DNA from: a virus | Taxonomy: Duplodnaviria; Heunggongvirae; Uroviricota; Caudoviricetes | IMG/VR virus record: IMGVR_UViG_3300042863_001217 | DNA length: 64,000 nt | Reading direction: 5' to 3' (one strand) | Shown: one piece after another, positions 1-64,000 of the stretch | Layout of the letters: each line of letters begins with the position of its first letter | How positions within the stretch are numbered: the stretch's first letter is position 1 | Translations under genes and position numbers: made by a program | The notes under the pieces: model-generated | Database searches by the model: none | Told to the model about the DNA's origin: nothing | Seen by the model: only the letters and a program-made list of their open reading frames with translations

Positions 1-108
1 AGGGTCATGATTCATGCACTTAACCAACTGCATGCCCTTTCTTTGATTTTCTACCATTATTTAATATTTTATATTATGTTCGTTATATGATCTTTTTTAA
101 ATCAAGTT

Positions 109-912
109 TCAAATTAGATTAGAATTTACAAAATGCACTATATTATTTAAATCTGGATTGTGAAGTGTCCAATGATTAAATCCAAGTGATTCCATTCTAT
201 CGTAGATTTTTTGGGCTTTAGTTTCACCAATAGCATCAACGTGTAATTCCATAGATACACATCGAGTATTCTTTAGAAACTGATCACTCATACCATCAAA
301 TGCAAATATCTCTGCACCTTCAATATCCATCTTAATAAAGTCAGGTTGTTCAATTAATCTATTATTAATCATGGTGTCTACCGTCATTGACATTACGTTC
401 TGTAAAACGCCATCATCATATTTAACAATCGAGCTTCCACCTGGACAATCTGATTTGTAAGCTATTTTAACTAATTGATTATCAGTATTTGAAATGGCTA
501 CTTTGAACACTTCACATTGCTCTGGTTTATTTAGTAAGAGAAGCAAAAAGTTTTCATTTGTAGGTTCTACACTATAAATCTTCTTGGCACCTTTTGCCGC
601 AGCAAATCTACTAAAAACACCAATATTTGCACCTAAGTCCAAAACCACATCATTCGGTCTGATTTCGCATGCACCTCTTTGGTATAAGCAATCGTCAGTA
701 TAACCTCCAGAATGACAGTCAAATATTTCATAGTAGATCAAAACGGGTTCATCTATGATTCCCGCACTATAACTAGGGAAAACGTTATTTCGCACTACAT
801 ATTCCTCTTTAGCTAAATCTCTGTATTGAAGCCTAGATTCAGTTGAGGTCCAATAATTTGTATTTTGTTCTTTCATAATTCCTGTATTAATCATTATATG
901 TTTCCTTTGCAT
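109..912 (-). CDS. FkbM-family SAM-dependent methyltransferase
   Basis: 267-aa ORF. Motif VLDLGANIGVFSRF is typical of the FkbM/Methyltransf_21 family. Confidence 0.55.
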   Translation of the reverse strand: MQRKHIMINTGIMKEQNTNYWTSTESRLQYRDLAKEEYVVRNNVFPSYSAGIIDEPVLIYYEIFDCHSGGYTDDCLYQRGACEIRPNDVVLDLGANIGVFSRFAAAKGAKKIYSVEPTNENFLLLLLNKPEQCEVFKVAISNTDNQLVKIAYKSDCPGGSSIVKYDDGVLQNVMSMTVDTMINNRLIEQPDFIKMDIEGAEIFAFDGMSDQFLKNTRCVSMELHVDAIGETKAQKIYDRMESLGFNHWTLHNPDLNNIVHFVNSNLI

Positions 913-2511
913 TTAGTTTCATCTCTCATAGTTAGTTCAAGTCTCTGGGAAAATTAGATTTTGGGAAAATTTCAGCTAGGGAAAACCCCACCAAACGCTT
1001 CACACCATTAGGTACCCACATGGTCGTTCCGACCCAAATCTAGGCCCTGCTTAGTTTCTGGCACACTACTAATACACATGGATGTGGTATCCCAATTTCT
1101 ATTCTGTACCAGTGATTGCTCTGGCCAACTCGCAGTTACTCTGATCCTCTTTAAATACCATTGGCGTGGACGTGTGACCATAGTAAGTCTTGGATAGTCG
1201 CTGGGGTTTTTGGCATTCTGCAGGGTCAGTCTTGGTCTAGGTCACTGATTAGTTATATGGCTCAGATCAAGTGTGTAAGACACATCACTCTGTGTACTCT
1301 CTTTTTTTTCGCTGGTCCTTAAGGTATTCTGGTTCTTTAAGTACTAAGACATTTTAAGTGTCTAAGTGTCTAAGTTAATCCTCTATGGTTTATCTGAGTA
1401 CTCTGAATGCTCTGATACCTGGAAGTCATTTCTTGTCGCGCGCGCTTCATGTCGATCGGGCCCTTGGAGCTTAGTCCCCCGGGGACCCAATTTTTTGGGA
1501 ACCGGCGACATTGAACAAGTCGCGATTCTGTCGGGCCTGTCTGGCTCTTGAGTACTCTTTGTTTTGGGGGTATACAATCGAGGGTCTGATCCGAGTCCTC
1601 TAAGTGGTTTGAGTTGTTTGGCGCCATGAATAGGCCCTGAAGCGCTGGCCCCGGGGCGAGATAGTTAACGCCCATAGTTGACAGTCGAAAATGCGCTATA
1701 GCTAATATAGTAAGTGAAGGTCCATACCTTAAAATCGGCGTTTAATCGCGAGACATGCGCAATGCGCTTTTTAAAACCATGAATGGATCATGAGTGCTTA
1801 GTGTCTTATATGCTCCATGTGTTATATTAGGCCTTTATATACTCTGAGGCTTATAGAGCTCTCATGTGTATATGCTATATGTGTATATGTTTATACCCTA
1901 TATGGTTAATTAGCTTTATTAGCTTTATTGCTCTATATGGCTTAATTAGCTTATTTGTCTTAATTGCGTACAGGCTAAGGCAGGTAAGCTCTGGCGTACT
2001 GTTGGTGCTCTAGGCTCTATAGAGCTCTGTAGCTCTCTGTCTCTCTACTGTTATTGGCTAATCAGCTGATACTGTTGGTGTGCTGGTGCTCTTGGTGTGT
2101 CTGTGCTCTCTGTAGTACCTATTAGCCTATTAGTCTATTGCTAATATTAGCTCTCTGGTGAATTATTAGTCCTCTGTAGATATTAGCGCTATATTTGCTT
2201 CCGGCGAGCGCTCTGGGAGCTTATTTGGACTTATTTAGCTCCTGGGAAGCTCCTGGTGACTATATTTAGCTCCCGGAGAGCTCCTGGGAAGCTTCCTGGG
2301 GCTTACTCTGGGGAAGCTCCTGGGGACTTACTCCTGGAAGCTTCCTGGGAGCGCTGCTGGCGCTAATCTTACCTCTGGCGTGAAATCCTACTTTATATGC
2401 TCCGGCGGGGCTTTTGTTTCAAAGTGATCTGGGTAGTCTGGGGTCCTTGCACGAAATGTTCGTAACTTTACTAAAAATAAGTGCTTAAATATTTTTTTAT
2501 TTGGATTATTA

Positions 2512-2548
2512 TGTGTATATTTACTCTATAATTAAAACACTAAACAAT
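2512..2548 (+). promoter_or_regulatory. Conserved promoter/leader module (GTGTATATTTACTCTATAATTAAAAC...) directly upstream of the ATG
   Basis: One of at least 7 near-identical copies in the plus cassette. Contains a TATAAT -10-like hexamer. The copy runs into the start codon ATGTCAAA. Confidence 0.45.
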
Positions 2549-3046
2549 ATGTCAAACATGATTTTTAACCAAGAGAAGATTAACCAAGTAGATTTTATTA
2601 ATGGCCGTACTGGTCAGTATAGAGCAGTAGTAAAAGTTAAAGCCGGTTTTATGACCGTAGTAGATGACTTAGGTATACAATGTAACTGGGCTTCAGGTGC
2701 CAGATGGAAGTCTGCCTTATCTGTATTCCAATCATTTAAACGTGGTGCTTTACAGACCATTGAATTTAAGGCTGATGGGTCTGACTCTTGGCTTACTGTC
2801 TTTGCCCGTAAAGGTAATAAGATCATGTTAATGGACACTGATATGTTCTTAACTATGACTGTCGGTGATATTAACCAAGACTGGTCTACCACTAACCTTT
2901 ATAGTCAAGCTAACTATAAGATGGCTGGAGCTAAGACATGGGCTGATAAAGCCTTTGTTAGTAATACTGTTACTATAGAGGAGTTAAATCCTATTATAGC
3001 TGGTGTTGACTTCTCTGAGTCTTTGGCTGCCTTAGCTGCTCTTTAA
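2549..3046 (+). CDS. Hypothetical early/accessory protein (start trimmed to MSNMIFNQ...)
   Basis: In-frame ATG immediately after the conserved leader module. The annotated upstream M would lie inside the promoter element. Confidence 0.5.
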   Translation: MSNMIFNQEKINQVDFINGRTGQYRAVVKVKAGFMTVVDDLGIQCNWASGARWKSALSVFQSFKRGALQTIEFKADGSDSWLTVFARKGNKIMLMDTDMFLTMTVGDINQDWSTTNLYSQANYKMAGAKTWADKAFVSNTVTIEELNPIIAGVDFSESLAALAAL

Positions 3047-3093
3047 GATGTTCGTAACTTTTATCAGTTACCTATGTTCCATGTCATTTAAAT

Positions 3094-3129
3094 TGTGTAT
3101 ATTTACTCTATAATTAAAACTTAAACAAT
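3094..3129 (+). promoter_or_regulatory. Conserved promoter/leader module
   Basis: TGTGTATATTTACTCTATAATTAAAACTTAAACAAT followed by ATGTCAAAA. Confidence 0.45.
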
Positions 3130-3525
3130 ATGTCAAAAATTAATCAATTCGATCGTCAGTCATTACGCGCACTTCGTGCAGATTTGGACTCAGCAATGGC
3201 TGCCATTGCAACTAAGTATGGTATTCAGTTAAATGCTGGTAATATCTCATTCACATCAGATACTGCTACTATTAAAGTGGCTGCTGGTATTATCAAGAAC
3301 GGTACAGCTGTTACTGCTGAAGCCAAAGCCTTTGATCAGTATAAGCGTATGGTAGGTCTGGGTCACTTAAGTGTTGGTGATAGCATTACTCTTCAAGGTA
3401 AAGCATATACCATCACTGGTTATAAGCCTCGCTCTAGTAAAGCGCCTGTATGTGTTGAACATCGTGGTCGTGGCTTTAAGGTGTCAGTTGACATGGTTAA
3501 GATGTACAACTCAGTGCCTGCCTAA
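3130..3525 (+). CDS. Hypothetical protein
   Basis: 131-aa ORF preceded by the conserved module and followed by a hairpin plus T-run. Confidence 0.5.
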   Translation: MSKINQFDRQSLRALRADLDSAMAAIATKYGIQLNAGNISFTSDTATIKVAAGIIKNGTAVTAEAKAFDQYKRMVGLGHLSVGDSITLQGKAYTITGYKPRSSKAPVCVEHRGRGFKVSVDMVKMYNSVPA

Positions 3526-3549
3526 CTGTTAATAACTTTTGTGAAAATA

Positions 3550-3582
3550 GGTTGACAATTGCTTTGGGTTGTCAACCTTTTC
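3550..3582 (+). terminator. Rho-independent terminator-like hairpin
   Basis: GGTTGACAA-ttgctttggg-TTGTCAACC followed by TTTT. Confidence 0.45.
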
Positions 3583-4010
3583 ACGTATATTTACATATGA
3601 ATTTAAAAATAAGACACATGAAGTAGATGCTTAAAAATCAAAAAAGAGGTAGCACCTCAACAAGGGTTCGCTTTTTTCTCGGAGCGCAGAGGGTAGACTC
3701 CGACCTACGTGACACCCCCTCCCTCGATAGTGGTCCAAATGTTCGTAACTTTTATGAAAATAAATGCGCAATTGTTTTGGGTTGTCATTTAAATCACGTA
3801 TATTTACTATGTAATTAAAAATAAGCTATATGACGTAGATGACTAAAAATTCAAAAAGGGATAAAATCCCAACAGGGGCGGTCCTTTCAAAAGAAGGAGG
3901 AAGAGTAGACTCCGACCTGCTTTATATTTTTTTTATAAAGGCTGTTCATAACTATGTTAATAACTTTATTGAATTATTTTTAGGGGCCTATGTCCGGTTA
4001 AAGAAATTTG

Positions 4011-4046
4011 TTGTATATTTACTGTATAATTAAAACACTAAAAGAT
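4011..4046 (+). promoter_or_regulatory. Conserved promoter/leader module
   Basis: TTGTATATTTACTGTATAATTAAAACACTAAAAGAT followed by ATGTCAAAC. Confidence 0.45.
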
Positions 4047-4364
4047 ATGTCAAACATCAAAGATCAAATTCAGTCATGGGTAGCTACCGAAGCTCAAGCT
4101 ACTATTAATAACTACTATACTAAGGCATTGCCTAGTTTGCGTGTTCCAGAGCTTACCGTTAAATTTGGACAGAAATATGCCCAAGTCTGGAATGGTACTA
4201 CTATATGGGCTTTTATTGCTTTAACTGATGAGGTTGCCAAAGCACAACGTGTAGGTGACTTATTGAAGCCTGCTTCGTGGAGGGCTCCAGCTAAACATAG
4301 TCGTGGTAACATTATTGAAGGTACCGCTGCTTATGGTCCTTATGGTCCAGAGTACATAAAATAA
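4047..4364 (+). CDS. Hypothetical protein (start trimmed to MSNIKDQ...)
   Basis: ATG directly after the leader module. 105 aa. Confidence 0.5.
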   Translation: MSNIKDQIQSWVATEAQATINNYYTKALPSLRVPELTVKFGQKYAQVWNGTTIWAFIALTDEVAKAQRVGDLLKPASWRAPAKHSRGNIIEGTAAYGPYGPEYIK

Positions 4365-4406
4365 TTTGAAAATACTTGTCTAAATATTTTTTTATGTCGA
4401 GTATTA

Positions 4407-4443
4407 TGTGTATATTAGCTTTATAATTAAAAACAAACAGATC
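4407..4443 (+). promoter_or_regulatory. Conserved promoter/leader module (variant)
   Basis: TGTGTATATTAGCTTTATAATTAAAAACAAACAGATC followed by ATG. Confidence 0.4.
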
Positions 4444-4821
4444 ATGCCTTATATTTCAAAAGAACAAGTTAAAGTAAAACGAGAAGCCCTTAAGAAAGCC
4501 TTACCTCAGTTTAAGATGTCTATTACTACTGATAACTATAGTGGTATTAAAGTGGCTATCATGAAAGGTCCAGTTGATTTCGGTATTGAGTATGCTCAGT
4601 TAAATGAGTATGCTGATTATCGCGAACCACGTTGGGACAGAGACACTGAACAATATGTGTCCAATCCAGCTATAGCTGACCTAATGGAGACTGTGATGCC
4701 TATCTTAAATGATGGTATGCGTGAAGGTCATGATGATAGTGATTATGGTCATATACCTGATTACTATACTTGGGTTCATATTGGTCAATGGGATAAAGCC
4801 TACGAGGTGGTTAATGCGTAA
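4444..4821 (+). CDS. Hypothetical protein (MPYISKEQ...)
   Basis: ORF beginning after the leader module. 125 aa. Confidence 0.5.
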   Translation: MPYISKEQVKVKREALKKALPQFKMSITTDNYSGIKVAIMKGPVDFGIEYAQLNEYADYREPRWDRDTEQYVSNPAIADLMETVMPILNDGMREGHDDSDYGHIPDYYTWVHIGQWDKAYEVVNA

Positions 4822-5155
4822 ACTTAAAAAGTCTGATGTTAATGCTGATACACTGATGAGGTGGTCTAATCGTAAGTTAGGTCCCTCTAGGTGCAAACGT
4901 ATATTGATTGTAGATCGTAAAAGCCCTGATTACGGTTGGTATGATTGGCATGGTACAGTCTACATCAATATACGCAATATTAGTTCTATGACTTCAGTAT
5001 ACAGAACTATGGCGCACGAATGGACTCATGCTCAACAAACATATGGTCGGTATAATGCCTATCATAAGAAGCATGGCTATAAAAACAATCCATATGAGGT
5101 TGCTGCCCGCCGGAGAGAAAGAACTTGCTTTAGTGAATTGTTCGTAACTTTATAG
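4814..5155 (+). CDS. Small HExxH protein, putative zinc metallopeptidase-like
   Basis: Start ATG overlaps the stop of the upstream gene (aATGcgTAA). Begins MRKLKKSD. Contains MAHEWTHAQQ (an HExxH motif). The C-terminal codons overlap the TTGTTCGTAACTTTATAG box. Confidence 0.35.
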   Translation: MRKLKKSDVNADTLMRWSNRKLGPSRCKRILIVDRKSPDYGWYDWHGTVYINIRNISSMTSVYRTMAHEWTHAQQTYGRYNAYHKKHGYKNNPYEVAARRRERTCFSELFVTL

Positions 5156-5194
5156 AAAATAATTCACAAAAAGCTTTGGGTTGTCGTTTATATC

Positions 5195-5230
5195 GTGTAT
5201 ATTTACTCTATAATTAAAACACTAACAGAT
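5195..5230 (+). promoter_or_regulatory. Conserved promoter/leader module
   Basis: CGTGTATATTTACTCTATAATTAAAACACTAACAGAT followed by ATGTCAAAA. Confidence 0.45.
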
Positions 5231-5533
5231 ATGTCAAAAGAAACAATTTTAGTCCACACTCAATTTTACGAAAACTACAACGTCGGTCCTGATGGATTCG
5301 GTGAAACTCCATCTTGGAAAGCCAAAGGTGGTCATACCTTCTCAATTGAGATGGATGCTGATCTTTTAATGTACTCTGACTCTAAGGCTATTTTTAGCAA
5401 AATGTTAGAGATGCATAACACTATTGCAGAGCGTTTTGAATATATAGAGTATGAAATTCAATGGTCTAAACCAAGTCTTCTTGGGTATCAGGCTGATTAT
5501 ATAGCAGCTAACGAGGCTTTACAAACAGCCTAA
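5231..5533 (+). CDS. Hypothetical protein (MSKETIL...)
   Basis: 100-aa ORF after the leader module. Confidence 0.5.
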   Translation: MSKETILVHTQFYENYNVGPDGFGETPSWKAKGGHTFSIEMDADLLMYSDSKAIFSKMLEMHNTIAERFEYIEYEIQWSKPSLLGYQADYIAANEALQTA

Positions 5534-5586
5534 TCTTTTTTTGAAACAATTCATAATTTAACCATATAAAAATAAAAACAAATCTT

Positions 5587-6738
5587 ATGTCAGCAATCGC
5601 AACATTATCATCAGCAGTTCTTGAAAATCGTAGAGCTGAAACACGTAACTCTCAGTCAATTCGTAAAACTGTATCAGTACGTGATATTAACCTTGTTAAC
5701 GATACAACTATCGAGTATCAAGGTAAACGTCTAGAGATTACATCAGACGCATTCAAGTCTCTTATGAAATTGATCGGTATGTCAGCAACCTTTGCTGCTA
5801 AGTTCGAATCTCTATTTAACCCTGAGACCAAAGCAAAATTCGTTAACCAAATGAAAAACGCTATGGCAGCTCAGTTGAATGAGATCACCATTATATTGTC
5901 TCCACAGACTAAGAAGGTAGTTGGTTTCTCTAAGAATGCAACAGACCTTATTTCTCACGAACGTTTCATTTCATTGGCTGATCAAATTATCGATCAACAT
6001 GGCTTTGAAGTTACCAATTGGGGTGTAGATGCTACTAAAGGTTCAGTTATTATCAATGCTTTTAATCCTAAGGCACAATTTGACCTTGCAGGTCTTGGTT
6101 TAGCCAATGAGGTTTTCACCGCTGGTGTTACTCTTAAGAATTCACCTTTCGGAGGTATACAAGTTATGCCTTATGTTAACAGAATGTTCTGTACGAATGG
6201 CTTAACTACAGGATTGGCTAGCGAATCTTATTCACTATCTAATTTAAATCCTGAATCGATGGAGAACTTTCACCAACATATGAGTCAATTGCGTAAGAAT
6301 GGATTTGTACCTACTAATTTTGCTGAAACTGTGAAATTGGCTACTCAAACTCCAGCTTCTCTATGGGAAATGGAACGTGCATATAGTTCAATCAAACCAA
6401 TGGTTGGCGCACAAGCTGACTCTTGGATCCCTTTGAATGATAACTACTCAGCGTATACTAAAGCAGGTATGATGCCAGAAGGTTTCTCAGCTGCTCAAAA
6501 GAAAAACGCACGTACTGATCAATCAATCTGGTCATTGGTAAATGGTATGACTCACGTCGCTACACATGCACCAGAACAATTAGCATTTAACATGACTGAT
6601 AGAGAATCTACAGACTTGATGGTTAAAGCTGGTGGTATCTTCGGTAAGCAATTTGATTTAGGTAACACAATTCGTTCACCTTTCAAAGCAGATGCTCACT
6701 TAGAGGCTGAAATGCAAGTAGGAGCTTTATTAAACTAA
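5587..6738 (+). CDS. Hypothetical protein, 383 aa
   Basis: Long ORF with no recognisable motif. Lacks the conserved leader module. Followed by a long structured 3' region and a terminator. Confidence 0.55.
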   Translation: MSAIATLSSAVLENRRAETRNSQSIRKTVSVRDINLVNDTTIEYQGKRLEITSDAFKSLMKLIGMSATFAAKFESLFNPETKAKFVNQMKNAMAAQLNEITIILSPQTKKVVGFSKNATDLISHERFISLADQIIDQHGFEVTNWGVDATKGSVIINAFNPKAQFDLAGLGLANEVFTAGVTLKNSPFGGIQVMPYVNRMFCTNGLTTGLASESYSLSNLNPESMENFHQHMSQLRKNGFVPTNFAETVKLATQTPASLWEMERAYSSIKPMVGAQADSWIPLNDNYSAYTKAGMMPEGFSAAQKKNARTDQSIWSLVNGMTHVATHAPEQLAFNMTDRESTDLMVKAGGIFGKQFDLGNTIRSPFKADAHLEAEMQVGALLN

Positions 6739-6883
6739 AAACTCGTAACCTCATCCAGATCACAGACAATCGAAACTGTAAAATGGAGCTGTTGAAGATG
6801 AGGTTACTATGAAAACTGGGAGTATGGTTAGAGCAGCGTAAATTCTAGATAGCATTAAGACTCACGACCTAAGTCCCTTCCAA

Positions 6884-6913
6884 GCCGGTACTACATGTAC
6901 CGGCTTTCTTTTT
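6884..6913 (+). terminator. Rho-independent terminator
   Basis: GCCGGTAC-tacat-GTACCGGC followed by TTTCTTTTT. Confidence 0.6.
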
Positions 6914-6994
6914 GCTCCAAAGGCTGCCATTGGTGAATTATTTTCGCTTTTTTATGAAAATAAACGCAAATAAGCTTTGGGTTGTCATTTATTA

Positions 6995-7031
6995 TGTGTA
7001 TATTTACCTTATAATTAAAACACTAACAGAT
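6995..7031 (+). promoter_or_regulatory. Conserved promoter/leader module
   Basis: TGTGTATATTTACCTTATAATTAAAACACTAACAGAT followed by ATG. Confidence 0.45.
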
Positions 7032-7226
7032 ATGAAAGTCACAGTCAACATTTTACCATTTTTAGGAGCCTTAGTTATGGGTTTCATTAGTTACTCTATT
7101 ATGCAAGGTACTGCTCAAGAAGTGGTTCATTTTGCGGGTGTATTAAACGAGATCTTCACATTGGTTATGGCCATGATGATGACCTTAGGTCTTTTGATAA
7201 TGTCAATCTCAAAGGCTGCCAAATAA
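7032..7226 (+). CDS. Small membrane protein (MKVTVNILPFLGALVMGF...)
   Basis: 64 aa with two hydrophobic segments. ATG sits directly after the leader module. Confidence 0.4.
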   Translation: MKVTVNILPFLGALVMGFISYSIMQGTAQEVVHFAGVLNEIFTLVMAMMMTLGLLIMSISKAAK

Positions 7227-7273
7227 ATTGTTCGTAACTTTTACCTAATTTATTTTGGGTTGTCAAATAAAAG

Positions 7274-7310
7274 TTGTATATTAGCTCTATAATTAAAAGT
7301 CAAACACTAT
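7274..7310 (+). promoter_or_regulatory. Conserved promoter/leader module (variant)
   Basis: TTGTATATTAGCTCTATAATTAAAAGTCAAACACTAT followed by ATGTCAAAA. Confidence 0.4.
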
Positions 7311-8453
7311 ATGTCAAAATCATCTTACACAATTCACAAATTAGAGGCTGTTCCTAATAAGAAGCCTAATTTCAATCTTAAAAATATTGCTGATTCCGAG
7401 GACCAAGTCCTGATCACAGCAGAAAATCCTAAGTATGCCTATGTAGCAGAAAATCAGGGTCGTATTATTAACATCAACGGAGTTATGGCTTCAGGTGTTT
7501 TAAAGATGACCTCATCAGCTGACTACTATGATGCTTATGGTCTTAAACAAAAAACCAAGGTTGAGGTAGCCGCACCTAAAGCAGCTCCACTTAAAATCTC
7601 ATTAACCAAGTTAGATGACCTTAATTTCTCTGACGAGTTATTTAACCCTCTAACTACTGGTTTGGCAATAGACCAATTCTTATCTAATGACGGTGGCTTT
7701 ATGCCAGGTTCAAACATCATGGCTGCAGGTGCACCGGGTGTAGGTAAGACTACAGTTCTTTTAGAAACCTTATACGCAGTACAAAAGCAAGATCCTACCA
7801 AGCGTGTGCTGTTCATCTCAGCTGAAATGAACCAATTGGACATGGCTAGATACCTAAAAAGATTCCCACATTGGGGTCAGTTACCAATCTTATTCTTAAG
7901 TGACTATGTTGACCAAGATCCTCAAGCCGTAATAGAGCAAACATTGCAACAAGGTTGGGACATAGTCTTAACAGATAGTTACACCGAGGTGAATGACACA
8001 GTTAAAGAAGCTTGTAACATGACCAGAGGTAAAACTGAAAAGTGGTTCTTGGACATGATGATTGCCAATAACCAAGGTAAGAACCAAACCAAGAAGTATA
8101 CTACCTTCATCACCATTTTACAGTTATCTAAGGGTGGTACATTCGTCGGGTCCAACAAACTAAAACACATGACCACAGCCATGCTAGAATTAAACTGGAA
8201 AGGCAATGAGAATTCAGCTGAGCGTTATATGGAATTCAGTAAGAACCGTTTAGGCCAAGTAGGTCATAAGTTATTCTTTGACTTTACAGACGGAGTTAGT
8301 TTTGACACCAAGAGATACAAGCGAGATCTACTTAACTTGGAATTAATTGAGGATGAGAGAGCTAAGCTGACATCAGAAGAGGATAGCTTTGACCGTCTTT
8401 TCGGTGCTATACCTAATGAAAGTGACTCCACCCCGGCGGTAGAAGTAAACTAA
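7311..8453 (+). CDS. RecA-fold P-loop ATPase, DnaB-like helicase domain
   Basis: Walker A motif GAPGVGKTT. Downstream VLFISAEM resembles DnaB motif H1a (SLEM). ILQLSKGG resembles DnaB motif H3. Confidence 0.5.
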   Translation: MSKSSYTIHKLEAVPNKKPNFNLKNIADSEDQVLITAENPKYAYVAENQGRIININGVMASGVLKMTSSADYYDAYGLKQKTKVEVAAPKAAPLKISLTKLDDLNFSDELFNPLTTGLAIDQFLSNDGGFMPGSNIMAAGAPGVGKTTVLLETLYAVQKQDPTKRVLFISAEMNQLDMARYLKRFPHWGQLPILFLSDYVDQDPQAVIEQTLQQGWDIVLTDSYTEVNDTVKEACNMTRGKTEKWFLDMMIANNQGKNQTKKYTTFITILQLSKGGTFVGSNKLKHMTTAMLELNWKGNENSAERYMEFSKNRLGQVGHKLFFDFTDGVSFDTKRYKRDLLNLELIEDERAKLTSEEDSFDRLFGAIPNESDSTPAVEVN

Positions 8454-9117
8454 TTGCTCATTGGGCTCAGTGGAGCTCTTCAAATAATATCCGACCCGGC
8501 GGAGACATAGCACCGGGGCTTTTAATTATATCATGGGAGGCTTTGACACCTCCGTGCCCACACCAGACCTGACTAGTTTGGTGTTGTGGGATCCAGGGAG
8601 CTGACAGGGCTGTGGGAGCCTCTGGAGTGTGTATGTGTTAGCGTTCGCGTTTGACTCATCTCCTGGCGCACCGCAACACCAATGAACGATACTAATAAGC
8701 GCTATATATCTGATCCCCTGGGGACCTTACTGGATACGAGTTCGTTTTAAATTGTGGGGTTTGGTATTCTTACCACTTTTTACCACTTTATACCACTAAA
8801 TACCATAACGGGGCTTAAAACCTTAAAAGGGCTTAAAAGAGACGCTAAGGCGCTCCATTGGTGGTGGGACCATTACCATTTTTGTCTATTGGTATATCTG
8901 GTCTTTATTGCCCATACTATATAAGGGATTGCTAGAAGGATTACTATGTATATCATATTGGTTTATCTGGTATCTGGGTTAGGGTTTGAGTTTATCCTTA
9001 TCCCTTTGGAATTATCTTATATCTATCTAGTCTATTAGGATATGGTGTTTATTGTGTTGGTAGCGCGCGTTTTGGTTATGCTGGTTTTGATGGAAATAAT
9101 TGGGTTGGGTTGCGTGC

Positions 9118-9147
9118 AAAAAAAAGACCTCTTAATTAGAGGCCTTC
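9118..9147 (-). terminator. Rho-independent terminator (minus strand)
   Basis: Minus strand reads AGGCCTCTAATTAAGAGGTCT followed by TTTTTTTT, just downstream of the stop at 9172. Confidence 0.55.
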
Positions 9148-9171
9148 TGTGTGTGTATTGTGTGTGTTTGA

Positions 9172-9861
9172 TTATACGCTATAACCTTCACCTTTTAAAT
9201 AGTCTGTAACATCGTTAAGTGCATCTTCAAATCCTTTAGAAGATTCAACACCAGCATTAGGTCCCCATTCTTGATCCATCCAATCTTCTAATGAAGACCA
9301 CATACTATCTTTCCAGTCTTTGTTTTTTGGAAATTCATCCATAAATTCATCTCCAATATTATAAGAGTCAATATCAGACCATTTTTTCTTTTCGTTTAAT
9401 GTTTTAGAAAATTGTTCGAATAGTTTAATGTGTTTCATTCCGTGTTTGGTACTCGATGTGTTTGATTCATTAATATCGTATCCATCCCAGTCCCATTTGT
9501 AACCTTTACCATCAGCAGCTGTACCTTGATAACCATACATTCCTTTTGTAAATCCATCAAAGAATATAGCAACTCCATTGTCTTCAAGCTCTTGAGCTTT
9601 TTCTCTTGCAGCATCTTCATCGATGGCTTCAACTGTAACATCACCATTGTATACTATGTATAAGATTCCTTTATCAAATGTTAATTCAGCTCCATGGAAC
9701 CATTCTTCACCATCATTTTCTTCGTCATTCATTGGTTCTTCACCCATTTCGAAGTTAGGTATTTGTGAGAGTCCAAATTTTAGAGCCTCTTTTTCTGTTT
9801 TATAGAAATTTACTTGAGAATAATCAGGTGCATTTTCTGCTACGTAATATACTTTTGCCAT
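9172..9861 (-). CDS. Hypothetical protein with an internal in-frame copy of the conserved MKHIKLFEQF leader
   Basis: 229-aa ORF. Residues ...STKHG-MKHIKLFEQFSKTLNE... lie mid-protein. This could be two genes fused in frame, or an alternative start. Confidence 0.45.
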   Translation of the reverse strand: MAKVYYVAENAPDYSQVNFYKTEKEALKFGLSQIPNFEMGEEPMNDEENDGEEWFHGAELTFDKGILYIVYNGDVTVEAIDEDAAREKAQELEDNGVAIFFDGFTKGMYGYQGTAADGKGYKWDWDGYDINESNTSSTKHGMKHIKLFEQFSKTLNEKKKWSDIDSYNIGDEFMDEFPKNKDWKDSMWSSLEDWMDQEWGPNAGVESSKGFEDALNDVTDYLKGEGYSV

Positions 9862-9878
9862 TTTATTTTTATTTTATT

Positions 9879-10565
9879 TTATTTATCTAACATTGCATTC
9901 TGCAATTCTTTAAGTTTTGCTTCAGCTTCTTTTTGTCCTTTTTCTGTTTTTTTATAGACCTCTTTTTTTTCTTTAACATTATCACAACCAATCTTATAAT
10001 CACTACAAGAATATTGTGCTCCTGTTAAAGAATGTGCTGCTTCACTAAATGCTGCCCCAGCATTTTTGTACTCAGTAATGTAATATGAAAGCCAAGCTTT
10101 AGTTTCTGCAGAAAAATCTTTGCTTATTTTTTGCATTTTATCTTCAAGTTTTTTTGCATTAACTTCATTTTCATCTTCGATAGCTTTGTCTCTTTTAGCA
10201 AGACCGTCCATCATTCTTTCTTCTTCAGCTGGACAATTGTTTTTCATATAAGACCATCTAAAAGATTGTCTACTATTTATGAGCGTGTTATATTTGTTTA
10301 TAAATTTAGCAAGTTGACCATATTCCTCTTTGGCATCAGCTCCACCTTGTAGTTCTGCTAATTCACCTTCCATTTCAACTTTCTGTGCATCCAAGTCTGA
10401 TAATTGAAGCTCAGCTTCATCTTCATCCATGTCTCCTTTTTCTACAGCAGACTGAATTTCTTCCATTCTATCATCAAGTTCAGTTAGATCATTTTGAAGA
10501 TCTTTGATTTTTTTGTCATTACTAGCCTCACCAATAAATTGTTCAAATAGTTTAATATGTTTCAT
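9879..10565 (-). CDS. Leader-family protein (MKHIKLFEQFIGE...), coiled-coil rich
   Basis: Conserved N-terminal decapeptide. Acidic coiled-coil body. Confidence 0.6.
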   Translation of the reverse strand: MKHIKLFEQFIGEASNDKKIKDLQNDLTELDDRMEEIQSAVEKGDMDEDEAELQLSDLDAQKVEMEGELAELQGGADAKEEYGQLAKFINKYNTLINSRQSFRWSYMKNNCPAEEERMMDGLAKRDKAIEDENEVNAKKLEDKMQKISKDFSAETKAWLSYYITEYKNAGAAFSEAAHSLTGAQYSCSDYKIGCDNVKEKKEVYKKTEKGQKEAEAKLKELQNAMLDK

Positions 10566-10600
10566 GTTTGTATTTTGTTTTTATTTTTGTTTTTATTTAA

Positions 10601-11344
10601 TTAGTCCCAAACTTCAGTGTATGTACCACCTACTAACATTACTCCTTGTTGCCAATCAAAATCTAAACGATCCTTTTTGAACATGTAATGTAATTTAATA
10701 ATAGATTCAGTTTCTTCTTCTGATAAACCTAATGCAATATTAAGATCTTTTATTTTGTATGCTTTATCGTAAGATTTTGTGATGTGTACTGATGCTTGAC
10801 TTCCGTAACCTTGATCTCTTGATCCAATTTGTTTATACTCTGCTTTATCTGCTTTCCAAAATGCAAGTATACGTTGGATCATATCGCTGGTTAGAGCTTC
10901 TTTTTGTGTAGATTTAATCCAATTTTTAATATCTTTAGCGAAATTAACTTTCTTTGGATTTGATACATCAATTGCTGTGTAATAATTTATGTAATCTTGT
11001 CCAGATACACCTATACTAGCTCTACCTGGTTTTGGTTGTGCTTTACTAATAACTTCAAAATACGTATAAGAAGCTTTAATATACATTGGACTTATATTAC
11101 AGTCTTGTAATATCTTTGCTCGTTTTTTGTCAATCCATGACCAATCAGGAGCCTCATATGAATTAGTTATTTGCACATATCCATTACTGTAGTCATATGT
11201 TTTAGAATCTTTACCACCTCTTTGGTAACCTACATCTGAAAGGTTTGATAATAAAGCTTTTTCGAAATCTTGTACTAATGCAACTTCTTCAGGATTTACT
11301 TCACCTTCATTAATGAATTGTTCAAATAATTTAATCTTCTTCAT
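10601..11344 (-). CDS. Leader-family protein (MKKIKLFEQFINEG...)
   Basis: Conserved N-terminus. 247 aa. Confidence 0.6.
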   Translation of the reverse strand: MKKIKLFEQFINEGEVNPEEVALVQDFEKALLSNLSDVGYQRGGKDSKTYDYSNGYVQITNSYEAPDWSWIDKKRAKILQDCNISPMYIKASYTYFEVISKAQPKPGRASIGVSGQDYINYYTAIDVSNPKKVNFAKDIKNWIKSTQKEALTSDMIQRILAFWKADKAEYKQIGSRDQGYGSQASVHITKSYDKAYKIKDLNIALGLSEEETESIIKLHYMFKKDRLDFDWQQGVMLVGGTYTEVWD

Positions 11345-11354
11345 ATCTGTTTTA

Positions 11355-11903
11355 TTATTTTGCGTCTATTGATAAGAATAGGCTTTGTCTAATCTCTATG
11401 TTGTTTTGACCAACACTCGACATATATTCTCCTGCTATGATAGTTTCAATTCCAGATACTAATGCGTCGTTTTGCATTCCACTTAGTTTTCTTACATATT
11501 TACCAGCATCTACATCATCTGCAAATCCAACGTTAATTACAAAATCACTAGGAATTCTAACGAATAACTCTGTACCATCTGGTCTATTAAGACCATTAAT
11601 TTGATCATCTACCCATTCTTGTTTGCTTAATGCAGCCATAATATAAACAATAGCTTCTTTATCTTTGACTTGTTTCATAACTTCGTCAGCAATAATCTCA
11701 GCTCCTTCTTTATCAGCCCATTTTGACCAAACTTGATTAATTTCTTTAAGAGTATCTTGAACGTCTCCTTCAAATTTTATTTTTTCAACCTCTTTTTTAA
11801 ATGCAAATAACACTTTTCCAGCGATACCTTTAGCACCATACATACCTGTCATTTGATATGCTTTTTCATTTACGAATTGTTCGAATAATTTAATGTGTTT
11901 CAT
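11355..11903 (-). CDS. Leader-family protein (MKHIKLFEQFVNEK...)
   Basis: Conserved N-terminus. 182 aa. Confidence 0.6.
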   Translation of the reverse strand: MKHIKLFEQFVNEKAYQMTGMYGAKGIAGKVLFAFKKEVEKIKFEGDVQDTLKEINQVWSKWADKEGAEIIADEVMKQVKDKEAIVYIMAALSKQEWVDDQINGLNRPDGTELFVRIPSDFVINVGFADDVDAGKYVRKLSGMQNDALVSGIETIIAGEYMSSVGQNNIEIRQSLFLSIDAK

Positions 11904-11906
11904 GTT

Positions 11907-12224
11907 CTATTTAGATATTTTATTCTTGCTTTCAAATTCAGTTACTTTAGCATATGCCGAAGACTTCATATCGCCTTTTGCTTTTTTAACAAGTTCTGCG
12001 AACTCTTTAGCTGTTTTCATGTCTGGAAATGGAAGTGAAGTTGTATAATCTGGTCCACTATATACATCAAATGGTGCATATTGATCATATTCTTGTTCTG
12101 TATAAACTCCAAATTGATCACTTTCTATATCAATGATGTTTTCTTTTTTAATAGGAAGGAATACTATCCATTCTTGAGATTTTCCTTCTTTTACGAATTC
12201 TTCATATAATTTTGCGTACTTCAT
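11907..12224 (-). CDS. Leader-family protein (MKYAKLYEEFVKEG...)
   Basis: Conserved N-terminus. 105 aa. Confidence 0.55.
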   Translation of the reverse strand: MKYAKLYEEFVKEGKSQEWIVFLPIKKENIIDIESDQFGVYTEQEYDQYAPFDVYSGPDYTTSLPFPDMKTAKEFAELVKKAKGDMKSSAYAKVTEFESKNKISK

Positions 12225-12817
12225 TATGTCATTTTTGGGTATTTTTTCTTAATTTCTTTATAGAATTTCTTGTAGTTTGTACCAGACATGTGATCTTCAG
12301 CTGCTCTAAGCAAATCTTCTAAAGAAGTCCACATTGTATTTGCTAATTGGTCTTGTGTTGTTGAAACTTGAGCCATTCTGTCTAGAATAGAATCAATTAT
12401 TTCAGGATTTAAAACAGTTTCAGTGCTAGGTTTTTCTGGACCCGCTGCTCTTTTAAGTGTCCACCAATCAACTTTCTTAGGAATAGTGTATGAAACAATT
12501 CCTTTTTGTTGGTCATTTGGACTAATTTGTCCAGGTTTTCCAATATTACTAGTGATTTTATCTAAATCTAAATTATCATCAAAACCTTTTAATGCTTTCT
12601 GAATATCTTTAGTTAGATCCACATCTGCCATATTTGGCTCGGTTCTAAGATATATCATTGAAGTCGATGACATGTTAAATTCAACGCCTTTTACTTTAGA
12701 AAGCTCTTTCTTAAATTGTTTTTGATACTCATCAACATCTAACCCATTATTATATCCTGGGAAAATATCCATCTTAGCTTCATTAATAAATTCTTCGTAT
12801 AGTTTTATGTACTTCAT
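12224..12817 (-). CDS. Leader-family protein (MKYIKLYEEFINEA...)
   Basis: Conserved N-terminus. 197 aa. Start overlaps the neighbouring stop (ATGA). Confidence 0.6.
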   Translation of the reverse strand: MKYIKLYEEFINEAKMDIFPGYNNGLDVDEYQKQFKKELSKVKGVEFNMSSTSMIYLRTEPNMADVDLTKDIQKALKGFDDNLDLDKITSNIGKPGQISPNDQQKGIVSYTIPKKVDWWTLKRAAGPEKPSTETVLNPEIIDSILDRMAQVSTTQDQLANTMWTSLEDLLRAAEDHMSGTNYKKFYKEIKKKYPKMT

Positions 12818-13101
12818 TATTTCTTTTTTATGTTTTTACCATTTGGTGTTAATTCTCCGTTATCATCCATCACCGTAAAATGTTCTCTCGAATTTCCTTG
12901 TGTTAATTCTATAGATAAACCTTTGTTCATACCACCTGATTCAGTTGAAGACCACAATCTAACTACAGTCCAAATACCTTTTTCACCTTCAACTTTAACC
13001 TTATCCCATGTCTTAACTTCAGTTTGATCAGTAAATGATTTTATTAATTTATCTTCATTAGACTCGTTAATAAAATCTTCGTATAGTTTTGCATATTTCA
13101 T
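12817..13101 (-). CDS. Leader-family protein (MKYAKLYEDFINES...)
   Basis: Conserved N-terminus. 94 aa. Confidence 0.55.
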   Translation of the reverse strand: MKYAKLYEDFINESNEDKLIKSFTDQTEVKTWDKVKVEGEKGIWTVVRLWSSTESGGMNKGLSIELTQGNSREHFTVMDDNGELTPNGKNIKKK

Positions 13102-13122
13102 TTGATTGTCTGTATTATTTTA

Positions 13123-14004
13123 TTATATATCATAATCTTCTATTGTTTCAGGACGAGTCCATCTTCTAAGATCACCTATCCAATCTTCTAATCTATAAGG
13201 GTGTTCCCAATATGGTGGTTTAGGTATGGTTAGTTTAGGTACTTTTAATCTATCACCATCTCTGGCTTCTAACCATTTGGTTTTCTTTTTAAGCTTTTTT
13301 ACTATTTGTAGTAGAGTTACTTTGTCTTCAGAGTGCAGCGCCCATTCACCATTAATAGGTAAAAGATCATGACGAGTACATGCTAATGCAATTGATTCTA
13401 CTCTTGTAAAGATTCTTATTTGAGTTCCAGGTTCAACGATAGTTATTGCTTGTTGATTCTTGATTTGATTTTCCCATATACCTAAGACAGTTGCGTATGC
13501 ACCTTCTGTAATTTGTCCAGGTCCATATGCATTAAAGAAATAAAATATGTGTGATTTAAGATTGCTCCATTTTTGGTGCTTTTTAATAAGATCTACATTT
13601 TGTTTTTTGTACCAACTATATGGTGAAAGATCTTGATCTTTTTGTCCAAAATGTGATGAAGATGCTGAATAAATTAGGATTGCATTTTGATTTATAGCTA
13701 ATCTTATAATTTGACTAGTTCCTTCAACACATGAAGATTGCACCTTTTCTATTTCTTGATATGATTGATGTATACGAGAATATTCTCCAAAGTGGTAGAT
13801 TTTATCAATCTCAAATCTTTCTAGTAATCGAAGAGCATCTTGAGTTCTACCTTCTATATACTGTACACCTTGAATATGATTAGATTTTAGGCCAGTAGAA
13901 TAATCATCTAGTGAAACTATTTTTGTATGCGGTTTCTCAGTAAGCAATGACTTAATAAGATGTGTTCCGATGAATCCTGCTCCTCCTGTTACTAATGTAT
14001 ACAT
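13123..14004 (-). CDS. NAD-dependent sugar epimerase/dehydratase
   Basis: N-terminal Rossmann motif VTGGAGFIGTHL. Confidence 0.7.
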   Translation of the reverse strand: MYTLVTGGAGFIGTHLIKSLLTEKPHTKIVSLDDYSTGLKSNHIQGVQYIEGRTQDALRLLERFEIDKIYHFGEYSRIHQSYQEIEKVQSSCVEGTSQIIRLAINQNAILIYSASSSHFGQKDQDLSPYSWYKKQNVDLIKKHQKWSNLKSHIFYFFNAYGPGQITEGAYATVLGIWENQIKNQQAITIVEPGTQIRIFTRVESIALACTRHDLLPINGEWALHSEDKVTLLQIVKKLKKKTKWLEARDGDRLKVPKLTIPKPPYWEHPYRLEDWIGDLRRWTRPETIEDYDI

Positions 14005-14011
14005 ATTTTAA

Positions 14012-14788
14012 TTATTTAGTTCCTAGCCAACTGTAATATTCTCTCCATCCATGCTTGACTAATGTAAATTGTTTAGGATCTCTTAAATATGTTAGATCAA
14101 AAATCTTTTCATCGCTTCCAATAAAATTCCTATCTAAGCAAAAACCTATTGTCTTATTTATCTCATTCATGTACCAATCTATTTTCCATGCTGGACAAAC
14201 GAATGCTCCACCTTGTATATGTCTTTGTTGTGAAAGAGTGTGCCATTCTGGATCTGGTATTGCAAAATCTAAATTGTGTGTAAAATGCATTATAGTATCC
14301 ATTGATAGTTTTTCTATATTAGGCCAAGTTTCTGGATAATCCATATCTTCTCTAATACCACCTGCATCTACCCATATTAAATGAGTTGCGTCTTTATGTA
14401 ATTTAAGTGCTTCATTTAAAAAGAAGATCTTATTGAACATTACTATATTATATAAAGGATAATTCATTTCAGGTACATGATCCCAATGTCTTTTCTTTAA
14501 AAATTCATCATCATGCATAACTTGATCTATTTTAGTGAACCAAGTCTTGTATGCTTCTAAATCTTCTATTGAGTTTATTACGTATGTGGTCATTTCTCCA
14601 GTTGGATCTACTTCAGATCTCATCTGTCTAATTCTTTCTTCGAACTTAGATTCTGTAAAAACCACCATATTAGCCCTAAGACTAAGTGCTCTTTGCATCC
14701 AATGTAAATATGTGTGATATGATTGTGCGAAATCTTTCCATTCAGATCTACCAATATCATAAAGTGCCGTAATAACTAATGGTTTCAT
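14012..14788 (-). CDS. Hypothetical protein in the glycan island, possible sugar transferase
   Basis: 258-aa ORF sitting between the epimerase and the putative glycosyltransferases. No firm motif. Confidence 0.3.
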   Translation of the reverse strand: MKPLVITALYDIGRSEWKDFAQSYHTYLHWMQRALSLRANMVVFTESKFEERIRQMRSEVDPTGEMTTYVINSIEDLEAYKTWFTKIDQVMHDDEFLKKRHWDHVPEMNYPLYNIVMFNKIFFLNEALKLHKDATHLIWVDAGGIREDMDYPETWPNIEKLSMDTIMHFTHNLDFAIPDPEWHTLSQQRHIQGGAFVCPAWKIDWYMNEINKTIGFCLDRNFIGSDEKIFDLTYLRDPKQFTLVKHGWREYYSWLGTK

Positions 14789-14801
14789 TGCTAAATTTTA
14801 T

Positions 14802-15536
14802 TTATATCCAAGACCACTCTACTCTAATGCCCTTATGTTTAATATGTATCTTATCTACATCAAAATGATTTGATCTACTTTGATTATTAAAAATAGTGTC
14901 AAGTGTAAATCCGTCTTTATTTAATATAGTTGGCACAAATCCTTCAGAATATCCATGTACACCATTTAGTAATAAATCTGTTATGTGACGTAGACTTTTA
15001 TTTGAGAATCTAACAATTGGAAAGAATGATCCAAATAATTCACCATTTTTATTGATTTGGTCACCATCACCTGGAAATCTATCAAACCATAATGTATTAC
15101 TGTATGTGTTAGCATCAATTTCGGGAATGTTAGGTTGACTAGTCACTCCTTTGTTCTTAAATATGTAATAAGAAATAAAATCAGTATTGTTATTTTCAAA
15201 TGCTTTAAAGAATTCTGACCAATTATCACATACTAAGTCATCATCCATAAACCAATACCAATCTTCATTGGGATTAAGCATATAATAATATGCCATTCTA
15301 AGATGTGCATAGAACCAAATAATATTTCTATTACCTTGTTGATTCCACCAATGTAATTTACTAACATCACTTCTAAAATTAAAAAGATCTCTTACTTTTT
15401 GTTCATCATATTCTATTCCAATAGGTGCTCTATCAGATAAAAATTCAAAGTCAAAATCTACAGTTTTCCAATACGATTCATATGATTTAAATGTATTAGC
15501 ACATGTACATACTATTGTTTTAGACATATTGTTCAA
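14802..15536 (-). CDS. Putative glycosyltransferase (DxD-like motif WFMDDDLV)
   Basis: Acidic DDD motif typical of GT-A fold enzymes. Context only. Confidence 0.3.
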   Translation of the reverse strand: MNNMSKTIVCTCANTFKSYESYWKTVDFDFEFLSDRAPIGIEYDEQKVRDLFNFRSDVSKLHWWNQQGNRNIIWFYAHLRMAYYYMLNPNEDWYWFMDDDLVCDNWSEFFKAFENNNTDFISYYIFKNKGVTSQPNIPEIDANTYSNTLWFDRFPGDGDQINKNGELFGSFFPIVRFSNKSLRHITDLLLNGVHGYSEGFVPTILNKDGFTLDTIFNNQSRSNHFDVDKIHIKHKGIRVEWSWI

Positions 15537-16341
15537 TTATTTTTTCATTCCATTCAGGAATTCTATTATATTGATGTGCAATTTTGTACACTATGTTGTT
15601 TGAGTCAATCAAAACATTTTCTTGTAATTTAGGTAAACCATATTTTTTATCAATAGCTTTTCCTAAACCCCATTCTATATGTTGAAACGTAGGACCTGAT
15701 AATGAACAGTGAACTACCCAACCTTCATTAGGTTTAAAGATTTTACAATTATCAATTAAGTTCTTATAAATTAAAATATTAAATGCAGCTTGATCCCTTA
15801 TATCATGGCCTTTTAATGAACCATCTACTAAGTGTTGTTGCATTCTTAATGTTTTTACTAATGAATCTTTTTTACCACACATTACTCCACTACAAACCAC
15901 CTCATATTGTCTAATAAAATCTACATATTCTGGAAATGCTTTATTCATAACATCCATATTCCAAGGCTCTTCATTATGTAATACACCTTCTGATCCAGCA
16001 AAGAAATCATATTTGTCTAGTTCTAACATTTCAAATGGATCTGCTTGAAAGCAAACGTCAAATACATCGGTTACCATAAATAAATCATAAGGACTATTCT
16101 CTATCCAATTTGCAGTATGAATTAATCTACTATCATTAATTGTTAATCCTGGATCTGATTCAATAGCATGGAATTTAATTCCATTTAGATTTAAAACATT
16201 TCTATCTTGAGCATTCATATCAGCTCCAATAAGTACTACTTCACCGTCTTTTACATGTTTTTTAAAACTATTAGCCCAAACCCTAATTTTATCGATATTA
16301 TTGGTTACATTGTTGCTAACTCCTGTTAATACTTTTTTCAT
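15520..16341 (-). CDS. Hypothetical protein, possible nucleotide-sugar transferase
   Basis: 273-aa ORF in the glycan island. Confidence 0.3.
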   Translation of the reverse strand: MKKVLTGVSNNVTNNIDKIRVWANSFKKHVKDGEVVLIGADMNAQDRNVLNLNGIKFHAIESDPGLTINDSRLIHTANWIENSPYDLFMVTDVFDVCFQADPFEMLELDKYDFFAGSEGVLHNEEPWNMDVMNKAFPEYVDFIRQYEVVCSGVMCGKKDSLVKTLRMQQHLVDGSLKGHDIRDQAAFNILIYKNLIDNCKIFKPNEGWVVHCSLSGPTFQHIEWGLGKAIDKKYGLPKLQENVLIDSNNIVYKIAHQYNRIPEWNEKIIEQYV

Positions 16342-16342
16342 T

Positions 16343-16975
16343 TTAACAATTATGTAATTTATGTGTCAACATTTCATTTACACCAAATATTGTAGGCCAA
16401 CTATACTCTAGTGCCCATATTTGTGGATCGTTTCCATGTGCTCCTCCAGAAAATGAAGAAGTTGATATATTTTTTGCTATACTTTCCATTAGTTTTACGT
16501 AAAAATCTAATGATCTTTTCTTAATTTGATCTTTCTTTACAATACATTGCATACCACCTATAAACATAAATGGCAATTTATATTCAATTTCCATTTTTTC
16601 ACAGTAATCAATAGCTTGCTTAATACAACCATCATTATCTCTGATATAAGTTGGTCCAATTGGATAAAATGGTTTTGTAAAATCACAATCATTGATAAAT
16701 TCTACACAAGTTTCACAATCATGTTCGAATGGATTTCCTTGTAAGAATATTGTGTAATCAGCTAAATTGTACCAATTTGTTACAATATGATGTAGGTGTG
16801 TATGCGCATCTTTACCATAATTTAACAGATTTCTTTCAAATAAATGATTATCTGCTGCATTTTTATTGTAAATAGTTACTTTATACTTAAGTTTTTTTGT
16901 CCAAGATACATCTTCATTGTATTTAGCAACAACTGCTTCTATTGTCATAAAACTCTTTCTATTTTTGTACACCAA
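16343..16975 (-). CDS. Hypothetical protein
   Basis: 210-aa ORF in the glycan island. Confidence 0.35.
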   Translation of the reverse strand: MVYKNRKSFMTIEAVVAKYNEDVSWTKKLKYKVTIYNKNAADNHLFERNLLNYGKDAHTHLHHIVTNWYNLADYTIFLQGNPFEHDCETCVEFINDCDFTKPFYPIGPTYIRDNDGCIKQAIDYCEKMEIEYKLPFMFIGGMQCIVKKDQIKKRSLDFYVKLMESIAKNISTSSFSGGAHGNDPQIWALEYSWPTIFGVNEMLTHKLHNC

Positions 16976-18192
16976 CCTTTTGATGCGCTATGTGGCCAAA
17001 CAATCCACTTATATGGTTTTGGTCCTTGCAAGTCTACATGAATGTGTATCCAATCACCAGGTTGTTGTAATTTCTGAGAAATCTCATGGTCGTTTAAATC
17101 CTTTCTATAAACTGAAGTACCATCTTCTGATTCCATAATCACTGCACAAAAAGTGTAGTCTGTTTCAGTAAGCACAGATCTATGCACATCTATAATGTGT
17201 TTGAATATATGATGAAAACTATTATCATAATCTTCTACATGAGGATTAGGTGCAAGTTTATTAGATGTGGTCCATTGTTGTACTGCACGATCTCTAAGTC
17301 TAATACCTGCGTATCTTTCCCAATCTGCAATAGTTCTAACTCTACCTAATCCATATTTACCATAAATATCTTCTTCTGAATCAAATGACTCTCCATCAAT
17401 TCCTAATAGTTTACGAGTTTTTTCATGAGTTCTTGTGTTTCTCTTACCCCATTCTGAATCATCATCCCATTGTTTAGTTCTACCTTTACGAGTATATTCA
17501 TGCCACGCAATAATTTTATGTGGATGGAATAAATCATATCCGTGTGTAAATGCTCTAACTGCAATAGTAATCTCTTCACCATGAAAATAGAATTCTGGAT
17601 CATGTTGTACCTCTATTGCAAATTGACCTACTGTAAATGCGAAGTGTGCTGAATAAAATCTTGAAGGAATTGGTTCTGTCATATTTTCCCATCCTGGAAT
17701 TGTAGCAGGTAAAAAGAATATTACACCTTCTGGAGTAAATCTATCAAAATTCATTAACCATGGTGCTTGAGTTCTGCCCTTTGGATCGATTTCTGGATTA
17801 TATGATGAAATATAGCTTGTAAGTAATGGTTTAGCATGACCTTTAGCTTGTAAACCCCTTAGCATATTAATCAATTCAGTGTCCCAGTTTCTAATAAACC
17901 TATGATGACTATCTAATTGAAATGTATAAGTTTCACCTTGATAAAGTTGTTGAATGCTATTTCGTGCCCAACATGCTCCAGTTGAATCTTTATAATTTAC
18001 ATCTAAAATTCTAAATCGCGAATCGTTTTTATATTGATCTAATGTATCCCATGTATCTTCTTCGGAATGTTGCCAACATATACCAAATCTAAGACGATCT
18101 GGAAATTCAGCGTTTAGTAAACAATCCTTAAGAGTATTCAATAACTCTGGATCTCTGTAACTTGCAATTTGAATAAATATGGTTTCTTCCAT
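16945..18192 (-). CDS. Putative GT-A glycosyltransferase (GlcNAc-transferase-like)
   Basis: The N-terminus IFIQIASYRDPEL resembles the Pfam 'GlcNAc' transferase family. This is from memory only. Confidence 0.35.
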   Translation of the reverse strand: MEETIFIQIASYRDPELLNTLKDCLLNAEFPDRLRFGICWQHSEEDTWDTLDQYKNDSRFRILDVNYKDSTGACWARNSIQQLYQGETYTFQLDSHHRFIRNWDTELINMLRGLQAKGHAKPLLTSYISSYNPEIDPKGRTQAPWLMNFDRFTPEGVIFFLPATIPGWENMTEPIPSRFYSAHFAFTVGQFAIEVQHDPEFYFHGEEITIAVRAFTHGYDLFHPHKIIAWHEYTRKGRTKQWDDDSEWGKRNTRTHEKTRKLLGIDGESFDSEEDIYGKYGLGRVRTIADWERYAGIRLRDRAVQQWTTSNKLAPNPHVEDYDNSFHHIFKHIIDVHRSVLTETDYTFCAVIMESEDGTSVYRKDLNDHEISQKLQQPGDWIHIHVDLQGPKPYKWIVWPHSASKGWCTKIERVL

Positions 18193-18244
18193 ATGATATA
18201 ATAGTTTTAATTGTTATATTATATATCGGGTTTTTGTTTATAGC

Positions 18245-18271
18245 AAAAAAAAAGGGTCGCTTTGCGTCCCT
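18245..18271 (-). terminator. Rho-independent terminator (minus strand)
   Basis: GGGACGC-aaa-GCGACCC followed by TTTTTTTTT on the minus strand, after the stop at 18296. Confidence 0.55.
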
Positions 18272-18295
18272 TTAATATTTTATGTTAAACTATAA

Positions 18296-21016
18296 TTATG
18301 GTGCTATAGGATCTTCTTTTCTATTGTGTGTAATTATACCATTTGCTACGTATACATCATTAGACTCTACGTCTAATTTATAAACTTTAAATGATCCACT
18401 ATTTTTTACAATAGAAGTAATTAGATGTTCATATCCATCTTGATTAATAAATGAATCGCCAACTAAAATATCATTAGCTTTCATTACAGACCATACTGAA
18501 TTTCTTTTTATAATATGCACGTGATCTTCACTTGAAGTTAATAAACCATCATTAAAACTTAACACGCTATTTACAATGTGTTCAGTATTTTGAGTAACTG
18601 TAGCCGATGTATTAGATAAAGTTGGATTTGTTTGAGACCATTGTATTAAATTCTGATAATTATCTCCATCTGGCATATTACCTATTATCATTGAAGATAA
18701 TTCCATACCAATTGTTAACGATTCTATTGTAGCGTGAGTACCGTTTGATAATTTAACTAAAGTTCCTTCTAGTAAACATCCTCCTGGAGTTCCGGCACAT
18801 AATTCAAATATAGTATACTCAGGTGGTGTTGTATCAGGCTGAACTAATCTCCAACACGTTCCAGATGCATCGTCTACATATACTAATTGATCAAGATTAT
18901 ATAAATCACTATATGGTCCCACATACGAATATACACCTCCATCATTTCTTTCTGCTAACCATGATCTATATACAGTTGGAGTAGGTTTATCTGGTGTTGC
19001 TGTAGGATTTGGAATATATTCGCTGTAACTACATCCAAATTCACTTGTACATCCAATAGTTTGGTCAATTACGAAAATATCATCTGAAATTATAAATACC
19101 ATTTCTGATGAGTCCCATGTACTTGGCACTGAACTACTACATACTGAATATACTGCTCCAGATCTTCCATTATAATAATAAGGTGAAGCTAGCATTTCAT
19201 TAAATGTTCTTTGTATATAACTTCCAAAATTATAACCTAATCCATATCTAAATATGTCCACTGTATCAGCTACCCATACATGATAACATGTACCCGAAGG
19301 TGCATCAGTTGGTCTCGGAGTTGATGTCGGAGGAACTAAGGTCGGTTCTGGTATATATGTAGTTGGTGTTGGTGGAATCGGTGTTGCTGTTGGATAACCT
19401 GCACCTGCACCCGAAGATGAATAACATTGAGATCCAATTTGTGTTATAATAATATTTTGATAATATGCAATTGCTTTTACACATAAAACAACAGGTTGAG
19501 AATATGGTGTTAAATACACTGTATCACTTCTACCATCACACATTGTATATTGTATGTAACCACTATTCCAACTATCTGTTAATTGAAAATTATAAGTATA
19601 ACAAGGTACAGCTGTTGCTGTTGGTGGAATTGGCGTTGCCGTTGGTAGGTTTAACGAACTGTCAAGTATTCTTACATTAACTGTATCTAATACAATACTA
19701 CTAGCATTAGTAAGTTTTACAATCAACCATTCATCACCTTCTGTTAAATTATCAGATTTTGTGGTTAATTCAAATACACCTTGACCATTTACACCCGAAG
19801 TAGTAGTAATTACTACATAACCATTGTTGATAGCTTCAACCAAATCACTTGCATTTGCATTATATGGTCCTAATTCCCACCAAAGTGTTGTTGGTGATGC
19901 ATTTAAATATTGTGTGTCAACTACAAATGTAATTTTTACATTTTCTTCATTGACTTGTGTTTTATTAGCAGAAATACTATAAGTAGGTGGAAACCAATAC
20001 TCATCAGTTACATAACCAAGTACACTATCGTAGTATACAGCATATGCTGATCCTGCTTCATAATACCATCCACTGGGCGCTGTTTCACACGTAGCTATAT
20101 AACTATTGTCACATAAAGTTTGTATGCCAGAGATTAAGCCTGTGTTGATCCAGTTACCGTTACTATCAAATGTAACTTGATCGTATCTTCCAACTGGAGT
20201 AGTTGCAGTAGATAAGCCATAATAATAATTACCAGGATATGTTGATGCTAATGAACTTTGTACCATTAATTGTGCATCGTATGAATTACAAATACCTAAT
20301 AAATTATATTCAAAATAAGTTTGATCTGTTGAATTATTAACATCGTCATTTCCACCTGGAACATCATCAGTTATTAAAATAATAAGTTTAATTGCATCAG
20401 ATCTAAATGATCCTGCAATATTATTAGACAATATTTCATTGATCCCTAAACCACCGGGTTCTGGCGCACCTTGACCATATCCTAAAGGAAAACTAGGTGT
20501 AGCTAATAAATTAAGTTTTGTTTGAAAATCAGTAATTGAACCAACATTACCTAATGGTTGCATACATGTAATAAATTGAGTTCTATTATTAAATGTGTTT
20601 ATCACAGCTTTTTGTGATGCTGGTAAATTTAAGTATATAGATGTCTGTCCATAGTTGTTTGACGGTGGAGATGTTAGATTACCGGCATATTCATCAAATA
20701 TGCAAAGTCCTACTCTATAATTACCTAATGATTCACTATCGATAGTACTTAAAATATTAGCAATACCAGCTTTAACACCATTGATTGCACCGTCCATAGA
20801 TCCAGTATAGTCAACTAAAAATACTATATCTAACCCTGTAGTACATTGAGTTGGAATAGTTAATTTATTTTGGTTTATAGCTAGACCATTTGTAGAATAA
20901 GTCTTAAAAACATTTGAATTGTTAATATTATTAGGACTTAATGGATCATAAGCTAAACTTACAAAACTAGTCGGTGGTACACAAGATTGCCCATATGAGC
21001 TTACAGATAATGCCAT
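18296..21016 (-). CDS. vWA-domain protein with C-terminal Hint (Hedgehog/intein-like) domain and PT-rich linkers: 'Vint'-like structural/adhesin protein
   Basis: vWA MIDAS motifs DIVFLVDYTGSM and LIILITDDVPGG. C-terminal ~150-aa module starts GG|CLLEGTLV and ends ...ANGIITHN, then 8 more residues. Confidence 0.6.
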   Translation of the reverse strand: MALSVSSYGQSCVPPTSFVSLAYDPLSPNNINNSNVFKTYSTNGLAINQNKLTIPTQCTTGLDIVFLVDYTGSMDGAINGVKAGIANILSTIDSESLGNYRVGLCIFDEYAGNLTSPPSNNYGQTSIYLNLPASQKAVINTFNNRTQFITCMQPLGNVGSITDFQTKLNLLATPSFPLGYGQGAPEPGGLGINEILSNNIAGSFRSDAIKLIILITDDVPGGNDDVNNSTDQTYFEYNLLGICNSYDAQLMVQSSLASTYPGNYYYGLSTATTPVGRYDQVTFDSNGNWINTGLISGIQTLCDNSYIATCETAPSGWYYEAGSAYAVYYDSVLGYVTDEYWFPPTYSISANKTQVNEENVKITFVVDTQYLNASPTTLWWELGPYNANASDLVEAINNGYVVITTTSGVNGQGVFELTTKSDNLTEGDEWLIVKLTNASSIVLDTVNVRILDSSLNLPTATPIPPTATAVPCYTYNFQLTDSWNSGYIQYTMCDGRSDTVYLTPYSQPVVLCVKAIAYYQNIIITQIGSQCYSSSGAGAGYPTATPIPPTPTTYIPEPTLVPPTSTPRPTDAPSGTCYHVWVADTVDIFRYGLGYNFGSYIQRTFNEMLASPYYYNGRSGAVYSVCSSSVPSTWDSSEMVFIISDDIFVIDQTIGCTSEFGCSYSEYIPNPTATPDKPTPTVYRSWLAERNDGGVYSYVGPYSDLYNLDQLVYVDDASGTCWRLVQPDTTPPEYTIFELCAGTPGGCLLEGTLVKLSNGTHATIESLTIGMELSSMIIGNMPDGDNYQNLIQWSQTNPTLSNTSATVTQNTEHIVNSVLSFNDGLLTSSEDHVHIIKRNSVWSVMKANDILVGDSFINQDGYEHLITSIVKNSGSFKVYKLDVESNDVYVANGIITHNRKEDPIAP

Positions 21017-21029
21017 TATTTATTTTATT

Positions 21030-24000
21030 TTATTTCGGTGTACAATTTGAGTTAGTAAATATTGCAGTTACTGTAAATCCAACTCCATCGTAGTCTGATT
21101 GATTACCAGTAACATATACATATTTATTATCCCATAATTGAGCAGCGACATTATTGTATATGCTTTCTGCAAATTTAGTATTACTTGCATGATCCCAAAC
21201 TAATAATACTGATGCGGTTCCAGTTGCATCTACACCCCATAGAGTGTATCTAACTTCTTGTGTATTATCACTTACACCGTATGAAGACTCAATTCCAGTT
21301 AAAATCATACCTTCTAAAGCAAATGTATATGGTATTAATACAAATGATTTTTGAAGTGATTGATTTGTAATTTTTTCATCTCTTGGAGTTGCACAAATTG
21401 ATACATGTTCATAACATGATCCTATGCCCGCTTCTCCAGGTTGTCCAGGTTGTCCATTGATACCTGATGTACCATTTGTTCCTGAAGAACCATTTGTACC
21501 ATTTGTTCCTGAAGAACCATTAGTTCCAGATGTACCATTTGTACCATGTGTTCCTGAAGTTCCATTAGTACCACTTGTACCATCTCTACCAGAAGAACCG
21601 CTTGTACCATCTTTACCTGAAGTTCCATTAGTACCACTCGTACCATTTAAACCAGAAGTACCATTAGTTCCTGATGTTCCATTAGTTCCATTAATTCCTG
21701 AAGAACCATTAGTTCCAGATGTACCATTAGTACCACTTGTACCATTAGTTCCAGATGTACCATTAATACCGCTTGAACCGCTTGTACCATCTCTACCTGA
21801 AGAACCATTTGTACCAGAAGTACCATTAGTTCCTGAAGAACCATTAGTTCCTGATGTTCCATTAGTTCCAGATGTACCATTAGTACCATGTGTTCCTGAA
21901 GTTCCATTAGTTCCAGAAGTTCCATTAGTACCGCTTGTACCATTAGAACCATTTATTCCTGAAGATCCATTAGTTCCTGAAGTTCCACGCTCACCGTTTG
22001 TACCACTAGTTCCATTTGTACCTGAAGAACCATTAGTTCCTGAAGTACCATTTGCGCCAGATGTACCATTAGTTCCTGAAGAACCATTAGTACCACTTGT
22101 ACCGTTAGTTCCATGTGTTCCTGAAGAACCATTAGTTCCTGATGTTCCATTAGTTCCTGATGTTCCATTAGTACCACTTGTTCCATTAGTTCCATTAGTT
22201 CCTGAAGTTCCACGCTCTCCGTTTGTACCACTAGTACCATTTAAACCAGATGTTCCATTAGTTCCTGAAGAACCATTAGTACCACTAGTACCATTAATTC
22301 CAGAAGAACCACTAGTACCATTAATTCCAGAAGAACCATTTGCACCTGAAGTTCCATTTATACCATCTCTACCTGAAGAACCATCTGTACCTGAAGTTCC
22401 ACGCTCTCCGTTTATACCATCAGTTCCACTTGTTCCATTTATACCACTAGTACCATTAGTTCCAGAAGTTCCGTTAGTTCCTGAAGTTCCGTTAGTTCCA
22501 TGTGTACCTGAAGTACCATTAGTTCCAGAAGTTCCGTTAGTTCCACTTGTTCCATTTGCACCTGAAGTTCCGTTAGTACCATCTCTACCTGAAGAACCAT
22601 TTGTACCACTAGTACCATTAGTTCCTGAAGTTCCGTTAGTTCCACTTGTTCCATTTGCACCTGAAGTTCCGTTAGTTCCATGTGTACCTGAAGTTCCGTT
22701 AGTTCCAGAAGAACCATTAGTTCCTGAAGATCCATTTGTTCCAGAAGAACCATTAGTACCTGATGTACCACGTTCTCCATTTATACCACTTGAACCATCA
22801 GTTCCAGAAGTTCCATCTAATCCATTACGACCATCAATACCACTAGTTCCATTAGTTCCAGAAGTTCCATTTATACCGCTTGTGCCATTTGAACCATTAG
22901 TACCACTAGTTCCATTTGTTCCAGAAGAACCATTAGTTCCATTTGTTCCAGAAGAACCATTAGTACCAGATGTACCATTAGTTCCACTAGTTCCATTTGT
23001 TCCAGAAGAACCATTAGTTCCTGAAGTTCCATTTGAACCATTAGTACCACTCGTACCGTTTGTTCCAGAAGAACCATTAGTTCCTGATGTACCATTAGCA
23101 CCGCTTGTGCCATTTGAACCATTTAAACCCGATGTACCATTAGTTCCAGAAGAACCATTAGTTCCAGAAGTTCCAGTATCACCTTTAGCGCCTGAAGTTC
23201 CATTAGTACCAGATGTACCATTAGTTCCAGAAGAACCATTAGTTCCTGAAGAACCATCAGCACCATCAAATCCAGATGTACCATTATTACCATTAGTTCC
23301 TGAAGTTCCGTTAGTTCCTGAAGTTCCGTGTGATCCATCCATTCCACTAGTACCATTAATACCAGAAGATCCATCATTACCTCTTGAACCTGAAGTTCCA
23401 TCAGTTCCATTTGAACCTGAAGTTCCATTAGTTCCTGAAGTTCCATTAGTTCCTGAAGAACCATTAGTTCCTGAAGTTCCATCAGATCCATTTGTACCAT
23501 TTGTTCCATTTGTTCCAGAAGATCCATCAGAACCATTAGTTCCATTAGTTCCATTTGTTCCAGAAGAACCATTAGTTCCATTTGTTCCAGAAGAACCGCT
23601 TGTTCCAGGATTTCCAGTTACACCGCTTGTTCCATTTGTTCCATTTGTTCCAGAAGAACCATTTGTTCCAGAAGAACCATTAGTTCCTGAAGAACCATTT
23701 GTTCCTGAAGAACCATTAGATCCATTTGTTCCAGATGTACCATTAGAACCCGCAGGTCCTTCAGTTGCACCTAAAGATGAAACTATATGTGAATAATTTG
23801 AAACGCCTTCTGTATAAAATTTAATAGTTCTATTTTGATTATCATCGTTAATAGCATAAATTTGAACTAATACTTTATCAGTAGGACTTATATAATGTTG
23901 TTCTAAAAATAAGTCTTGATATACATCCACTGGAATTGCAGTAGAAGTGTCCCATCCTATTAATGTAGGTGTAGTTGTTCCCCACACAGCAATTGGTATT

Positions 24001-24914
24001 CCACCTGCATCTGTACGAGTAACCTTAACATATACTTGAATAGCATGTGAATCTACTTCTTTAGTGAAGTGCATTAAAAATGATTGAATACCAGCAGATA
24101 CTACTGCAACACCTAATCCAACTGGAGTTATAAATTGAGTAACTAATACATCTGATTGCAACGGAGTTAAATCAGTAGTTACTATTTGTTGTACACTAGA
24201 TACTGGGATTGGTGAAATTTCATTAAGATCATTTGCACCGCCACCATTATTAACTACAGTAACTGATTCATTCATATAGAATATTTGACCAGTGCTATAA
24301 CCTGCTTCTCCTTGTAAACCATTAACTCCACTTGAACCTGAAGTTCCATCAATTCCTGATGTACCATTAGTACCACTTGTTCCATCAATTCCAGAAGTAC
24401 CATTAGTACCATCTAAACCGTTTAAACTAACTTCTACCCATGGATCATTACCATTAGTTGAAGATGGTGTATATAATTGTGGTAAAAATGTTGGAGGTCC
24501 ACCTATAACATTTGTGTATATTTGTGTACTATTAGGTTTTAAAAGACCTGCGCGAACCCATTGTGGTAACGCTTGCCATTCAGTATCACCTAAAACACCA
24601 TTATTGCCCCAATATCCTTTAGGTATTAAGACATAAAATTTATTTTCTTCAATGACATAAACTAGCATACCAACTGATCGAATACCCGTTGTATATCCAC
24701 CATCGTTTGAAACTGTAAAACCAATATGTGTAACTGGTGCAGGTGCTTCACCCCAAATAGGTAAGGCATTTCTTTCTTCAATTGTAAATACCTTTTGATA
24801 CCCACCCTTTACATGTTGTGCATGTACAATTCCTTCATAAGGACTTAATGATGAACTTGGCGAAATAAAATTACCAAAGGCGTATTGTGTTGAAACTGGT
24901 CTAGTAAATCCCAT
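21030..24914 (-). CDS. Collagen-like repeat protein (virion fibre candidate), 1294 aa
   Basis: Several hundred residues of uninterrupted G-X-Y triplets (GTNGTSGTNGSSG...), flanked by non-collagenous N- and C-terminal domains. Confidence 0.7.
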   Translation of the reverse strand: MGFTRPVSTQYAFGNFISPSSSLSPYEGIVHAQHVKGGYQKVFTIEERNALPIWGEAPAPVTHIGFTVSNDGGYTTGIRSVGMLVYVIEENKFYVLIPKGYWGNNGVLGDTEWQALPQWVRAGLLKPNSTQIYTNVIGGPPTFLPQLYTPSSTNGNDPWVEVSLNGLDGTNGTSGIDGTSGTNGTSGIDGTSGSSGVNGLQGEAGYSTGQIFYMNESVTVVNNGGGANDLNEISPIPVSSVQQIVTTDLTPLQSDVLVTQFITPVGLGVAVVSAGIQSFLMHFTKEVDSHAIQVYVKVTRTDAGGIPIAVWGTTTPTLIGWDTSTAIPVDVYQDLFLEQHYISPTDKVLVQIYAINDDNQNRTIKFYTEGVSNYSHIVSSLGATEGPAGSNGTSGTNGSNGSSGTNGSSGTNGSSGTNGSSGTNGTNGTSGVTGNPGTSGSSGTNGTNGSSGTNGTNGTNGSDGSSGTNGTNGTNGSDGTSGTNGSSGTNGTSGTNGTSGSNGTDGTSGSRGNDGSSGINGTSGMDGSHGTSGTNGTSGTNGNNGTSGFDGADGSSGTNGSSGTNGTSGTNGTSGAKGDTGTSGTNGSSGTNGTSGLNGSNGTSGANGTSGTNGSSGTNGTSGTNGSNGTSGTNGSSGTNGTSGTNGTSGTNGSSGTNGTNGSSGTNGTSGTNGSNGTSGINGTSGTNGTSGIDGRNGLDGTSGTDGSSGINGERGTSGTNGSSGTNGSSGTNGSSGTNGTSGTHGTNGTSGANGTSGTNGTSGTNGTSGTNGSSGRDGTNGTSGANGTSGTNGTSGTNGTSGTHGTNGTSGTNGTSGTNGTSGINGTSGTDGINGERGTSGTDGSSGRDGINGTSGANGSSGINGTSGSSGINGTSGTNGSSGTNGTSGLNGTSGTNGERGTSGTNGTNGTSGTNGTSGTNGTSGTNGSSGTHGTNGTSGTNGSSGTNGTSGANGTSGTNGSSGTNGTSGTNGERGTSGTNGSSGINGSNGTSGTNGTSGTNGTSGTHGTNGTSGTNGTSGTNGSSGTNGTSGTNGSSGRDGTSGSSGINGTSGTNGTSGTNGTSGTNGSSGINGTNGTSGTNGTSGLNGTSGTNGTSGKDGTSGSSGRDGTSGTNGTSGTHGTNGTSGTNGSSGTNGTNGSSGTNGTSGINGQPGQPGEAGIGSCYEHVSICATPRDEKITNQSLQKSFVLIPYTFALEGMILTGIESSYGVSDNTQEVRYTLWGVDATGTASVLLVWDHASNTKFAESIYNNVAAQLWDNKYVYVTGNQSDYDGVGFTVTAIFTNSNCTPK
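21434..23760 (-). repeat. Tandem 9-bp-unit DNA repeats encoding collagen G-X-Y triplets
   Basis: Low-complexity periodic DNA. Produces artefactual ORFs on the opposite strand. Confidence 0.7.
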
Positions 24915-24934
24915 TTTATTTTATATTATTTTTA

Positions 24935-26239
24935 TTATACTACGTTTAGTGTTAATGCACCAGATAGAGGTTGGTCAAATACTTCATATAAAGTGTATGC
25001 ATTTCCTAAATGTGTGAAATCTAATTTAGATACAAATGTAAATGGAATTCCATTCGCAGCATCTGCGAATTTAGCTGTCGTTACATAGTCAGTTGTACTA
25101 ACTGATTTTGGAATTGCAATGTAATATCTTTGTGAAGAAGCCACATTAGCCGCAAAATACAATGTACCGTTAGGTATTTCAGTATTATTTATAGCACTAA
25201 ATGTATCAAAATAAATTTGTTCTACATTATTAGCAGTTCCTTCATTCGCTAACATATCGACAAATACTAAATCAAAATTAGTTGTAGTTGTATTATCGTT
25301 TAAGTAATAATCAGAAGAAGGTGTAGTTAATGAATTAACTCCTGGATAACCTCCATTTCCGTTCCAGTGGAACCAGAATGTAGATGATCCTTCAGGAACT
25401 GGCGTTGCAGTCGGTTCTGGAATTGAAGTTGCAGTCGGTGCAGGAACTGGCGTTGCAGTCGGTTCTGGAATTGAAGTTGCAGTCGGTGCAGGAACTGGCG
25501 TTGCAGTCGGTGCAGGAATAGCTGTCGCTGTAGGTGCAGGAACTGGCGTTGCAGTCGGATCTGGAATTGCTGTCGCTGTAGGCGCAGGAACTTCAGTCGC
25601 TGTAGGATCTGGAACTGGCGTTGCAGTTGGGATCACTTCAGTCGCTGTAGGATCTGGAACTGGCGTTGCAGTCGGGATCACTTCAGTTGCTGTAGGTACA
25701 GGAACTTCAGTCGCTGTAGGATCTGGAACTGGCGTTGCAGTCGGGATCACTTCAGTTGCTGTAGGATCTGGAACTGGCGTTGCAGTTGGATCTGGTATAG
25801 CTGTTGCTGTAGGTGCAGGAACTGGCGTTGCAGTCGGGATCACTTCAGTTGCTGTAGGATCTGGAACTGGTGTTGCAGTCGGAATAATCGCAGTCGCAGT
25901 TGGCAAAATTGTTGCCGTAGGAACAGGAACTGGTGTTGCAGTAGGTGGTATAGGTGTAATATCAGTAACAAATAAAGTATTTGAAACGGTTTCACATAAA
26001 TTAGAGTCAATTATTTTAACTTTATATTGACCCGGTGCTAAACCACTATTACCCGTATTATCGGTTGCATTACCAAATGTAAACGTATTGGATACAATGT
26101 TATTGACAGGATTTTGAAATGTCGGATATGCATTGTTAGGTATCGGTTGATTTGTACCTGCGTTCAGTAAAGTATATTGGTAAGGTCCGACTCCTCCAAC
26201 TACTTGTACTGTAACTGTTCCATTATTAATGTTTGCCAT
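24935..26239 (-). CDS. Pro/Thr-repeat protein (PTATPVPDPTATEVI...) with globular N- and C-terminal domains
   Basis: About 170 aa of PT-rich tandem repeats. Confidence 0.55.
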   Translation of the reverse strand: MANINNGTVTVQVVGGVGPYQYTLLNAGTNQPIPNNAYPTFQNPVNNIVSNTFTFGNATDNTGNSGLAPGQYKVKIIDSNLCETVSNTLFVTDITPIPPTATPVPVPTATILPTATAIIPTATPVPDPTATEVIPTATPVPAPTATAIPDPTATPVPDPTATEVIPTATPVPDPTATEVPVPTATEVIPTATPVPDPTATEVIPTATPVPDPTATEVPAPTATAIPDPTATPVPAPTATAIPAPTATPVPAPTATSIPEPTATPVPAPTATSIPEPTATPVPEGSSTFWFHWNGNGGYPGVNSLTTPSSDYYLNDNTTTTNFDLVFVDMLANEGTANNVEQIYFDTFSAINNTEIPNGTLYFAANVASSQRYYIAIPKSVSTTDYVTTAKFADAANGIPFTFVSKLDFTHLGNAYTLYEVFDQPLSGALTLNVV

Positions 26240-26264
26240 TTGTTTATATTTTTATTTTAATTTT

Positions 26265-27944
26265 TTATCTAAAAGGTTCGCCTTCATATCGACATTCAAA
26301 GTTTGATGCACATTCTCCGCCCATCGGTAATGCATATACGCCTTCTGGATATGCCATTATAAAGTTATTTATGCTATCCCAATAATTAGGTTGCAATGTG
26401 CTACATATATTATATACAATACCTCGTGTTCCATTTATTTCAGCTGGTGCAGACATAAGTTCACTGAATAGTGTATTTTGTATTCCATTAAGATTATAAT
26501 TTAAACCGAAACCTTCTGTTTGTTCAGTTTCTGGTACGAATATGAAATGACAAAAACCTGTTTTACCTAAATCTTCAGGTGTTGGAGTAGGTCTTATAGC
26601 TTCTCCTCCACTACCACTATCTGGTGTAGATGTTGGTTCTATTGGTATCTCAGTTGCAATTGGTGCAGGAATTAGCGTTGCAGTTGGTGCAGGAACTGGT
26701 GTTGCAGTTGGAATAACTGGTGTTGCAGTCGGTGCAGGAATAGCTGTTGCAGTCGGTGCAGGAACTGGCGTTGCAGTCGGTGCAGGAACTGGTGTTGCAG
26801 TTGGTCTTCCCTCAATTGGATCTGGATCTGGTGTTCTAACACCTTCGCATCCAAATATATTATGTGTTAATATTCTCTCAAGACTTAAATCAGTACTCGG
26901 TGTTACACTTCTAAAAATGTAAACAGCACCTGTATTTAATTCACCTTCTATTGTAATTGTATCGTCAAGAGTTGGTGGTATAATAGTAAATCCAGCTTCA
27001 GTTAATGTTTCAGCTGTACATATATAATTAGGTTGTGCTTTTCCTTCAGGATTAAAGCAAACTATAAATTCATAATTTAATCGACCATCTATAATTGGTG
27101 TTGCGGTAGGTCTTATTGCTTCTGTTGCAGTAGGATCTGGAACTGGCGTTGCAGTTGGGATCACTTCAGTTGCAGTTGGATCTGGTAAAACTTCAACATC
27201 TGTTGGTGTTGGTGTAGGTCTAATAGATTCATCTAATGTTGCAGTCGGTGTAGGTCTAATAGATTCATCTAATGTTGCAGTAGGATCTGGTAAACCACTT
27301 CCTCCACTTCCTCCTCCACTACCACTATCTGGTGTAGATGTTGGTGTTATACCAGCACCTCCATCACCTGAACCTCCACCTGAACTAATTGCAGTTGCAG
27401 TTGGTGGAATTGGTGTTGCAGTTGGTGGAATTGGTGTTGCAGTCGGTGTTATACCTGAACCTCCACCACTTCCACTTCCACTGCTATATACAGTAGTTGG
27501 TATTGGTGTTGGATCTGGAATTTGCGTTGCATTTGTAGTTGATGCTAACGTAATAATAAATCCTCCACAATTATCGATTGCATCTGTTTTAGATGCAAAA
27601 TTAACATAAAAATCATTACAATCATATTGAGGCGTAATCCAAATATATTGACCTGAAGTATAACCAGCGGCTACATATCTGTCGTAATCAGTATCTAATG
27701 CACTAATTTTCCAAAATATTAATGATTTTTCTAATTCATTATCAGAAAGAGTTAAATTAGTATTCTGACCAAATATTCTCCAACCTGCCATAGTTTGTTG
27801 AGAATACAACAAATTATAGTCCATTTCAGAATGGGTTAGTGGTCTTCCTAAAGTATGCGGATGTAATGGAAACCATTTTCCATTAACCATGTTTCTATGA
27901 AGTCCGTGTATAAAACTATAATTTTCGATGTTACCGATATCCAT
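26265..27944 (-). CDS. Pro/Thr- and Gly/Ser-repeat protein, paralogous linker style
   Basis: PTATPIPPTATPIP, SGSGGGSG and PTATPVPAPTATAIP repeats. Confidence 0.55.
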   Translation of the reverse strand: MDIGNIENYSFIHGLHRNMVNGKWFPLHPHTLGRPLTHSEMDYNLLYSQQTMAGWRIFGQNTNLTLSDNELEKSLIFWKISALDTDYDRYVAAGYTSGQYIWITPQYDCNDFYVNFASKTDAIDNCGGFIITLASTTNATQIPDPTPIPTTVYSSGSGSGGGSGITPTATPIPPTATPIPPTATAISSGGGSGDGGAGITPTSTPDSGSGGGSGGSGLPDPTATLDESIRPTPTATLDESIRPTPTPTDVEVLPDPTATEVIPTATPVPDPTATEAIRPTATPIIDGRLNYEFIVCFNPEGKAQPNYICTAETLTEAGFTIIPPTLDDTITIEGELNTGAVYIFRSVTPSTDLSLERILTHNIFGCEGVRTPDPDPIEGRPTATPVPAPTATPVPAPTATAIPAPTATPVIPTATPVPAPTATLIPAPIATEIPIEPTSTPDSGSGGEAIRPTPTPEDLGKTGFCHFIFVPETEQTEGFGLNYNLNGIQNTLFSELMSAPAEINGTRGIVYNICSTLQPNYWDSINNFIMAYPEGVYALPMGGECASNFECRYEGEPFR

Positions 27945-27990
27945 TTGATACTTTTCTTTTTTTTATATATTCAATTTTTATTACTTAGTA

Positions 27991-28545
27991 TCAAATATCA
28001 TAGTTTTGTGTTAGATAATAATGATTAGCTATTAGTTCTTTATAAAAATCATTGGAAACTATCTCTATATAGTCACATGGATTTACATAGTTACCTTGTC
28101 GTTGAATATAACTTTCACAGATATAATTCTCTTTAAGAAAATCTAATCTTAAGTTACCTTCAAAAACCTCTTGTACCTTTTTAACACTTAAATTATTTAA
28201 TTGTAATTCTTTAATTGATTCAAAATCTCTTCTTAGATTATTAACAAAAATTGCATGTTTGGATTCTTTTTGAGTTTTTAAATCTTTTAAATACACATTA
28301 AATGATAGTAAACGTTGTATACTTTCTACTCCAGTACCGCAATCACAATCAGGATCGAAATATTGATAAGGAAATTCATTTGTGATATATGCTTTTAACT
28401 CAGCTATGTCTTTAAATCTTAAACTGGTTTTTGTACCATAGAAAGCTTGTCTATTAAATAAAATTTCAGTGACTCTACCGTCATTGTCATTTACATATTT
28501 AAGAGCTTTGTAAGCAGATACTAAAGAGATTCTATCAAATATCAT
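27991..28545 (-). CDS. Hypothetical protein
   Basis: 184-aa ORF. Confidence 0.4.
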   Translation of the reverse strand: MIFDRISLVSAYKALKYVNDNDGRVTEILFNRQAFYGTKTSLRFKDIAELKAYITNEFPYQYFDPDCDCGTGVESIQRLLSFNVYLKDLKTQKESKHAIFVNNLRRDFESIKELQLNNLSVKKVQEVFEGNLRLDFLKENYICESYIQRQGNYVNPCDYIEIVSNDFYKELIANHYYLTQNYDI

Positions 28546-28928
28546 TTTTTAAATGTATTAGTTATCATATAAGCTATTACACCTACAGTTGTTGTAAATA
28601 TTGTCCAAAAGATTTTAACAAAGCCAGTTTTCCACTTCAAAAGATCTCTATGCTCTTCTTGAAGTTTTTCTAGTTCTTTTTGTTTTCTTTCCCATTCATG
28701 TCTAAACTCAGTATTCTTTCTGATCTCAACAATAACACCATCATAAGGATTTAGTAATCTTTGTTTAAGATCACCAATATCATCTTTCATGCTATTTTGA
28801 TTATCGATAAGTTGTTTAATGGATCCTTCTAATTGAACATAATTTGGATCTTCCATTTTATGTTTAAGTGCAGAGAATGCTTCGAGTAATTCTCTAACTA
28901 ATTCGCTATTTGATCTGTTGTCTGACAT
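28542..28928 (-). CDS. Coiled-coil protein with C-terminal transmembrane helix
   Basis: C-terminus IFWTIFTTTVGVIAYMITNTF. Confidence 0.4.
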   Translation of the reverse strand: MSDNRSNSELVRELLEAFSALKHKMEDPNYVQLEGSIKQLIDNQNSMKDDIGDLKQRLLNPYDGVIVEIRKNTEFRHEWERKQKELEKLQEEHRDLLKWKTGFVKIFWTIFTTTVGVIAYMITNTFKK

Positions 28929-28935
28929 TGCTATA

Positions 28936-29664
28936 TTATTGTTTTTTTGCTGCTAGTTGTTCTTGAATCCAACGTTTACCTAATGGATTTTGAACTGGTG
29001 TACCCAAGTTTCTGTTAATTTGCTTTTCGGCTTGATCTAATAGATCTTCACCATATGCTGAATTATCAACAATTAACATTTTATCAGATCCAAATAGTTT
29101 TTGAAAGTGACCTAAGTTATTTTGAACTTCTTTCCACATTTTTTCAACCATTTTATCTTCTAACTTTCTTTCTCTCATTTGATTTCGCTCTAATGCAACT
29201 TCTAATGATGTATTAACGAAAACCATATATGTATCATAACCTAAGTTTTGATAAATATCTCTAGTTTTACTAATCTTATCAAAATCTTTACCAGTTCCAT
29301 CAATTACTTGACCTAATCTAGAATTTAAATAGTTATTTTGAAGTCCTCTGGTCAAGTTTTTAGCTTTATCTCTAATAACCATAACTTCAGCCCATTTTTC
29401 AGGATCTTTTGCTAAATCTGCAAGATCTCCTGCATTATATCCAGCATCTTTTAAGCCTTTTTCGAATGCATTATCGTTATTAACTAATTTAAGTCCAGTT
29501 GCATAAGACACTGAACCTACTTTTCCTTTTGGAAAATCAAAAAGTTCTGTTGCAACATAAGATTTACCACTTCCTGGTCCACCTGCCATAAAGAATGCCT
29601 TAAGGATTCCTGGATCATATACGCCCTCGCTTACAAATTCTTCAAATAATTTGATATATTTCAT
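28936..29664 (-). CDS. Leader-family P-loop kinase-like protein (MKYIKLFEEFVSEG...)
   Basis: Conserved N-terminus followed by a GGPGSGKSYVA Walker A motif, as in nucleotide/nucleoside kinases. Confidence 0.55.
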   Translation of the reverse strand: MKYIKLFEEFVSEGVYDPGILKAFFMAGGPGSGKSYVATELFDFPKGKVGSVSYATGLKLVNNDNAFEKGLKDAGYNAGDLADLAKDPEKWAEVMVIRDKAKNLTRGLQNNYLNSRLGQVIDGTGKDFDKISKTRDIYQNLGYDTYMVFVNTSLEVALERNQMRERKLEDKMVEKMWKEVQNNLGHFQKLFGSDKMLIVDNSAYGEDLLDQAEKQINRNLGTPVQNPLGKRWIQEQLAAKKQ

Positions 29665-29696
29665 GATTATAAATTTATTTATATACTATATATCAA

Positions 29697-29733
29697 AATA
29701 AAAAAGGAGGTAACTTTAAAAGTACCTCCTTTG
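29697..29733 (-). terminator. Rho-independent terminator (minus strand)
   Basis: AGGAGGTAC-ttttaaagt-TACCTCCT followed by TTTTTTATTTT on the minus strand. Confidence 0.55.
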
Positions 29734-29755
29734 AAATATTATTTAATATATCTAA

Positions 29756-30133
29756 CTATTTTGCTATAAAAGCCGAAGTTGTTTTTTCACCATTTCTTAA
29801 AAGATTAGCAACTCTAGAATATCCATCTAATAAAACACCATCAACGACAACTATTTCTAATGAAAGATCTCTTGGACTTACATCGTCATCAGTGTAACGT
29901 TCTTCTCCTGAATCATAATATTCTTTAAAATCAGGATCGGTTTTTAATAAAGACTTCATATCAAAATCATCTACGTTTGCAAATGTTCTACCAACAATAT
30001 CTTTTTTAAATCCATTTGGAATATTTTCTTTTTCAGGTGTAATATCTTTAATATGTCTCCATACTTCTGATCCCTTTAAATCATTATATTCATTTAAATT
30101 GTTGTAGTCTTCATATGTTTTAACGTGTCTCAT
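29756..30133 (-). CDS. Degenerate leader-family protein (MRHVKTYEDY...)
   Basis: Weak match to the N-terminal pattern. Confidence 0.4.
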   Translation of the reverse strand: MRHVKTYEDYNNLNEYNDLKGSEVWRHIKDITPEKENIPNGFKKDIVGRTFANVDDFDMKSLLKTDPDFKEYYDSGEERYTDDDVSPRDLSLEIVVVDGVLLDGYSRVANLLRNGEKTTSAFIAK

Positions 30134-30153
30134 AATCTAATGTACTTTTGTTA

Positions 30154-32589
30154 TTATCTTGGCCAAAGCATTACTGTTCCTGGATCTGCAAATTGACCAT
30201 ACCATCCACACTTATCTAAAAATTTAGCAAGATCTTTGTGAATACCTTGTGGAAATTTAGATCCTCCATGGTAATAGTTAAACATTTCATCTTTCGCATT
30301 TGGCATTAATAAACCGTCGTTACCACCTAACCAAATACCACCTTCTTCACCGTCAAACTCTTCCGAATTTTTTACGAAACTAAGACCATATTTAGTAACC
30401 ATTACGTTTTTCATTTCTACTCTTGATAAAATCTTAGCTTCATTCAAGTACTTAGATTCCTGTAAAGAATGCTCGTTAACAATAGACTCATCAACCTTAA
30501 TTCCTCTTTTCTTAAGAAGTTTTTCAATTTCTTGATATGCTTTCTTATAATCTGCTTTTGGATATTCAAATCCTTTTAACCAATTAGCATATCCACTTAA
30601 TGCGTCATCATACATTTTCTTTAGATCTTCATCAGATGTTGAATTACTAAAGAAAAATGGTCCTACAAATGCCTCGTCAATAGAACCTGACATTAATTTA
30701 TATTTCCATGATTTTAGTTTCTTTTCTAATTCAGCTTTATCTTCTGCTTCAAAATCAAACTCATCATTGTAACCATAGTATCCTTTACCACGTTTTTCAA
30801 TGTAAGTTAATCCATCTTCACCGTCGTAGATTGCAATTTCTCTATCGTTATTATAAGTACCTTCTAAGATCTTTACACGTACGATGTCTTTTTTGGCAAT
30901 ACTATCTCCGTTAAAAACTAAATCATTATACATTTTACCAACAGAACCTTTAATTCCTTTTTTGGACTTTGTATCGATTGATAATACTTTATTAGTTCTG
31001 CTAAAATAATCTAACATATCGTAATCAAGATCTTTAGCATCTACTGTTTCGCCAGGACCTGGAAAGTTTTCATCTAAAGATTCAGTTTGAAAATGATTTC
31101 TATTAATCTTATTCAAATAATTTAATTCTTCGTCATTTAATTTAGTTGCAACTAATGATCTAAATTTACCACGTTGTTGAGAAGGCGTAAGCTTCATAAA
31201 TTCAACAATATCTTTGTCATCTTTAATTTTATCAATGATTGATTTTACAGCTTTATCAGATTTTCTTTTTTGCCACCAATTTTTTAAATCTTCAATTGGA
31301 GTAGTACCACCACCTGCACTTATTTTATTACCTAATAATGCTAATTGTCCCATAACCATGGCAGATTGCATTAGTATTAAAAATGTGGTTGCAGCATCTT
31401 CATTAATTGTAGATTCTAACATTTCTTCTTGCTCTGGAAAGTTTAAACTTTTACCAGCTGCAACTTGAATACCCGTAGCACCTCTTAATGAAACTCTTAA
31501 ATTGAATTTATCTCCATTTTCATTTTCAGCTTCAAAATCTCTAGTTGCTCCAGTTTTTGAACCAAATCCAGTTATTGTGTAAGTTCCTTTTTGAGTTTTA
31601 ATTTTGTTTCCAATTTTAAAACCATTTGCCATTTTAGGACTAATCATTCCTTCAACTAATTTCACCAATTTCGAATCGATCCATTCTTCACTAGAACCAT
31701 CCCATCTAATTAGAGATTTATTAGCTCTAGTTTTTACTAACTCACCAGTTCCTTGTAATTCACCTTTAGTATCATAAACATGTACTAACTCAACTGCTTC
31801 ATCGATTGATTCATCACCGAATCTATAACCACTAAACATGTTTTTAGCTTTTACAAGATCATCTTGTGTACCCGTTCCTTGATATAATATTTTACAACTA
31901 TCAGAATAGTTTTTTGCGTCACTTAGAACTTCTCTTACATCTGCTGCTCCAATTGCAATATAACCCGCACTGGTTGAATTTCCAGGATTTGTATATAAAA
32001 CAAATTTTTGTTTTTTAGCTTCATTAAGGGTTGATTCTAACAATATTAATCCAGCTGCCTTTGCTTCATCTCGTAATTCATCAAATTCTTCTATATCACT
32101 TCCTTTGATATAATCTGTTAAACCTCTAAAATTTTTAAAGTTTAACTTCTGTATTATATTAGTATTGCTATTATAAATAGCTCTTAAAAAATCTTTAACA
32201 CCAGCAGAACTTAAATGTAATTCATTTAAAGTTTCTTCAAGGCTAATTGATTCCAATACTTTAGAATTATCTTCAATAGCTTCTAATGTATCTGGCATTG
32301 TTCTAATTCCCACTCCGAATTTTTCATCCCATCTTTCAGATTTATATCCTGTACAATATTTGTCTTTAAGATCTTTATGATTTGCAAAAACACCACCTGG
32401 TAAATTAGTGATAATAGTACCCTTTGGTAAAACTACATTAATATAATTACCAATCTTAGCATCTTTGACATCCTTCTTTAATTCGTATTTACGATTATCT
32501 AAAGTGGTGATAGTTCTACCGCTTGTTCCAGAAATCATTTGCTTTGAAACTTCGCTTATGAATTCTTCAAATAATTTAACTTTCTTCAT
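30154..32589 (-). CDS. Leader-family large protein, 811 aa (MKKVKLFEEFISE...)
   Basis: Conserved N-terminus. Internal ...DESIVNEHS...YLNEAK... motifs. Confidence 0.6.
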   Translation of the reverse strand: MKKVKLFEEFISEVSKQMISGTSGRTITTLDNRKYELKKDVKDAKIGNYINVVLPKGTIITNLPGGVFANHKDLKDKYCTGYKSERWDEKFGVGIRTMPDTLEAIEDNSKVLESISLEETLNELHLSSAGVKDFLRAIYNSNTNIIQKLNFKNFRGLTDYIKGSDIEEFDELRDEAKAAGLILLESTLNEAKKQKFVLYTNPGNSTSAGYIAIGAADVREVLSDAKNYSDSCKILYQGTGTQDDLVKAKNMFSGYRFGDESIDEAVELVHVYDTKGELQGTGELVKTRANKSLIRWDGSSEEWIDSKLVKLVEGMISPKMANGFKIGNKIKTQKGTYTITGFGSKTGATRDFEAENENGDKFNLRVSLRGATGIQVAAGKSLNFPEQEEMLESTINEDAATTFLILMQSAMVMGQLALLGNKISAGGGTTPIEDLKNWWQKRKSDKAVKSIIDKIKDDKDIVEFMKLTPSQQRGKFRSLVATKLNDEELNYLNKINRNHFQTESLDENFPGPGETVDAKDLDYDMLDYFSRTNKVLSIDTKSKKGIKGSVGKMYNDLVFNGDSIAKKDIVRVKILEGTYNNDREIAIYDGEDGLTYIEKRGKGYYGYNDEFDFEAEDKAELEKKLKSWKYKLMSGSIDEAFVGPFFFSNSTSDEDLKKMYDDALSGYANWLKGFEYPKADYKKAYQEIEKLLKKRGIKVDESIVNEHSLQESKYLNEAKILSRVEMKNVMVTKYGLSFVKNSEEFDGEEGGIWLGGNDGLLMPNAKDEMFNYYHGGSKFPQGIHKDLAKFLDKCGWYGQFADPGTVMLWPR

Positions 32590-33379
32590 TTGTTTTAAAT
32601 GTTTTTATATGATTCTTTATTTCTTCTTCTTTTAATTCTTGATCCCATTTTATAAAGAATATGGTTTCATATACATTATCTCCCATCATGTCATACATTG
32701 ATTTGAGTTGTATTAATTCAAATTCTTCTTGATCTTTATCAGAATCTTTTAAATGGGATATTAATCCTCTGAAGTTATATATCTCGTTGTATTTAAGATC
32801 AGTCTCTTTGTAATTCATTATCTTGGAACCATAGTACTCCAAATGAAATCCCAGCTCTTCTAAAGGCTTAATTAAATTTAACTTATGATTCTTAATGATA
32901 CGCTTACTAGGCAGACCAGCGTTTCCATAAAAACAAATGGCTATCTGTTTAGACCATTTAGAAACCCAATCAGAACACACACCCACAACCTTATCGATGT
33001 TCGTGTCATTACATGAAATAGTATTAGAAGTGTATTGATTTGTGATATTAGACCAAGGAATACCCTTAGAAGTTATTGTAATATTATCACTTTTGTTATA
33101 GAAGAAATTAAGAGATGGAGCATTCTCTAATAAAAAAGAAAACGTTTGAGTATCCATGCAATTAATCCATAGATATTCTAAACGTTTTATATTTGTAAGC
33201 CAATCCCAATCTATTTGGGTTTTTGGTCCATTTGCACCTAAAAAGAATTTATTGTCTTGATACCAAAAATCTATTTTGACATTGTATCCTTGTTGAATTG
33301 CGAAATCTATATAATCTGGTGTATTTTCTAATAATACGTTAGGTCCTGTAATATTACCTTTGTTCGATATTAATAACAT
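32576..33379 (-). CDS. Hypothetical protein
   Basis: 267-aa ORF. Confidence 0.45.
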   Translation of the reverse strand: MLLISNKGNITGPNVLLENTPDYIDFAIQQGYNVKIDFWYQDNKFFLGANGPKTQIDWDWLTNIKRLEYLWINCMDTQTFSFLLENAPSLNFFYNKSDNITITSKGIPWSNITNQYTSNTISCNDTNIDKVVGVCSDWVSKWSKQIAICFYGNAGLPSKRIIKNHKLNLIKPLEELGFHLEYYGSKIMNYKETDLKYNEIYNFRGLISHLKDSDKDQEEFELIQLKSMYDMMGDNVYETIFFIKWDQELKEEEIKNHIKTFKTNEES

Positions 33380-33392
33380 AAACGTTTATTAG

Positions 33393-33632
33393 TTATACAT
33401 CTAAACTATCATGTGTTTCATTCTCTTTACGCTTTAATTGCCAGCGAAATAATATGGATAGCCCAAAGAACGACGCCGCAATAAAATACATAACGAAATT
33501 GGCGCGCCAAAGACTTCCAGTCGTCTGGATCAACCAGTACTGAATTACGTCGAACCCAAGCGGATTGAAAAATAGGGCTACCATCATGCTCCATGTTGAT
33601 AGACGGCTTTTTAGTTTTTTCGTTATACTCAC
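33393..33632 (-). CDS. Small two-TM membrane protein
   Basis: 79 aa with two hydrophobic helices. Preferred over the overlapping 33427..33648 ORF. Confidence 0.35.
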   Translation of the reverse strand: MSITKKLKSRLSTWSMMVALFFNPLGFDVIQYWLIQTTGSLWRANFVMYFIAASFFGLSILFRWQLKRKENETHDSLDV

Positions 33633-33649
33633 GACTGTCTGCTTCCATA

Positions 33650-34615
33650 TTAGTTAATATACATATTCAATTCAAATTTATCGTTTCCTCTATTATAAAT
33701 TTGAACATGTAAAGATTTCTTTTGTTCCTTATCGTTTTTAAAAAGTGTTAAGGTATCTTTTTTGGTTTTACCATCATTTGGTTTAAAGAATGCATCTATA
33801 TAAGCATCACCGTATTCTTTAGGATCTAATGTATATCCTTGAGAATTAGCATATATTTCAACTGCATTAATAGCTGAGGAATAGAGATTGTGATAAACTG
33901 GATAGTCATCTTTCTTCTCATTAACTACGCTTTCTTTTAAACCTAATTCTTTGTGTAATACTGACATGAATGGTCCAAAATTATGTGTACCGTATTCATC
34001 GATCAATACCTTAGCAACTGCTAATGCAAAATCAGTGTATGACAAAGAGTCATCAATTTTAATAATTGCTGAATCAATTCCTTTTGCTAATGCATCAGAA
34101 TTTTTAGATTCACTAATATAAACGAATTTATCGCCTTTGAATGCTTTATTTAAATCTTTAAGTAAATCTTCTGGTCCAGTGTGTTCTGCTGTTGAAAACC
34201 ATTTACCTCTGTATTGAAAATCTCCATCATAATCAACTTTAACCATACCATCATCTGAGAATATAAATGCATTTTCATCATCTTCCCAATCAACTGTGAT
34301 TTTCTTTTCTTTAATACCATCAACACCATCCATTGCATCATGAACTGCGTTTAGATTGTCCACCGCTCCAGTGATTTGAGAAAACATCCAAGATTCTAAT
34401 TTTTGACCGCCTTTCATGCGATCTCCGATCATTTCAGCATAATCTTCAATTCTTTCTAATTGACCTAAAGTCATATTATTTAATTCAGTAAGAGTATCAC
34501 CTTCTTCAGTAATTGATTTTTCTGACATATAAAATGCAGCATACTGTTCTCTTGACATATTCTGCTGAGAAGCAGCAATATTTAGATAATCGTCGAATAA
34601 TTTAACTATTTTCAT
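33650..34615 (-). CDS. Degenerate leader-family protein (MKIVKLFDDYLN...)
   Basis: Internal KESVVNEKK motif. Confidence 0.5.
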   Translation of the reverse strand: MKIVKLFDDYLNIAASQQNMSREQYAAFYMSEKSITEEGDTLTELNNMTLGQLERIEDYAEMIGDRMKGGQKLESWMFSQITGAVDNLNAVHDAMDGVDGIKEKKITVDWEDDENAFIFSDDGMVKVDYDGDFQYRGKWFSTAEHTGPEDLLKDLNKAFKGDKFVYISESKNSDALAKGIDSAIIKIDDSLSYTDFALAVAKVLIDEYGTHNFGPFMSVLHKELGLKESVVNEKKDDYPVYHNLYSSAINAVEIYANSQGYTLDPKEYGDAYIDAFFKPNDGKTKKDTLTLFKNDKEQKKSLHVQIYNRGNDKFELNMYIN

Positions 34616-34629
34616 GATTTGTATTTTAT

Positions 34630-34968
34630 TTAATATTCAAATGGTGGTGTACCATAATCAGCACGTTTAACAGCATACCAAACTCGACCTACTCTGAAAT
34701 ACCAGAATGTTGGTGTGTCAATGATATAGTGTTGTCCTTTAATAGTTACGTCTTTGTAACCACCTCTTGTAAAGTTCTTTGTTACAGGAACTCCGTCGTC
34801 CCATGTTTTATCAGTAGATTGTGCTTTGAAAGTTTTACCACTAAAGGTTGCTAAATAAATTTCTGCAGGTTTACCTTCTGATTTTTCGTCTTTAGTAAAA
34901 GCTTCTAAACCGATTGGCATTTCATTACCTTCGTTTACGAATTCTTCAAATAATTTAGTGTGTTTCAT
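34630..34968 (-). CDS. Leader-family protein (MKHTKLFEEFVNEG...)
   Basis: Conserved N-terminus. 112 aa. Confidence 0.55.
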   Translation of the reverse strand: MKHTKLFEEFVNEGNEMPIGLEAFTKDEKSEGKPAEIYLATFSGKTFKAQSTDKTWDDGVPVTKNFTRGGYKDVTIKGQHYIIDTPTFWYFRVGRVWYAVKRADYGTPPFEY

Positions 34969-35169
34969 TTGTAATCTTGTTTTTCACGAGGTTGTCTCTT
35001 TCTTAAATTAATTTCGTCTCTTAATTCTTTGATCCTATCTTTGATAATCATAATTCTATAATTATGCCATTTTCTAACTATAAAACATTTAGATTTATTT
35101 GCTTCTAAGTTTTCTAGTTCGGATTCAAAAAATTTAACCAATTTAAAGAGTGCCACCGTGTGTATTGTT

Positions 35170-35508
35170 TTATTGTTTTTCGTTAGCTCTGCACCAAACT
35201 ACTGCATCTTTTGGAGTTTTTAACTCTTCATCATATCCACTTAAGTCATAAATACCTAAGATAGTTTGACCATCGTCATTTAAATAGAATGAAAATTCTT
35301 CCATGTCACCTTCGTGTCTTGGAGCTTCAGATTCTAATCCATTTGCAAAGTGTACAATATGTGGAAATTCTTCTTGATCGTCATGTCCCCAAATAAGTTT
35401 TTCTACATTTTTGGCTTTAGCAAGTTCTTTAAATAATTTTACTAAAATCTCTGGTTTAGGTGATTTAGCTTCATTTAAGAATTCTTCGAATAATTTAGTG
35501 TGTTTCAT
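35170..35508 (-). CDS. Leader-family protein (MKHTKLFEEFLNEA...)
   Basis: Conserved N-terminus. Confidence 0.55.
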   Translation of the reverse strand: MKHTKLFEEFLNEAKSPKPEILVKLFKELAKAKNVEKLIWGHDDQEEFPHIVHFANGLESEAPRHEGDMEEFSFYLNDDGQTILGIYDLSGYDEELKTPKDAVVWCRANEKQ

Positions 35509-35514
35509 AATATC

Positions 35515-35844
35515 TTATTTATATTCTTTTTCGTATTTAGCTTTTAATTCTTCCCAAGCTGCTTTGTATTTAGCAGGAATTTTAGAAGGTTCATAAATTC
35601 TTGAATTTGATCTTTTGCTTGATCCTACTTTATAGTTTGAACCAGTGTATTGTTCCATGAATTCATCTCCAACTTTTTTATCACCATCAGCTTTAACATA
35701 AATACCATATGTGATAAATGTATCACCGTCTAAGTGACCTTCTAAAATATCACAACAAGGATTATGATCCTTGTTAGAATTAAATTTAAAGTCAATGAAT
35801 TTACCTTCGTTGATAAATTGTTCAAATAGTTTAATGTGTTTCAT
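35515..35844 (-). CDS. Leader-family protein (MKHIKLFEQFINEG...)
   Basis: Conserved N-terminus. Confidence 0.55.
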   Translation of the reverse strand: MKHIKLFEQFINEGKFIDFKFNSNKDHNPCCDILEGHLDGDTFITYGIYVKADGDKKVGDEFMEQYTGSNYKVGSSKRSNSRIYEPSKIPAKYKAAWEELKAKYEKEYK

Positions 35845-35849
35845 AATTA

Positions 35850-36119
35850 TTAAATTAATTTTGCTTTTGCTAATTTTGCTTTTAAAAGTTTACCAACTCT
35901 AGATTCAATTCCAGGAGATCTAAAAGAACCACCTATTTCGTTAGCTTCTTTTTTAATTAAAGTGATTAAGTCATCGATAGCAACTTCAACGTTAGCCATT
36001 AAATCTTCTTCTCTTGCTTCTTCGTCATCTGAAATAGTACCATCAGATTTCTTTTCAGTAATCGTCTTAGGTAATTCAATTTTATTTGCGAAAGCTTCGA
36101 AAGGTTTTGCGTATTTCAT
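35850..36119 (-). CDS. Degenerate leader-family protein (MKYAKPFEAFANK...)
   Basis: Weak match. Confidence 0.4.
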   Translation of the reverse strand: MKYAKPFEAFANKIELPKTITEKKSDGTISDDEEAREEDLMANVEVAIDDLITLIKKEANEIGGSFRSPGIESRVGKLLKAKLAKAKLI

Positions 36120-36152
36120 ACTATAAATATTTTTTTAATTATATTATATATC

Positions 36153-36740
36153 TTAATTAAAAAGCTCTTTTAGTTTTTCGTTTTTTATCATATTTGTTAC
36201 AGCTAATTCATAATTACTAGCCTCTGCATAATTTGCACCCAAATAACTTAAATATTGTTCTTCTGTATTAAGGTCTCTAAGATAAGCTGATTGAAATATT
36301 GCATAATCTAAGATTGATTCTTTCCAATTATCGTAATAAGCATGACCTAAATTAGTTCCACGTGCAGTAGTAGTTCTTTGTTTAGCTTCTTTCATACCAA
36401 ACAAATTATTATTAGATCTAAAGATATTACTTTGAAAATGGCCGCTTTCTATAAGAGCTTGAGCTAATACAATATGTGGGTATTTTACATTAAGTCGCTT
36501 AAGTTCTTCTACCACAGCTTCTTTTGAAAACTCATTCTTGGATATTTCATTAACTATTAAGACTTTTTGTTCATATGACATGTTAGTCATGGATTTAGCG
36601 GAAGCTTTCTGTGTGGCCACATTGTATGTGGTATAATAAGTAATGCCTAAGAAGAGCAAAGATGCTCCTATGGCTTTAAGCATTTTTCGGGGATTAATTC
36701 GTTTAAAAGTTAACGAGTCTTTACAATAAGTGTATAACAT
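36153..36740 (-). CDS. Glucosaminidase-domain peptidoglycan hydrolase (FlgJ-like) with N-terminal membrane anchor
   Basis: LAQALIESGHFQSNIFRSNNNLFGMK matches the mannosyl-glycoprotein endo-beta-N-acetylglucosaminidase family. Transmembrane segment at residues ~22-40. Confidence 0.65.
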   Translation of the reverse strand: MLYTYCKDSLTFKRINPRKMLKAIGASLLFLGITYYTTYNVATQKASAKSMTNMSYEQKVLIVNEISKNEFSKEAVVEELKRLNVKYPHIVLAQALIESGHFQSNIFRSNNNLFGMKEAKQRTTTARGTNLGHAYYDNWKESILDYAIFQSAYLRDLNTEEQYLSYLGANYAEASNYELAVTNMIKNEKLKELFN

Positions 36741-36879
36741 AGTTTTAAATTTAATTGGTTAATATTGTTAATGTACACGAAAAAAACGACATAAAAAACT
36801 ATTTATCGTTTATTTTCAATTTATTCATACTATTTATATGAAAGCTTCTAATTTTGTTTTAATTATAGAGCTAATATAC

Positions 36880-36920
36880 AAAAAAAAGCCCAAACTAAAA
36901 AATTTGGGCTTAATTATTTT
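36880..36920 (-). terminator. Terminator hairpin (GCCCAAA...TTTGGGC) plus T-run. Copy 1 of a repeated ~60-bp element
   Basis: A near-identical element recurs at 58786-58850, each time followed by the AAAAGTT(A/G)CGAACAATT box. Confidence 0.55.
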
Positions 36921-36939
36921 CATAAAAGTTGCGAACAAT

Positions 36940-39900
36940 TTAGAATACGAACTGGAATGTCTTTAATAAGTCTTTTCCTTTTGTTGAATTTGCTTCAACA
37001 TTGAACTCATTGTATAGTTTTGTATACATTAAGTCCCATTCGTCTTTATCAGCTAAAGTGTTTAATTCATTTGCATTGTCTTTGATAAATTTCTTAACAT
37101 CAGATCTTAAATCTTCGTTAACCTTTACCTCAAACATTTCTACTAAAGCATCTAACGTTAATTTAGATTCTTCTACGAATTCCTTAGCATTTTTTTTATC
37201 GTCTGGTCCAGCGTCTTCTACTTTATAAGTTTCGCCTTCAAATTCAAATTCTTTTGCACCATCTGCAATAGCTTTTGCTCTTGCTGCACCGAATGCATTT
37301 CCTTCTTCAATAACTGGAAAGGTTTTACCATTAAATTCAAATTCTTCAGCATCTTCTTCGATTGCTTTAGCTCTTGCAGCCAAGAATGCATTTCCTTCTT
37401 CTACGAATTCTTTTGCATTTTCTTTATCGTCTGCTCCAACATCTTCAACTTTATAAGTTTCACCTTCAAATTCAAATTCTTTAGCACCATCTGCAATTGC
37501 TTTAGCTCTTGCGGCACCGAATGCATTTCCTTCAGATACTACTAATTCAAGATCTTTATCTTTACCAGCAACAGCTGCGTCTAATTCTGCTTCTAATTCT
37601 CTTTTCTTAGCTGTCAATGCTTTCATTTCATCCAACAATTCAGATTTTCTATCGCCTTCAGCTACTTTCCACTCACCTGCTTTTTGTTGCATTTTAGTAG
37701 TAGTTTCACTCCATTCTTTTTGGATTTTATTGATTGATCTACCTTCATTAACAACAGATTCATCAATAGCATTTGGATATTTAGTATCTTTAGCTAAATC
37801 TAAAAGAGCTTTAATATCTTCTGCCTTATTTCTATTGTATTTGTCAGCATTCTTTTTATCTTTGAATATCGCAGATACTTGTTTACCATTATCATCAATC
37901 ATAATGATAATACCTTTTTTACCATAAACTCTCTCGTCTGTAACAGATATACCTTCAATAACTACTGATTCTTTAGTCAATTCATTAGGTGCGTGCTTGT
38001 GCATTTCTCCGTTTGGTAATTCTACATTATAGTATTTTTCATCCTCTGCGCCATCTTCTTTATCTAAAGAAACAATTACACCAGTTCCACCATGTGACAT
38101 TTTTACTTTGTCGCCAACTTTAAAATGTGATTCAGTAACTTTAGATTCATATTTATCAGCTTGATTATTTTTAATATCATCTGCTGACATTTGATCAACT
38201 AATCTTTTAAATAAAGTTATTGTAGCTGGACCATAAAAACCATCTTCTTCATATCCTCTAGTAGGTCTGCCCATTTCATAGTCTCCAATGTGTGAAGCAA
38301 GTTCCATTGCATTATCTAATAGATTTTGACCATTACCACCACCTTTGAAAGTTTTTTCAGATGCGGTTTCAACATATTTTATTAGATCAGCCGCAGATTC
38401 ATTAACTTTAGATTCTGACATATTTGCATCTAATACTTTTTGGAATGATTTAGCATCAGTAACTTCTTCGCCAAATAATTCAATTGTTTCGTCATTTAGA
38501 TTAATATAAATTTCAGAACCTTGATGTTTCATGTCTAAAATTATAGTCATATAATCTTTACCAATTGCAGTACCACCGCTAATATACTTACCAGCTTTTT
38601 CAGCCCATGTAGCAGCTTTCTTAACCAATGAAGTTGCATAACTTCCTTTTCTTTTAGCAAAATCTAAAACATTAGAAGGTACTCTTGCTGCTTCAGTAAC
38701 TTTAGATTCATCATACTCTTCATAATCATCATCGTACTCTTCTTCTTGGTACCATGATTGATTTGGATCATGTTCTGCTTCTTGTGTAAAATCGTGCTTT
38801 TTGAAGTTGAAACGTTTTGGATCTTCAACTAAAGCTGGGAAAAGAACTTTTCCACTAACTTTCTTTTTATCAAATGCAATATCAATACCATCTTGTCTAT
38901 TAGGATTTTCAATTCCATTCATTTGAGCTAATAATTCGTAGTAATCTTTACCACCGAATTCACCGTAACCGTCATATTTCTTTTCTTCCCATTTATTACC
39001 TTTGTCATCAAACATTGTAATAGTAATGGTATTTTGTTTTTCAGAACCAATTTGATTTCCAGTATCTTGAGCCATCCATGAGAATTGACCTTCGTTAACT
39101 ACTGACTCGTCCATGTTTTCTTTAGCAGTATCGTAAATTGTTTGTAACCATGCTTCAAATTGACCTGGTTCACCAGCACTAGATAAGTCATGATGTTCTT
39201 TTTTAAACTCTTTTACAAATGATTTAAAATCTTTTGCTTCTTGAGCCATAATATCAATATCTGACATTGCACTCTCGTGTAATTTTGGATTTTTTATGTT
39301 TTTTACAATAGTATCAAGCTTATCATCAAAATAACCATATACCGGTGATCCTGGAACTGCATGATTAACTACTTCTCCGTTATGATAAATATTGTAAGAT
39401 CCACCTGCATATTCTTCGCCATCTACATCTAAATCAAATGAATCTTCTTCTAGTGATTTTTTATTAACAGTAGCTTTAACACCATCTGCTTTAGAAAGAG
39501 CGCTAGCATATAATTCTGCAACCTTTTTTGTATCGTCTAATGTAAGACCTGCTGGTTTTTTAGAAGATTCTAAAAGTTCAGGATAGTATTCTTCAATAGT
39601 TTCTTGATCCATTTCATAGAAATCACTTTTAAGATATGCAAGAATGTCTTTTTTCTTACCAGTTACTTCGAAAGTTCCTTCTTGACGAATGTCCTGACTA
39701 CCGCGACCCAGACTCATTGGTTCAACTTTGATCTTATATTTCTTGAAAGCTGCTTTAGCTGCTTTGTCTTCTTCTTTGTCTAAATCATCCCATGCCATAT
39801 CAACCTCAACAGTGATGACTTCACTTTCACCTACAAAAGATTCAAATTTAAAATCTTGATTCTTTTGTGATTCAGCACTTACTACAGCTAATAAACCAAC

Positions 39901-40518
39901 TTTAGATTTAGGTACCTTTAATTCGATGATTGCTTTTTGTTTAGCATCCCAAAGATCTTTACCTTCTACTTCGATTTTCTTGTTATTAAAGAATGCAAAG
40001 AATAAAGTTTCGTTAACCTTATTTGCTTCTAAAGACTCTTTAATACTTAAGTCTTTTAAACTTCTAACAGGTACACCTTTTGTTTCACCATCTTCTGGAT
40101 TTGAAAATGCTAATAAACCTGCAGCAATTAATCTCTTATAAAGCTCGGTTTTAACTAATTCAAAATCAATAGAGTCTGATGAATTTTCCCAAGTATCTGC
40201 TACATATTCTGGATCAATCCAACCAATACCTCTCTTGATACTGGTTTCCATATCCTTGTAATCCGTTTCGAATTGCTTGATCTTTCCTTCATTGATCTCT
40301 GCATTTGCAAGAGATAATGATTTCATGGCTGATAATTTATCAGTAAAAAATACTAAAGCCTCATTTAAAGACAAAGGTTCTTTGATATTTTTTGTAAGCG
40401 TTTCAGCTTTTATAGAGCTTTTAGTCTCTGACTTTAATAAAGCTATTTTAACCGCTTCAGCAGTATAGCTTGCTCCAGTCGTAACTTCTTTATTATTGAA
40501 ATTAATAAATGATGACAT
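36940..40518 (-). CDS. Giant 1192-aa acidic protein with recurrent E-S-x-V-(N/T)-E motifs and C-terminal 3x tandem ~40-aa repeats. Candidate processed internal virion/ejection protein
   Basis: Five internal sites: DESVVNEG (twice), DESKVTEAA, YESKVTESH, SESKVNESA. C-terminal repeats EGNAFGAARAKAIADGAKEFEFEGETYKVED. Confidence 0.55.
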   Translation of the reverse strand: MSSFINFNNKEVTTGASYTAEAVKIALLKSETKSSIKAETLTKNIKEPLSLNEALVFFTDKLSAMKSLSLANAEINEGKIKQFETDYKDMETSIKRGIGWIDPEYVADTWENSSDSIDFELVKTELYKRLIAAGLLAFSNPEDGETKGVPVRSLKDLSIKESLEANKVNETLFFAFFNNKKIEVEGKDLWDAKQKAIIELKVPKSKVGLLAVVSAESQKNQDFKFESFVGESEVITVEVDMAWDDLDKEEDKAAKAAFKKYKIKVEPMSLGRGSQDIRQEGTFEVTGKKKDILAYLKSDFYEMDQETIEEYYPELLESSKKPAGLTLDDTKKVAELYASALSKADGVKATVNKKSLEEDSFDLDVDGEEYAGGSYNIYHNGEVVNHAVPGSPVYGYFDDKLDTIVKNIKNPKLHESAMSDIDIMAQEAKDFKSFVKEFKKEHHDLSSAGEPGQFEAWLQTIYDTAKENMDESVVNEGQFSWMAQDTGNQIGSEKQNTITITMFDDKGNKWEEKKYDGYGEFGGKDYYELLAQMNGIENPNRQDGIDIAFDKKKVSGKVLFPALVEDPKRFNFKKHDFTQEAEHDPNQSWYQEEEYDDDYEEYDESKVTEAARVPSNVLDFAKRKGSYATSLVKKAATWAEKAGKYISGGTAIGKDYMTIILDMKHQGSEIYINLNDETIELFGEEVTDAKSFQKVLDANMSESKVNESAADLIKYVETASEKTFKGGGNGQNLLDNAMELASHIGDYEMGRPTRGYEEDGFYGPATITLFKRLVDQMSADDIKNNQADKYESKVTESHFKVGDKVKMSHGGTGVIVSLDKEDGAEDEKYYNVELPNGEMHKHAPNELTKESVVIEGISVTDERVYGKKGIIIMIDDNGKQVSAIFKDKKNADKYNRNKAEDIKALLDLAKDTKYPNAIDESVVNEGRSINKIQKEWSETTTKMQQKAGEWKVAEGDRKSELLDEMKALTAKKRELEAELDAAVAGKDKDLELVVSEGNAFGAARAKAIADGAKEFEFEGETYKVEDVGADDKENAKEFVEEGNAFLAARAKAIEEDAEEFEFNGKTFPVIEEGNAFGAARAKAIADGAKEFEFEGETYKVEDAGPDDKKNAKEFVEESKLTLDALVEMFEVKVNEDLRSDVKKFIKDNANELNTLADKDEWDLMYTKLYNEFNVEANSTKGKDLLKTFQFVF
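37170..37560 (-). repeat. Three tandem ~120-bp coding repeats in the giant protein
   Basis: Repeated peptide EGNAF(G/L)AARAKAI...EFEF(E/N)G(E/K)T(Y/F). Confidence 0.6.
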
Positions 40519-41045
40519 ATGTTTGTTTGTATATTTTACTTTATATATTCTTATTTTTTACCAGCACCGGAACCTTTACCGCTTCCGCTTCCAGAACCTG
40601 AACCACTTCCACTTCCAGAACCTGAACCTTTACCACTTGAACGGCCAGAACCTGTACCATAAGCATATCCTGTTCCACCTACATTTGATCCACTTCCAGA
40701 GCCTGATCCTGATCCAGAGCCTGAACCACTGGTAGCATTTTTACCTGTTTTTGGTTTTTTAGGTGTAAGTTTTTTAGCTTTTGCTTCTTTAGCAATTGGT
40801 GCTACTTCTTTTGCTGGTTTAGCAGCTTTAATTTTAGTAGGTTTTTTTACTGTAGGTTCTACAATAGGATCAAGTACTGAACCTCTTTTAGAATCTTCTT
40901 TCTCTTTTTTTGCAATTGCTTTAAAAATAGTTATAATAACTACTAAAGAGACTAATGCTACTGCGATGATTGTTGTACTCATAATTTTGTTTTTTATTAT
41001 TTTAGATTATATATTTATATTATTTATCTTCATTTTGTTTCATAA

Positions 41046-41073
41046 AAGAAAAAAGCAGCTAAAAAAGCTGCTC
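41046..41073 (-). terminator. Rho-independent terminator (minus strand)
   Basis: AGCAGC-TTTTTT-AGCTGCT followed by TTTTTTCTTTT on the minus strand. Confidence 0.5.
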
Positions 41074-41083
41074 TTTGTTCTGT

Positions 41084-41287
41084 TTAAGCTGGACCACCGA
41101 CTCCGAAATAGACCCAATTAGCGTAATCATCTGCTATGTCATAAAGATCGTCCAATGTGATTTGGAACATGTAATCGTTTTTAACACTTGTAACTTCTAC
41201 GGTCTTTGAATCATGCTCAGAAGCAGGAACAACTTCTGGGATAAATTCTGCCATTGTAAAACTAGATATTTTTAAAGGGTAAGGCAT
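41084..41287 (-). CDS. Hypothetical small protein
   Basis: 67-aa ORF. Confidence 0.35.
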   Translation of the reverse strand: MPYPLKISSFTMAEFIPEVVPASEHDSKTVEVTSVKNDYMFQITLDDLYDIADDYANWVYFGVGGPA

Positions 41288-41357
41288 ATTGCGCTCTGAT
41301 TATATATCTGGGCAATTCATTTAGTTTTTTAAAAAAACACCTTTTTTAAAAAATAGT

Positions 41358-42104
41358 TTAAATGTTTTTTAGATTTTCTACCATCCAATCCAATTCTACT
41401 TGACTAGCTGCATCTGAGATGGCATTATCAGGATCTGGATGTGTTTCAATAAATACTCCATCATACTCAAAAATACGTGCAGCTAAAGAATATTGCTTTG
41501 CAAGTTTTCTACTTCCACCTGTAATACCATCACCTGACATTTGAGTTGAGTGCGTACAATCAAAGATAACTTTATCTGCAAATTGTTTCATTACATCAAC
41601 TCCTCTGAAATCTACAATTAACCTATCAAAACCAAATTGAGTACCACGTTCAGTAATCCATACTTGACATGTTGGATTTACTTCTTTAATCTTGGTAACA
41701 GCATGTTTCATTGCATCAGCAGATAACCACTGACCCTTCTTAACGTTGATAATATTAAAGTGTTTTGCACATTCTATAAGAAGATCTGTTTGTCTACATA
41801 AGAATGCTGGAATTTGAATCACATCTACTACATCTGATAATGGTAATGCTTGATCTGCTGTGTGAATATCTGTAACGATTTTAAGACCTGGAAATTTAGC
41901 TTTGACATTTCGCATAATCTCGATACCTTCGTCTAAACCCGGACCTCGATTAGAATGAATTGAAGTTCGATTGGCTTTATCAAAGCTACCTTTAAGATAC
42001 CAATCTTTTCCTTGCATTATAGGATATAGTGCATTTGCTACTTCTGTGAAGTTGTCCTCGCTTTCAATGCTACAAGGACCTAAAATATATGTGTAATTTT
42101 CCAT
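41358..42104 (-). CDS. kdsA: 3-deoxy-8-phosphooctulonate (KDO-8-phosphate) synthase
   Basis: Motifs GPCSIES, KGSFDKANRTSIHSNRGPGL, DVVDVIQIPAFLCRQTDLL and IFDCTHS align closely with bacterial KdsA/DAHP-synthase family proteins. Confidence 0.85.
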   Translation of the reverse strand: MENYTYILGPCSIESEDNFTEVANALYPIMQGKDWYLKGSFDKANRTSIHSNRGPGLDEGIEIMRNVKAKFPGLKIVTDIHTADQALPLSDVVDVIQIPAFLCRQTDLLIECAKHFNIINVKKGQWLSADAMKHAVTKIKEVNPTCQVWITERGTQFGFDRLIVDFRGVDVMKQFADKVIFDCTHSTQMSGDGITGGSRKLAKQYSLAARIFEYDGVFIETHPDPDNAISDAASQVELDWMVENLKNI

Positions 42105-42306
42105 TTATAATTTATATGAAAATGGTAGAAATAGTTTATTTTTTGCGTAACATCATTTCAATGATTGGTCCATGAGATTGGTAAACCGCTAAATGTTGAC
42201 CATTTAGCCTTTCACCTTTCTTAAGAGATTCTACCATTGATTTGAAAAAATGCATTGGAACCTCACCTTTGTCTACATAATGTTGCCACTCTTGAGGATT
42301 CATCAA

Positions 42307-43848
42307 TTACTTAATTACTTTTATTCCCATATTAGCATTAAATGGGTTAGGCATACTTCCTTTTTGTTCAAATTGAAAGTTAGCTGATTTAAATGGTATT
42401 GTTTTAAATATAAGAGTTCCTTTGTTTACAGAAACATCTAAATATAATTGTTTTACATCTGTTACCATTCTTCCAAATTTAGATAATTCATTAGAATACG
42501 TATTAGTTAATAATGTAGCTATTTCAACCATTAAAGCATAAAATACTATTCCAATTTTGTTTTTACCCATTGTAGGATATGACTTTATCATCTCATTTAA
42601 TTTAGCTTTATTCCATTGCATTTTACTCAAATCCCATAATTTAGATATGAAATTGCTAAATTCATCTACATTAGAATCGTATAATATATCTAGAAAACTA
42701 ACAACAGCATCTTGAGTTAGCATCGAGGGATCTAATTTAGATTCTGAACAAAGAAGCCAATATCCTGAATTTGAATGATCTTTTATATTAACATTACACA
42801 AATTCATTATATTGTCATAAGTACCACTTCTAGCTAATTTAGGAGGATTAACCCACTGCTCTACAACATTAGTAAGGAAATCTGATTCTAGTGCAGTTTC
42901 TGCTTGTATTAAAGAATCTTGTTTGGCTTGGTATATTTTTTGAATTATAGTATCTCCACTCGGTGTTCCTCCTTTTCCGCCTTTTGAAGAAATAGAATAT
43001 CCGCTAAAATAAAAATCTACTAATTTTTCATTAGATGATTTTGGATAAGATAATCCCACACCATATGATTGAAGTATATTAAAAAACATAAAGCCTCCTA
43101 ATATTTCTCCGTAATCATTTTGGAAATGTTGGATTGAAATAGGATCAATACCCTCAAATATATTATTGTCAACACTATAAGATATGTCATGTACTCCAGC
43201 TGCTAAATAAGCATCAAAATCTTTAAATTTATTTTTATTTGATGAATTATTCATAATAGATTCAGTTACTGTAATAAAACATTTTTTATAGTTTTCTGGT
43301 AAACTGCTATTAGATATAGCCGGAGAGACAACTGCAAATAAACTTTCAGCTGATTGATATATGTTTTTTGTTATACCTAGATTATCAGGTGTAAGATCTT
43401 TTCTACCAACAACACCCTGCTCTCCTTTTTTATTAACTTTAAATCTATTGGTAATTGTTATAAAGTCTCCTTTTTTATAATCTTTACCTAAAGCATCTGA
43501 TACTTTAGTATTGAAAATTATTGTATATCCTGCGAAATCACTAGAAACAATTCCTTGTTGTTTAAATTCTATACTATAAGACGATGGATCAATACCACCT
43601 ACTTCTTTAAGAAATTCTATAATTTTAGTTTCTGCCGTTCCGTCATTTGCGCCGAAATTTGCTCTTAACACTTCACCTGTTCCACTTATTCTACTGGAAA
43701 CACCAGCAAAATCTTTAGAATTCATAAACTTTTTAAAACCTTCTAGCCAAAACTCTTCAATTGCTTTTTTAGTTGGTTGTTTTGATTCATGAATAGCTTT
43801 ATCCATTGCTATTTGAAAATTATTTCTAATGTCTTTAAATGTACTCAT
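42307..43848 (-). CDS. Hypothetical protein, 513 aa
   Basis: Long ORF with no recognisable motif. Confidence 0.5.
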   Translation of the reverse strand: MSTFKDIRNNFQIAMDKAIHESKQPTKKAIEEFWLEGFKKFMNSKDFAGVSSRISGTGEVLRANFGANDGTAETKIIEFLKEVGGIDPSSYSIEFKQQGIVSSDFAGYTIIFNTKVSDALGKDYKKGDFITITNRFKVNKKGEQGVVGRKDLTPDNLGITKNIYQSAESLFAVVSPAISNSSLPENYKKCFITVTESIMNNSSNKNKFKDFDAYLAAGVHDISYSVDNNIFEGIDPISIQHFQNDYGEILGGFMFFNILQSYGVGLSYPKSSNEKLVDFYFSGYSISSKGGKGGTPSGDTIIQKIYQAKQDSLIQAETALESDFLTNVVEQWVNPPKLARSGTYDNIMNLCNVNIKDHSNSGYWLLCSESKLDPSMLTQDAVVSFLDILYDSNVDEFSNFISKLWDLSKMQWNKAKLNEMIKSYPTMGKNKIGIVFYALMVEIATLLTNTYSNELSKFGRMVTDVKQLYLDVSVNKGTLIFKTIPFKSANFQFEQKGSMPNPFNANMGIKVIK

Positions 43849-43850
43849 AT

Positions 43851-44450
43851 TTATTTGTATGCTCTAATTGTTGATATTTGTATTCCTTCATGTTCTTGTT
43901 CTAATGATTTTACTAATACTAAATTAGCCTCATCATCATCGTAAAATTGTAGGTCACTGTAACCCATATCGATCAATTCTCTAAACGCTTGTTTTTTACG
44001 ATCCGATATACTACCTTTGAATTTATGTACTGAATCATTCACTGCAAAAATAAGATCTTTGTCGATTCTAAATCCAACATGTTCTCTTAACCATCTATAA
44101 ATCATTTCTCTATCATCTCTTGCTGTAACAATTCCAACTGCGATGCGTGATTTATAAGCTTCTTTAAATATGTCTAAGTAATGTTCAATCATTTGACCAG
44201 CTTTCATAATCTCTAATGATTTAAATTCATCAAAGTTTAATTCATGATCTGCATGTTTTTCATAACTATTAAATTCTTCTGGAGTCAGTGAATAACATTC
44301 TCCTGTTTTCTTATTGCAAACCTTTATTTTTGCTGATGAAATTACTAAAGTATCGTCAAGATCAAACACAAGAATCTTGGAACCATGATATGGTTTTCCA
44401 GCTCTGTTTACCTCATTTAGGTATTCTGTGTAATTTTTAACGTGTTTCAT
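43851..44450 (-). CDS. HAD-superfamily phosphatase-like protein with degenerate leader (MKHVKNYTEYLNE...)
   Basis: HAD motif I, ILVFDLDDTLV. Confidence 0.5.
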   Translation of the reverse strand: MKHVKNYTEYLNEVNRAGKPYHGSKILVFDLDDTLVISSAKIKVCNKKTGECYSLTPEEFNSYEKHADHELNFDEFKSLEIMKAGQMIEHYLDIFKEAYKSRIAVGIVTARDDREMIYRWLREHVGFRIDKDLIFAVNDSVHKFKGSISDRKKQAFRELIDMGYSDLQFYDDDEANLVLVKSLEQEHEGIQISTIRAYK

Positions 44451-44480
44451 CTTAGCTTATACTTAAAAATCTAATAATGT

Positions 44481-44744
44481 TTATTTATTAGATTCTATTT
44501 TTATTTTCAATGCAGTAAGTTTTATATCAATTTTTGATATTTCTGCTTGCATGGAAAGTTTCTGTGCAGTTAATGCTAACATTTCAGATTTTAATGGATC
44601 CTCTTCGTTTCTCATTGCTTTTGCAGTTTCAGCAGCTTTAGTTTTAATCTCGTTTCTTTTAGAATCTAATTCTCTAACTTTAAGATTTAGGTCAGCTACT
44701 TTTTGAGCATCCTCAAATAATTGGAAAGTTTTCAGGTGTTTCAT
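44481..44744 (-). CDS. Small leader-family protein (MKHLKTFQLFED...)
   Basis: 87 aa, coiled-coil. Confidence 0.4.
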   Translation of the reverse strand: MKHLKTFQLFEDAQKVADLNLKVRELDSKRNEIKTKAAETAKAMRNEEDPLKSEMLALTAQKLSMQAEISKIDIKLTALKIKIESNK

Positions 44745-45036
44745 CTTTTGGTATTTCTTTTTCTATTTCTAGAGTCCATAGTCTATTATTAGGTACTACG
44801 AATTTTCTTTCATGTCCAAAAACATAAAAAGTTGTTTTGTATATATTTTGTCTAACTATTCTAGCTTTCTTTGCGCCTTTAATATAAACTATATCATCTA
44901 CATTAAAATCATTGCCCCATAAAAACTGCATACCAATAACAAGATTAGCAATCATGTCTTTGAATGTAAATGAAATTATAGCTACTGCTGTCACCCAACC
45001 CCATTCTGATATGTATTGTCCTATTAACTCTTTCAT
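44713..45036 (-). CDS. Small membrane protein
   Basis: Hydrophobic N-terminus. Confidence 0.35.
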   Translation of the reverse strand: MKELIGQYISEWGWVTAVAIISFTFKDMIANLVIGMQFLWGNDFNVDDIVYIKGAKKARIVRQNIYKTTFYVFGHERKFVVPNNRLWTLEIEKEIPKDETPENFPII

Positions 45037-45521
45037 ATTAGTCCCATTGCACTTAAATTTTGTAGAACCACTTGTTGACTTAACATTATAACTTGTGAAG
45101 CTTCTATTTTGTCCATAAATTTGGCATTATCAATTTCTTCACGCTGTAATTGCCCTTTAGGTACCACTAGATCTTTAAGTCCTATTTTAGACAGGTCATC
45201 TATTTCAACTATAAAATAATAAATAACTTTATTATACTTATACTTTCTAGAAGTTAAAACAAATGTACGTTCAATTTTACTTATTAAAGATTTAGGAACT
45301 TTAATACCGAACTCTTCATAAGTTTCTCTGATAGCAGCATCTAAATGTGATTCACCTTCTTCGATGCCACCTTTAGATATACCATAACCAGTTCCTTCTT
45401 TTCTACCTCTAGATTGACCTAACAAAATTTTACCATCAAACACAATCGCAAGACCAGCTGAATATCTAGTGTCTAGATATTTCTCGTTGATAAATTGATC
45501 ATATTTTTTTAGGTGTTTCAT
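45033..45521 (-). CDS. Leader-family Nudix hydrolase (MKHLKKYDQFINEK...)
   Basis: Nudix box GGIEEGESHLDAAIRETYEEFGI. Confidence 0.65.
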   Translation of the reverse strand: MKHLKKYDQFINEKYLDTRYSAGLAIVFDGKILLGQSRGRKEGTGYGISKGGIEEGESHLDAAIRETYEEFGIKVPKSLISKIERTFVLTSRKYKYNKVIYYFIVEIDDLSKIGLKDLVVPKGQLQREEIDNAKFMDKIEASQVIMLSQQVVLQNLSAMGLI

Positions 45522-45811
45522 TATGCCGCAGTTTCGTCATCTAATCTTTTAATCTCTTCTTGTATTTCAAATAATCTCCATTCGAAATCAAATAATTCTT
45601 GACGACTTAATTTATTTTGTTTAAATGACTTTTTAGCTCTGCTGTATTCTTCAGTCAATCGCTTAAGTACTTTCTTTAGTTCACTCTTTGTTTGATTAGC
45701 GCCAATCGAATGTTGAGTATTACTCTTGTCTATTTTTACCTCATTCGTTTTTTCAACAACGATCATCTCGAAGTCTGAAAATAGCATTAGAAATTTTTCT
45801 GTAGTGCTCAT
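45521..45811 (-). CDS. Hypothetical coiled-coil protein
   Basis: 96-aa ORF. Confidence 0.4.
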   Translation of the reverse strand: MSTTEKFLMLFSDFEMIVVEKTNEVKIDKSNTQHSIGANQTKSELKKVLKRLTEEYSRAKKSFKQNKLSRQELFDFEWRLFEIQEEIKRLDDETAA

Positions 45812-45884
45812 GATGTTTTTTATGTTTTTAATTTAAACACTTATAACTTATATATCGAGTTTATATTTTTCTTTAACTCTATCA

Positions 45885-46490
45885 CTAATTGATTTTATAT
45901 TCAATCCAGTCATGTCCAGTTGAGTTAATGTTTGGAAAATAAAATTCAAATTTATTATTATTAACTCTAATTATTTTTGTAAATCCTATTGGTACTAATG
46001 CTCCAGTACTTAACCAATTTTGAGGTTTATCTAGAAAATGTACTCTAATTTCTATAGTTACATTTGAAAATACTTTTGATAAATCCTTTTCAAAATGTTC
46101 TAGTTCTTTCCATGGTCCTCTATTTAATGATTCATGTTGTAATGCACAATTTAAATAAGAGAATGTATTTCGTAAATTAGTTATATTACATGTAAATGCA
46201 CCAGCAGGTGCCATATGACCTTTGTCCCATATATTATCAACATAGTCATCATCGTCACTTGTTACAACACCTGTCCATTTCTTAAATGACATACCATCTC
46301 TTTCTTCATCACCAGTTGGGCATTGAACTTTATATTTAATAACCAAAGGTTGTTGAAATCTTTGAGAATATTCAATTTCAAATATACTCGTTTTGATTTT
46401 AACATTTGCAAGACCTGTTTGTGCATTTGCACTTGTAATTAACAATAATGTTAGGAACGTTATTGCAATTATGTTTTTTATTTGTTTCAT
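45885..46490 (-). CDS. Secreted DNA/RNA non-specific endonuclease-like protein
   Basis: N-terminal signal peptide. Active-site-like motif WDKGHMAPAG (D-R/K-G-H-x-x-P). Confidence 0.5.
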   Translation of the reverse strand: MKQIKNIIAITFLTLLLITSANAQTGLANVKIKTSIFEIEYSQRFQQPLVIKYKVQCPTGDEERDGMSFKKWTGVVTSDDDDYVDNIWDKGHMAPAGAFTCNITNLRNTFSYLNCALQHESLNRGPWKELEHFEKDLSKVFSNVTIEIRVHFLDKPQNWLSTGALVPIGFTKIIRVNNNKFEFYFPNINSTGHDWIEYKIN

Positions 46491-47374
46491 TTAATTGATT
46501 TTATCCAGGATAATAGGTTTGTTTCTGGTTTCCAACCTAATTGCCTAGTGATTTTTGTAATATCTGCAGCGGAACGCATAGGTTCCTCTCTTTTTTCTAC
46601 ATGTTTGATTTCACCACCAAATGCCTCAGCCACTTCAATAACTTGAGTTTCTGTACCAGATCCAACATTATAAATTGGCATAGTGGTCTTAAATTCGGCC
46701 TGACTACTCATTATAATAGCATTTACCACATCTTTAACATAAATCCAATCTCTAGTTTGTGTGCCATCACCAGTTACGGTAATAGGTTGATAAGATTCAT
46801 ATTGTTGTAAGAATATGGGCACTGCACTTCGGTATCCACCAGTAGCCCTTTGACCTTCACCAAAGACATTAAAAAATCTTAGAGCTGTACACTTAAACTG
46901 AGGTTTATTATAACTCATCATCATGTGTTCCATTTCCAATTTAAATTCGGCATAAGGACTCATCGGATTAGGTGTATCACTCTCTTTTAATGGCACTTGT
47001 TCTGAATCACCATAGACCGCAGCAGTGGATGCAGCTACCATTGAAGTAGCTCCCATTTCATAAGCCCAACTCATAACTCTTCTACTTGCAACACATATGC
47101 CATTCCAATATTTCATTGGTTGTTCTATGCTTTCAGGTACACTAATCGGTGCAGCTAAATGAAATAGAGTATCAAATTTATAAGTTGGCAATTTACTACT
47201 AATAATATCAGTAGCTTCAATAATTAAATTTGGATGTGGTTCTAAATTGTCCATGTCACCAGTACTAAAATTATCAAGTACAATTACTGACCATCCATTG
47301 TTTAGTAATTCTTTAACCAGATATGAACCAATAAAACCAGCTCCACCTGTAACTACAGCTTTTCTATTCTCCAT
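46487..47374 (-). CDS. NAD-dependent epimerase/dehydratase (UDP-sugar 4-epimerase-like)
   Basis: VVTGGAGFIGSYLV Rossmann motif. Confidence 0.7.
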   Translation of the reverse strand: MENRKAVVTGGAGFIGSYLVKELLNNGWSVIVLDNFSTGDMDNLEPHPNLIIEATDIISSKLPTYKFDTLFHLAAPISVPESIEQPMKYWNGICVASRRVMSWAYEMGATSMVAASTAAVYGDSEQVPLKESDTPNPMSPYAEFKLEMEHMMMSYNKPQFKCTALRFFNVFGEGQRATGGYRSAVPIFLQQYESYQPITVTGDGTQTRDWIYVKDVVNAIIMSSQAEFKTTMPIYNVGSGTETQVIEVAEAFGGEIKHVEKREEPMRSAADITKITRQLGWKPETNLLSWIKSIK

Positions 47375-50300
47375 ATAATTCTTTATTTATGACAGCAATA
47401 ACTCTGTCTGATCCAATGGTTTTAGTACACTCAAATTGACGATGTGTTCCTTTCCATAAAGGGCACCAATTCCAGTCACCTTTGTCAAATGTATCCCAAC
47501 CCCAACAACCATGACATACTTTATGATTGTTAATATAGATAGCTGATTCAAATTCCACATAAGGATCTGTAAAGCCACTAATAACAATTACTTTGGCTCC
47601 AAGTGCCCATGCGAACCAAGATAAGCCAGAGGAAATTCCAATAAACAGTTCGGCTTCATTAATAGCTCCTGCTACTAATGCCAACTCTTCTGGCAATTGT
47701 TTAACTCCTTTTAATTGACTACCTTCTTTACTAGCATGGTACACACTAATCTCTTTACTATTACACCAGTCAATTGTTTCTTGCCATCCAGTAGGATTAT
47801 TCCAGTACTTAGCTTGCGCTGTACTTTGGGTAGCGATTACAATAGAGCGTTTTTTTGCAGTAGACTTGATCAAGAATTCGCGCGCTAGTTGAGGTCTTTG
47901 TTCTACGTACTCAGTACCTAAGCGATCTGAGGCGATTTTCCCCAGAGGTATAGTCCTCCAGTCGTATTTATGTTCTGAACGTTTCCATGGTTCTTCCATG
48001 GTGTAAAAGACTCCGATAGTGATTAGCGCACCCTTGTTAGGCACTGACCAGTCAATGATGTCTATGCCCTTTGAGCTATACCATGCTTTGTCAAACAGCC
48101 AGGGTTTGTGTGTCTTCACATATAATCGTGATAGCTTATGTGTGTCTATCACTGTGTGCAGCTGTCCCATGAAGCTCAATGTGTCTCCAAGTGATGAACT
48201 TGCCATTTCCACTGTAAGTTCCTGGCCTTCAAGGCTCAGACGTTCTGAATGAACTAGTTGGTCATTACTGTAAACCTTAACAGTCCACTGAGTCCACCAA
48301 TTTCTTGCGGGCTTGTACCAGTTTCCTGCCTGTAAGTCTGTTGCGTTCCATACTAGATCTTCATGATCGTAGAACTCGGCCCGTAATTGAGTGCCTCCAG
48401 TTTCCTTGATCGTTAATTTCGGACCATCTTGATATTCTAATGTCCATTCAGGTTGTTTGTATATCGGAGCTTTTTGAGGGCCTCGTGGGGTAGTTAAACA
48501 TTGTTGGTACCATTGGATATGCTGATCAGTGAAACGTTTTAGATCATCAGCTGGGATATTTTTTCCTTGTGCCTCGGATGATTTGAGTGTTTTGATTAAT
48601 TGGTCAACATTTTCATGGAGATCGTTTGTGAATGGGACAATGTAAGGTGTAAACATGTCTTTATATTGCTCTAAGTCCCTAGAGAATGTGATTAGACCAT
48701 GACCGATTGCTTCACGTAGTGCGAGTGGACTACACTCCCATGTTGAGTTAAACATAAATGCGTCACATGCACTCATAAAGACGTCAACATCGTTTCTCTC
48801 ACCCCATACAGTAACATTACTTGGCAACTTCTTCATAATTGGTCCCCAATATTGTTCGAAGTTTTCTGCTTGATTACCTACGAAATGAAATTGATACTTT
48901 CCAGGAAATCTAGCTTCAACTATTCTGGCAATATCAACACCTTCTGCTTGATTCTTACCTTGTGTCCAAAGACCTACATTTAATATATGTGTCTTATCAA
49001 TGGCTAAACCTAATTTAGCTCTTGATTTTGCTTTATCAAACGCTGAAGGTTTTTGATTTAATATAGGATATTCTACAACTGGTTTTAAACCATCTCTATT
49101 TCCGAAAGTTTCTAAATGATATGGAGTACACATCATGTACATATCTGGATCATTAATCTTATCGTTTGGATCAAACCAAATATTGTGAGATGTTTCTACA
49201 ATTTTCCATTGCTTATTGTAAAGCCATTCCATTGCACTTTGATCAATTTTATTAAATCCATCAAATGATTCTGGACATTCATCAATATGAATAATATCTG
49301 GGTTTATTTCTAAAATCTTTGCCTTTAATCTTTCACCTCGTTCGGTAATGTCTATTGAATTTAAGAATCCTAATGAATGAAATCTAGCACCTAATTTTTC
49401 TATAAGTTGATCTCGTTGCACATTGTAAATATCACTATATTGTGTATACTCTACTAAGTGAATTTCATATTCTTTTACATCTAACATAGCTTCGACTCTC
49501 TTTAAGACAAATTGAGGCATGCCTCCTGTACTTAAATGTGGTGCTAAGAATAGTAATTTAGTTTTGTTTGTCATTTCTTTGGTATTAGGTTTCATATAGA
49601 CATTGTCTACTAATAAGTCATTATACAAATCTATAACTGCATCGAATGTTTTATCTACTGTAGGATGACACTCGAATGTTGGTTTATATTCTAAACAATA
49701 TAATTGTGGCGGAACAGCTTGAATAGTTCCATGTTCAATAATATTGTATTTCATATTACTGGAACAGAAAATATCGCAACTTCCACCAATATATTTGTAT
49801 TTATAATCTTGTGAACCCTTTCTATAAGGTGCTCTTAATTTTGGATCTATTGAACTACCTAATTGAATAATATTTACGTCAGTAGTTCCTGCAATGTGCA
49901 ATAAACCAGAATCCATAGTTACTATAGCTCTAGCTTTATGATTCATCATCCATCTTAATTCAGCTGGATCATTTGTTGCATCATTAAGTAAGTTAACTCC
50001 AAGCTTTATATTCAAATCCATTACGGGTTTGTCTATTGAGAATGTACCGAATTCATGAGAATCTCGGCCAACCGCAACCACTGGAATACCTCTATCATTT
50101 AATTTATCAACAAGTTCTTGCCATTTATCTTGATCCCATGTTCTAGTTGCCCAGGTATAAGTTGGGTGTATTATAACATAGTTTTCAAATCCAAGATTTC
50201 TTTCACGTTCAATATACAAATCCATTTCCATTTCATCTTGAGTTAAACTAAACCCTAATGAAACTGCATGAAATTGTCTAATATCCATATTAGAAGATCT

Positions 50301-50570
50301 GAATTCTACTTGTTCACCTCTTAGATCATATGCTTTGCCAACGATTGGCATAAATGTACGATAAACCTTTATGTCGGAGTCATATCTAAGAGGGTCATCC
50401 AACTTTAATGCTTTTGACACAAGTGGATGACCCTCAAATAAGAAAGGTTTACTAGAAAATACTATAAGTTGTGACTCACACGCTTTAGCTAACTTCCTAA
50501 GTGTAGGAATTGCTGCTATCGTGTCACCTAATGCAGGTGTATCTATACATATCGCAACTTGTTTTGACAT
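47364..50570 (-). CDS. Multidomain glycosyltransferase with N- and C-terminal GT9 (heptosyltransferase-like) domains
   Basis: N-terminus ICIDTPALGDTIAAIP. Two ...MDSGLLHIAG... / ...GISSGLSWFAWALGAKVIVISGFTDP... motifs resemble the RfaC/RfaF family. Confidence 0.55.
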   Translation of the reverse strand: MSKQVAICIDTPALGDTIAAIPTLRKLAKACESQLIVFSSKPFLFEGHPLVSKALKLDDPLRYDSDIKVYRTFMPIVGKAYDLRGEQVEFRSSNMDIRQFHAVSLGFSLTQDEMEMDLYIERERNLGFENYVIIHPTYTWATRTWDQDKWQELVDKLNDRGIPVVAVGRDSHEFGTFSIDKPVMDLNIKLGVNLLNDATNDPAELRWMMNHKARAIVTMDSGLLHIAGTTDVNIIQLGSSIDPKLRAPYRKGSQDYKYKYIGGSCDIFCSSNMKYNIIEHGTIQAVPPQLYCLEYKPTFECHPTVDKTFDAVIDLYNDLLVDNVYMKPNTKEMTNKTKLLFLAPHLSTGGMPQFVLKRVEAMLDVKEYEIHLVEYTQYSDIYNVQRDQLIEKLGARFHSLGFLNSIDITERGERLKAKILEINPDIIHIDECPESFDGFNKIDQSAMEWLYNKQWKIVETSHNIWFDPNDKINDPDMYMMCTPYHLETFGNRDGLKPVVEYPILNQKPSAFDKAKSRAKLGLAIDKTHILNVGLWTQGKNQAEGVDIARIVEARFPGKYQFHFVGNQAENFEQYWGPIMKKLPSNVTVWGERNDVDVFMSACDAFMFNSTWECSPLALREAIGHGLITFSRDLEQYKDMFTPYIVPFTNDLHENVDQLIKTLKSSEAQGKNIPADDLKRFTDQHIQWYQQCLTTPRGPQKAPIYKQPEWTLEYQDGPKLTIKETGGTQLRAEFYDHEDLVWNATDLQAGNWYKPARNWWTQWTVKVYSNDQLVHSERLSLEGQELTVEMASSSLGDTLSFMGQLHTVIDTHKLSRLYVKTHKPWLFDKAWYSSKGIDIIDWSVPNKGALITIGVFYTMEEPWKRSEHKYDWRTIPLGKIASDRLGTEYVEQRPQLAREFLIKSTAKKRSIVIATQSTAQAKYWNNPTGWQETIDWCNSKEISVYHASKEGSQLKGVKQLPEELALVAGAINEAELFIGISSGLSWFAWALGAKVIVISGFTDPYVEFESAIYINNHKVCHGCWGWDTFDKGDWNWCPLWKGTHRQFECTKTIGSDRVIAVINKELYGE

Positions 50571-50573
50571 GTA

Positions 50574-50963
50574 TTAGTATGATTCATAGGATTTCTCTTC
50601 TACAAATAAAGATCCCGTTAACAAATTGATTTTTTTCTTGACATCAGATCTGTCATCATTTGTGTAATACACTGATCTTGCCAATTCAACGAAGTCTTCA
50701 CCAAATGATTCTCGACGTTCGCATTCACGAATCATATCTTCAATATTCCAAAGGGTTTTATTTACATTAAATAAATCTTTATGTAATACATCTAATTCGC
50801 GATAGTCATCAGCTTCATTGTAGATGTGATCTACGACAGATTTAAGTGAATCATACTCTTTTTGAATGTTTGCTAATTTTTCAGGATCAGAAATCTCTTT
50901 AAGTTTGATTTCTAAAATAGTAAATTTATCAATAATCTCTCCGTTTGATACCTCGATTTTCAT
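50574..50963 (-). CDS. Hypothetical protein
   Basis: 129-aa ORF. Confidence 0.4.
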   Translation of the reverse strand: MKIEVSNGEIIDKFTILEIKLKEISDPEKLANIQKEYDSLKSVVDHIYNEADDYRELDVLHKDLFNVNKTLWNIEDMIRECERRESFGEDFVELARSVYYTNDDRSDVKKKINLLTGSLFVEEKSYESY

Positions 50964-51169
50964 TATTTAGCTTTTTTATCTGTGAAAGGTTTTGTTAACA
51001 ATTCTGCTGCAGCTGCAACAAATACTGAATCTCGTACACTTAATACTCCTGCTCCTTGAGCTGCATTAGCTGCTTGAATTAAAATATTAAGAGCTTGTAC
51101 ATCGGTCATAGTTTTCACTTCTTCGAAAGGTGAAACCTGTGGTTTTTCTTGTGTTGTTTGTTCTGACAT
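50963..51169 (-). CDS. Hypothetical small protein
   Basis: 68-aa ORF. Confidence 0.35.
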   Translation of the reverse strand: MSEQTTQEKPQVSPFEEVKTMTDVQALNILIQAANAAQGAGVLSVRDSVFVAAAAELLTKPFTDKKAK

Positions 51170-51227
51170 TTTTAAATAGTTTAATACTTATACCAAATTT
51201 ATACTAATAGTTTATATTGGGGATTAA

Positions 51228-52193
51228 TTATAAACCCAATAGCATTGTAATTAATTCTTGTTGTGGAAATACATCTGATTTATCTTTTCTAACTTGACCA
51301 TGTGTTAATACACCTTTGATCTTTCCTAGATTTGCATCTTCGCTATAGTCAAAAGCATTAGCATTACCAGGAATTGGATAATATTGAGAAATACCTGGTT
51401 TTGTTGAACTAGTTAATTTTTCAACTATACCTGATTTTAAATTAATACCATGTTTATCTGCTATTAATAACAATAATGCTTTAGTAGCTTTAATTTGTTC
51501 TGGTGAATATTTATGATAATATTTAAAACCTCTATATTCAGAATCTAATCTTGCGACTTGTGATTCATGAACTTGAGCACCATACCATGTGTAATATTTA
51601 CCATCTTTTTCTGTTAAACATCCTGCAGAACAGATTTCTATACTAATAGAACCCTTATGCATTTTTGAAGATTTGACAGCACCTAAATGATAACCCCAAT
51701 ATTCATCTTTAATGGCTTGTAAAATTTTACCATCCCATTCAGATTCTTTTTCTGTTAGTTTATTCATATCTACAGTTGATGGAATTCCACCAATAACATA
51801 ATGTGTTCCTATTCTACCACGTTGATCCTTAGCCCATTGGTCAATTGTATCTTTTGGATTATGTCTACCTGCGGTATGATGTAAAAATATCCATTCTTTG
51901 TGAGTTGTCTCTTTAAGGTATTCACCTTCTGGTAAAAGATGTTGTTGAATCCATGTTGCACCAGTGGCAACATCAGTATCAGCATCTAATTCAAGTGGAT
52001 TATATTTAAGAGTTTTCCAAGTTAATGGTCCTACTGTACCATCTGCTTTTAAACCATTAGCTTTTTGAAATTTAATTACAGCAGCATGCGTATCGTTACC
52101 AAATTCTCCATCTACTTTAAGATCTAATAGTTCTTGAAGAACTCTTACTAGATCACCAGTTTGGCCTAATTTTAAAATGTATTTGCTTTGCAT
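51228..52193 (-). CDS. Endolysin: peptidoglycan-binding domain plus N-acetylmuramoyl-L-alanine amidase (amidase_2/PGRP-like)
   Basis: N-terminal PG_binding_1-like LVRVLQELLDLKVDGEFGNDTHAAVIKFQKANGL. Amidase motifs HHTAGR and HGQVRKDKSDVFP. Confidence 0.7.
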   Translation of the reverse strand: MQSKYILKLGQTGDLVRVLQELLDLKVDGEFGNDTHAAVIKFQKANGLKADGTVGPLTWKTLKYNPLELDADTDVATGATWIQQHLLPEGEYLKETTHKEWIFLHHTAGRHNPKDTIDQWAKDQRGRIGTHYVIGGIPSTVDMNKLTEKESEWDGKILQAIKDEYWGYHLGAVKSSKMHKGSISIEICSAGCLTEKDGKYYTWYGAQVHESQVARLDSEYRGFKYYHKYSPEQIKATKALLLLIADKHGINLKSGIVEKLTSSTKPGISQYYPIPGNANAFDYSEDANLGKIKGVLTHGQVRKDKSDVFPQQELITMLLGL

Positions 52194-52606
52194 AATTGTT
52201 CTGTTTTTTTGTGAAATTTATCTATTAACATATATATTTCCTTTTTACTTGAACACACATGTCTAAAAGAAAAGACTTCCCTGACATTCTCTTTTAATAT
52301 TATCTTATAAGAAATTGAAAATAGTGGTCTTTGTTTGTACTTATCGATCATTGATTTAACAACACCTATTTGTTGTTTTGCTTTACCGCAATATCCATGT
52401 TGGACACTAATATATGCACTTACGTCATATAGCGGATGATCTTCTAATGAAATGAAATAGTGCATAGCCTTCAATTCATTCGTTATTAAATATAACGAAT
52501 GAATTGTGTTAGGATGCTCATTAATAACTTTGAGGAAAGTTTCTTTTTCTAATGGCTTTGAAATATAAAGATCTTCAATATTGATCTTAAGTCTATTTGT
52601 TAGCAT
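52172..52606 (-). CDS. Hypothetical protein
   Basis: 144-aa ORF. Confidence 0.4.
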   Translation of the reverse strand: MLTNRLKINIEDLYISKPLEKETFLKVINEHPNTIHSLYLITNELKAMHYFISLEDHPLYDVSAYISVQHGYCGKAKQQIGVVKSMIDKYKQRPLFSISYKIILKENVREVFSFRHVCSSKKEIYMLIDKFHKKTEQLCKANTF

Positions 52607-53642
52607 TTTTATTGTTTATAAAAGCTTCCATTTCTTCTTTGGCTTTTTTAGCCATGGCTTCATTCCAAAGTTGGTCTTCGCTTTTAGGTTGATCTTCATT
52701 TGTTGGTAAATGCGGTGTAGATATTTTTTGTACTATTGAACCCACTGATGTTGGATTTACATTTGTATTCTCATCATCAATTTCCAATTCAAGTATGTCT
52801 AACATATCGTTTTCACGTACTTCAACTTCTTCTAATGTTGAATCATCTGGGCCTTCTGTACCTTTAATACCTATTGGTCCTTCCCACCATGGTTTTTCTT
52901 GTAATTCTTCTGGAGTTGCAAATGGTTCTGGTACAGTTTCATTAATAAGATCTTCAATTAATTTTTCATCGTAATCTTCATCTTCTAATCCATCCATTAA
53001 AGTCTGATCCCATATTTCATCATATAATCCAAGCTCTTGATCATTTTTCATCATCTCAGCAAGAATTTCTGCTCTTTCTTCTTTAGTAGGTTCTTTTACA
53101 AATTGCTCAATATCTTCAAAATATTCTTCTGATGGTGCTTTATCAAATCCATGGGGCATTTCCATATTTTCACCTAATATACCATCTGTTAATGCTTCTT
53201 GTTCATCTTCTTCTGGTTTAATATAATCGACTAGTGATTTAATAAATCCTAATGCAATTAATGGTAAAATAGCTCCAGAAACAAATGCTAAAATTCTTTT
53301 TTGGTAAAGTGGATCTTCTTCTATTAAATTAAATAATTGTGACCAATTTGTGTAATCTTTTAAATTAACAAACGCATAATACATGTTACCTTGCATCTGC
53401 ATTAAAGTAATTGTAATGAATAATGCCCACACTAGAGTTTTATTCATTTTCTTTAATATAACTAATGATGCTAATGATGCTGCTGCACCCACCTCAAATC
53501 CGACTGCTAAAGTCACTGCTAACCAATATGGATTTGACAATTCAAAGAAGTCAATAACGTGAATTGTTGAAATCACAGAAACCAATAAGTATAAAGATAC
53601 AAAGGTTCCTACTACAAAATTTCTTACTAATTTATCTTTCAT
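52593..53642 (-). CDS. Membrane protein (4 N-terminal TM helices, acidic C-terminal tail)
   Basis: Hydrophobicity pattern. Located next to the endolysin, so a lysis-associated role is possible. Confidence 0.4.
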   Translation of the reverse strand: MKDKLVRNFVVGTFVSLYLLVSVISTIHVIDFFELSNPYWLAVTLAVGFEVGAAASLASLVILKKMNKTLVWALFITITLMQMQGNMYYAFVNLKDYTNWSQLFNLIEEDPLYQKRILAFVSGAILPLIALGFIKSLVDYIKPEEDEQEALTDGILGENMEMPHGFDKAPSEEYFEDIEQFVKEPTKEERAEILAEMMKNDQELGLYDEIWDQTLMDGLEDEDYDEKLIEDLINETVPEPFATPEELQEKPWWEGPIGIKGTEGPDDSTLEEVEVRENDMLDILELEIDDENTNVNPTSVGSIVQKISTPHLPTNEDQPKSEDQLWNEAMAKKAKEEMEAFINNKNANK

Positions 53643-53653
53643 AATTTTTGTTT

Positions 53654-54016
53654 TTATTTATCCCATTTACCTAATGGACATATAGAATGTGGTGACATAG
53701 ATTTTGCAGATATATTACATCCGCATCCTTTTACTATTTCGCCAGTTACATTATTTTTCATTTGCTTCCTTGGATCACATGAATTACCAGTTCTCATATA
53801 ACATGAATTACAGTGTATTAAACGCAAGCGACTAATCTCTTTAGTCTCTGCATCTAGTAAACCAAACACATCTTTAAACCTATTGCCCCATCCAGAAAGG
53901 ATTTGACTAATTTGAGATGTTTCCTCTTGTGGTGTCTCAATACTAGATGGTGGTGGAGTATTGTTTATCTTATTAAGATCTTCGTTAAAATTCTGTGTTT
54001 TATCTTCGGATGCCAT
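53654..54016 (-). CDS. Cys-rich small protein (zinc-ribbon-like)
   Basis: HCNSCYMRTGNSCD...GCGCN... Confidence 0.35.
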   Translation of the reverse strand: MASEDKTQNFNEDLNKINNTPPPSSIETPQEETSQISQILSGWGNRFKDVFGLLDAETKEISRLRLIHCNSCYMRTGNSCDPRKQMKNNVTGEIVKGCGCNISAKSMSPHSICPLGKWDK

Positions 54017-54021
54017 GATTA

Positions 54022-54306
54022 TTATTTGCTAAGTTTTTCTATTTCTTTTTCGATTACATTTTGACGTTGAACATCTAACATTTTACGATCAGTTGCTTGA
54101 ATCATTCTTTTTTCAACCTTTAAACCTTCGATTTGTAATTGCTTCGAGGTTGGTAAAGTATTGATAATTTCTTGATTTGCCTTAGCTTCTTTTTTTAATT
54201 TGCTGACTTCAGAATCAATGCTACATGATTTCATGTAAGTTAACAATAGTAATACTAATACAATCTTTGTACCGTGATTTTCCAGGAATTGATTAAATTT
54301 GTTCAT
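54022..54306 (-). CDS. Small membrane/coiled-coil protein
   Basis: 94-aa ORF. Confidence 0.35.
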   Translation of the reverse strand: MNKFNQFLENHGTKIVLVLLLLTYMKSCSIDSEVSKLKKEAKANQEIINTLPTSKQLQIEGLKVEKRMIQATDRKMLDVQRQNVIEKEIEKLSK

Positions 54307-54321
54307 GACTTTGTGTTTTAT

Positions 54322-55083
54322 TTATATATTAAATTTTTCTTTAAACATTTTTCTTCTTCTCATGAATTCTTTTGAATAGAATTCTAAATCTTGTTGTGTT
54401 AATGAGAAACATTGTGGTAAATTATCTTCTTCGTTTGCGATCCAAATTTCTGCTCCATCTGCCTTAATACCAGTTCTATCCCAATATGCTATAAAATAAG
54501 CACCTGTTTGAATGAAATAATCTTGAATCCAATGTTCTTGTTTTGGTTTACGTGAATTTTTGTAGTCAATGATCTTAATCAAATTATCTGTCATTTCAGA
54601 TATGTTATCTACTGTACCTGCCCAACCTCCAGCTTTTGTAGTCCATAAGAATGTTTCAGCTTCTAATACTTTTTTAATTCTGTCAAAATAATCTGAACTA
54701 TTAAAGTAGAATTTGTAAAAGAATTTCCAAGCTTCTGCTAAGTACAAAGCTCCGTTCTCATCATCACTGAATTGGTTGCACTCATCATCTTCTTTTGCCA
54801 AATCTTTAAGAATAATAAGCCTTTCGTTAGCTTCGCCAGAAGTGCCCTTATATAGTTCTATAAGTCTGTGCATAATAGTACCTCTATTCATAGATAGCGT
54901 TGAAATTCGATCAGCTTCTGCTTCACCGACTTTTTGACGCCATTTGTCCAATCCAGATTGATCTTTAGTTTGACCTAAAACTGTGGTAACAGATGGTAAT
55001 TTAGCTATTACTGTATCGCCTTCGGTAACTTGATAAAATCTAAGACCATCTTCATGAACTCGTACTATTTTATACTGATCCAA
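54322..55083 (-). CDS. PD-(D/E)XK family nuclease-like protein (YqaJ/lambda-exonuclease type)
   Basis: ...TVDNISE...IIDYKNSRK... D/E-x-K arrangement. Moderate confidence. Confidence 0.4.
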   Translation of the reverse strand: MDQYKIVRVHEDGLRFYQVTEGDTVIAKLPSVTTVLGQTKDQSGLDKWRQKVGEAEADRISTLSMNRGTIMHRLIELYKGTSGEANERLIILKDLAKEDDECNQFSDDENGALYLAEAWKFFYKFYFNSSDYFDRIKKVLEAETFLWTTKAGGWAGTVDNISEMTDNLIKIIDYKNSRKPKQEHWIQDYFIQTGAYFIAYWDRTGIKADGAEIWIANEEDNLPQCFSLTQQDLEFYSKEFMRRRKMFKEKFNI

Positions 55084-55572
55084 TTAGTTTAAGATTACGT
55101 GTGTAAATTTATCCCATAATGCAACCCAAAGATCTAGATTAACAAAGATAAATTTATAAATGAAGAATAATAAAGTTCCAACAATTGCTGATTTTAAAAT
55201 ATTACCAAGAATAGGCAATATTGCAAGTTCGTCAAAAACTGGCCATAATATAACCAAGTATGATGCTGATTGTGGTAGCTTTTGAATTTGTGGATATACC
55301 ATATCTGCTAAACCAATTTGTAACATATAGTTACCATAAGTTGAGATCTTATTAAGAACATACGCTTGTTGAATTTCACCTGAAGCTGTTTGTACTTCTT
55401 CTGGTAAATTAACTACACCATAAATTCTTCCTAACCAGTCAACTCTCAATTGAAAATCTTTATTCAATTGATCTTTATATTGATTTGCAGTTCTACGAAA
55501 GATCCACCATATTCTGACATCTTTGGAGAGTTCTCGCCAAAAACTAAATGTACTTAAAAATGATTTCCACAT
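55084..55572 (-). CDS. Membrane protein
   Basis: 162 aa, hydrophobic. Confidence 0.4.
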   Translation of the reverse strand: MWKSFLSTFSFWRELSKDVRIWWIFRRTANQYKDQLNKDFQLRVDWLGRIYGVVNLPEEVQTASGEIQQAYVLNKISTYGNYMLQIGLADMVYPQIQKLPQSASYLVILWPVFDELAILPILGNILKSAIVGTLLFFIYKFIFVNLDLWVALWDKFTHVILN

Positions 55573-55573
55573 A

Positions 55574-55858
55574 TTAATTAATTTTAGTAAATTCTTTTAA
55601 TTGGTCCATGCTTTTTGTACCTGTAGTTCTGTCAATTAATTGACCATCTTCCATGTACAATAATGCTGGTATTGATCTAACACCATATTCTGCTGATAAA
55701 TCTTGGTGTTCATCAACGTTTACTTTAACTACTTTTACATCAGTAATTTCAGTTTCATATTTCTCTAGAGTTTTACCTAAGACTCTGCATGGTCCACACC
55801 AATCTGCGTAAAAATCTACAAGTACTCTTCCTGTTTTAATTTGTTCTTTAATTTCCAT
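55574..55858 (-). CDS. Thioredoxin
   Basis: WCGPC active site in a 94-aa protein. Confidence 0.85.
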   Translation of the reverse strand: MEIKEQIKTGRVLVDFYADWCGPCRVLGKTLEKYETEITDVKVVKVNVDEHQDLSAEYGVRSIPALLYMEDGQLIDRTTGTKSMDQLKEFTKIN

Positions 55859-55861
55859 GTT

Positions 55862-56080
55862 CTAATATTGTAATGTCCATTCTGTTAATAATTCATTGTC
55901 TGTTAATCTAATAAACGTGTCCAATGACATATTAATAGCAACCTGACCTTCCATTGTTAATACCTTAGTATATTCTACTGAATCTTCAAAAGCTTGCTCA
56001 GCATCACCTTGATATTTTTCAGAGCTAATTTTAATAAGGTTCTCAATAGCTTCTTCTTGTATCCAAATTTGTATATTCAT
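55862..56080 (-). CDS. Hypothetical small protein
   Basis: 72-aa ORF. Confidence 0.35.
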   Translation of the reverse strand: MNIQIWIQEEAIENLIKISSEKYQGDAEQAFEDSVEYTKVLTMEGQVAINMSLDTFIRLTDNELLTEWTLQY

Positions 56081-56120
56081 AACTAATGTTTAGTTTTATA
56101 TGAGGTAATATTGAAATGTT

Positions 56121-56822
56121 TCAAAATATTCGTTTATTCTGTATTTTGTAAAAAGTGTCATCATCCATAGATAAAAATTCTTTATAGTGTAAATGATGAA
56201 TAAATTTACTTGATTCATCAAACTTCAATATCTTTTGTGCTATTTTATTATTATGAGGAGTGTCTTTGACATTAATTCTATAAAGATAATTTTCTGTAAG
56301 AGGTTGTTTTCTTTCATTATATGTTAAATCAGTTTCTTGTGATATTTCACCGACTTGTTTTTTAATGTAACCTATTTTTACAAATACTGAACTTTCTATT
56401 GGACCTCTTTGACATTCATATTCTGATTCATCTTTTCCTTTATTATATTCTCTTAGTTCACTTTTAGATGGAAATTGAAATGAATGATCAATTTTATCAA
56501 ACATAGTAAGATCTACTAATATGTGGTGTTTGTTTAAAGCAGCATCATGTAAAGTATTCAAATCTTGTTCAATTGTATTCCAATTTGTAAATTCATTCCA
56601 GTTATGAATTAAGATTAAATCAATATCCCATGTATTAAAATCCCATAAACATCCTCCAGTAAGGTGTACATTATATTTTTCAAGTAAATGAGAAATTGAT
56701 TCATCTTGAAAAAATCTTGCTATCTTTTCAAAAGATGGTCTACTCCATGGAATTGTTGTAGTAACAGAACCTACTTGATAAAAAAACTTTTGACCAGATT
56801 GTGAAGTTAGATCGAATGCCAT
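56121..56822 (-). CDS. Hypothetical protein
   Basis: 233-aa ORF. Confidence 0.45.
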   Translation of the reverse strand: MAFDLTSQSGQKFFYQVGSVTTTIPWSRPSFEKIARFFQDESISHLLEKYNVHLTGGCLWDFNTWDIDLILIHNWNEFTNWNTIEQDLNTLHDAALNKHHILVDLTMFDKIDHSFQFPSKSELREYNKGKDESEYECQRGPIESSVFVKIGYIKKQVGEISQETDLTYNERKQPLTENYLYRINVKDTPHNNKIAQKILKFDESSKFIHHLHYKEFLSMDDDTFYKIQNKRIF

Positions 56823-56854
56823 GTTTAAGATTATTTTAAATATTTATCTAACTA

Positions 56855-56880
56855 AAAAAGGGCACTAAATTAGTGCCCTT
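56855..56880 (-). terminator. Rho-independent terminator (minus strand)
   Basis: GGGCACT-AAATT-AGTGCCC followed by TTTTTT on the minus strand. Confidence 0.55.
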
Positions 56881-56900
56881 AAGTTTATTGTTTGTTTGGT

Positions 56901-57824
56901 TTATTTAATACCGATCATAGCATTGGTTTTGTCACCTAGCATAGTTTCTGGTAATTTACCATTCCATTTGTTAATCCATTCTAATTGAAGTAACATTGGT
57001 GTAATAGTTTGTTGTTTTAATCTATTTGCTTCAGCTTCAGCTTTTGCAGATGCTAACATTGCAGAGGCATTACCATTTGCAGTTGCAACTTTAATTTTAG
57101 CTTGTGCTTCTGCTGTTTTAACTTCATTTTCTGCTCTTAACGCTGATTGTACTGCATTATTCTTAGCTTCAATTGATCTCTTAAATGTTTCAGGATAGAT
57201 TAAGTTAGATGTGAATTGATTAATAATAAATCCTTCTTGTAATAATTGTCCTTCTAATAGTCTTCGTACTTCTACTTCAAAAACTGCACGATTTGAAATT
57301 AACTCGTCTGCTGTATATTTATTAGTTGCCAATCGGAATGCATCATAAACCGCGGTCTTTAAGAAACCTTCTTCGATTTCTGGTAATGATCTACGATACT
57401 TTGCAAAGATAGCTGGTACTTTTTCACGTTGAACTGAATAGTTCATGATTGGTGAAACTTGAAACTCTGAACCATCTTTAGAGTTTACAATAAACGAATT
57501 ATCAATATCTTCGGTTTTCTTGTACTCTTTGTGTTGGATATAAGTAGGGAATTCATAAATCTTTGTAGTAATAGGATTATAGAATACCATACCTGTACAT
57601 TCTGTTACATCATCTACACCTTTACCACTTCCATATAAATTAACTTTTACTCCTACGTGTCCTGCGTCAATACGCTCACATGATTGAAATACTACTACTA
57701 AAGCGATAAACGCTACTACTCCGATTAAAATTTTCTTTACCATTTTTTTAATTTTTAATTGTTTGTTTAATTTTTCTTGTTCTCTTTGTTCTTGCTGGAT
57801 TTCCCAGTAGCTTTTTTCTGACAT
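56901..57824 (-). CDS. SPFH/band-7 (prohibitin/HflK-like) membrane protein
   Basis: N-terminal TM helix. C-terminal ...ENEVKTAEAQAKIKVATANGNASAMLASAKAEAEA... resembles the prohibitin/HflC signature. Confidence 0.6.
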   Translation of the reverse strand: MSEKSYWEIQQEQREQEKLNKQLKIKKMVKKILIGVVAFIALVVVFQSCERIDAGHVGVKVNLYGSGKGVDDVTECTGMVFYNPITTKIYEFPTYIQHKEYKKTEDIDNSFIVNSKDGSEFQVSPIMNYSVQREKVPAIFAKYRRSLPEIEEGFLKTAVYDAFRLATNKYTADELISNRAVFEVEVRRLLEGQLLQEGFIINQFTSNLIYPETFKRSIEAKNNAVQSALRAENEVKTAEAQAKIKVATANGNASAMLASAKAEAEANRLKQQTITPMLLQLEWINKWNGKLPETMLGDKTNAMIGIK

Positions 57825-58039
57825 TCTTCAGATTGTTTATAATTGTGAATAATTGATTTGCATCTCTCATAGATTAATAATCCAGCAGCAAATCCTACGC
57901 TGAATAATAAGATTGGACCTAAATATGCAAAATCTGATTTTGCACTCATAAGATTAAAAATCTGATCTCCCACTGGCAATAACGCAATAGTGATTGTCAA
58001 GATAATTAAAATGTCCCTAAATAGATTTTTGTAGTTCAT
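57767..58039 (-). CDS. Small membrane protein
   Basis: 90 aa, two hydrophobic segments. Confidence 0.35.
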   Translation of the reverse strand: MNYKNLFRDILIILTITIALLPVGDQIFNLMSAKSDFAYLGPILLFSVGFAAGLLIYERCKSIIHNYKQSEECQKKATGKSSKNKENKKN

Positions 58040-58068
58040 GTGTATTGTACTTGTTAATTGTAAAAAGT

Positions 58069-58275
58069 TTATTTAACGTATTTTCTAATGATTTTGGTTT
58101 CCTTCTTGTTTATAACTAAAATGTACTTTTTGTCATATTTAGTTTTATACAATTGATACCTTTGACCATCTTTAAAATACCATTCTTTGGTATAACTATA
58201 CGCTTTGATTCTTTCCTCTGCGGGTTTACATGAAAACGAGAGGATCGTCATTAAAAGTATAAGTAAGTATCTCAT
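58069..58275 (-). CDS. Small putative lipoprotein
   Basis: Signal peptide ending ...LSFSC. Confidence 0.35.
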   Translation of the reverse strand: MRYLLILLMTILSFSCKPAEERIKAYSYTKEWYFKDGQRYQLYKTKYDKKYILVINKKETKIIRKYVK

Positions 58276-58535
58276 TATTTTTCGTTAATGATTACTTGTC
58301 CTTCCATTACTCCAAAACCAGATTTCTCAGTAAAGTAATAAGTAGATGCTTCAGTGGTATCTTTTTTAGTCAAGATCCAAAGACTTGCATCTTTACCTTT
58401 CCAGGTAACATTTACTACTCGTGTTCCAGCTTCTAGGTTAATAACCTCAGTTCCACCAAATGATCTAGCTCTTTGATTTTCTGTACAAGATGCTAGTGAA
58501 ATAGCTGCGATAGCTATAATGAATAATTTTTTCAT
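58275..58535 (-). CDS. Small lipoprotein (lipobox LASC)
   Basis: MKKLFIIAIAAISLASC... Preceded (minus strand, 58545-58575) by a copy of the GTATATTTACCCTATAA module. Confidence 0.45.
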   Translation of the reverse strand: MKKLFIIAIAAISLASCTENQRARSFGGTEVINLEAGTRVVNVTWKGKDASLWILTKKDTTEASTYYFTEKSGFGVMEGQVIINEK

Positions 58536-58785
58536 TTTTAATTGTTTTTAATTGTTATAGGGTAAATATACATATAATTTTCGACATAAAAAAATATATT
58601 TTAATAAAGTTACGAACAATCTTTCTTTTTATGTTTGTCTTTACGAAAATACTTCTTTTTATTACGATAAGGCGCAGGCACTTTAAGAGCATCAAACCAT
58701 TCCTGTAATGTTATGTTAATTTTTTCTAATTTGATTTTTTTAGTCTCTTTCATGATCTACTGTTTTAATTATAAGGCTAATATAC

Positions 58786-58817
58786 TAAAAAAAGCCCAAA
58801 CTAAAAAATCTGGGCTT
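58786..58817 (-). terminator. Terminator hairpin. Copy 2 of the repeated ~60-bp element
   Basis: AGCCCAGA-ttttttag-TTTGGGCT plus T-run on the minus strand, downstream of the tRNA. Confidence 0.5.
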
Positions 58818-58891
58818 AACTATTTTTAAAAAAGTTACGAACAATTGCATATTAAACCAAAAAGACCCATCGAATGATGAGTCTTCTTTAG

Positions 58892-58965
58892 TGGAGGTGA
58901 CAGGAATCGAACCTGCGACCCTCTGCGTGCAAGGCAGATGCTCTAGCCAACTGAGCTACACCCCC
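58892..58965 (-). tRNA. tRNA-Ala: tRNA-Ala (anticodon UGC)
   Basis: Manual fold: acceptor stem GGGGGTG/CACCTCC with the G3:U70 alanine identity pair, D-arm GCTCAGTTGGCTAGAGC, anticodon loop CTTGCAC, T-arm GCAGGTTCGATTCCTGT, discriminator A. CCA is not encoded. Confidence 0.85.
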
Positions 58966-59188
58966 GCGATACTTATATATCGTATTAATTTTAGCGATGT
59001 GAGAAACTAGCCTATTCCATTTAAAACTCATATCACTTCGGGATCTAACCGCTCTAATCTCAAGTTCAGTATCAGAACCATTCTGGTATGTGTTGATTAG
59101 TAACCTTTATCGTATATATGGTGTCCACCACTTTAGCATCAGAGTGAATAAGTCTTAATGCCTACTCGAACAGTTTTTTAAGGTTTAA

Positions 59189-59362
59189 TTAGGCGTTGTT
59201 TTTCTCAGATACTTCTGTTCTAACAACTTGCGCTAAGTTTTTGATCTCTTGCATAGCTTTACGAACTCTTGTTCCAGCTGCTTTGTTTCCGTTTTCAAAG
59301 AATTTTGTTGCGTCAGCTTGAACTGCGTTTAATACTTCTTGAATTTGTGCTAATGTTTCCAT
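59189..59362 (-). CDS. Histone H1-like (Hc1-family) small DNA-binding protein, 57 aa
   Basis: Not in the ORF track because it is under 60 aa. Translation METLAQIQEVLNAVQADATKFFENGNKAAGTRVRKAMQEIKNLAQVVRTEVSEKNNA. The GNKAAGTRVRKA core resembles the bacterial Hc1 family. Confidence 0.45.
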   Translation of the reverse strand: METLAQIQEVLNAVQADATKFFENGNKAAGTRVRKAMQEIKNLAQVVRTEVSEKNNA

Positions 59363-59717
59363 GTTTTATATTTGTTTTATTTATTATATATGTTATACTG
59401 GGCTGTTCTGGTTTGTTTCAATAGTGTATGAATTAATCTTCTTCTAATAGTCCTATCCACAATGCAACATATATCCAGAAGGTATATGGTATAAGTAGGA
59501 ATATTAATCGCCATGCTATAGCTGATGTTCCGGTCGCTTTAGCAATACCACCGCAGACACCTCCAAGGTAACTGTTTGTTTTACTTCTTCTCAATTTTAT
59601 CTTTTTTTATTATGTTACCGTTTTCGTCCACTTCTGGTGCCTTATACATATGATATGCAATAAAGCATCCTGTTATCAATAAGTAACCAATGATTACTTC
59701 TACTGTATTGTTTTGTA

Positions 59718-60353
59718 TTAATCCCACCATCTTTGAATATTTTCTTCCATTAACTTAAATAACAATTTGCTTGCTCTATTATGGTTGATGTGCCCAATAT
59801 TCATTGCAATAACTTGTTTGTCATCTTCACGACCATCACGACCAAATGGACCTTCACCTGCTAAAACTCTTTTATAGATCAATGGATATTTCTTAAAGAA
59901 ATCATCAAAATTCTCTTCTAATAAACGAGATTCCCATGAGCTATAACCTTCTTTTCCTGGCACGTCTTCAAACCAATGTTTTGTTTTATGATAATCAGAG
60001 TATTCTGAGCTGTAAAAATCATCATCAATTAGTTTCATTAATCGAACGCATGTCATCATAATTTCAGCATCTCTTTGAGCTCTTGTGTGAATATCGCGGG
60101 CTCCAATATATTTTGATTGAGCTTTGATTTTGTGCATCATGATTTCAAAGATATAGTGAGAATCCCAATTACGATCTTTCCAAATGATAGGAAACCAATA
60201 AATTATATTCTTAACTCCGGTTTTGAACATCTTAGGGTAATACTTACCTTCATGATCCCACCAAAGTGGTATAAACCTAAGCTTTCTCACTATCCATGGT
60301 TTTTTGGATCTCTCTTCTTCCCATTGGTCGAATACGTCTAATTCTGGTTCCAT
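59718..60353 (-). CDS. Hypothetical protein
   Basis: 211-aa ORF. Confidence 0.45.
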   Translation of the reverse strand: MEPELDVFDQWEEERSKKPWIVRKLRFIPLWWDHEGKYYPKMFKTGVKNIIYWFPIIWKDRNWDSHYIFEIMMHKIKAQSKYIGARDIHTRAQRDAEIMMTCVRLMKLIDDDFYSSEYSDYHKTKHWFEDVPGKEGYSSWESRLLEENFDDFFKKYPLIYKRVLAGEGPFGRDGREDDKQVIAMNIGHINHNRASKLLFKLMEENIQRWWD

Positions 60354-60371
60354 CTTATTTATATTTAAATT

Positions 60372-61103
60372 TTAATTAATGTTTATGATAAAATCAAAGT
60401 CTTTTGAATATTTCTTTTTAAGTTCATTCAAGATTATCTGAGTATATATTTTAGCACCTTCTGGTGTAGTATGTGACTTATCAGTTGGTGAATAAAAGTC
60501 TTTTGCTTTATCTTGTCCAATCTCTTCTAAAAACACTGACAGTATTTCATTTGTATCTAGAAAACCAACTTTAGTTTCATTTGCAATGTCTTCCATAATT
60601 CTAGCATATTCTATTGAATAAGTTCTTTTATGGTGACCATCTTCCCATGTATTTCTTGGTATTTGACTTAAAAAATATAGTTTTGCGCCTTTGTCTTTTA
60701 CCATTTGAGCTAGTCTTCTTAGATATTCGCCAAATGTATATACCGTATACTCAACTTTATAATGTTCATCATAGACTATTTCAAATCTATCATCTTTTCC
60801 GGGTAATGATCCTCTTGCACCAAATCCACCAAAATCTGTTCTTGATAATGGTGATCTTTCTAATGTACCAAAAGATGCTAACAATATATCGTTTTCTTTA
60901 AGATTAGATACTATCAAATCTAAGATCTTAGCCTTGCGATTAAAGAAATCACGAATACCCCAACCAATCATACATTTATTTTCACTAATACATTTAGTGG
61001 TATCTAGATATTCATTGACATATTCTGCCCAACCTATCGTATCATCACTGCAATCTTTTAGTCTGGCACCAGATGTTGAATCTCCTATAACTACCAGTTT
61101 CAT
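60372..61103 (-). CDS. SGNH/GDSL-family hydrolase-like protein
   Basis: N-terminal VVIGDSTS block. Confidence 0.45.
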   Translation of the reverse strand: MKLVVIGDSTSGARLKDCSDDTIGWAEYVNEYLDTTKCISENKCMIGWGIRDFFNRKAKILDLIVSNLKENDILLASFGTLERSPLSRTDFGGFGARGSLPGKDDRFEIVYDEHYKVEYTVYTFGEYLRRLAQMVKDKGAKLYFLSQIPRNTWEDGHHKRTYSIEYARIMEDIANETKVGFLDTNEILSVFLEEIGQDKAKDFYSPTDKSHTTPEGAKIYTQIILNELKKKYSKDFDFIININ

Positions 61104-61108
61104 ATTGA

Positions 61109-61483
61109 TTATTTTGTTTTATGATTTTCTTCTAAATATTCATATAATGATTCAAATGAATAACATATTGGATTACCTTCTTTGTCGTGTGCTCCGAATC
61201 TAACTTCACCGCTTTTGTGTTCAAGTTCCATGTTACCCTCTTCGTTTATTTTATATGAATCAGATGTTGACCAATCTTTTTGACCATATTCACTGTCATG
61301 ACAAAACCAACTAAACCAATCGTAACCCTCTTCGCCATATATTTCTTTGATCAATTCTGAAATAATCTCATGATATGGATCAACAAAATTAATTAGATCT
61401 ACACCATTCGTATATAATGCGTTAATGGTTCTGTCTTCTTTTTGAAGGCTTAGAATTACTTTTAAAAATCTTTCGTATGTCAT
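61109..61483 (-). CDS. Hypothetical protein
   Basis: 124-aa ORF. Confidence 0.4.
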   Translation of the reverse strand: MTYERFLKVILSLQKEDRTINALYTNGVDLINFVDPYHEIISELIKEIYGEEGYDWFSWFCHDSEYGQKDWSTSDSYKINEEGNMELEHKSGEVRFGAHDKEGNPICYSFESLYEYLEENHKTK

Positions 61484-61695
61484 TTGTTGTCAAATTTTTC
61501 ATGGTCAATTTTACCAGTTAATTGATATGCTTGCCATAAACTAGATACTGCATCATCTATATGTTTGCCAATCTCAGATTCTATTTTTGCGACTGGATGT
61601 TGCTGTAAATGATCGTCAGCCATACACATTATAACATGTAATCTGTCTAACATTTCGTGATAATGAAACTTATCTAATTTAGGTTTGGTACTCAT
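61480..61695 (-). CDS. Hypothetical small protein
   Basis: 71-aa ORF overlapping its neighbours by 4 nt. Confidence 0.35.
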   Translation of the reverse strand: MSTKPKLDKFHYHEMLDRLHVIMCMADDHLQQHPVAKIESEIGKHIDDAVSSLWQAYQLTGKIDHEKFDNK

Positions 61696-61698
61696 TAA

Positions 61699-61899
61699 TT
61701 ATATATTTCTAGACAAAATACTAACCTCTTCCTCTTTTACTAGTTCCTCAATATCACTCCAACATAATTGAATTTCATGTGATTCTGGACTGCCTTCTTC
61801 GATTTCATCAATACATAACTGAACTAATGATTTTACCTCTTCTTTAAGTTGAGGATATTTGGTCATAACCAAATTTGCGAATTCTATTAAATTTGTCAT
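61699..61899 (-). CDS. Hypothetical small protein
   Basis: 66-aa ORF. Confidence 0.35.
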   Translation of the reverse strand: MTNLIEFANLVMTKYPQLKEEVKSLVQLCIDEIEEGSPESHEIQLCWSDIEELVKEEEVSILSRNI

Positions 61900-62324
61900 T
61901 TTTTTGTTTTTAAATTAATGTTTGCAATAATATTATCTAGTGAATGTGTAACGTTTTCCATGATCTCATCTTCCATTTCTAACCTTATTCCATTTAATTT
62001 TAAATCGAAAAAGTTTTTTAATTTAATATTGTGTGAGCCATAAAATGATATATCGTAACTATAAACATGATTTACAATTTTAAGACTTGATTCGTCTATA
62101 ATTATAAAGTAATCACCGTTTTTAACATATCTTCTGTCTAAATATGGACCTGAATATAATAATTCTGAATCCGGATCATTTAAGAGTCTCATACAAATTG
62201 TTCTTGCCTTTTGTTGAGTAGGATCTAATTTTCTACTAGAATATGCAACAGGATCAAAAGTTTTCTTAACTTTGATTTTTGCTTTTACAAAAGCTCTTTT
62301 GAAATAATGGAGTATACGTTTCAT
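61896..62324 (-). CDS. Hypothetical protein
   Basis: 142-aa ORF. Confidence 0.4.
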   Translation of the reverse strand: MKRILHYFKRAFVKAKIKVKKTFDPVAYSSRKLDPTQQKARTICMRLLNDPDSELLYSGPYLDRRYVKNGDYFIIIDESSLKIVNHVYSYDISFYGSHNIKLKNFFDLKLNGIRLEMEDEIMENVTHSLDNIIANINLKTKK

Positions 62325-62330
62325 TTTTTC

Positions 62331-62591
62331 TTAGTTTAGTTCCTCAATAATAAGTTCACTTTCGTGAGCACTTTGTATACTTAAACCATATTCATTAAAG
62401 ATGGCTTCAAACTGACTAGGATTCATTGCTATTTGAATAGCAGCATCTGAATGATCAGTACCAAGTTCAATTGCATCTTGTGGATCTATATTAATAAATC
62501 CTAAATAATTTTCATGGTTCTTATCGAATTGATAATCCTTTGAAATCATCTCGATGTATGCCCTTGTTGTAATTTTTGCTTGTTTAGCCAT
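62331..62591 (-). CDS. Hypothetical small protein
   Basis: 86-aa ORF. Confidence 0.35.
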   Translation of the reverse strand: MAKQAKITTRAYIEMISKDYQFDKNHENYLGFINIDPQDAIELGTDHSDAAIQIAMNPSQFEAIFNEYGLSIQSAHESELIIEELN

Positions 62592-62620
62592 CTTATTTTT
62601 TAGTTATACTGTTAAATTAA

Positions 62621-63253
62621 TTATTGTTTATCTTGTAATTTCTCTAATTCTTTCTCTAATCTTGAAATGCTACCCCAAATTGGATTTGCAGTTGGATCTA
62701 TTGCTATGATTTGATCTCTCAATTCAGTTTGTCTACCTCGACTATAAAATCTTTCTTCGATTGCAGATGCCAATTCTTGTAAATGATCTGGTGCCCAAAT
62801 ACTAATTCTTAAATCATAATTAGACCATTTGGTTTTCCAATCAACAAACATAATACCACCTGTAAGTTTCTTTGATAGATTGTGTAGTCTGCGATTTCTA
62901 ACTCTAACAATTGAATTATCACTACCAAATAAGTGCAAGAATCTTAAGAACCATCTTGGACACCATTTTGGTTTGGCTTCATAATCTAATGCAAGTACTA
63001 ATGGAAATAATGCTTTATAATATACACTATCTTCTCGCCAAACACTAGTTCCTAAGTATCGATATTTCTCACCGAAATTCTTTGGAAAGAAAACAGCCCA
63101 AACATCTTTGAATCTAATGTTCATTGTGCCAATCATTCCTTTAGAACGACCTTTCCAAAATATCACGCAATACAATAACATTGTAGCAAAGTCTTTTGCT
63201 TTTTTGCTAAATGGTCTATTGTCTTTAAATTCAAATTTGCTTTTCTGTTTCAT
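62621..63253 (-). CDS. Hypothetical protein
   Basis: 210-aa ORF. Confidence 0.4.
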   Translation of the reverse strand: MKQKSKFEFKDNRPFSKKAKDFATMLLYCVIFWKGRSKGMIGTMNIRFKDVWAVFFPKNFGEKYRYLGTSVWREDSVYYKALFPLVLALDYEAKPKWCPRWFLRFLHLFGSDNSIVRVRNRRLHNLSKKLTGGIMFVDWKTKWSNYDLRISIWAPDHLQELASAIEERFYSRGRQTELRDQIIAIDPTANPIWGSISRLEKELEKLQDKQ

Positions 63254-63258
63254 GTTAA

Positions 63259-63966
63259 TTATATAAAAGTTATTTCATTAGTTTCAGGATCCCAATCAAA
63301 CGTTACTGGCTTGTTTACATATTCATATCTTTCGTTTAAGATTGATGCGTTAAAGAAGTGAGTACCATTATGGAATTTGTAACCATATCCACCATGAATG
63401 TGTCCAAATACATGAATCTTAGGTGGTTGCTCGTCTACTTTTTCTCTAAGCAATTCACATCCTAAATGAGGCTCATTATATGGAGGTCCACTCATATCTA
63501 AATGATCTTGTGGTGGTCCATGTGTGATAAGAATATCTGTGTCTTTTGGAATTGCTTCCCATTTTGACATCAAACCTGGACCGCATCTTGGTAAATTAAA
63601 TGCCCAACTATAAAATTCAGGTTGCCAAGGCGTACCATAAATAACAATTTGTTGGTCATTTTCATCCCATAGATCTAATCGATTATCTTGAAGATAATCA
63701 ATGTTCTTATAAGAAGTATAAATCTCACTTGCCATTTCTGGGTCAGTTTCAAAGATTCTATCGTGGTTTCCTGCAATAAAAACTTTATTGCTATATTGCT
63801 CTAATCCTTCAAACCATTTACAAAATTGGTTAATATCCACTGGATTTCTACCAGAATTCATAATGTCTCCTGCGTGGATTAATAAGTCTCCACCTGGGAG
63901 ATCTTTAGGATCGTAAGATAACTCATCATGCTTTGTGTGAGTATCTGAAATTAATGTTATTCTCAT
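63259..63966 (-). CDS. Calcineurin-like metallophosphoesterase (Ser/Thr phosphatase-like)
   Basis: Motifs GDIMNSG, GNHD and GHIHGG in the canonical order. Confidence 0.7.
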   Translation of the reverse strand: MRITLISDTHTKHDELSYDPKDLPGGDLLIHAGDIMNSGRNPVDINQFCKWFEGLEQYSNKVFIAGNHDRIFETDPEMASEIYTSYKNIDYLQDNRLDLWDENDQQIVIYGTPWQPEFYSWAFNLPRCGPGLMSKWEAIPKDTDILITHGPPQDHLDMSGPPYNEPHLGCELLREKVDEQPPKIHVFGHIHGGYGYKFHNGTHFFNASILNERYEYVNKPVTFDWDPETNEITFI

Positions 63967-64000
63967 ATGTTATTGTTCTAATCTTTCTTTGATTTGTTCT

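Follow-up and report, generated by a model that had tools for sequence, protein, structure and literature searches.

A 13-residue leader resembling the T4 capsid-loading signal marks Nudix and HAD enzymes of an uncultured large phage as candidates for delivery into the host

In an uncultured phage of ~240 kb, distantly related to T4, a Nudix hydrolase and a HAD phosphatase carry the same 13-residue N-terminal leader, which, judged by its sequence, is a lengthened version of the T4 capsid-targeting sequence (CTS) MKTYQEFIAE. Because this tag matches the T4 capsid-loading signal, the host probably receives ready-made enzymes from the phage. By analogy with T4, the favoured reading, held with moderate confidence, is that the tag loads the enzymes into proheads and is cut after Glu13, and that the enzymes are then ejected with the DNA.

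The window, the whole stretch of DNA analysed here, covers 64 kb of this genome, and a megablast of 10 kb of it against known phages gave no DNA similarity. The original prediction described a cluster of three leader-bearing genes, encoding a HAD phosphatase-like protein, a small protein and a Nudix hydrolase. An ORF check of the window finds all three on the minus strand (Table 1). The shared leader holds in canonical form for the Nudix and the HAD; the tag of the 87-aa protein is a variant that retains the aromatics at positions 7 and 10 and reads ...LFE-D-A instead of [ILV]-N-E. The layout is corrected as well: an untagged gene with an MscS beta-domain separates the small protein from the Nudix. 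The p96, MscS-like and HAD genes form a conserved trio, and the MscS-like gene accompanies the HAD in 12 of 63 HAD loci; this link of the HAD to a membrane protein could indicate a cytoplasmic or membrane role. The 87-aa protein is conserved at 86% in one related locus (L114) and 64% in another (L115), and has no Pfam or PHROG match.

Table 1. Coordinates of the enzyme cluster and of the other tagged genes in the window.
Feature	Position	Strand	Details
Variant tag near tandem array	starts at 9438	-	Tag pattern scan
Tandem array, six canonical tagged genes	9879..13101	-	9879-10565, 10601-11344, 11355-11903, 11907-12224, 12224-12817, 12817-13101
P-loop kinase, tagged (Zeta_toxin/AAA_33)	28936..29664	-	242 aa; Pfam E=8e-10 and 8e-9
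Polyprotein-like cargo, tagged	30154..32589	-	811 aa; 7-8 internal (E)S-x-[ILV]-[ND]-E motifs
Three small tagged genes	34630..35844	-	34630-34968, 35170-35508, 35515-35844
HAD phosphatase, tagged	43851..44450	-	199 aa, starts MKHVKNYTEYLNE; FDLDDTLV = residues 29-36
HAD motif I, DLDDT	44349..44363	-	Residues 30-34; sequence reading; invariant in alignment A1
Leader of HAD, MKHVKNYTEYLNE	44412..44450	-	Residues 1-13; alignment A1 and N-terminus set
Small protein, coiled-coil-like, variant tag	44481..44744	-	87 aa; starts MKHLKTFQLFED, then A
Membrane protein, MscS beta-domain, untagged	44713..45036	-	107 aa; PF00924 E=8e-6
Nudix hydrolase, tagged	45033..45521	-	162 aa, starts MKHLKKYDQFINEK; PF00293 E=1e-12
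Nudix box GGIEEGESHLDAAIRETYEEFGI	45303..45371	-	Residues 51-73; Gx5Ex7REUxEExGU, read from sequence
Leader of Nudix, MKHLKKYDQFINE	45483..45521	-	Residues 1-13; predicted cleavage after E13
p96, untagged	45521..45811	-	96 aa; conserved upstream partner in cluster

The tag has the consensus M-K-x-[ILV]-K-x-[FY]-x-x-[FY]-[ILV]-N-E and stands on 13 ORFs of the window, with two variants besides. Such sharing is far more than chance would give: a scan for the core [FY]xx[FY][ILVM]xE, with a Met ahead of it and an open frame behind, yields 14 occurrences in the window, whereas 100 shuffles of the window yield 0.11 on average and never more than 1. Glu lies precisely at residue 13 in 13 of the 14 occurrences, the fourteenth being at an internal Met of a 1192-aa ORF. 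Leader codons differ synonymously and the DNA upstream of tagged genes is unconserved, which points to selection on the peptide. Among Nudix and HAD homologues, retrieved via the enzyme domains only and independently of the tag, leader positions 7, 10, 11 and 13 are [FY], [FY], [ILV] and E in 98-100%. The HAD alignment (A1, 21 sequences) has M1, N12 and E13 invariant, Y or F at positions 7 and 10, and L, I or V at 11; across 55 unique N-termini, N12 is kept in 53 and E13 in 54. In IMG/VR, the pattern marks 109 ORFs in 49 loci, a few of them spurious, and their cargo is diverse. A literature search for the leader string returned noise only, with zero matches for KLFEQF and KLFEEF. The T4 late-promoter motif TATAAATA was considered as a timing clue and set aside, being not enriched; it is absent upstream of the three cluster genes.

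In T4, the internal proteins IPII and IPIII start MKTYQEFIAE/A and Alt starts MELITELFDE/D (AF158101; here and below, a slash marks the putative cleavage point). Residues 4 and 7 of the T4 CTS govern targeting and residues 8 and 10 govern processing (PMC9026906), and a tag of this type suffices to encapsidate foreign proteins (PMC9026906, PMC3012670). The determinants Y4, F7, I8 and E10 align to leader positions 7, 10, 11 and 13; the leader has both the aromatic targeting residues and the C-terminal [IL]-x-E site of a T4-type CTS. The CTS of T4 and its internal proteins (IPI, IPII, IPIII and Alt) were reportedly studied by Mullaney and Black in 1996. Like the T4 signal, the tag is a short N-terminal propeptide with an MK start and an [FY]-x-x-F-[ILV]-x-E end; unlike it, the tag is 13 residues long, contains an [ILV]-K-x insertion and nearly always has Asn at position 12. 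That the common N-terminus is a separable module, as originally proposed, is borne out: it is T4 CTS-like, is not part of the AF2 folds, varies among orthologous enzymes from present through shortened to absent, is exchangeable between unrelated cargos and appears dispensable for the cargo fold.

The likeness extends to the cargo. T4 internal proteins, like the tagged genes here, are varied and fast-evolving behind a constant tag, and the ADP-ribosyltransferase Alt provides a precedent for an enzyme as cargo. T4 has only a handful of such genes, whereas 13 plus two variants are found in these 64 kb, and the cargo here comprises Nudix, HAD, kinase, NMNAT-like, HD, ATP-grasp and polyprotein-like forms.

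The Nudix assignment is secure at superfamily level. The complete box that had been claimed is found at residues 51-73 (GGIEEGESHLDAAIRETYEEFGI), with Thr at the U position following RE, and the PF00293 match (E=1e-12) exceeds the curated cut-off; G51, E57, R65, E66, E69, E70 and G72 are invariant across 40 homologues. The AF2 model (pLDDT 91.3) has the alpha/beta/alpha sandwich fold, which begins at residue 17, while the leader is of low pLDDT with a short helix at residues 8-14. Foldseek matches the model to 3i7u, 7sp3 and 4s2y at ~1e-9, with probability 1.0 to Nudix enzymes, and places it similarly near Ap4A hydrolases, RppH, NUDX1, Dcp2 and NudC; by sequence, the best PDB matches are Dcp2 and Ap4A hydrolase. 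Placement in the ADP-ribose pyrophosphatase/NadM-Nudix subfamily was rejected, as no similarity stands out from the other Nudix clades: NadM-Nudix (2qjo) ranks 29th in Foldseek and scores like the rest. Since several clades are comparably close, alarmone, NAD/ADP-ribose and cap substrates are not discriminated; sequence and model together suggest a NudE/Ap4A-hydrolase/RppH-like pyrophosphohydrolase.

T4 NudE (gene e.1) has a homologous core (39% identity over 59 aa), and its orthologues in Proteus and Shigella T4-like phages reach 32-34% over ~135 aa; the T4 record annotates NudE as acting on FAD, diadenosine polyphosphates, ADP-ribose and NADH. T4 NudE is cytoplasmic and without a CTS, whereas the Nudix of the window is tagged. 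Among homologues, the Nudix occurs with the long tag, with a tag of T4 length (MIKTFSDFMNE/S) or untagged; the leader is absent from 67 of the 120 homologues listed, and untagged metagenomic forms begin like T4 NudE-type enzymes (M-K-T-x-SAG...). No tagged Nudix was found in the cultured phages of the collection. The predicted mature Nudix runs from K14 (residues 14-162), with the N-terminal peptide KYLDTRYSAGLAIVFDGK.

The HAD motif claimed for the phosphatase, FDLDDTLV, is confirmed at residues 29-36, and the catalytic motifs are intact: I (DxD, nucleophile D30 and acid/base D32), II (S/T), III (K) and IV (DD), on a Rossmann-like core, as expected of the superfamily. The AF2 model is moderately confident (pLDDT 70.8), and a ~60-residue insert between motifs I and II is poorly modelled. 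The best family match is PHROG 415, 'polynucleotide kinase' (E=1.6e-12), and the enzymes closest to it are Pnkp-type 3'-phosphatases and class-B acid phosphatases; its substrates may accordingly be nucleic-acid ends or nucleotides. From its sequence, the protein is a probable subfamily III-like DxDxT phosphatase, closest to the Pnkp 3'-phosphatase. Compared with T4 PseT/Pnkp, it is without the fused kinase domain, and its sequence resembles that of PseT in motif I only, the one part that hhalign aligns (probability 20%); compared with both PseT/Pnkp and subfamily III members such as class-B acid phosphatases and MDP-1, it differs in bearing a capsid-type tag. YrbI/KdsC is its third Foldseek match (E=0.013). 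The HAD occurs with a full, truncated (MSPNELNE/A) or absent tag. Its predicted mature form runs from V14 (residues 14-199), with the N-terminal peptide VNRAGKPYHGSK.

Tagged genes form hypervariable tandem arrays in which only the leader DNA is common between genomes. The tagged kinase matches best PHROG 12810 (E=5e-37), a family of unknown function, and also PHROG 505, 'polynucleotide kinase' (E=2e-7); its orthologue in the related locus L116 is 73% identical. In the 811-aa protein and in the protein P0066, domain boundaries coincide, on sequence comparison, with internal tag-like motifs: ...ESIDE/AVELVHVYD inside the former matches ...FVNE/AIELVHVYD at the start of a homologue in L077, and ESLLE/ directly precedes the Nudix core in P0066. 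Elsewhere, NMNAT-like, ATP-grasp and HD enzymes are tagged. A recurrent ~430-aa 'EGGAAGHMSHPFD' protein was considered as an RNA ligase and rejected, having no Pfam or PHROG match.

The capsid link comes from related genomes. A search with T4 gp21 matches tag-bearing loci, and the protease gene in related contigs encodes a gp21-family protease-scaffold fusion with PF03420. In one of them (L284), Peptidase_S77 (1.4e-11) is flanked by Portal_T4 (E=5e-70) and Gp23 (E=6e-41). T4 likewise combines a gp21-family protease with a scaffold core; here, from related genomes, the protease is fused to the scaffold and the scaffold half carries tag-like repeats, eight units of 14 residues with [YF]xx[YH][LIV]AE, the same pattern as the tag core. 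The MCP starts MA[QN]LINE/AEIR; MCP and portal are without the tag, and a conserved tagged gene of 113-130 aa lies between portal and protease, in a gp67/68-like slot. ORFs with the tag pattern occur in 38 of 56 protease loci, several of these matches lying in the protease-scaffold gene, at its internal scaffold motif. The originally proposed role as a targeting peptide gains support from this co-occurrence with the prohead protease-scaffold.

At least 12 genes are common to the window and the contig 3300027244_000194, among them the tagged HAD (61%) and the tagged kinase (73%); this same contig encodes the protease-scaffold. For the window's own genome the protease was not found, so the capsid link rests on relatives: it was not seen in the window or its ±10 kb flanks, the same-species 165-kb IMG/VR contig 3300042472_000628 was not returned by three viral-contig protease scans with different queries, and the window's 260,917-bp contig is not among the best 120 of 4,940 protease homologues. 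Head proteins of T4 and of L040 gave no match in the window. A group of 234-kb contigs that carry the protease encodes a tagged protein 81% identical to that of 35515-35844; this gene and a distantly related methyltransferase are all they have in common with the window, and they were therefore rejected as close relatives and downgraded to more distant ones. Among the cultured relatives examined, PTm1 is the nearest; its head module is laid out in the same way, but the exact tag is absent from this phage, which was rejected as a cultured model for the tag.

A delivery mechanism can be proposed on this basis. The tag would form a short amphipathic helix that mimics one [YF]xx[YH][LIV]AE scaffold repeat unit, and this mimicry would allow co-assembly with the prohead core; the likeness of tag and repeats suggests, at sequence level, that CTS recognition works by scaffold mimicry. 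Inside the capsid, a gp21-family serine protease (Peptidase S77) would cut after the Glu of [ILV]-x-E and free the mature Nudix and HAD. Ejected with the DNA, the enzymes could act ahead of any phage gene expression, on nucleotide-derived molecules or RNA ends, in early takeover or counter-defence. Binding, cleavage, packaging, ejection and substrates are what we infer for the tagged enzymes; an anti-defence role of the Nudix and HAD is plausible. Most homologues of both enzymes are untagged, which indicates that packaging is not required for activity. Metabolic-looking cargo (NMNAT-like, ATP-grasp, HD) would be unusual capsid contents. Both points count against delivery, as do the late-promoter result, the HAD's link to a membrane protein and the moderate confidence of the HAD model.

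The tag might instead be a prohead-protease propeptide for temporal control, with the enzymes serving as cytoplasmic, NudE-like nucleotide-pool or NAD housekeepers that are switched on or off, or sequestered, once proheads and protease appear late. Untagged orthologues are common, T4 NudE itself is untagged and cytoplasmic, NAD-salvage and nucleotide-metabolism genes lie nearby in the genome, and NMNAT-like and ATP-grasp enzymes are among the tagged cargo elsewhere. This explanation is nevertheless unlikely: a T4 tag of the same type is sufficient for encapsidation of foreign proteins, and in the head module the gp67/68-like slot is likewise taken by tagged genes. Proteases of the gp21 family are active within proheads, which means that a substrate must be inside to be cut. 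A shared N-terminus unrelated to the capsid, whether an A/T-rich translation start, an oligomerisation or membrane helix, or a recombination handle, is highly improbable. The start is A/T-rich with no Shine-Dalgarno-like sequence upstream (by eye), and hypervariable tandem arrays sharing only leader DNA would fit cassette exchange; yet synonymous codons with strict positions 7, 10, 11 and 13 indicate peptide selection, these positions are exactly the T4 CTS determinants, and the motif recurs in other tagged ORFs of the head module and in the scaffold repeats while MCP and portal are untagged. What survives in truncated forms is the ...[LV]NE/ end alone, a pattern that suits a cleavage site and not translation.

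Two further explanations concern the HAD in particular. It could be the missing KdsC (KDO-8-phosphate phosphatase) of a surface-glycan auxiliary metabolic module, with the Nudix as housekeeping, given a KdsA-like gene at 41358-42104, two genes from the HAD, KdsB-like and SIS (KdsD-like) genes in the left flank, and the YrbI/KdsC Foldseek match. However, kdsA adjoins the HAD in only 2 of 63 HAD loci, Pfam gives no Hydrolase_3/KdsC match, PHROG 415 is the family that matches best, and nothing in this reading would explain why a pathway enzyme bears a capsid-type tag; on linkage and family matches, the KdsC identity was rejected, and we regard it as very improbable. A specific sub-case of the delivery model pairs the tagged HAD with the tagged kinase as a split polynucleotide kinase-phosphatase, pre-loaded against host anticodon nucleases, that would heal cut tRNA or RNA ends at the onset of infection. 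The PHROG 415 match of the HAD and the PHROG 505 and AAA_33 matches of the kinase favour it, as does L116, where both are tagged and 1.6 kb apart. Against it, just 1 of 63 loci has the kinase close to the HAD, a search of the window and its flanks found no RNA ligase, the alignment with T4 PseT covers motif I alone, and the top match of the kinase is a PHROG of unknown function. The gene neighbourhood does not support a conserved split Pnkp, and this sub-case is improbable.

Delivery of tagged enzymes from the capsid remains the preferred reading, and it has a partial parallel outside the T4 group. In the phiKZ-like giant phages SPN3US and 201phi2-1, many head-internal proteins, ejection and inner-body proteins with propeptides, are processed after Glu by a prohead protease and ejected into the host (PMC5694885). 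The ejected set includes enzymes, such as the virion RNA polymerase, as proposed for the cargo here. The phiKZ-like propeptides differ in being mostly >100 residues long, with an A/S/G-x-E motif, an S80-type protease and no single short common tag, and the present lineage, unlike those phages, is T4-type (Portal_T4, Gp23, S77). A broader version of the delivery model is tentative and rather doubtful: an abundant aquatic clade of distant T4-like phages (contigs of ~130-260 kb) might pre-load a whole enzyme toolkit through one universal tag of 10-13 residues, modelled on the scaffold repeats, and the recurrently tagged Nudix, together with the phosphatase, would neutralise nucleotide or NAD immunity, or decap or heal RNA, as the DNA enters. 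The toolkit would comprise the Nudix, the Pnkp-like phosphatase, the P-loop kinase, NMNAT-like, HD and ATP-grasp enzymes, and polyproteins cut by the protease.

If the tag works as in T4, the injected proteins of uncultured phages would become listable from sequences and metagenomes. Proteins of this class are very difficult to recognise, and first-strike counter-defence factors are over-represented among them. The CTS principle would then hold beyond the T-even coliphages, in a distant clade of large phages that is abundant in the environment and related to PAU, PTm1, Lak and huge uncultured phages, and ~13 added residues would turn a NudE-type Nudix and a Pnkp-like phosphatase into injected effectors. 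Such a tag would also provide a natural packaging signal for engineering phages of non-model hosts.

The original prediction described three leader-tagged ORFs at 43851-45521, encoding HAD phosphatase-like, Nudix hydrolase and small proteins; all three are found there, on the minus strand. The leader, or tag, is a 13-residue N-terminus, M-K-x-[ILV]-K-x-[FY]-x-x-[FY]-[ILV]-N-E, with a predicted cut after Glu (a slash in the sequences below). An untagged MscS beta-domain gene sits between the 87-aa gene and the Nudix gene. Comparison of 63 viral HAD loci shows p96 (an untagged 96-aa protein), the MscS-like protein and HAD as a conserved trio in 12, with the Nudix gene a variable, optional insertion. 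A DNA/RNA non-specific endonuclease gene (45885-46490, minus strand; PF01223, E=1e-18) has a signal-peptide-like N-terminus (MKQIKNIIAITFLTLLLITSANAQ), which suggests an exported nuclease.

Coordinates of the tagged genes, their neighbours and candidate promoter motifs in the window
Feature	Coordinates	Strand	Details
HAD	43851-44450	-	199 aa; start MKHVKNYTEYLNE; FDLDDTLV at residues 29-36
Small protein	44481-44744	-	87 aa; start MKHLKTFQLFED
Untagged MscS beta-domain protein	44713-45036	-	107 aa; PF00924 E=8e-6; one TM helix
Nudix	45033-45521	-	162 aa; start MKHLKKYDQFINEK; Nudix box at residues 51-73
Untagged p96	45521-45811	-	96 aa; upstream of Nudix
Tagged P-loop kinase	28936-29664	-	Zeta_toxin/AAA_33; PHROG 12810 E=5e-37; weaker 'polynucleotide kinase' PHROG
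Tagged 811-aa protein	30154-32589	-	7-8 internal (E)S-x-[ILV]-[ND]-E motifs, 70-130 residues apart
Tandem array	9172-13101	-	six canonical tagged genes and one variant
Start-proximal TATAAATA copies	14799-14806, 29676-29683, 35516-35523, 41012-41019, 54319-54326	-	

A length-tolerant scan (Met, then [FY]xx[FY][ILVM]xE plus an open frame) finds 14 cases of the leader pattern in the window, against a mean of 0.11 and a maximum of 1 in 100 shuffles. Glu is exactly residue 13 in 13 of the 14, all 13 on the coding (minus) strand; two further variants start at 9438 and 44744. The variant in the tandem array (MKHIKLFEQFSKTLNE) begins at an internal Met (9438) of a 229-aa ORF (9172-9861), and the tagged-gene arrays of related contigs have little in common beyond the leader. 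The DNA upstream of tagged genes in the window is not conserved, and synonymous codons are used interchangeably in the leader (CAC/CAT, TTA/CTA, TTC/TTT, ATT/ATC/ATA, GAA/GAG); selection therefore acts on the peptide. Among homologues retrieved via the enzyme domain only, leader positions 1, 2, 4, 5, 7, 10, 11, 12 and 13 are ~90-100% conserved, and positions 3, 6, 8 and 9 are free to vary. A 1192-aa ORF (36940-40518, minus strand) contains an internal tag-like motif (MAQEAKDFKSFVKE); its internal repeats of ~90-230 bp (around 37210-37550) also turn up in many related contigs.

Inspection by eye reveals no evident Shine-Dalgarno-like sequence upstream of the tagged genes, and GC is ~31% in the window. 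The late-promoter motif TATAAATA is not enriched in the window (12 observed vs 13.6 expected) and is missing upstream of the HAD, 87-aa and Nudix genes. Five of its nine minus-strand copies precede a start codon by <=40 nt, in two instances that of a tagged gene; these five may be T4-type late promoters.

The leader behaves as a module that can be separated from the enzymes. Of the 120 Nudix homologues listed (198 at E<=0.001), 37 share a same-length N-terminal extension (leader, 2-4-residue linker, then ...ETRYSAGL) and 67 begin straight at M-x-x-K-x-SAGL; homologue P0066 places an extra domain after the leader, followed by ...ESLLE/ANLEKRISAGL. IMG/VR yields 64 unique Nudix homologues. By regex, 39 of these have no tag, 21 have one of T4 length (e.g. 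MIKTFSDFMNE/S, MIITFNQFINE/S, MMDFEQFVNE/A) and four have Glu at 13 or later, three of these being a short tag behind an upstream in-frame Met. HAD N-termini occur with a full tag, with a truncated tag retaining only ...[LV]NE/A (e.g. MSPNELNE/AKPY, MNE/ANIKG) or with none (MRKVLRVFDLDDT and a 441-aa fusion). Untagged 200-204-aa Nudix forms (P0049-P0058, P0090 and similar) have a conserved ~45-residue C-terminal extension beginning directly after the core end ...GLLE/SKTIAGLDVE..., where the window Nudix ends; this extension may serve as a C-terminal propeptide of the kind seen in T4 Alt.

The leader resembles the T4 capsid-targeting sequence (CTS). T4 IPII and IPIII begin MKTYQEFIAE/A, Alt begins MELITELFDE/D and IPI begins MKTFKEFTS...ITE/A (AF158101). 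The first 10 residues of IPIII are enough for encapsidation; targeting by the CTS works mainly via residues 4 and 7, and processing via residues 8 and 10 (PMC9026906). These four residues align with positions 7, 10, 11 and 13 of the leader MKHIKLFEQFINE, its four most conserved non-Met positions. Two ORFs (293, 307) of Tenacibaculum phage PTm1 (L358) start (M)RKLYSVISENFIVE and MKKLYDHISENLVTE; in this cultured relative, these starts may be the lineage's own counterpart of the tag.

A scan of IMG/VR DNA with the exact leader gives 49 loci on contigs of up to 236 kb, with 109 ORFs bearing the pattern (a few spurious), often in tandem arrays. T4 gp21 matches three of these loci (E 8e-11 to 3e-8), and the matching gene is a fusion of prohead protease and scaffold (560-710 aa, PF03420) with 4,940 homologues. 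Pfam matches in one protease locus (L284) are Portal_T4 (5e-70), Peptidase_S77 (1.4e-11, over the cut-off), Gp23 (6e-41) and Gp44_lid, with an upstream gene called gp55-like from N-terminal sequence resemblance only. In the head module, the portal is followed by a small tagged protein, then protease-scaffold, in some cases a second tagged protein, and finally the major capsid protein (MCP; N-terminus MA[QN]LINE/AEIR). In the scaffold half, [YF]xx[YH][LIV]AE is repeated eight times in units of 14 residues (e.g. YSKYLAE/E, YSSYLAE/K, YSEHVAE/K, YAEHIAE/G), a pattern that is also that of the leader core. Leader-pattern ORFs occur in 38 of 56 protease loci; among them is one for a conserved protein of 113-130 aa (MKTIKTFEQFISE/AEALKAEDSK...) that takes the place of gp67/68, and several are the protease-scaffold gene's own internal scaffold motif.

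The tagged 811-aa protein has the look of a polyprotein that the prohead protease cuts. For its 7-8 motifs, the chance expectation estimated from amino-acid composition is ~2 [ILV][ND]E. Its fragment after ...ESIDE/ (AVELVHVYDTKG...) is 66% identical to a single-domain homologue of locus L077 after the leader ...FVNE/AIELVHVYDTDG, so a domain boundary falls at the residue after Glu in two contexts. Together, the motifs and this boundary hint independently at processing.

By analogy with T4 and from sequence comparison, it is concluded that the leader is probably an extended propeptide of the T4 type, for capsid targeting and processing. The steps proposed are drawn from the T4 analogy and comparative anatomy: the leader would mimic the scaffold and co-assemble with the prohead core, the S77 protease would cut after Glu13, and the mature enzymes would stay in the head and be ejected together with the DNA.

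No deposited phage is a close DNA match to the window (megablast, 10 kb). Its gene content is identical to that of metagenomic contigs of 239,540 bp (JGI) and 260,917 bp (ENA), and coordinates on these contigs point to a circularly permuted genome of ~239.5 kb. Related contigs encode an MCP whose nearest relatives are uncultured huge phage LR756500 (52%) and Lak phages (38%), then Sphingomonas phage PAU (34%) and Tenacibaculum phages PTm1 and PTm5 (34%), and further Tenacibaculum phage pT24 (29%) and Flavobacterium phage MaF61 (28%). Judged from these relatives, the lineage is a distant T4-like clade. Known hosts of this clade are mostly Bacteroidota. In the window, its +-10 kb flanks and a same-species IMG/VR contig, no protease gene was found for the genome to which the window belongs, which leaves the largest gap in the capsid-tag argument. 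Contig 3300027244_000194 (170,561 bp) has a protease-scaffold gene (L092) ~110 kb from a locus (L116) that has 12 or more genes in common with the window (amino-acid identity 25-73%), including tagged HAD (61%), tagged P-loop kinase (73%) and MscS-like (57%). Contig 3300020187_000009 (148,784 bp) keeps the window order (glycosyltransferase, epimerase, endonuclease, p96, Nudix, MscS-like, HAD, ~520-aa gene). Three 234-236 kb contigs, otherwise more distant, carry the protease and a tagged 110-aa protein 81% identical to that at 35515-35844. Elsewhere in the window, a 906-aa ORF (18296-21016, minus strand) with weak VWA and intein-splicing-domain matches adjoins a 1294-aa collagen-repeat tail-fibre-like ORF (21030-24914, minus strand) in a locally GC-rich stretch of long overlapping ORFs.

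The Nudix protein matches PF00293 (E=1e-12), and its AF2 model (pLDDT 91.3) has low confidence only at residues 1-15, of which 8-14 form a short helix; the fold starts at residue 17. Near-equal best Foldseek matches (E ~1e-9 to 1e-8, TM ~0.6) are Ap4A hydrolases (3i7u, 4mpo), E. coli RppH (7sp3, 4s2y), NUDX1, Dcp2 and NudC; sequence comparison with the PDB ranks Dcp2 and Ap4A hydrolase highest. Homologues include T4 NudE (39% over 59 aa) and, in T4-like Proteus and Shigella phages, proteins annotated as nudix hydrolases; no substrate class stands out from the sequence or Foldseek comparison. A NAMPT-family gene just outside the window and tagged NMNAT-like genes (GRFQPFHNGH) on three related contigs (L015, L022, L025) make a role tied to NAD possible for the Nudix. 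The right flank (L356 4609-8415, ENA k141_203066) encodes NAMPT/NAPRTase-family, phosphoribosyltransferase-like and nucleoside deoxyribosyltransferase-like proteins, which look like NAD-salvage capacity. Two thymidylate-synthase-family genes and a ClpB-like AAA+ protein in the left flank (L355 1-215, 4409-5524) may point to pyrimidine hypermodification of phage DNA.

HAD scores under the cut-offs of Pfam HAD models. Its residues 17-182 match PHROG 415 ('polynucleotide kinase', E=1.6e-12), motifs I (D30, D32), II (T109), III (K145 or K152) and IV (D171-173) are invariant in 21 homologues, and the best Foldseek match of its moderate AF2 model (pLDDT 70.8) is T4 Pnkp (E=3.7e-3). On these grounds HAD is read as a probable subfamily-III-type DxDxT phosphatase nearest Pnkp 3'-phosphatases, by a small margin over other HAD families. 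KdsA-like, KdsB-like and SIS genes prompted the alternative that HAD is the KdsC of a phage KDO pathway, which fails: kdsA and HAD are linked in 2 of 63 HAD loci, and the HAD family matches speak against KdsC. The tagged kinase would be the partner of the tagged HAD in a split Pnkp; both proteins have support at family level and the L116 kinase orthologue lies 1.6 kb from HAD, but the linkage is not conserved (kinase near HAD in 1 of 63 loci), and no ligase was found in the window and flanks.

Surface-sugar genes in the window comprise the KdsA-like gene (41358-42104), a 1068-aa multi-glycosyltransferase (47364-50570) and epimerases, and the left flank (L355 3111-4405) carries KdsB-like and SIS (KdsD-like) genes; from this gene content, the phage seems to have its own genes for making KDO and surface glycans.

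Both the CTS principle and the occurrence of CTS-like sequences among close relatives of T4 are already known (PMC9026906). A literature search found no description of this leader, and a review of jumbo-phage comparative genomics nowhere uses the terms 'capsid targeting', 'internal head' or 'prohead protease'. New here are the occurrence of an extended tag in an uncultured clade far from T4, how many genes are tagged, a cargo of enzymes and polyproteins, the recurrent tagging of a NudE-type Nudix and the likeness of tag to scaffold repeats. Its main value is that the proteins which uncultured phages inject could be predicted from the tag and the predictions put to the test.
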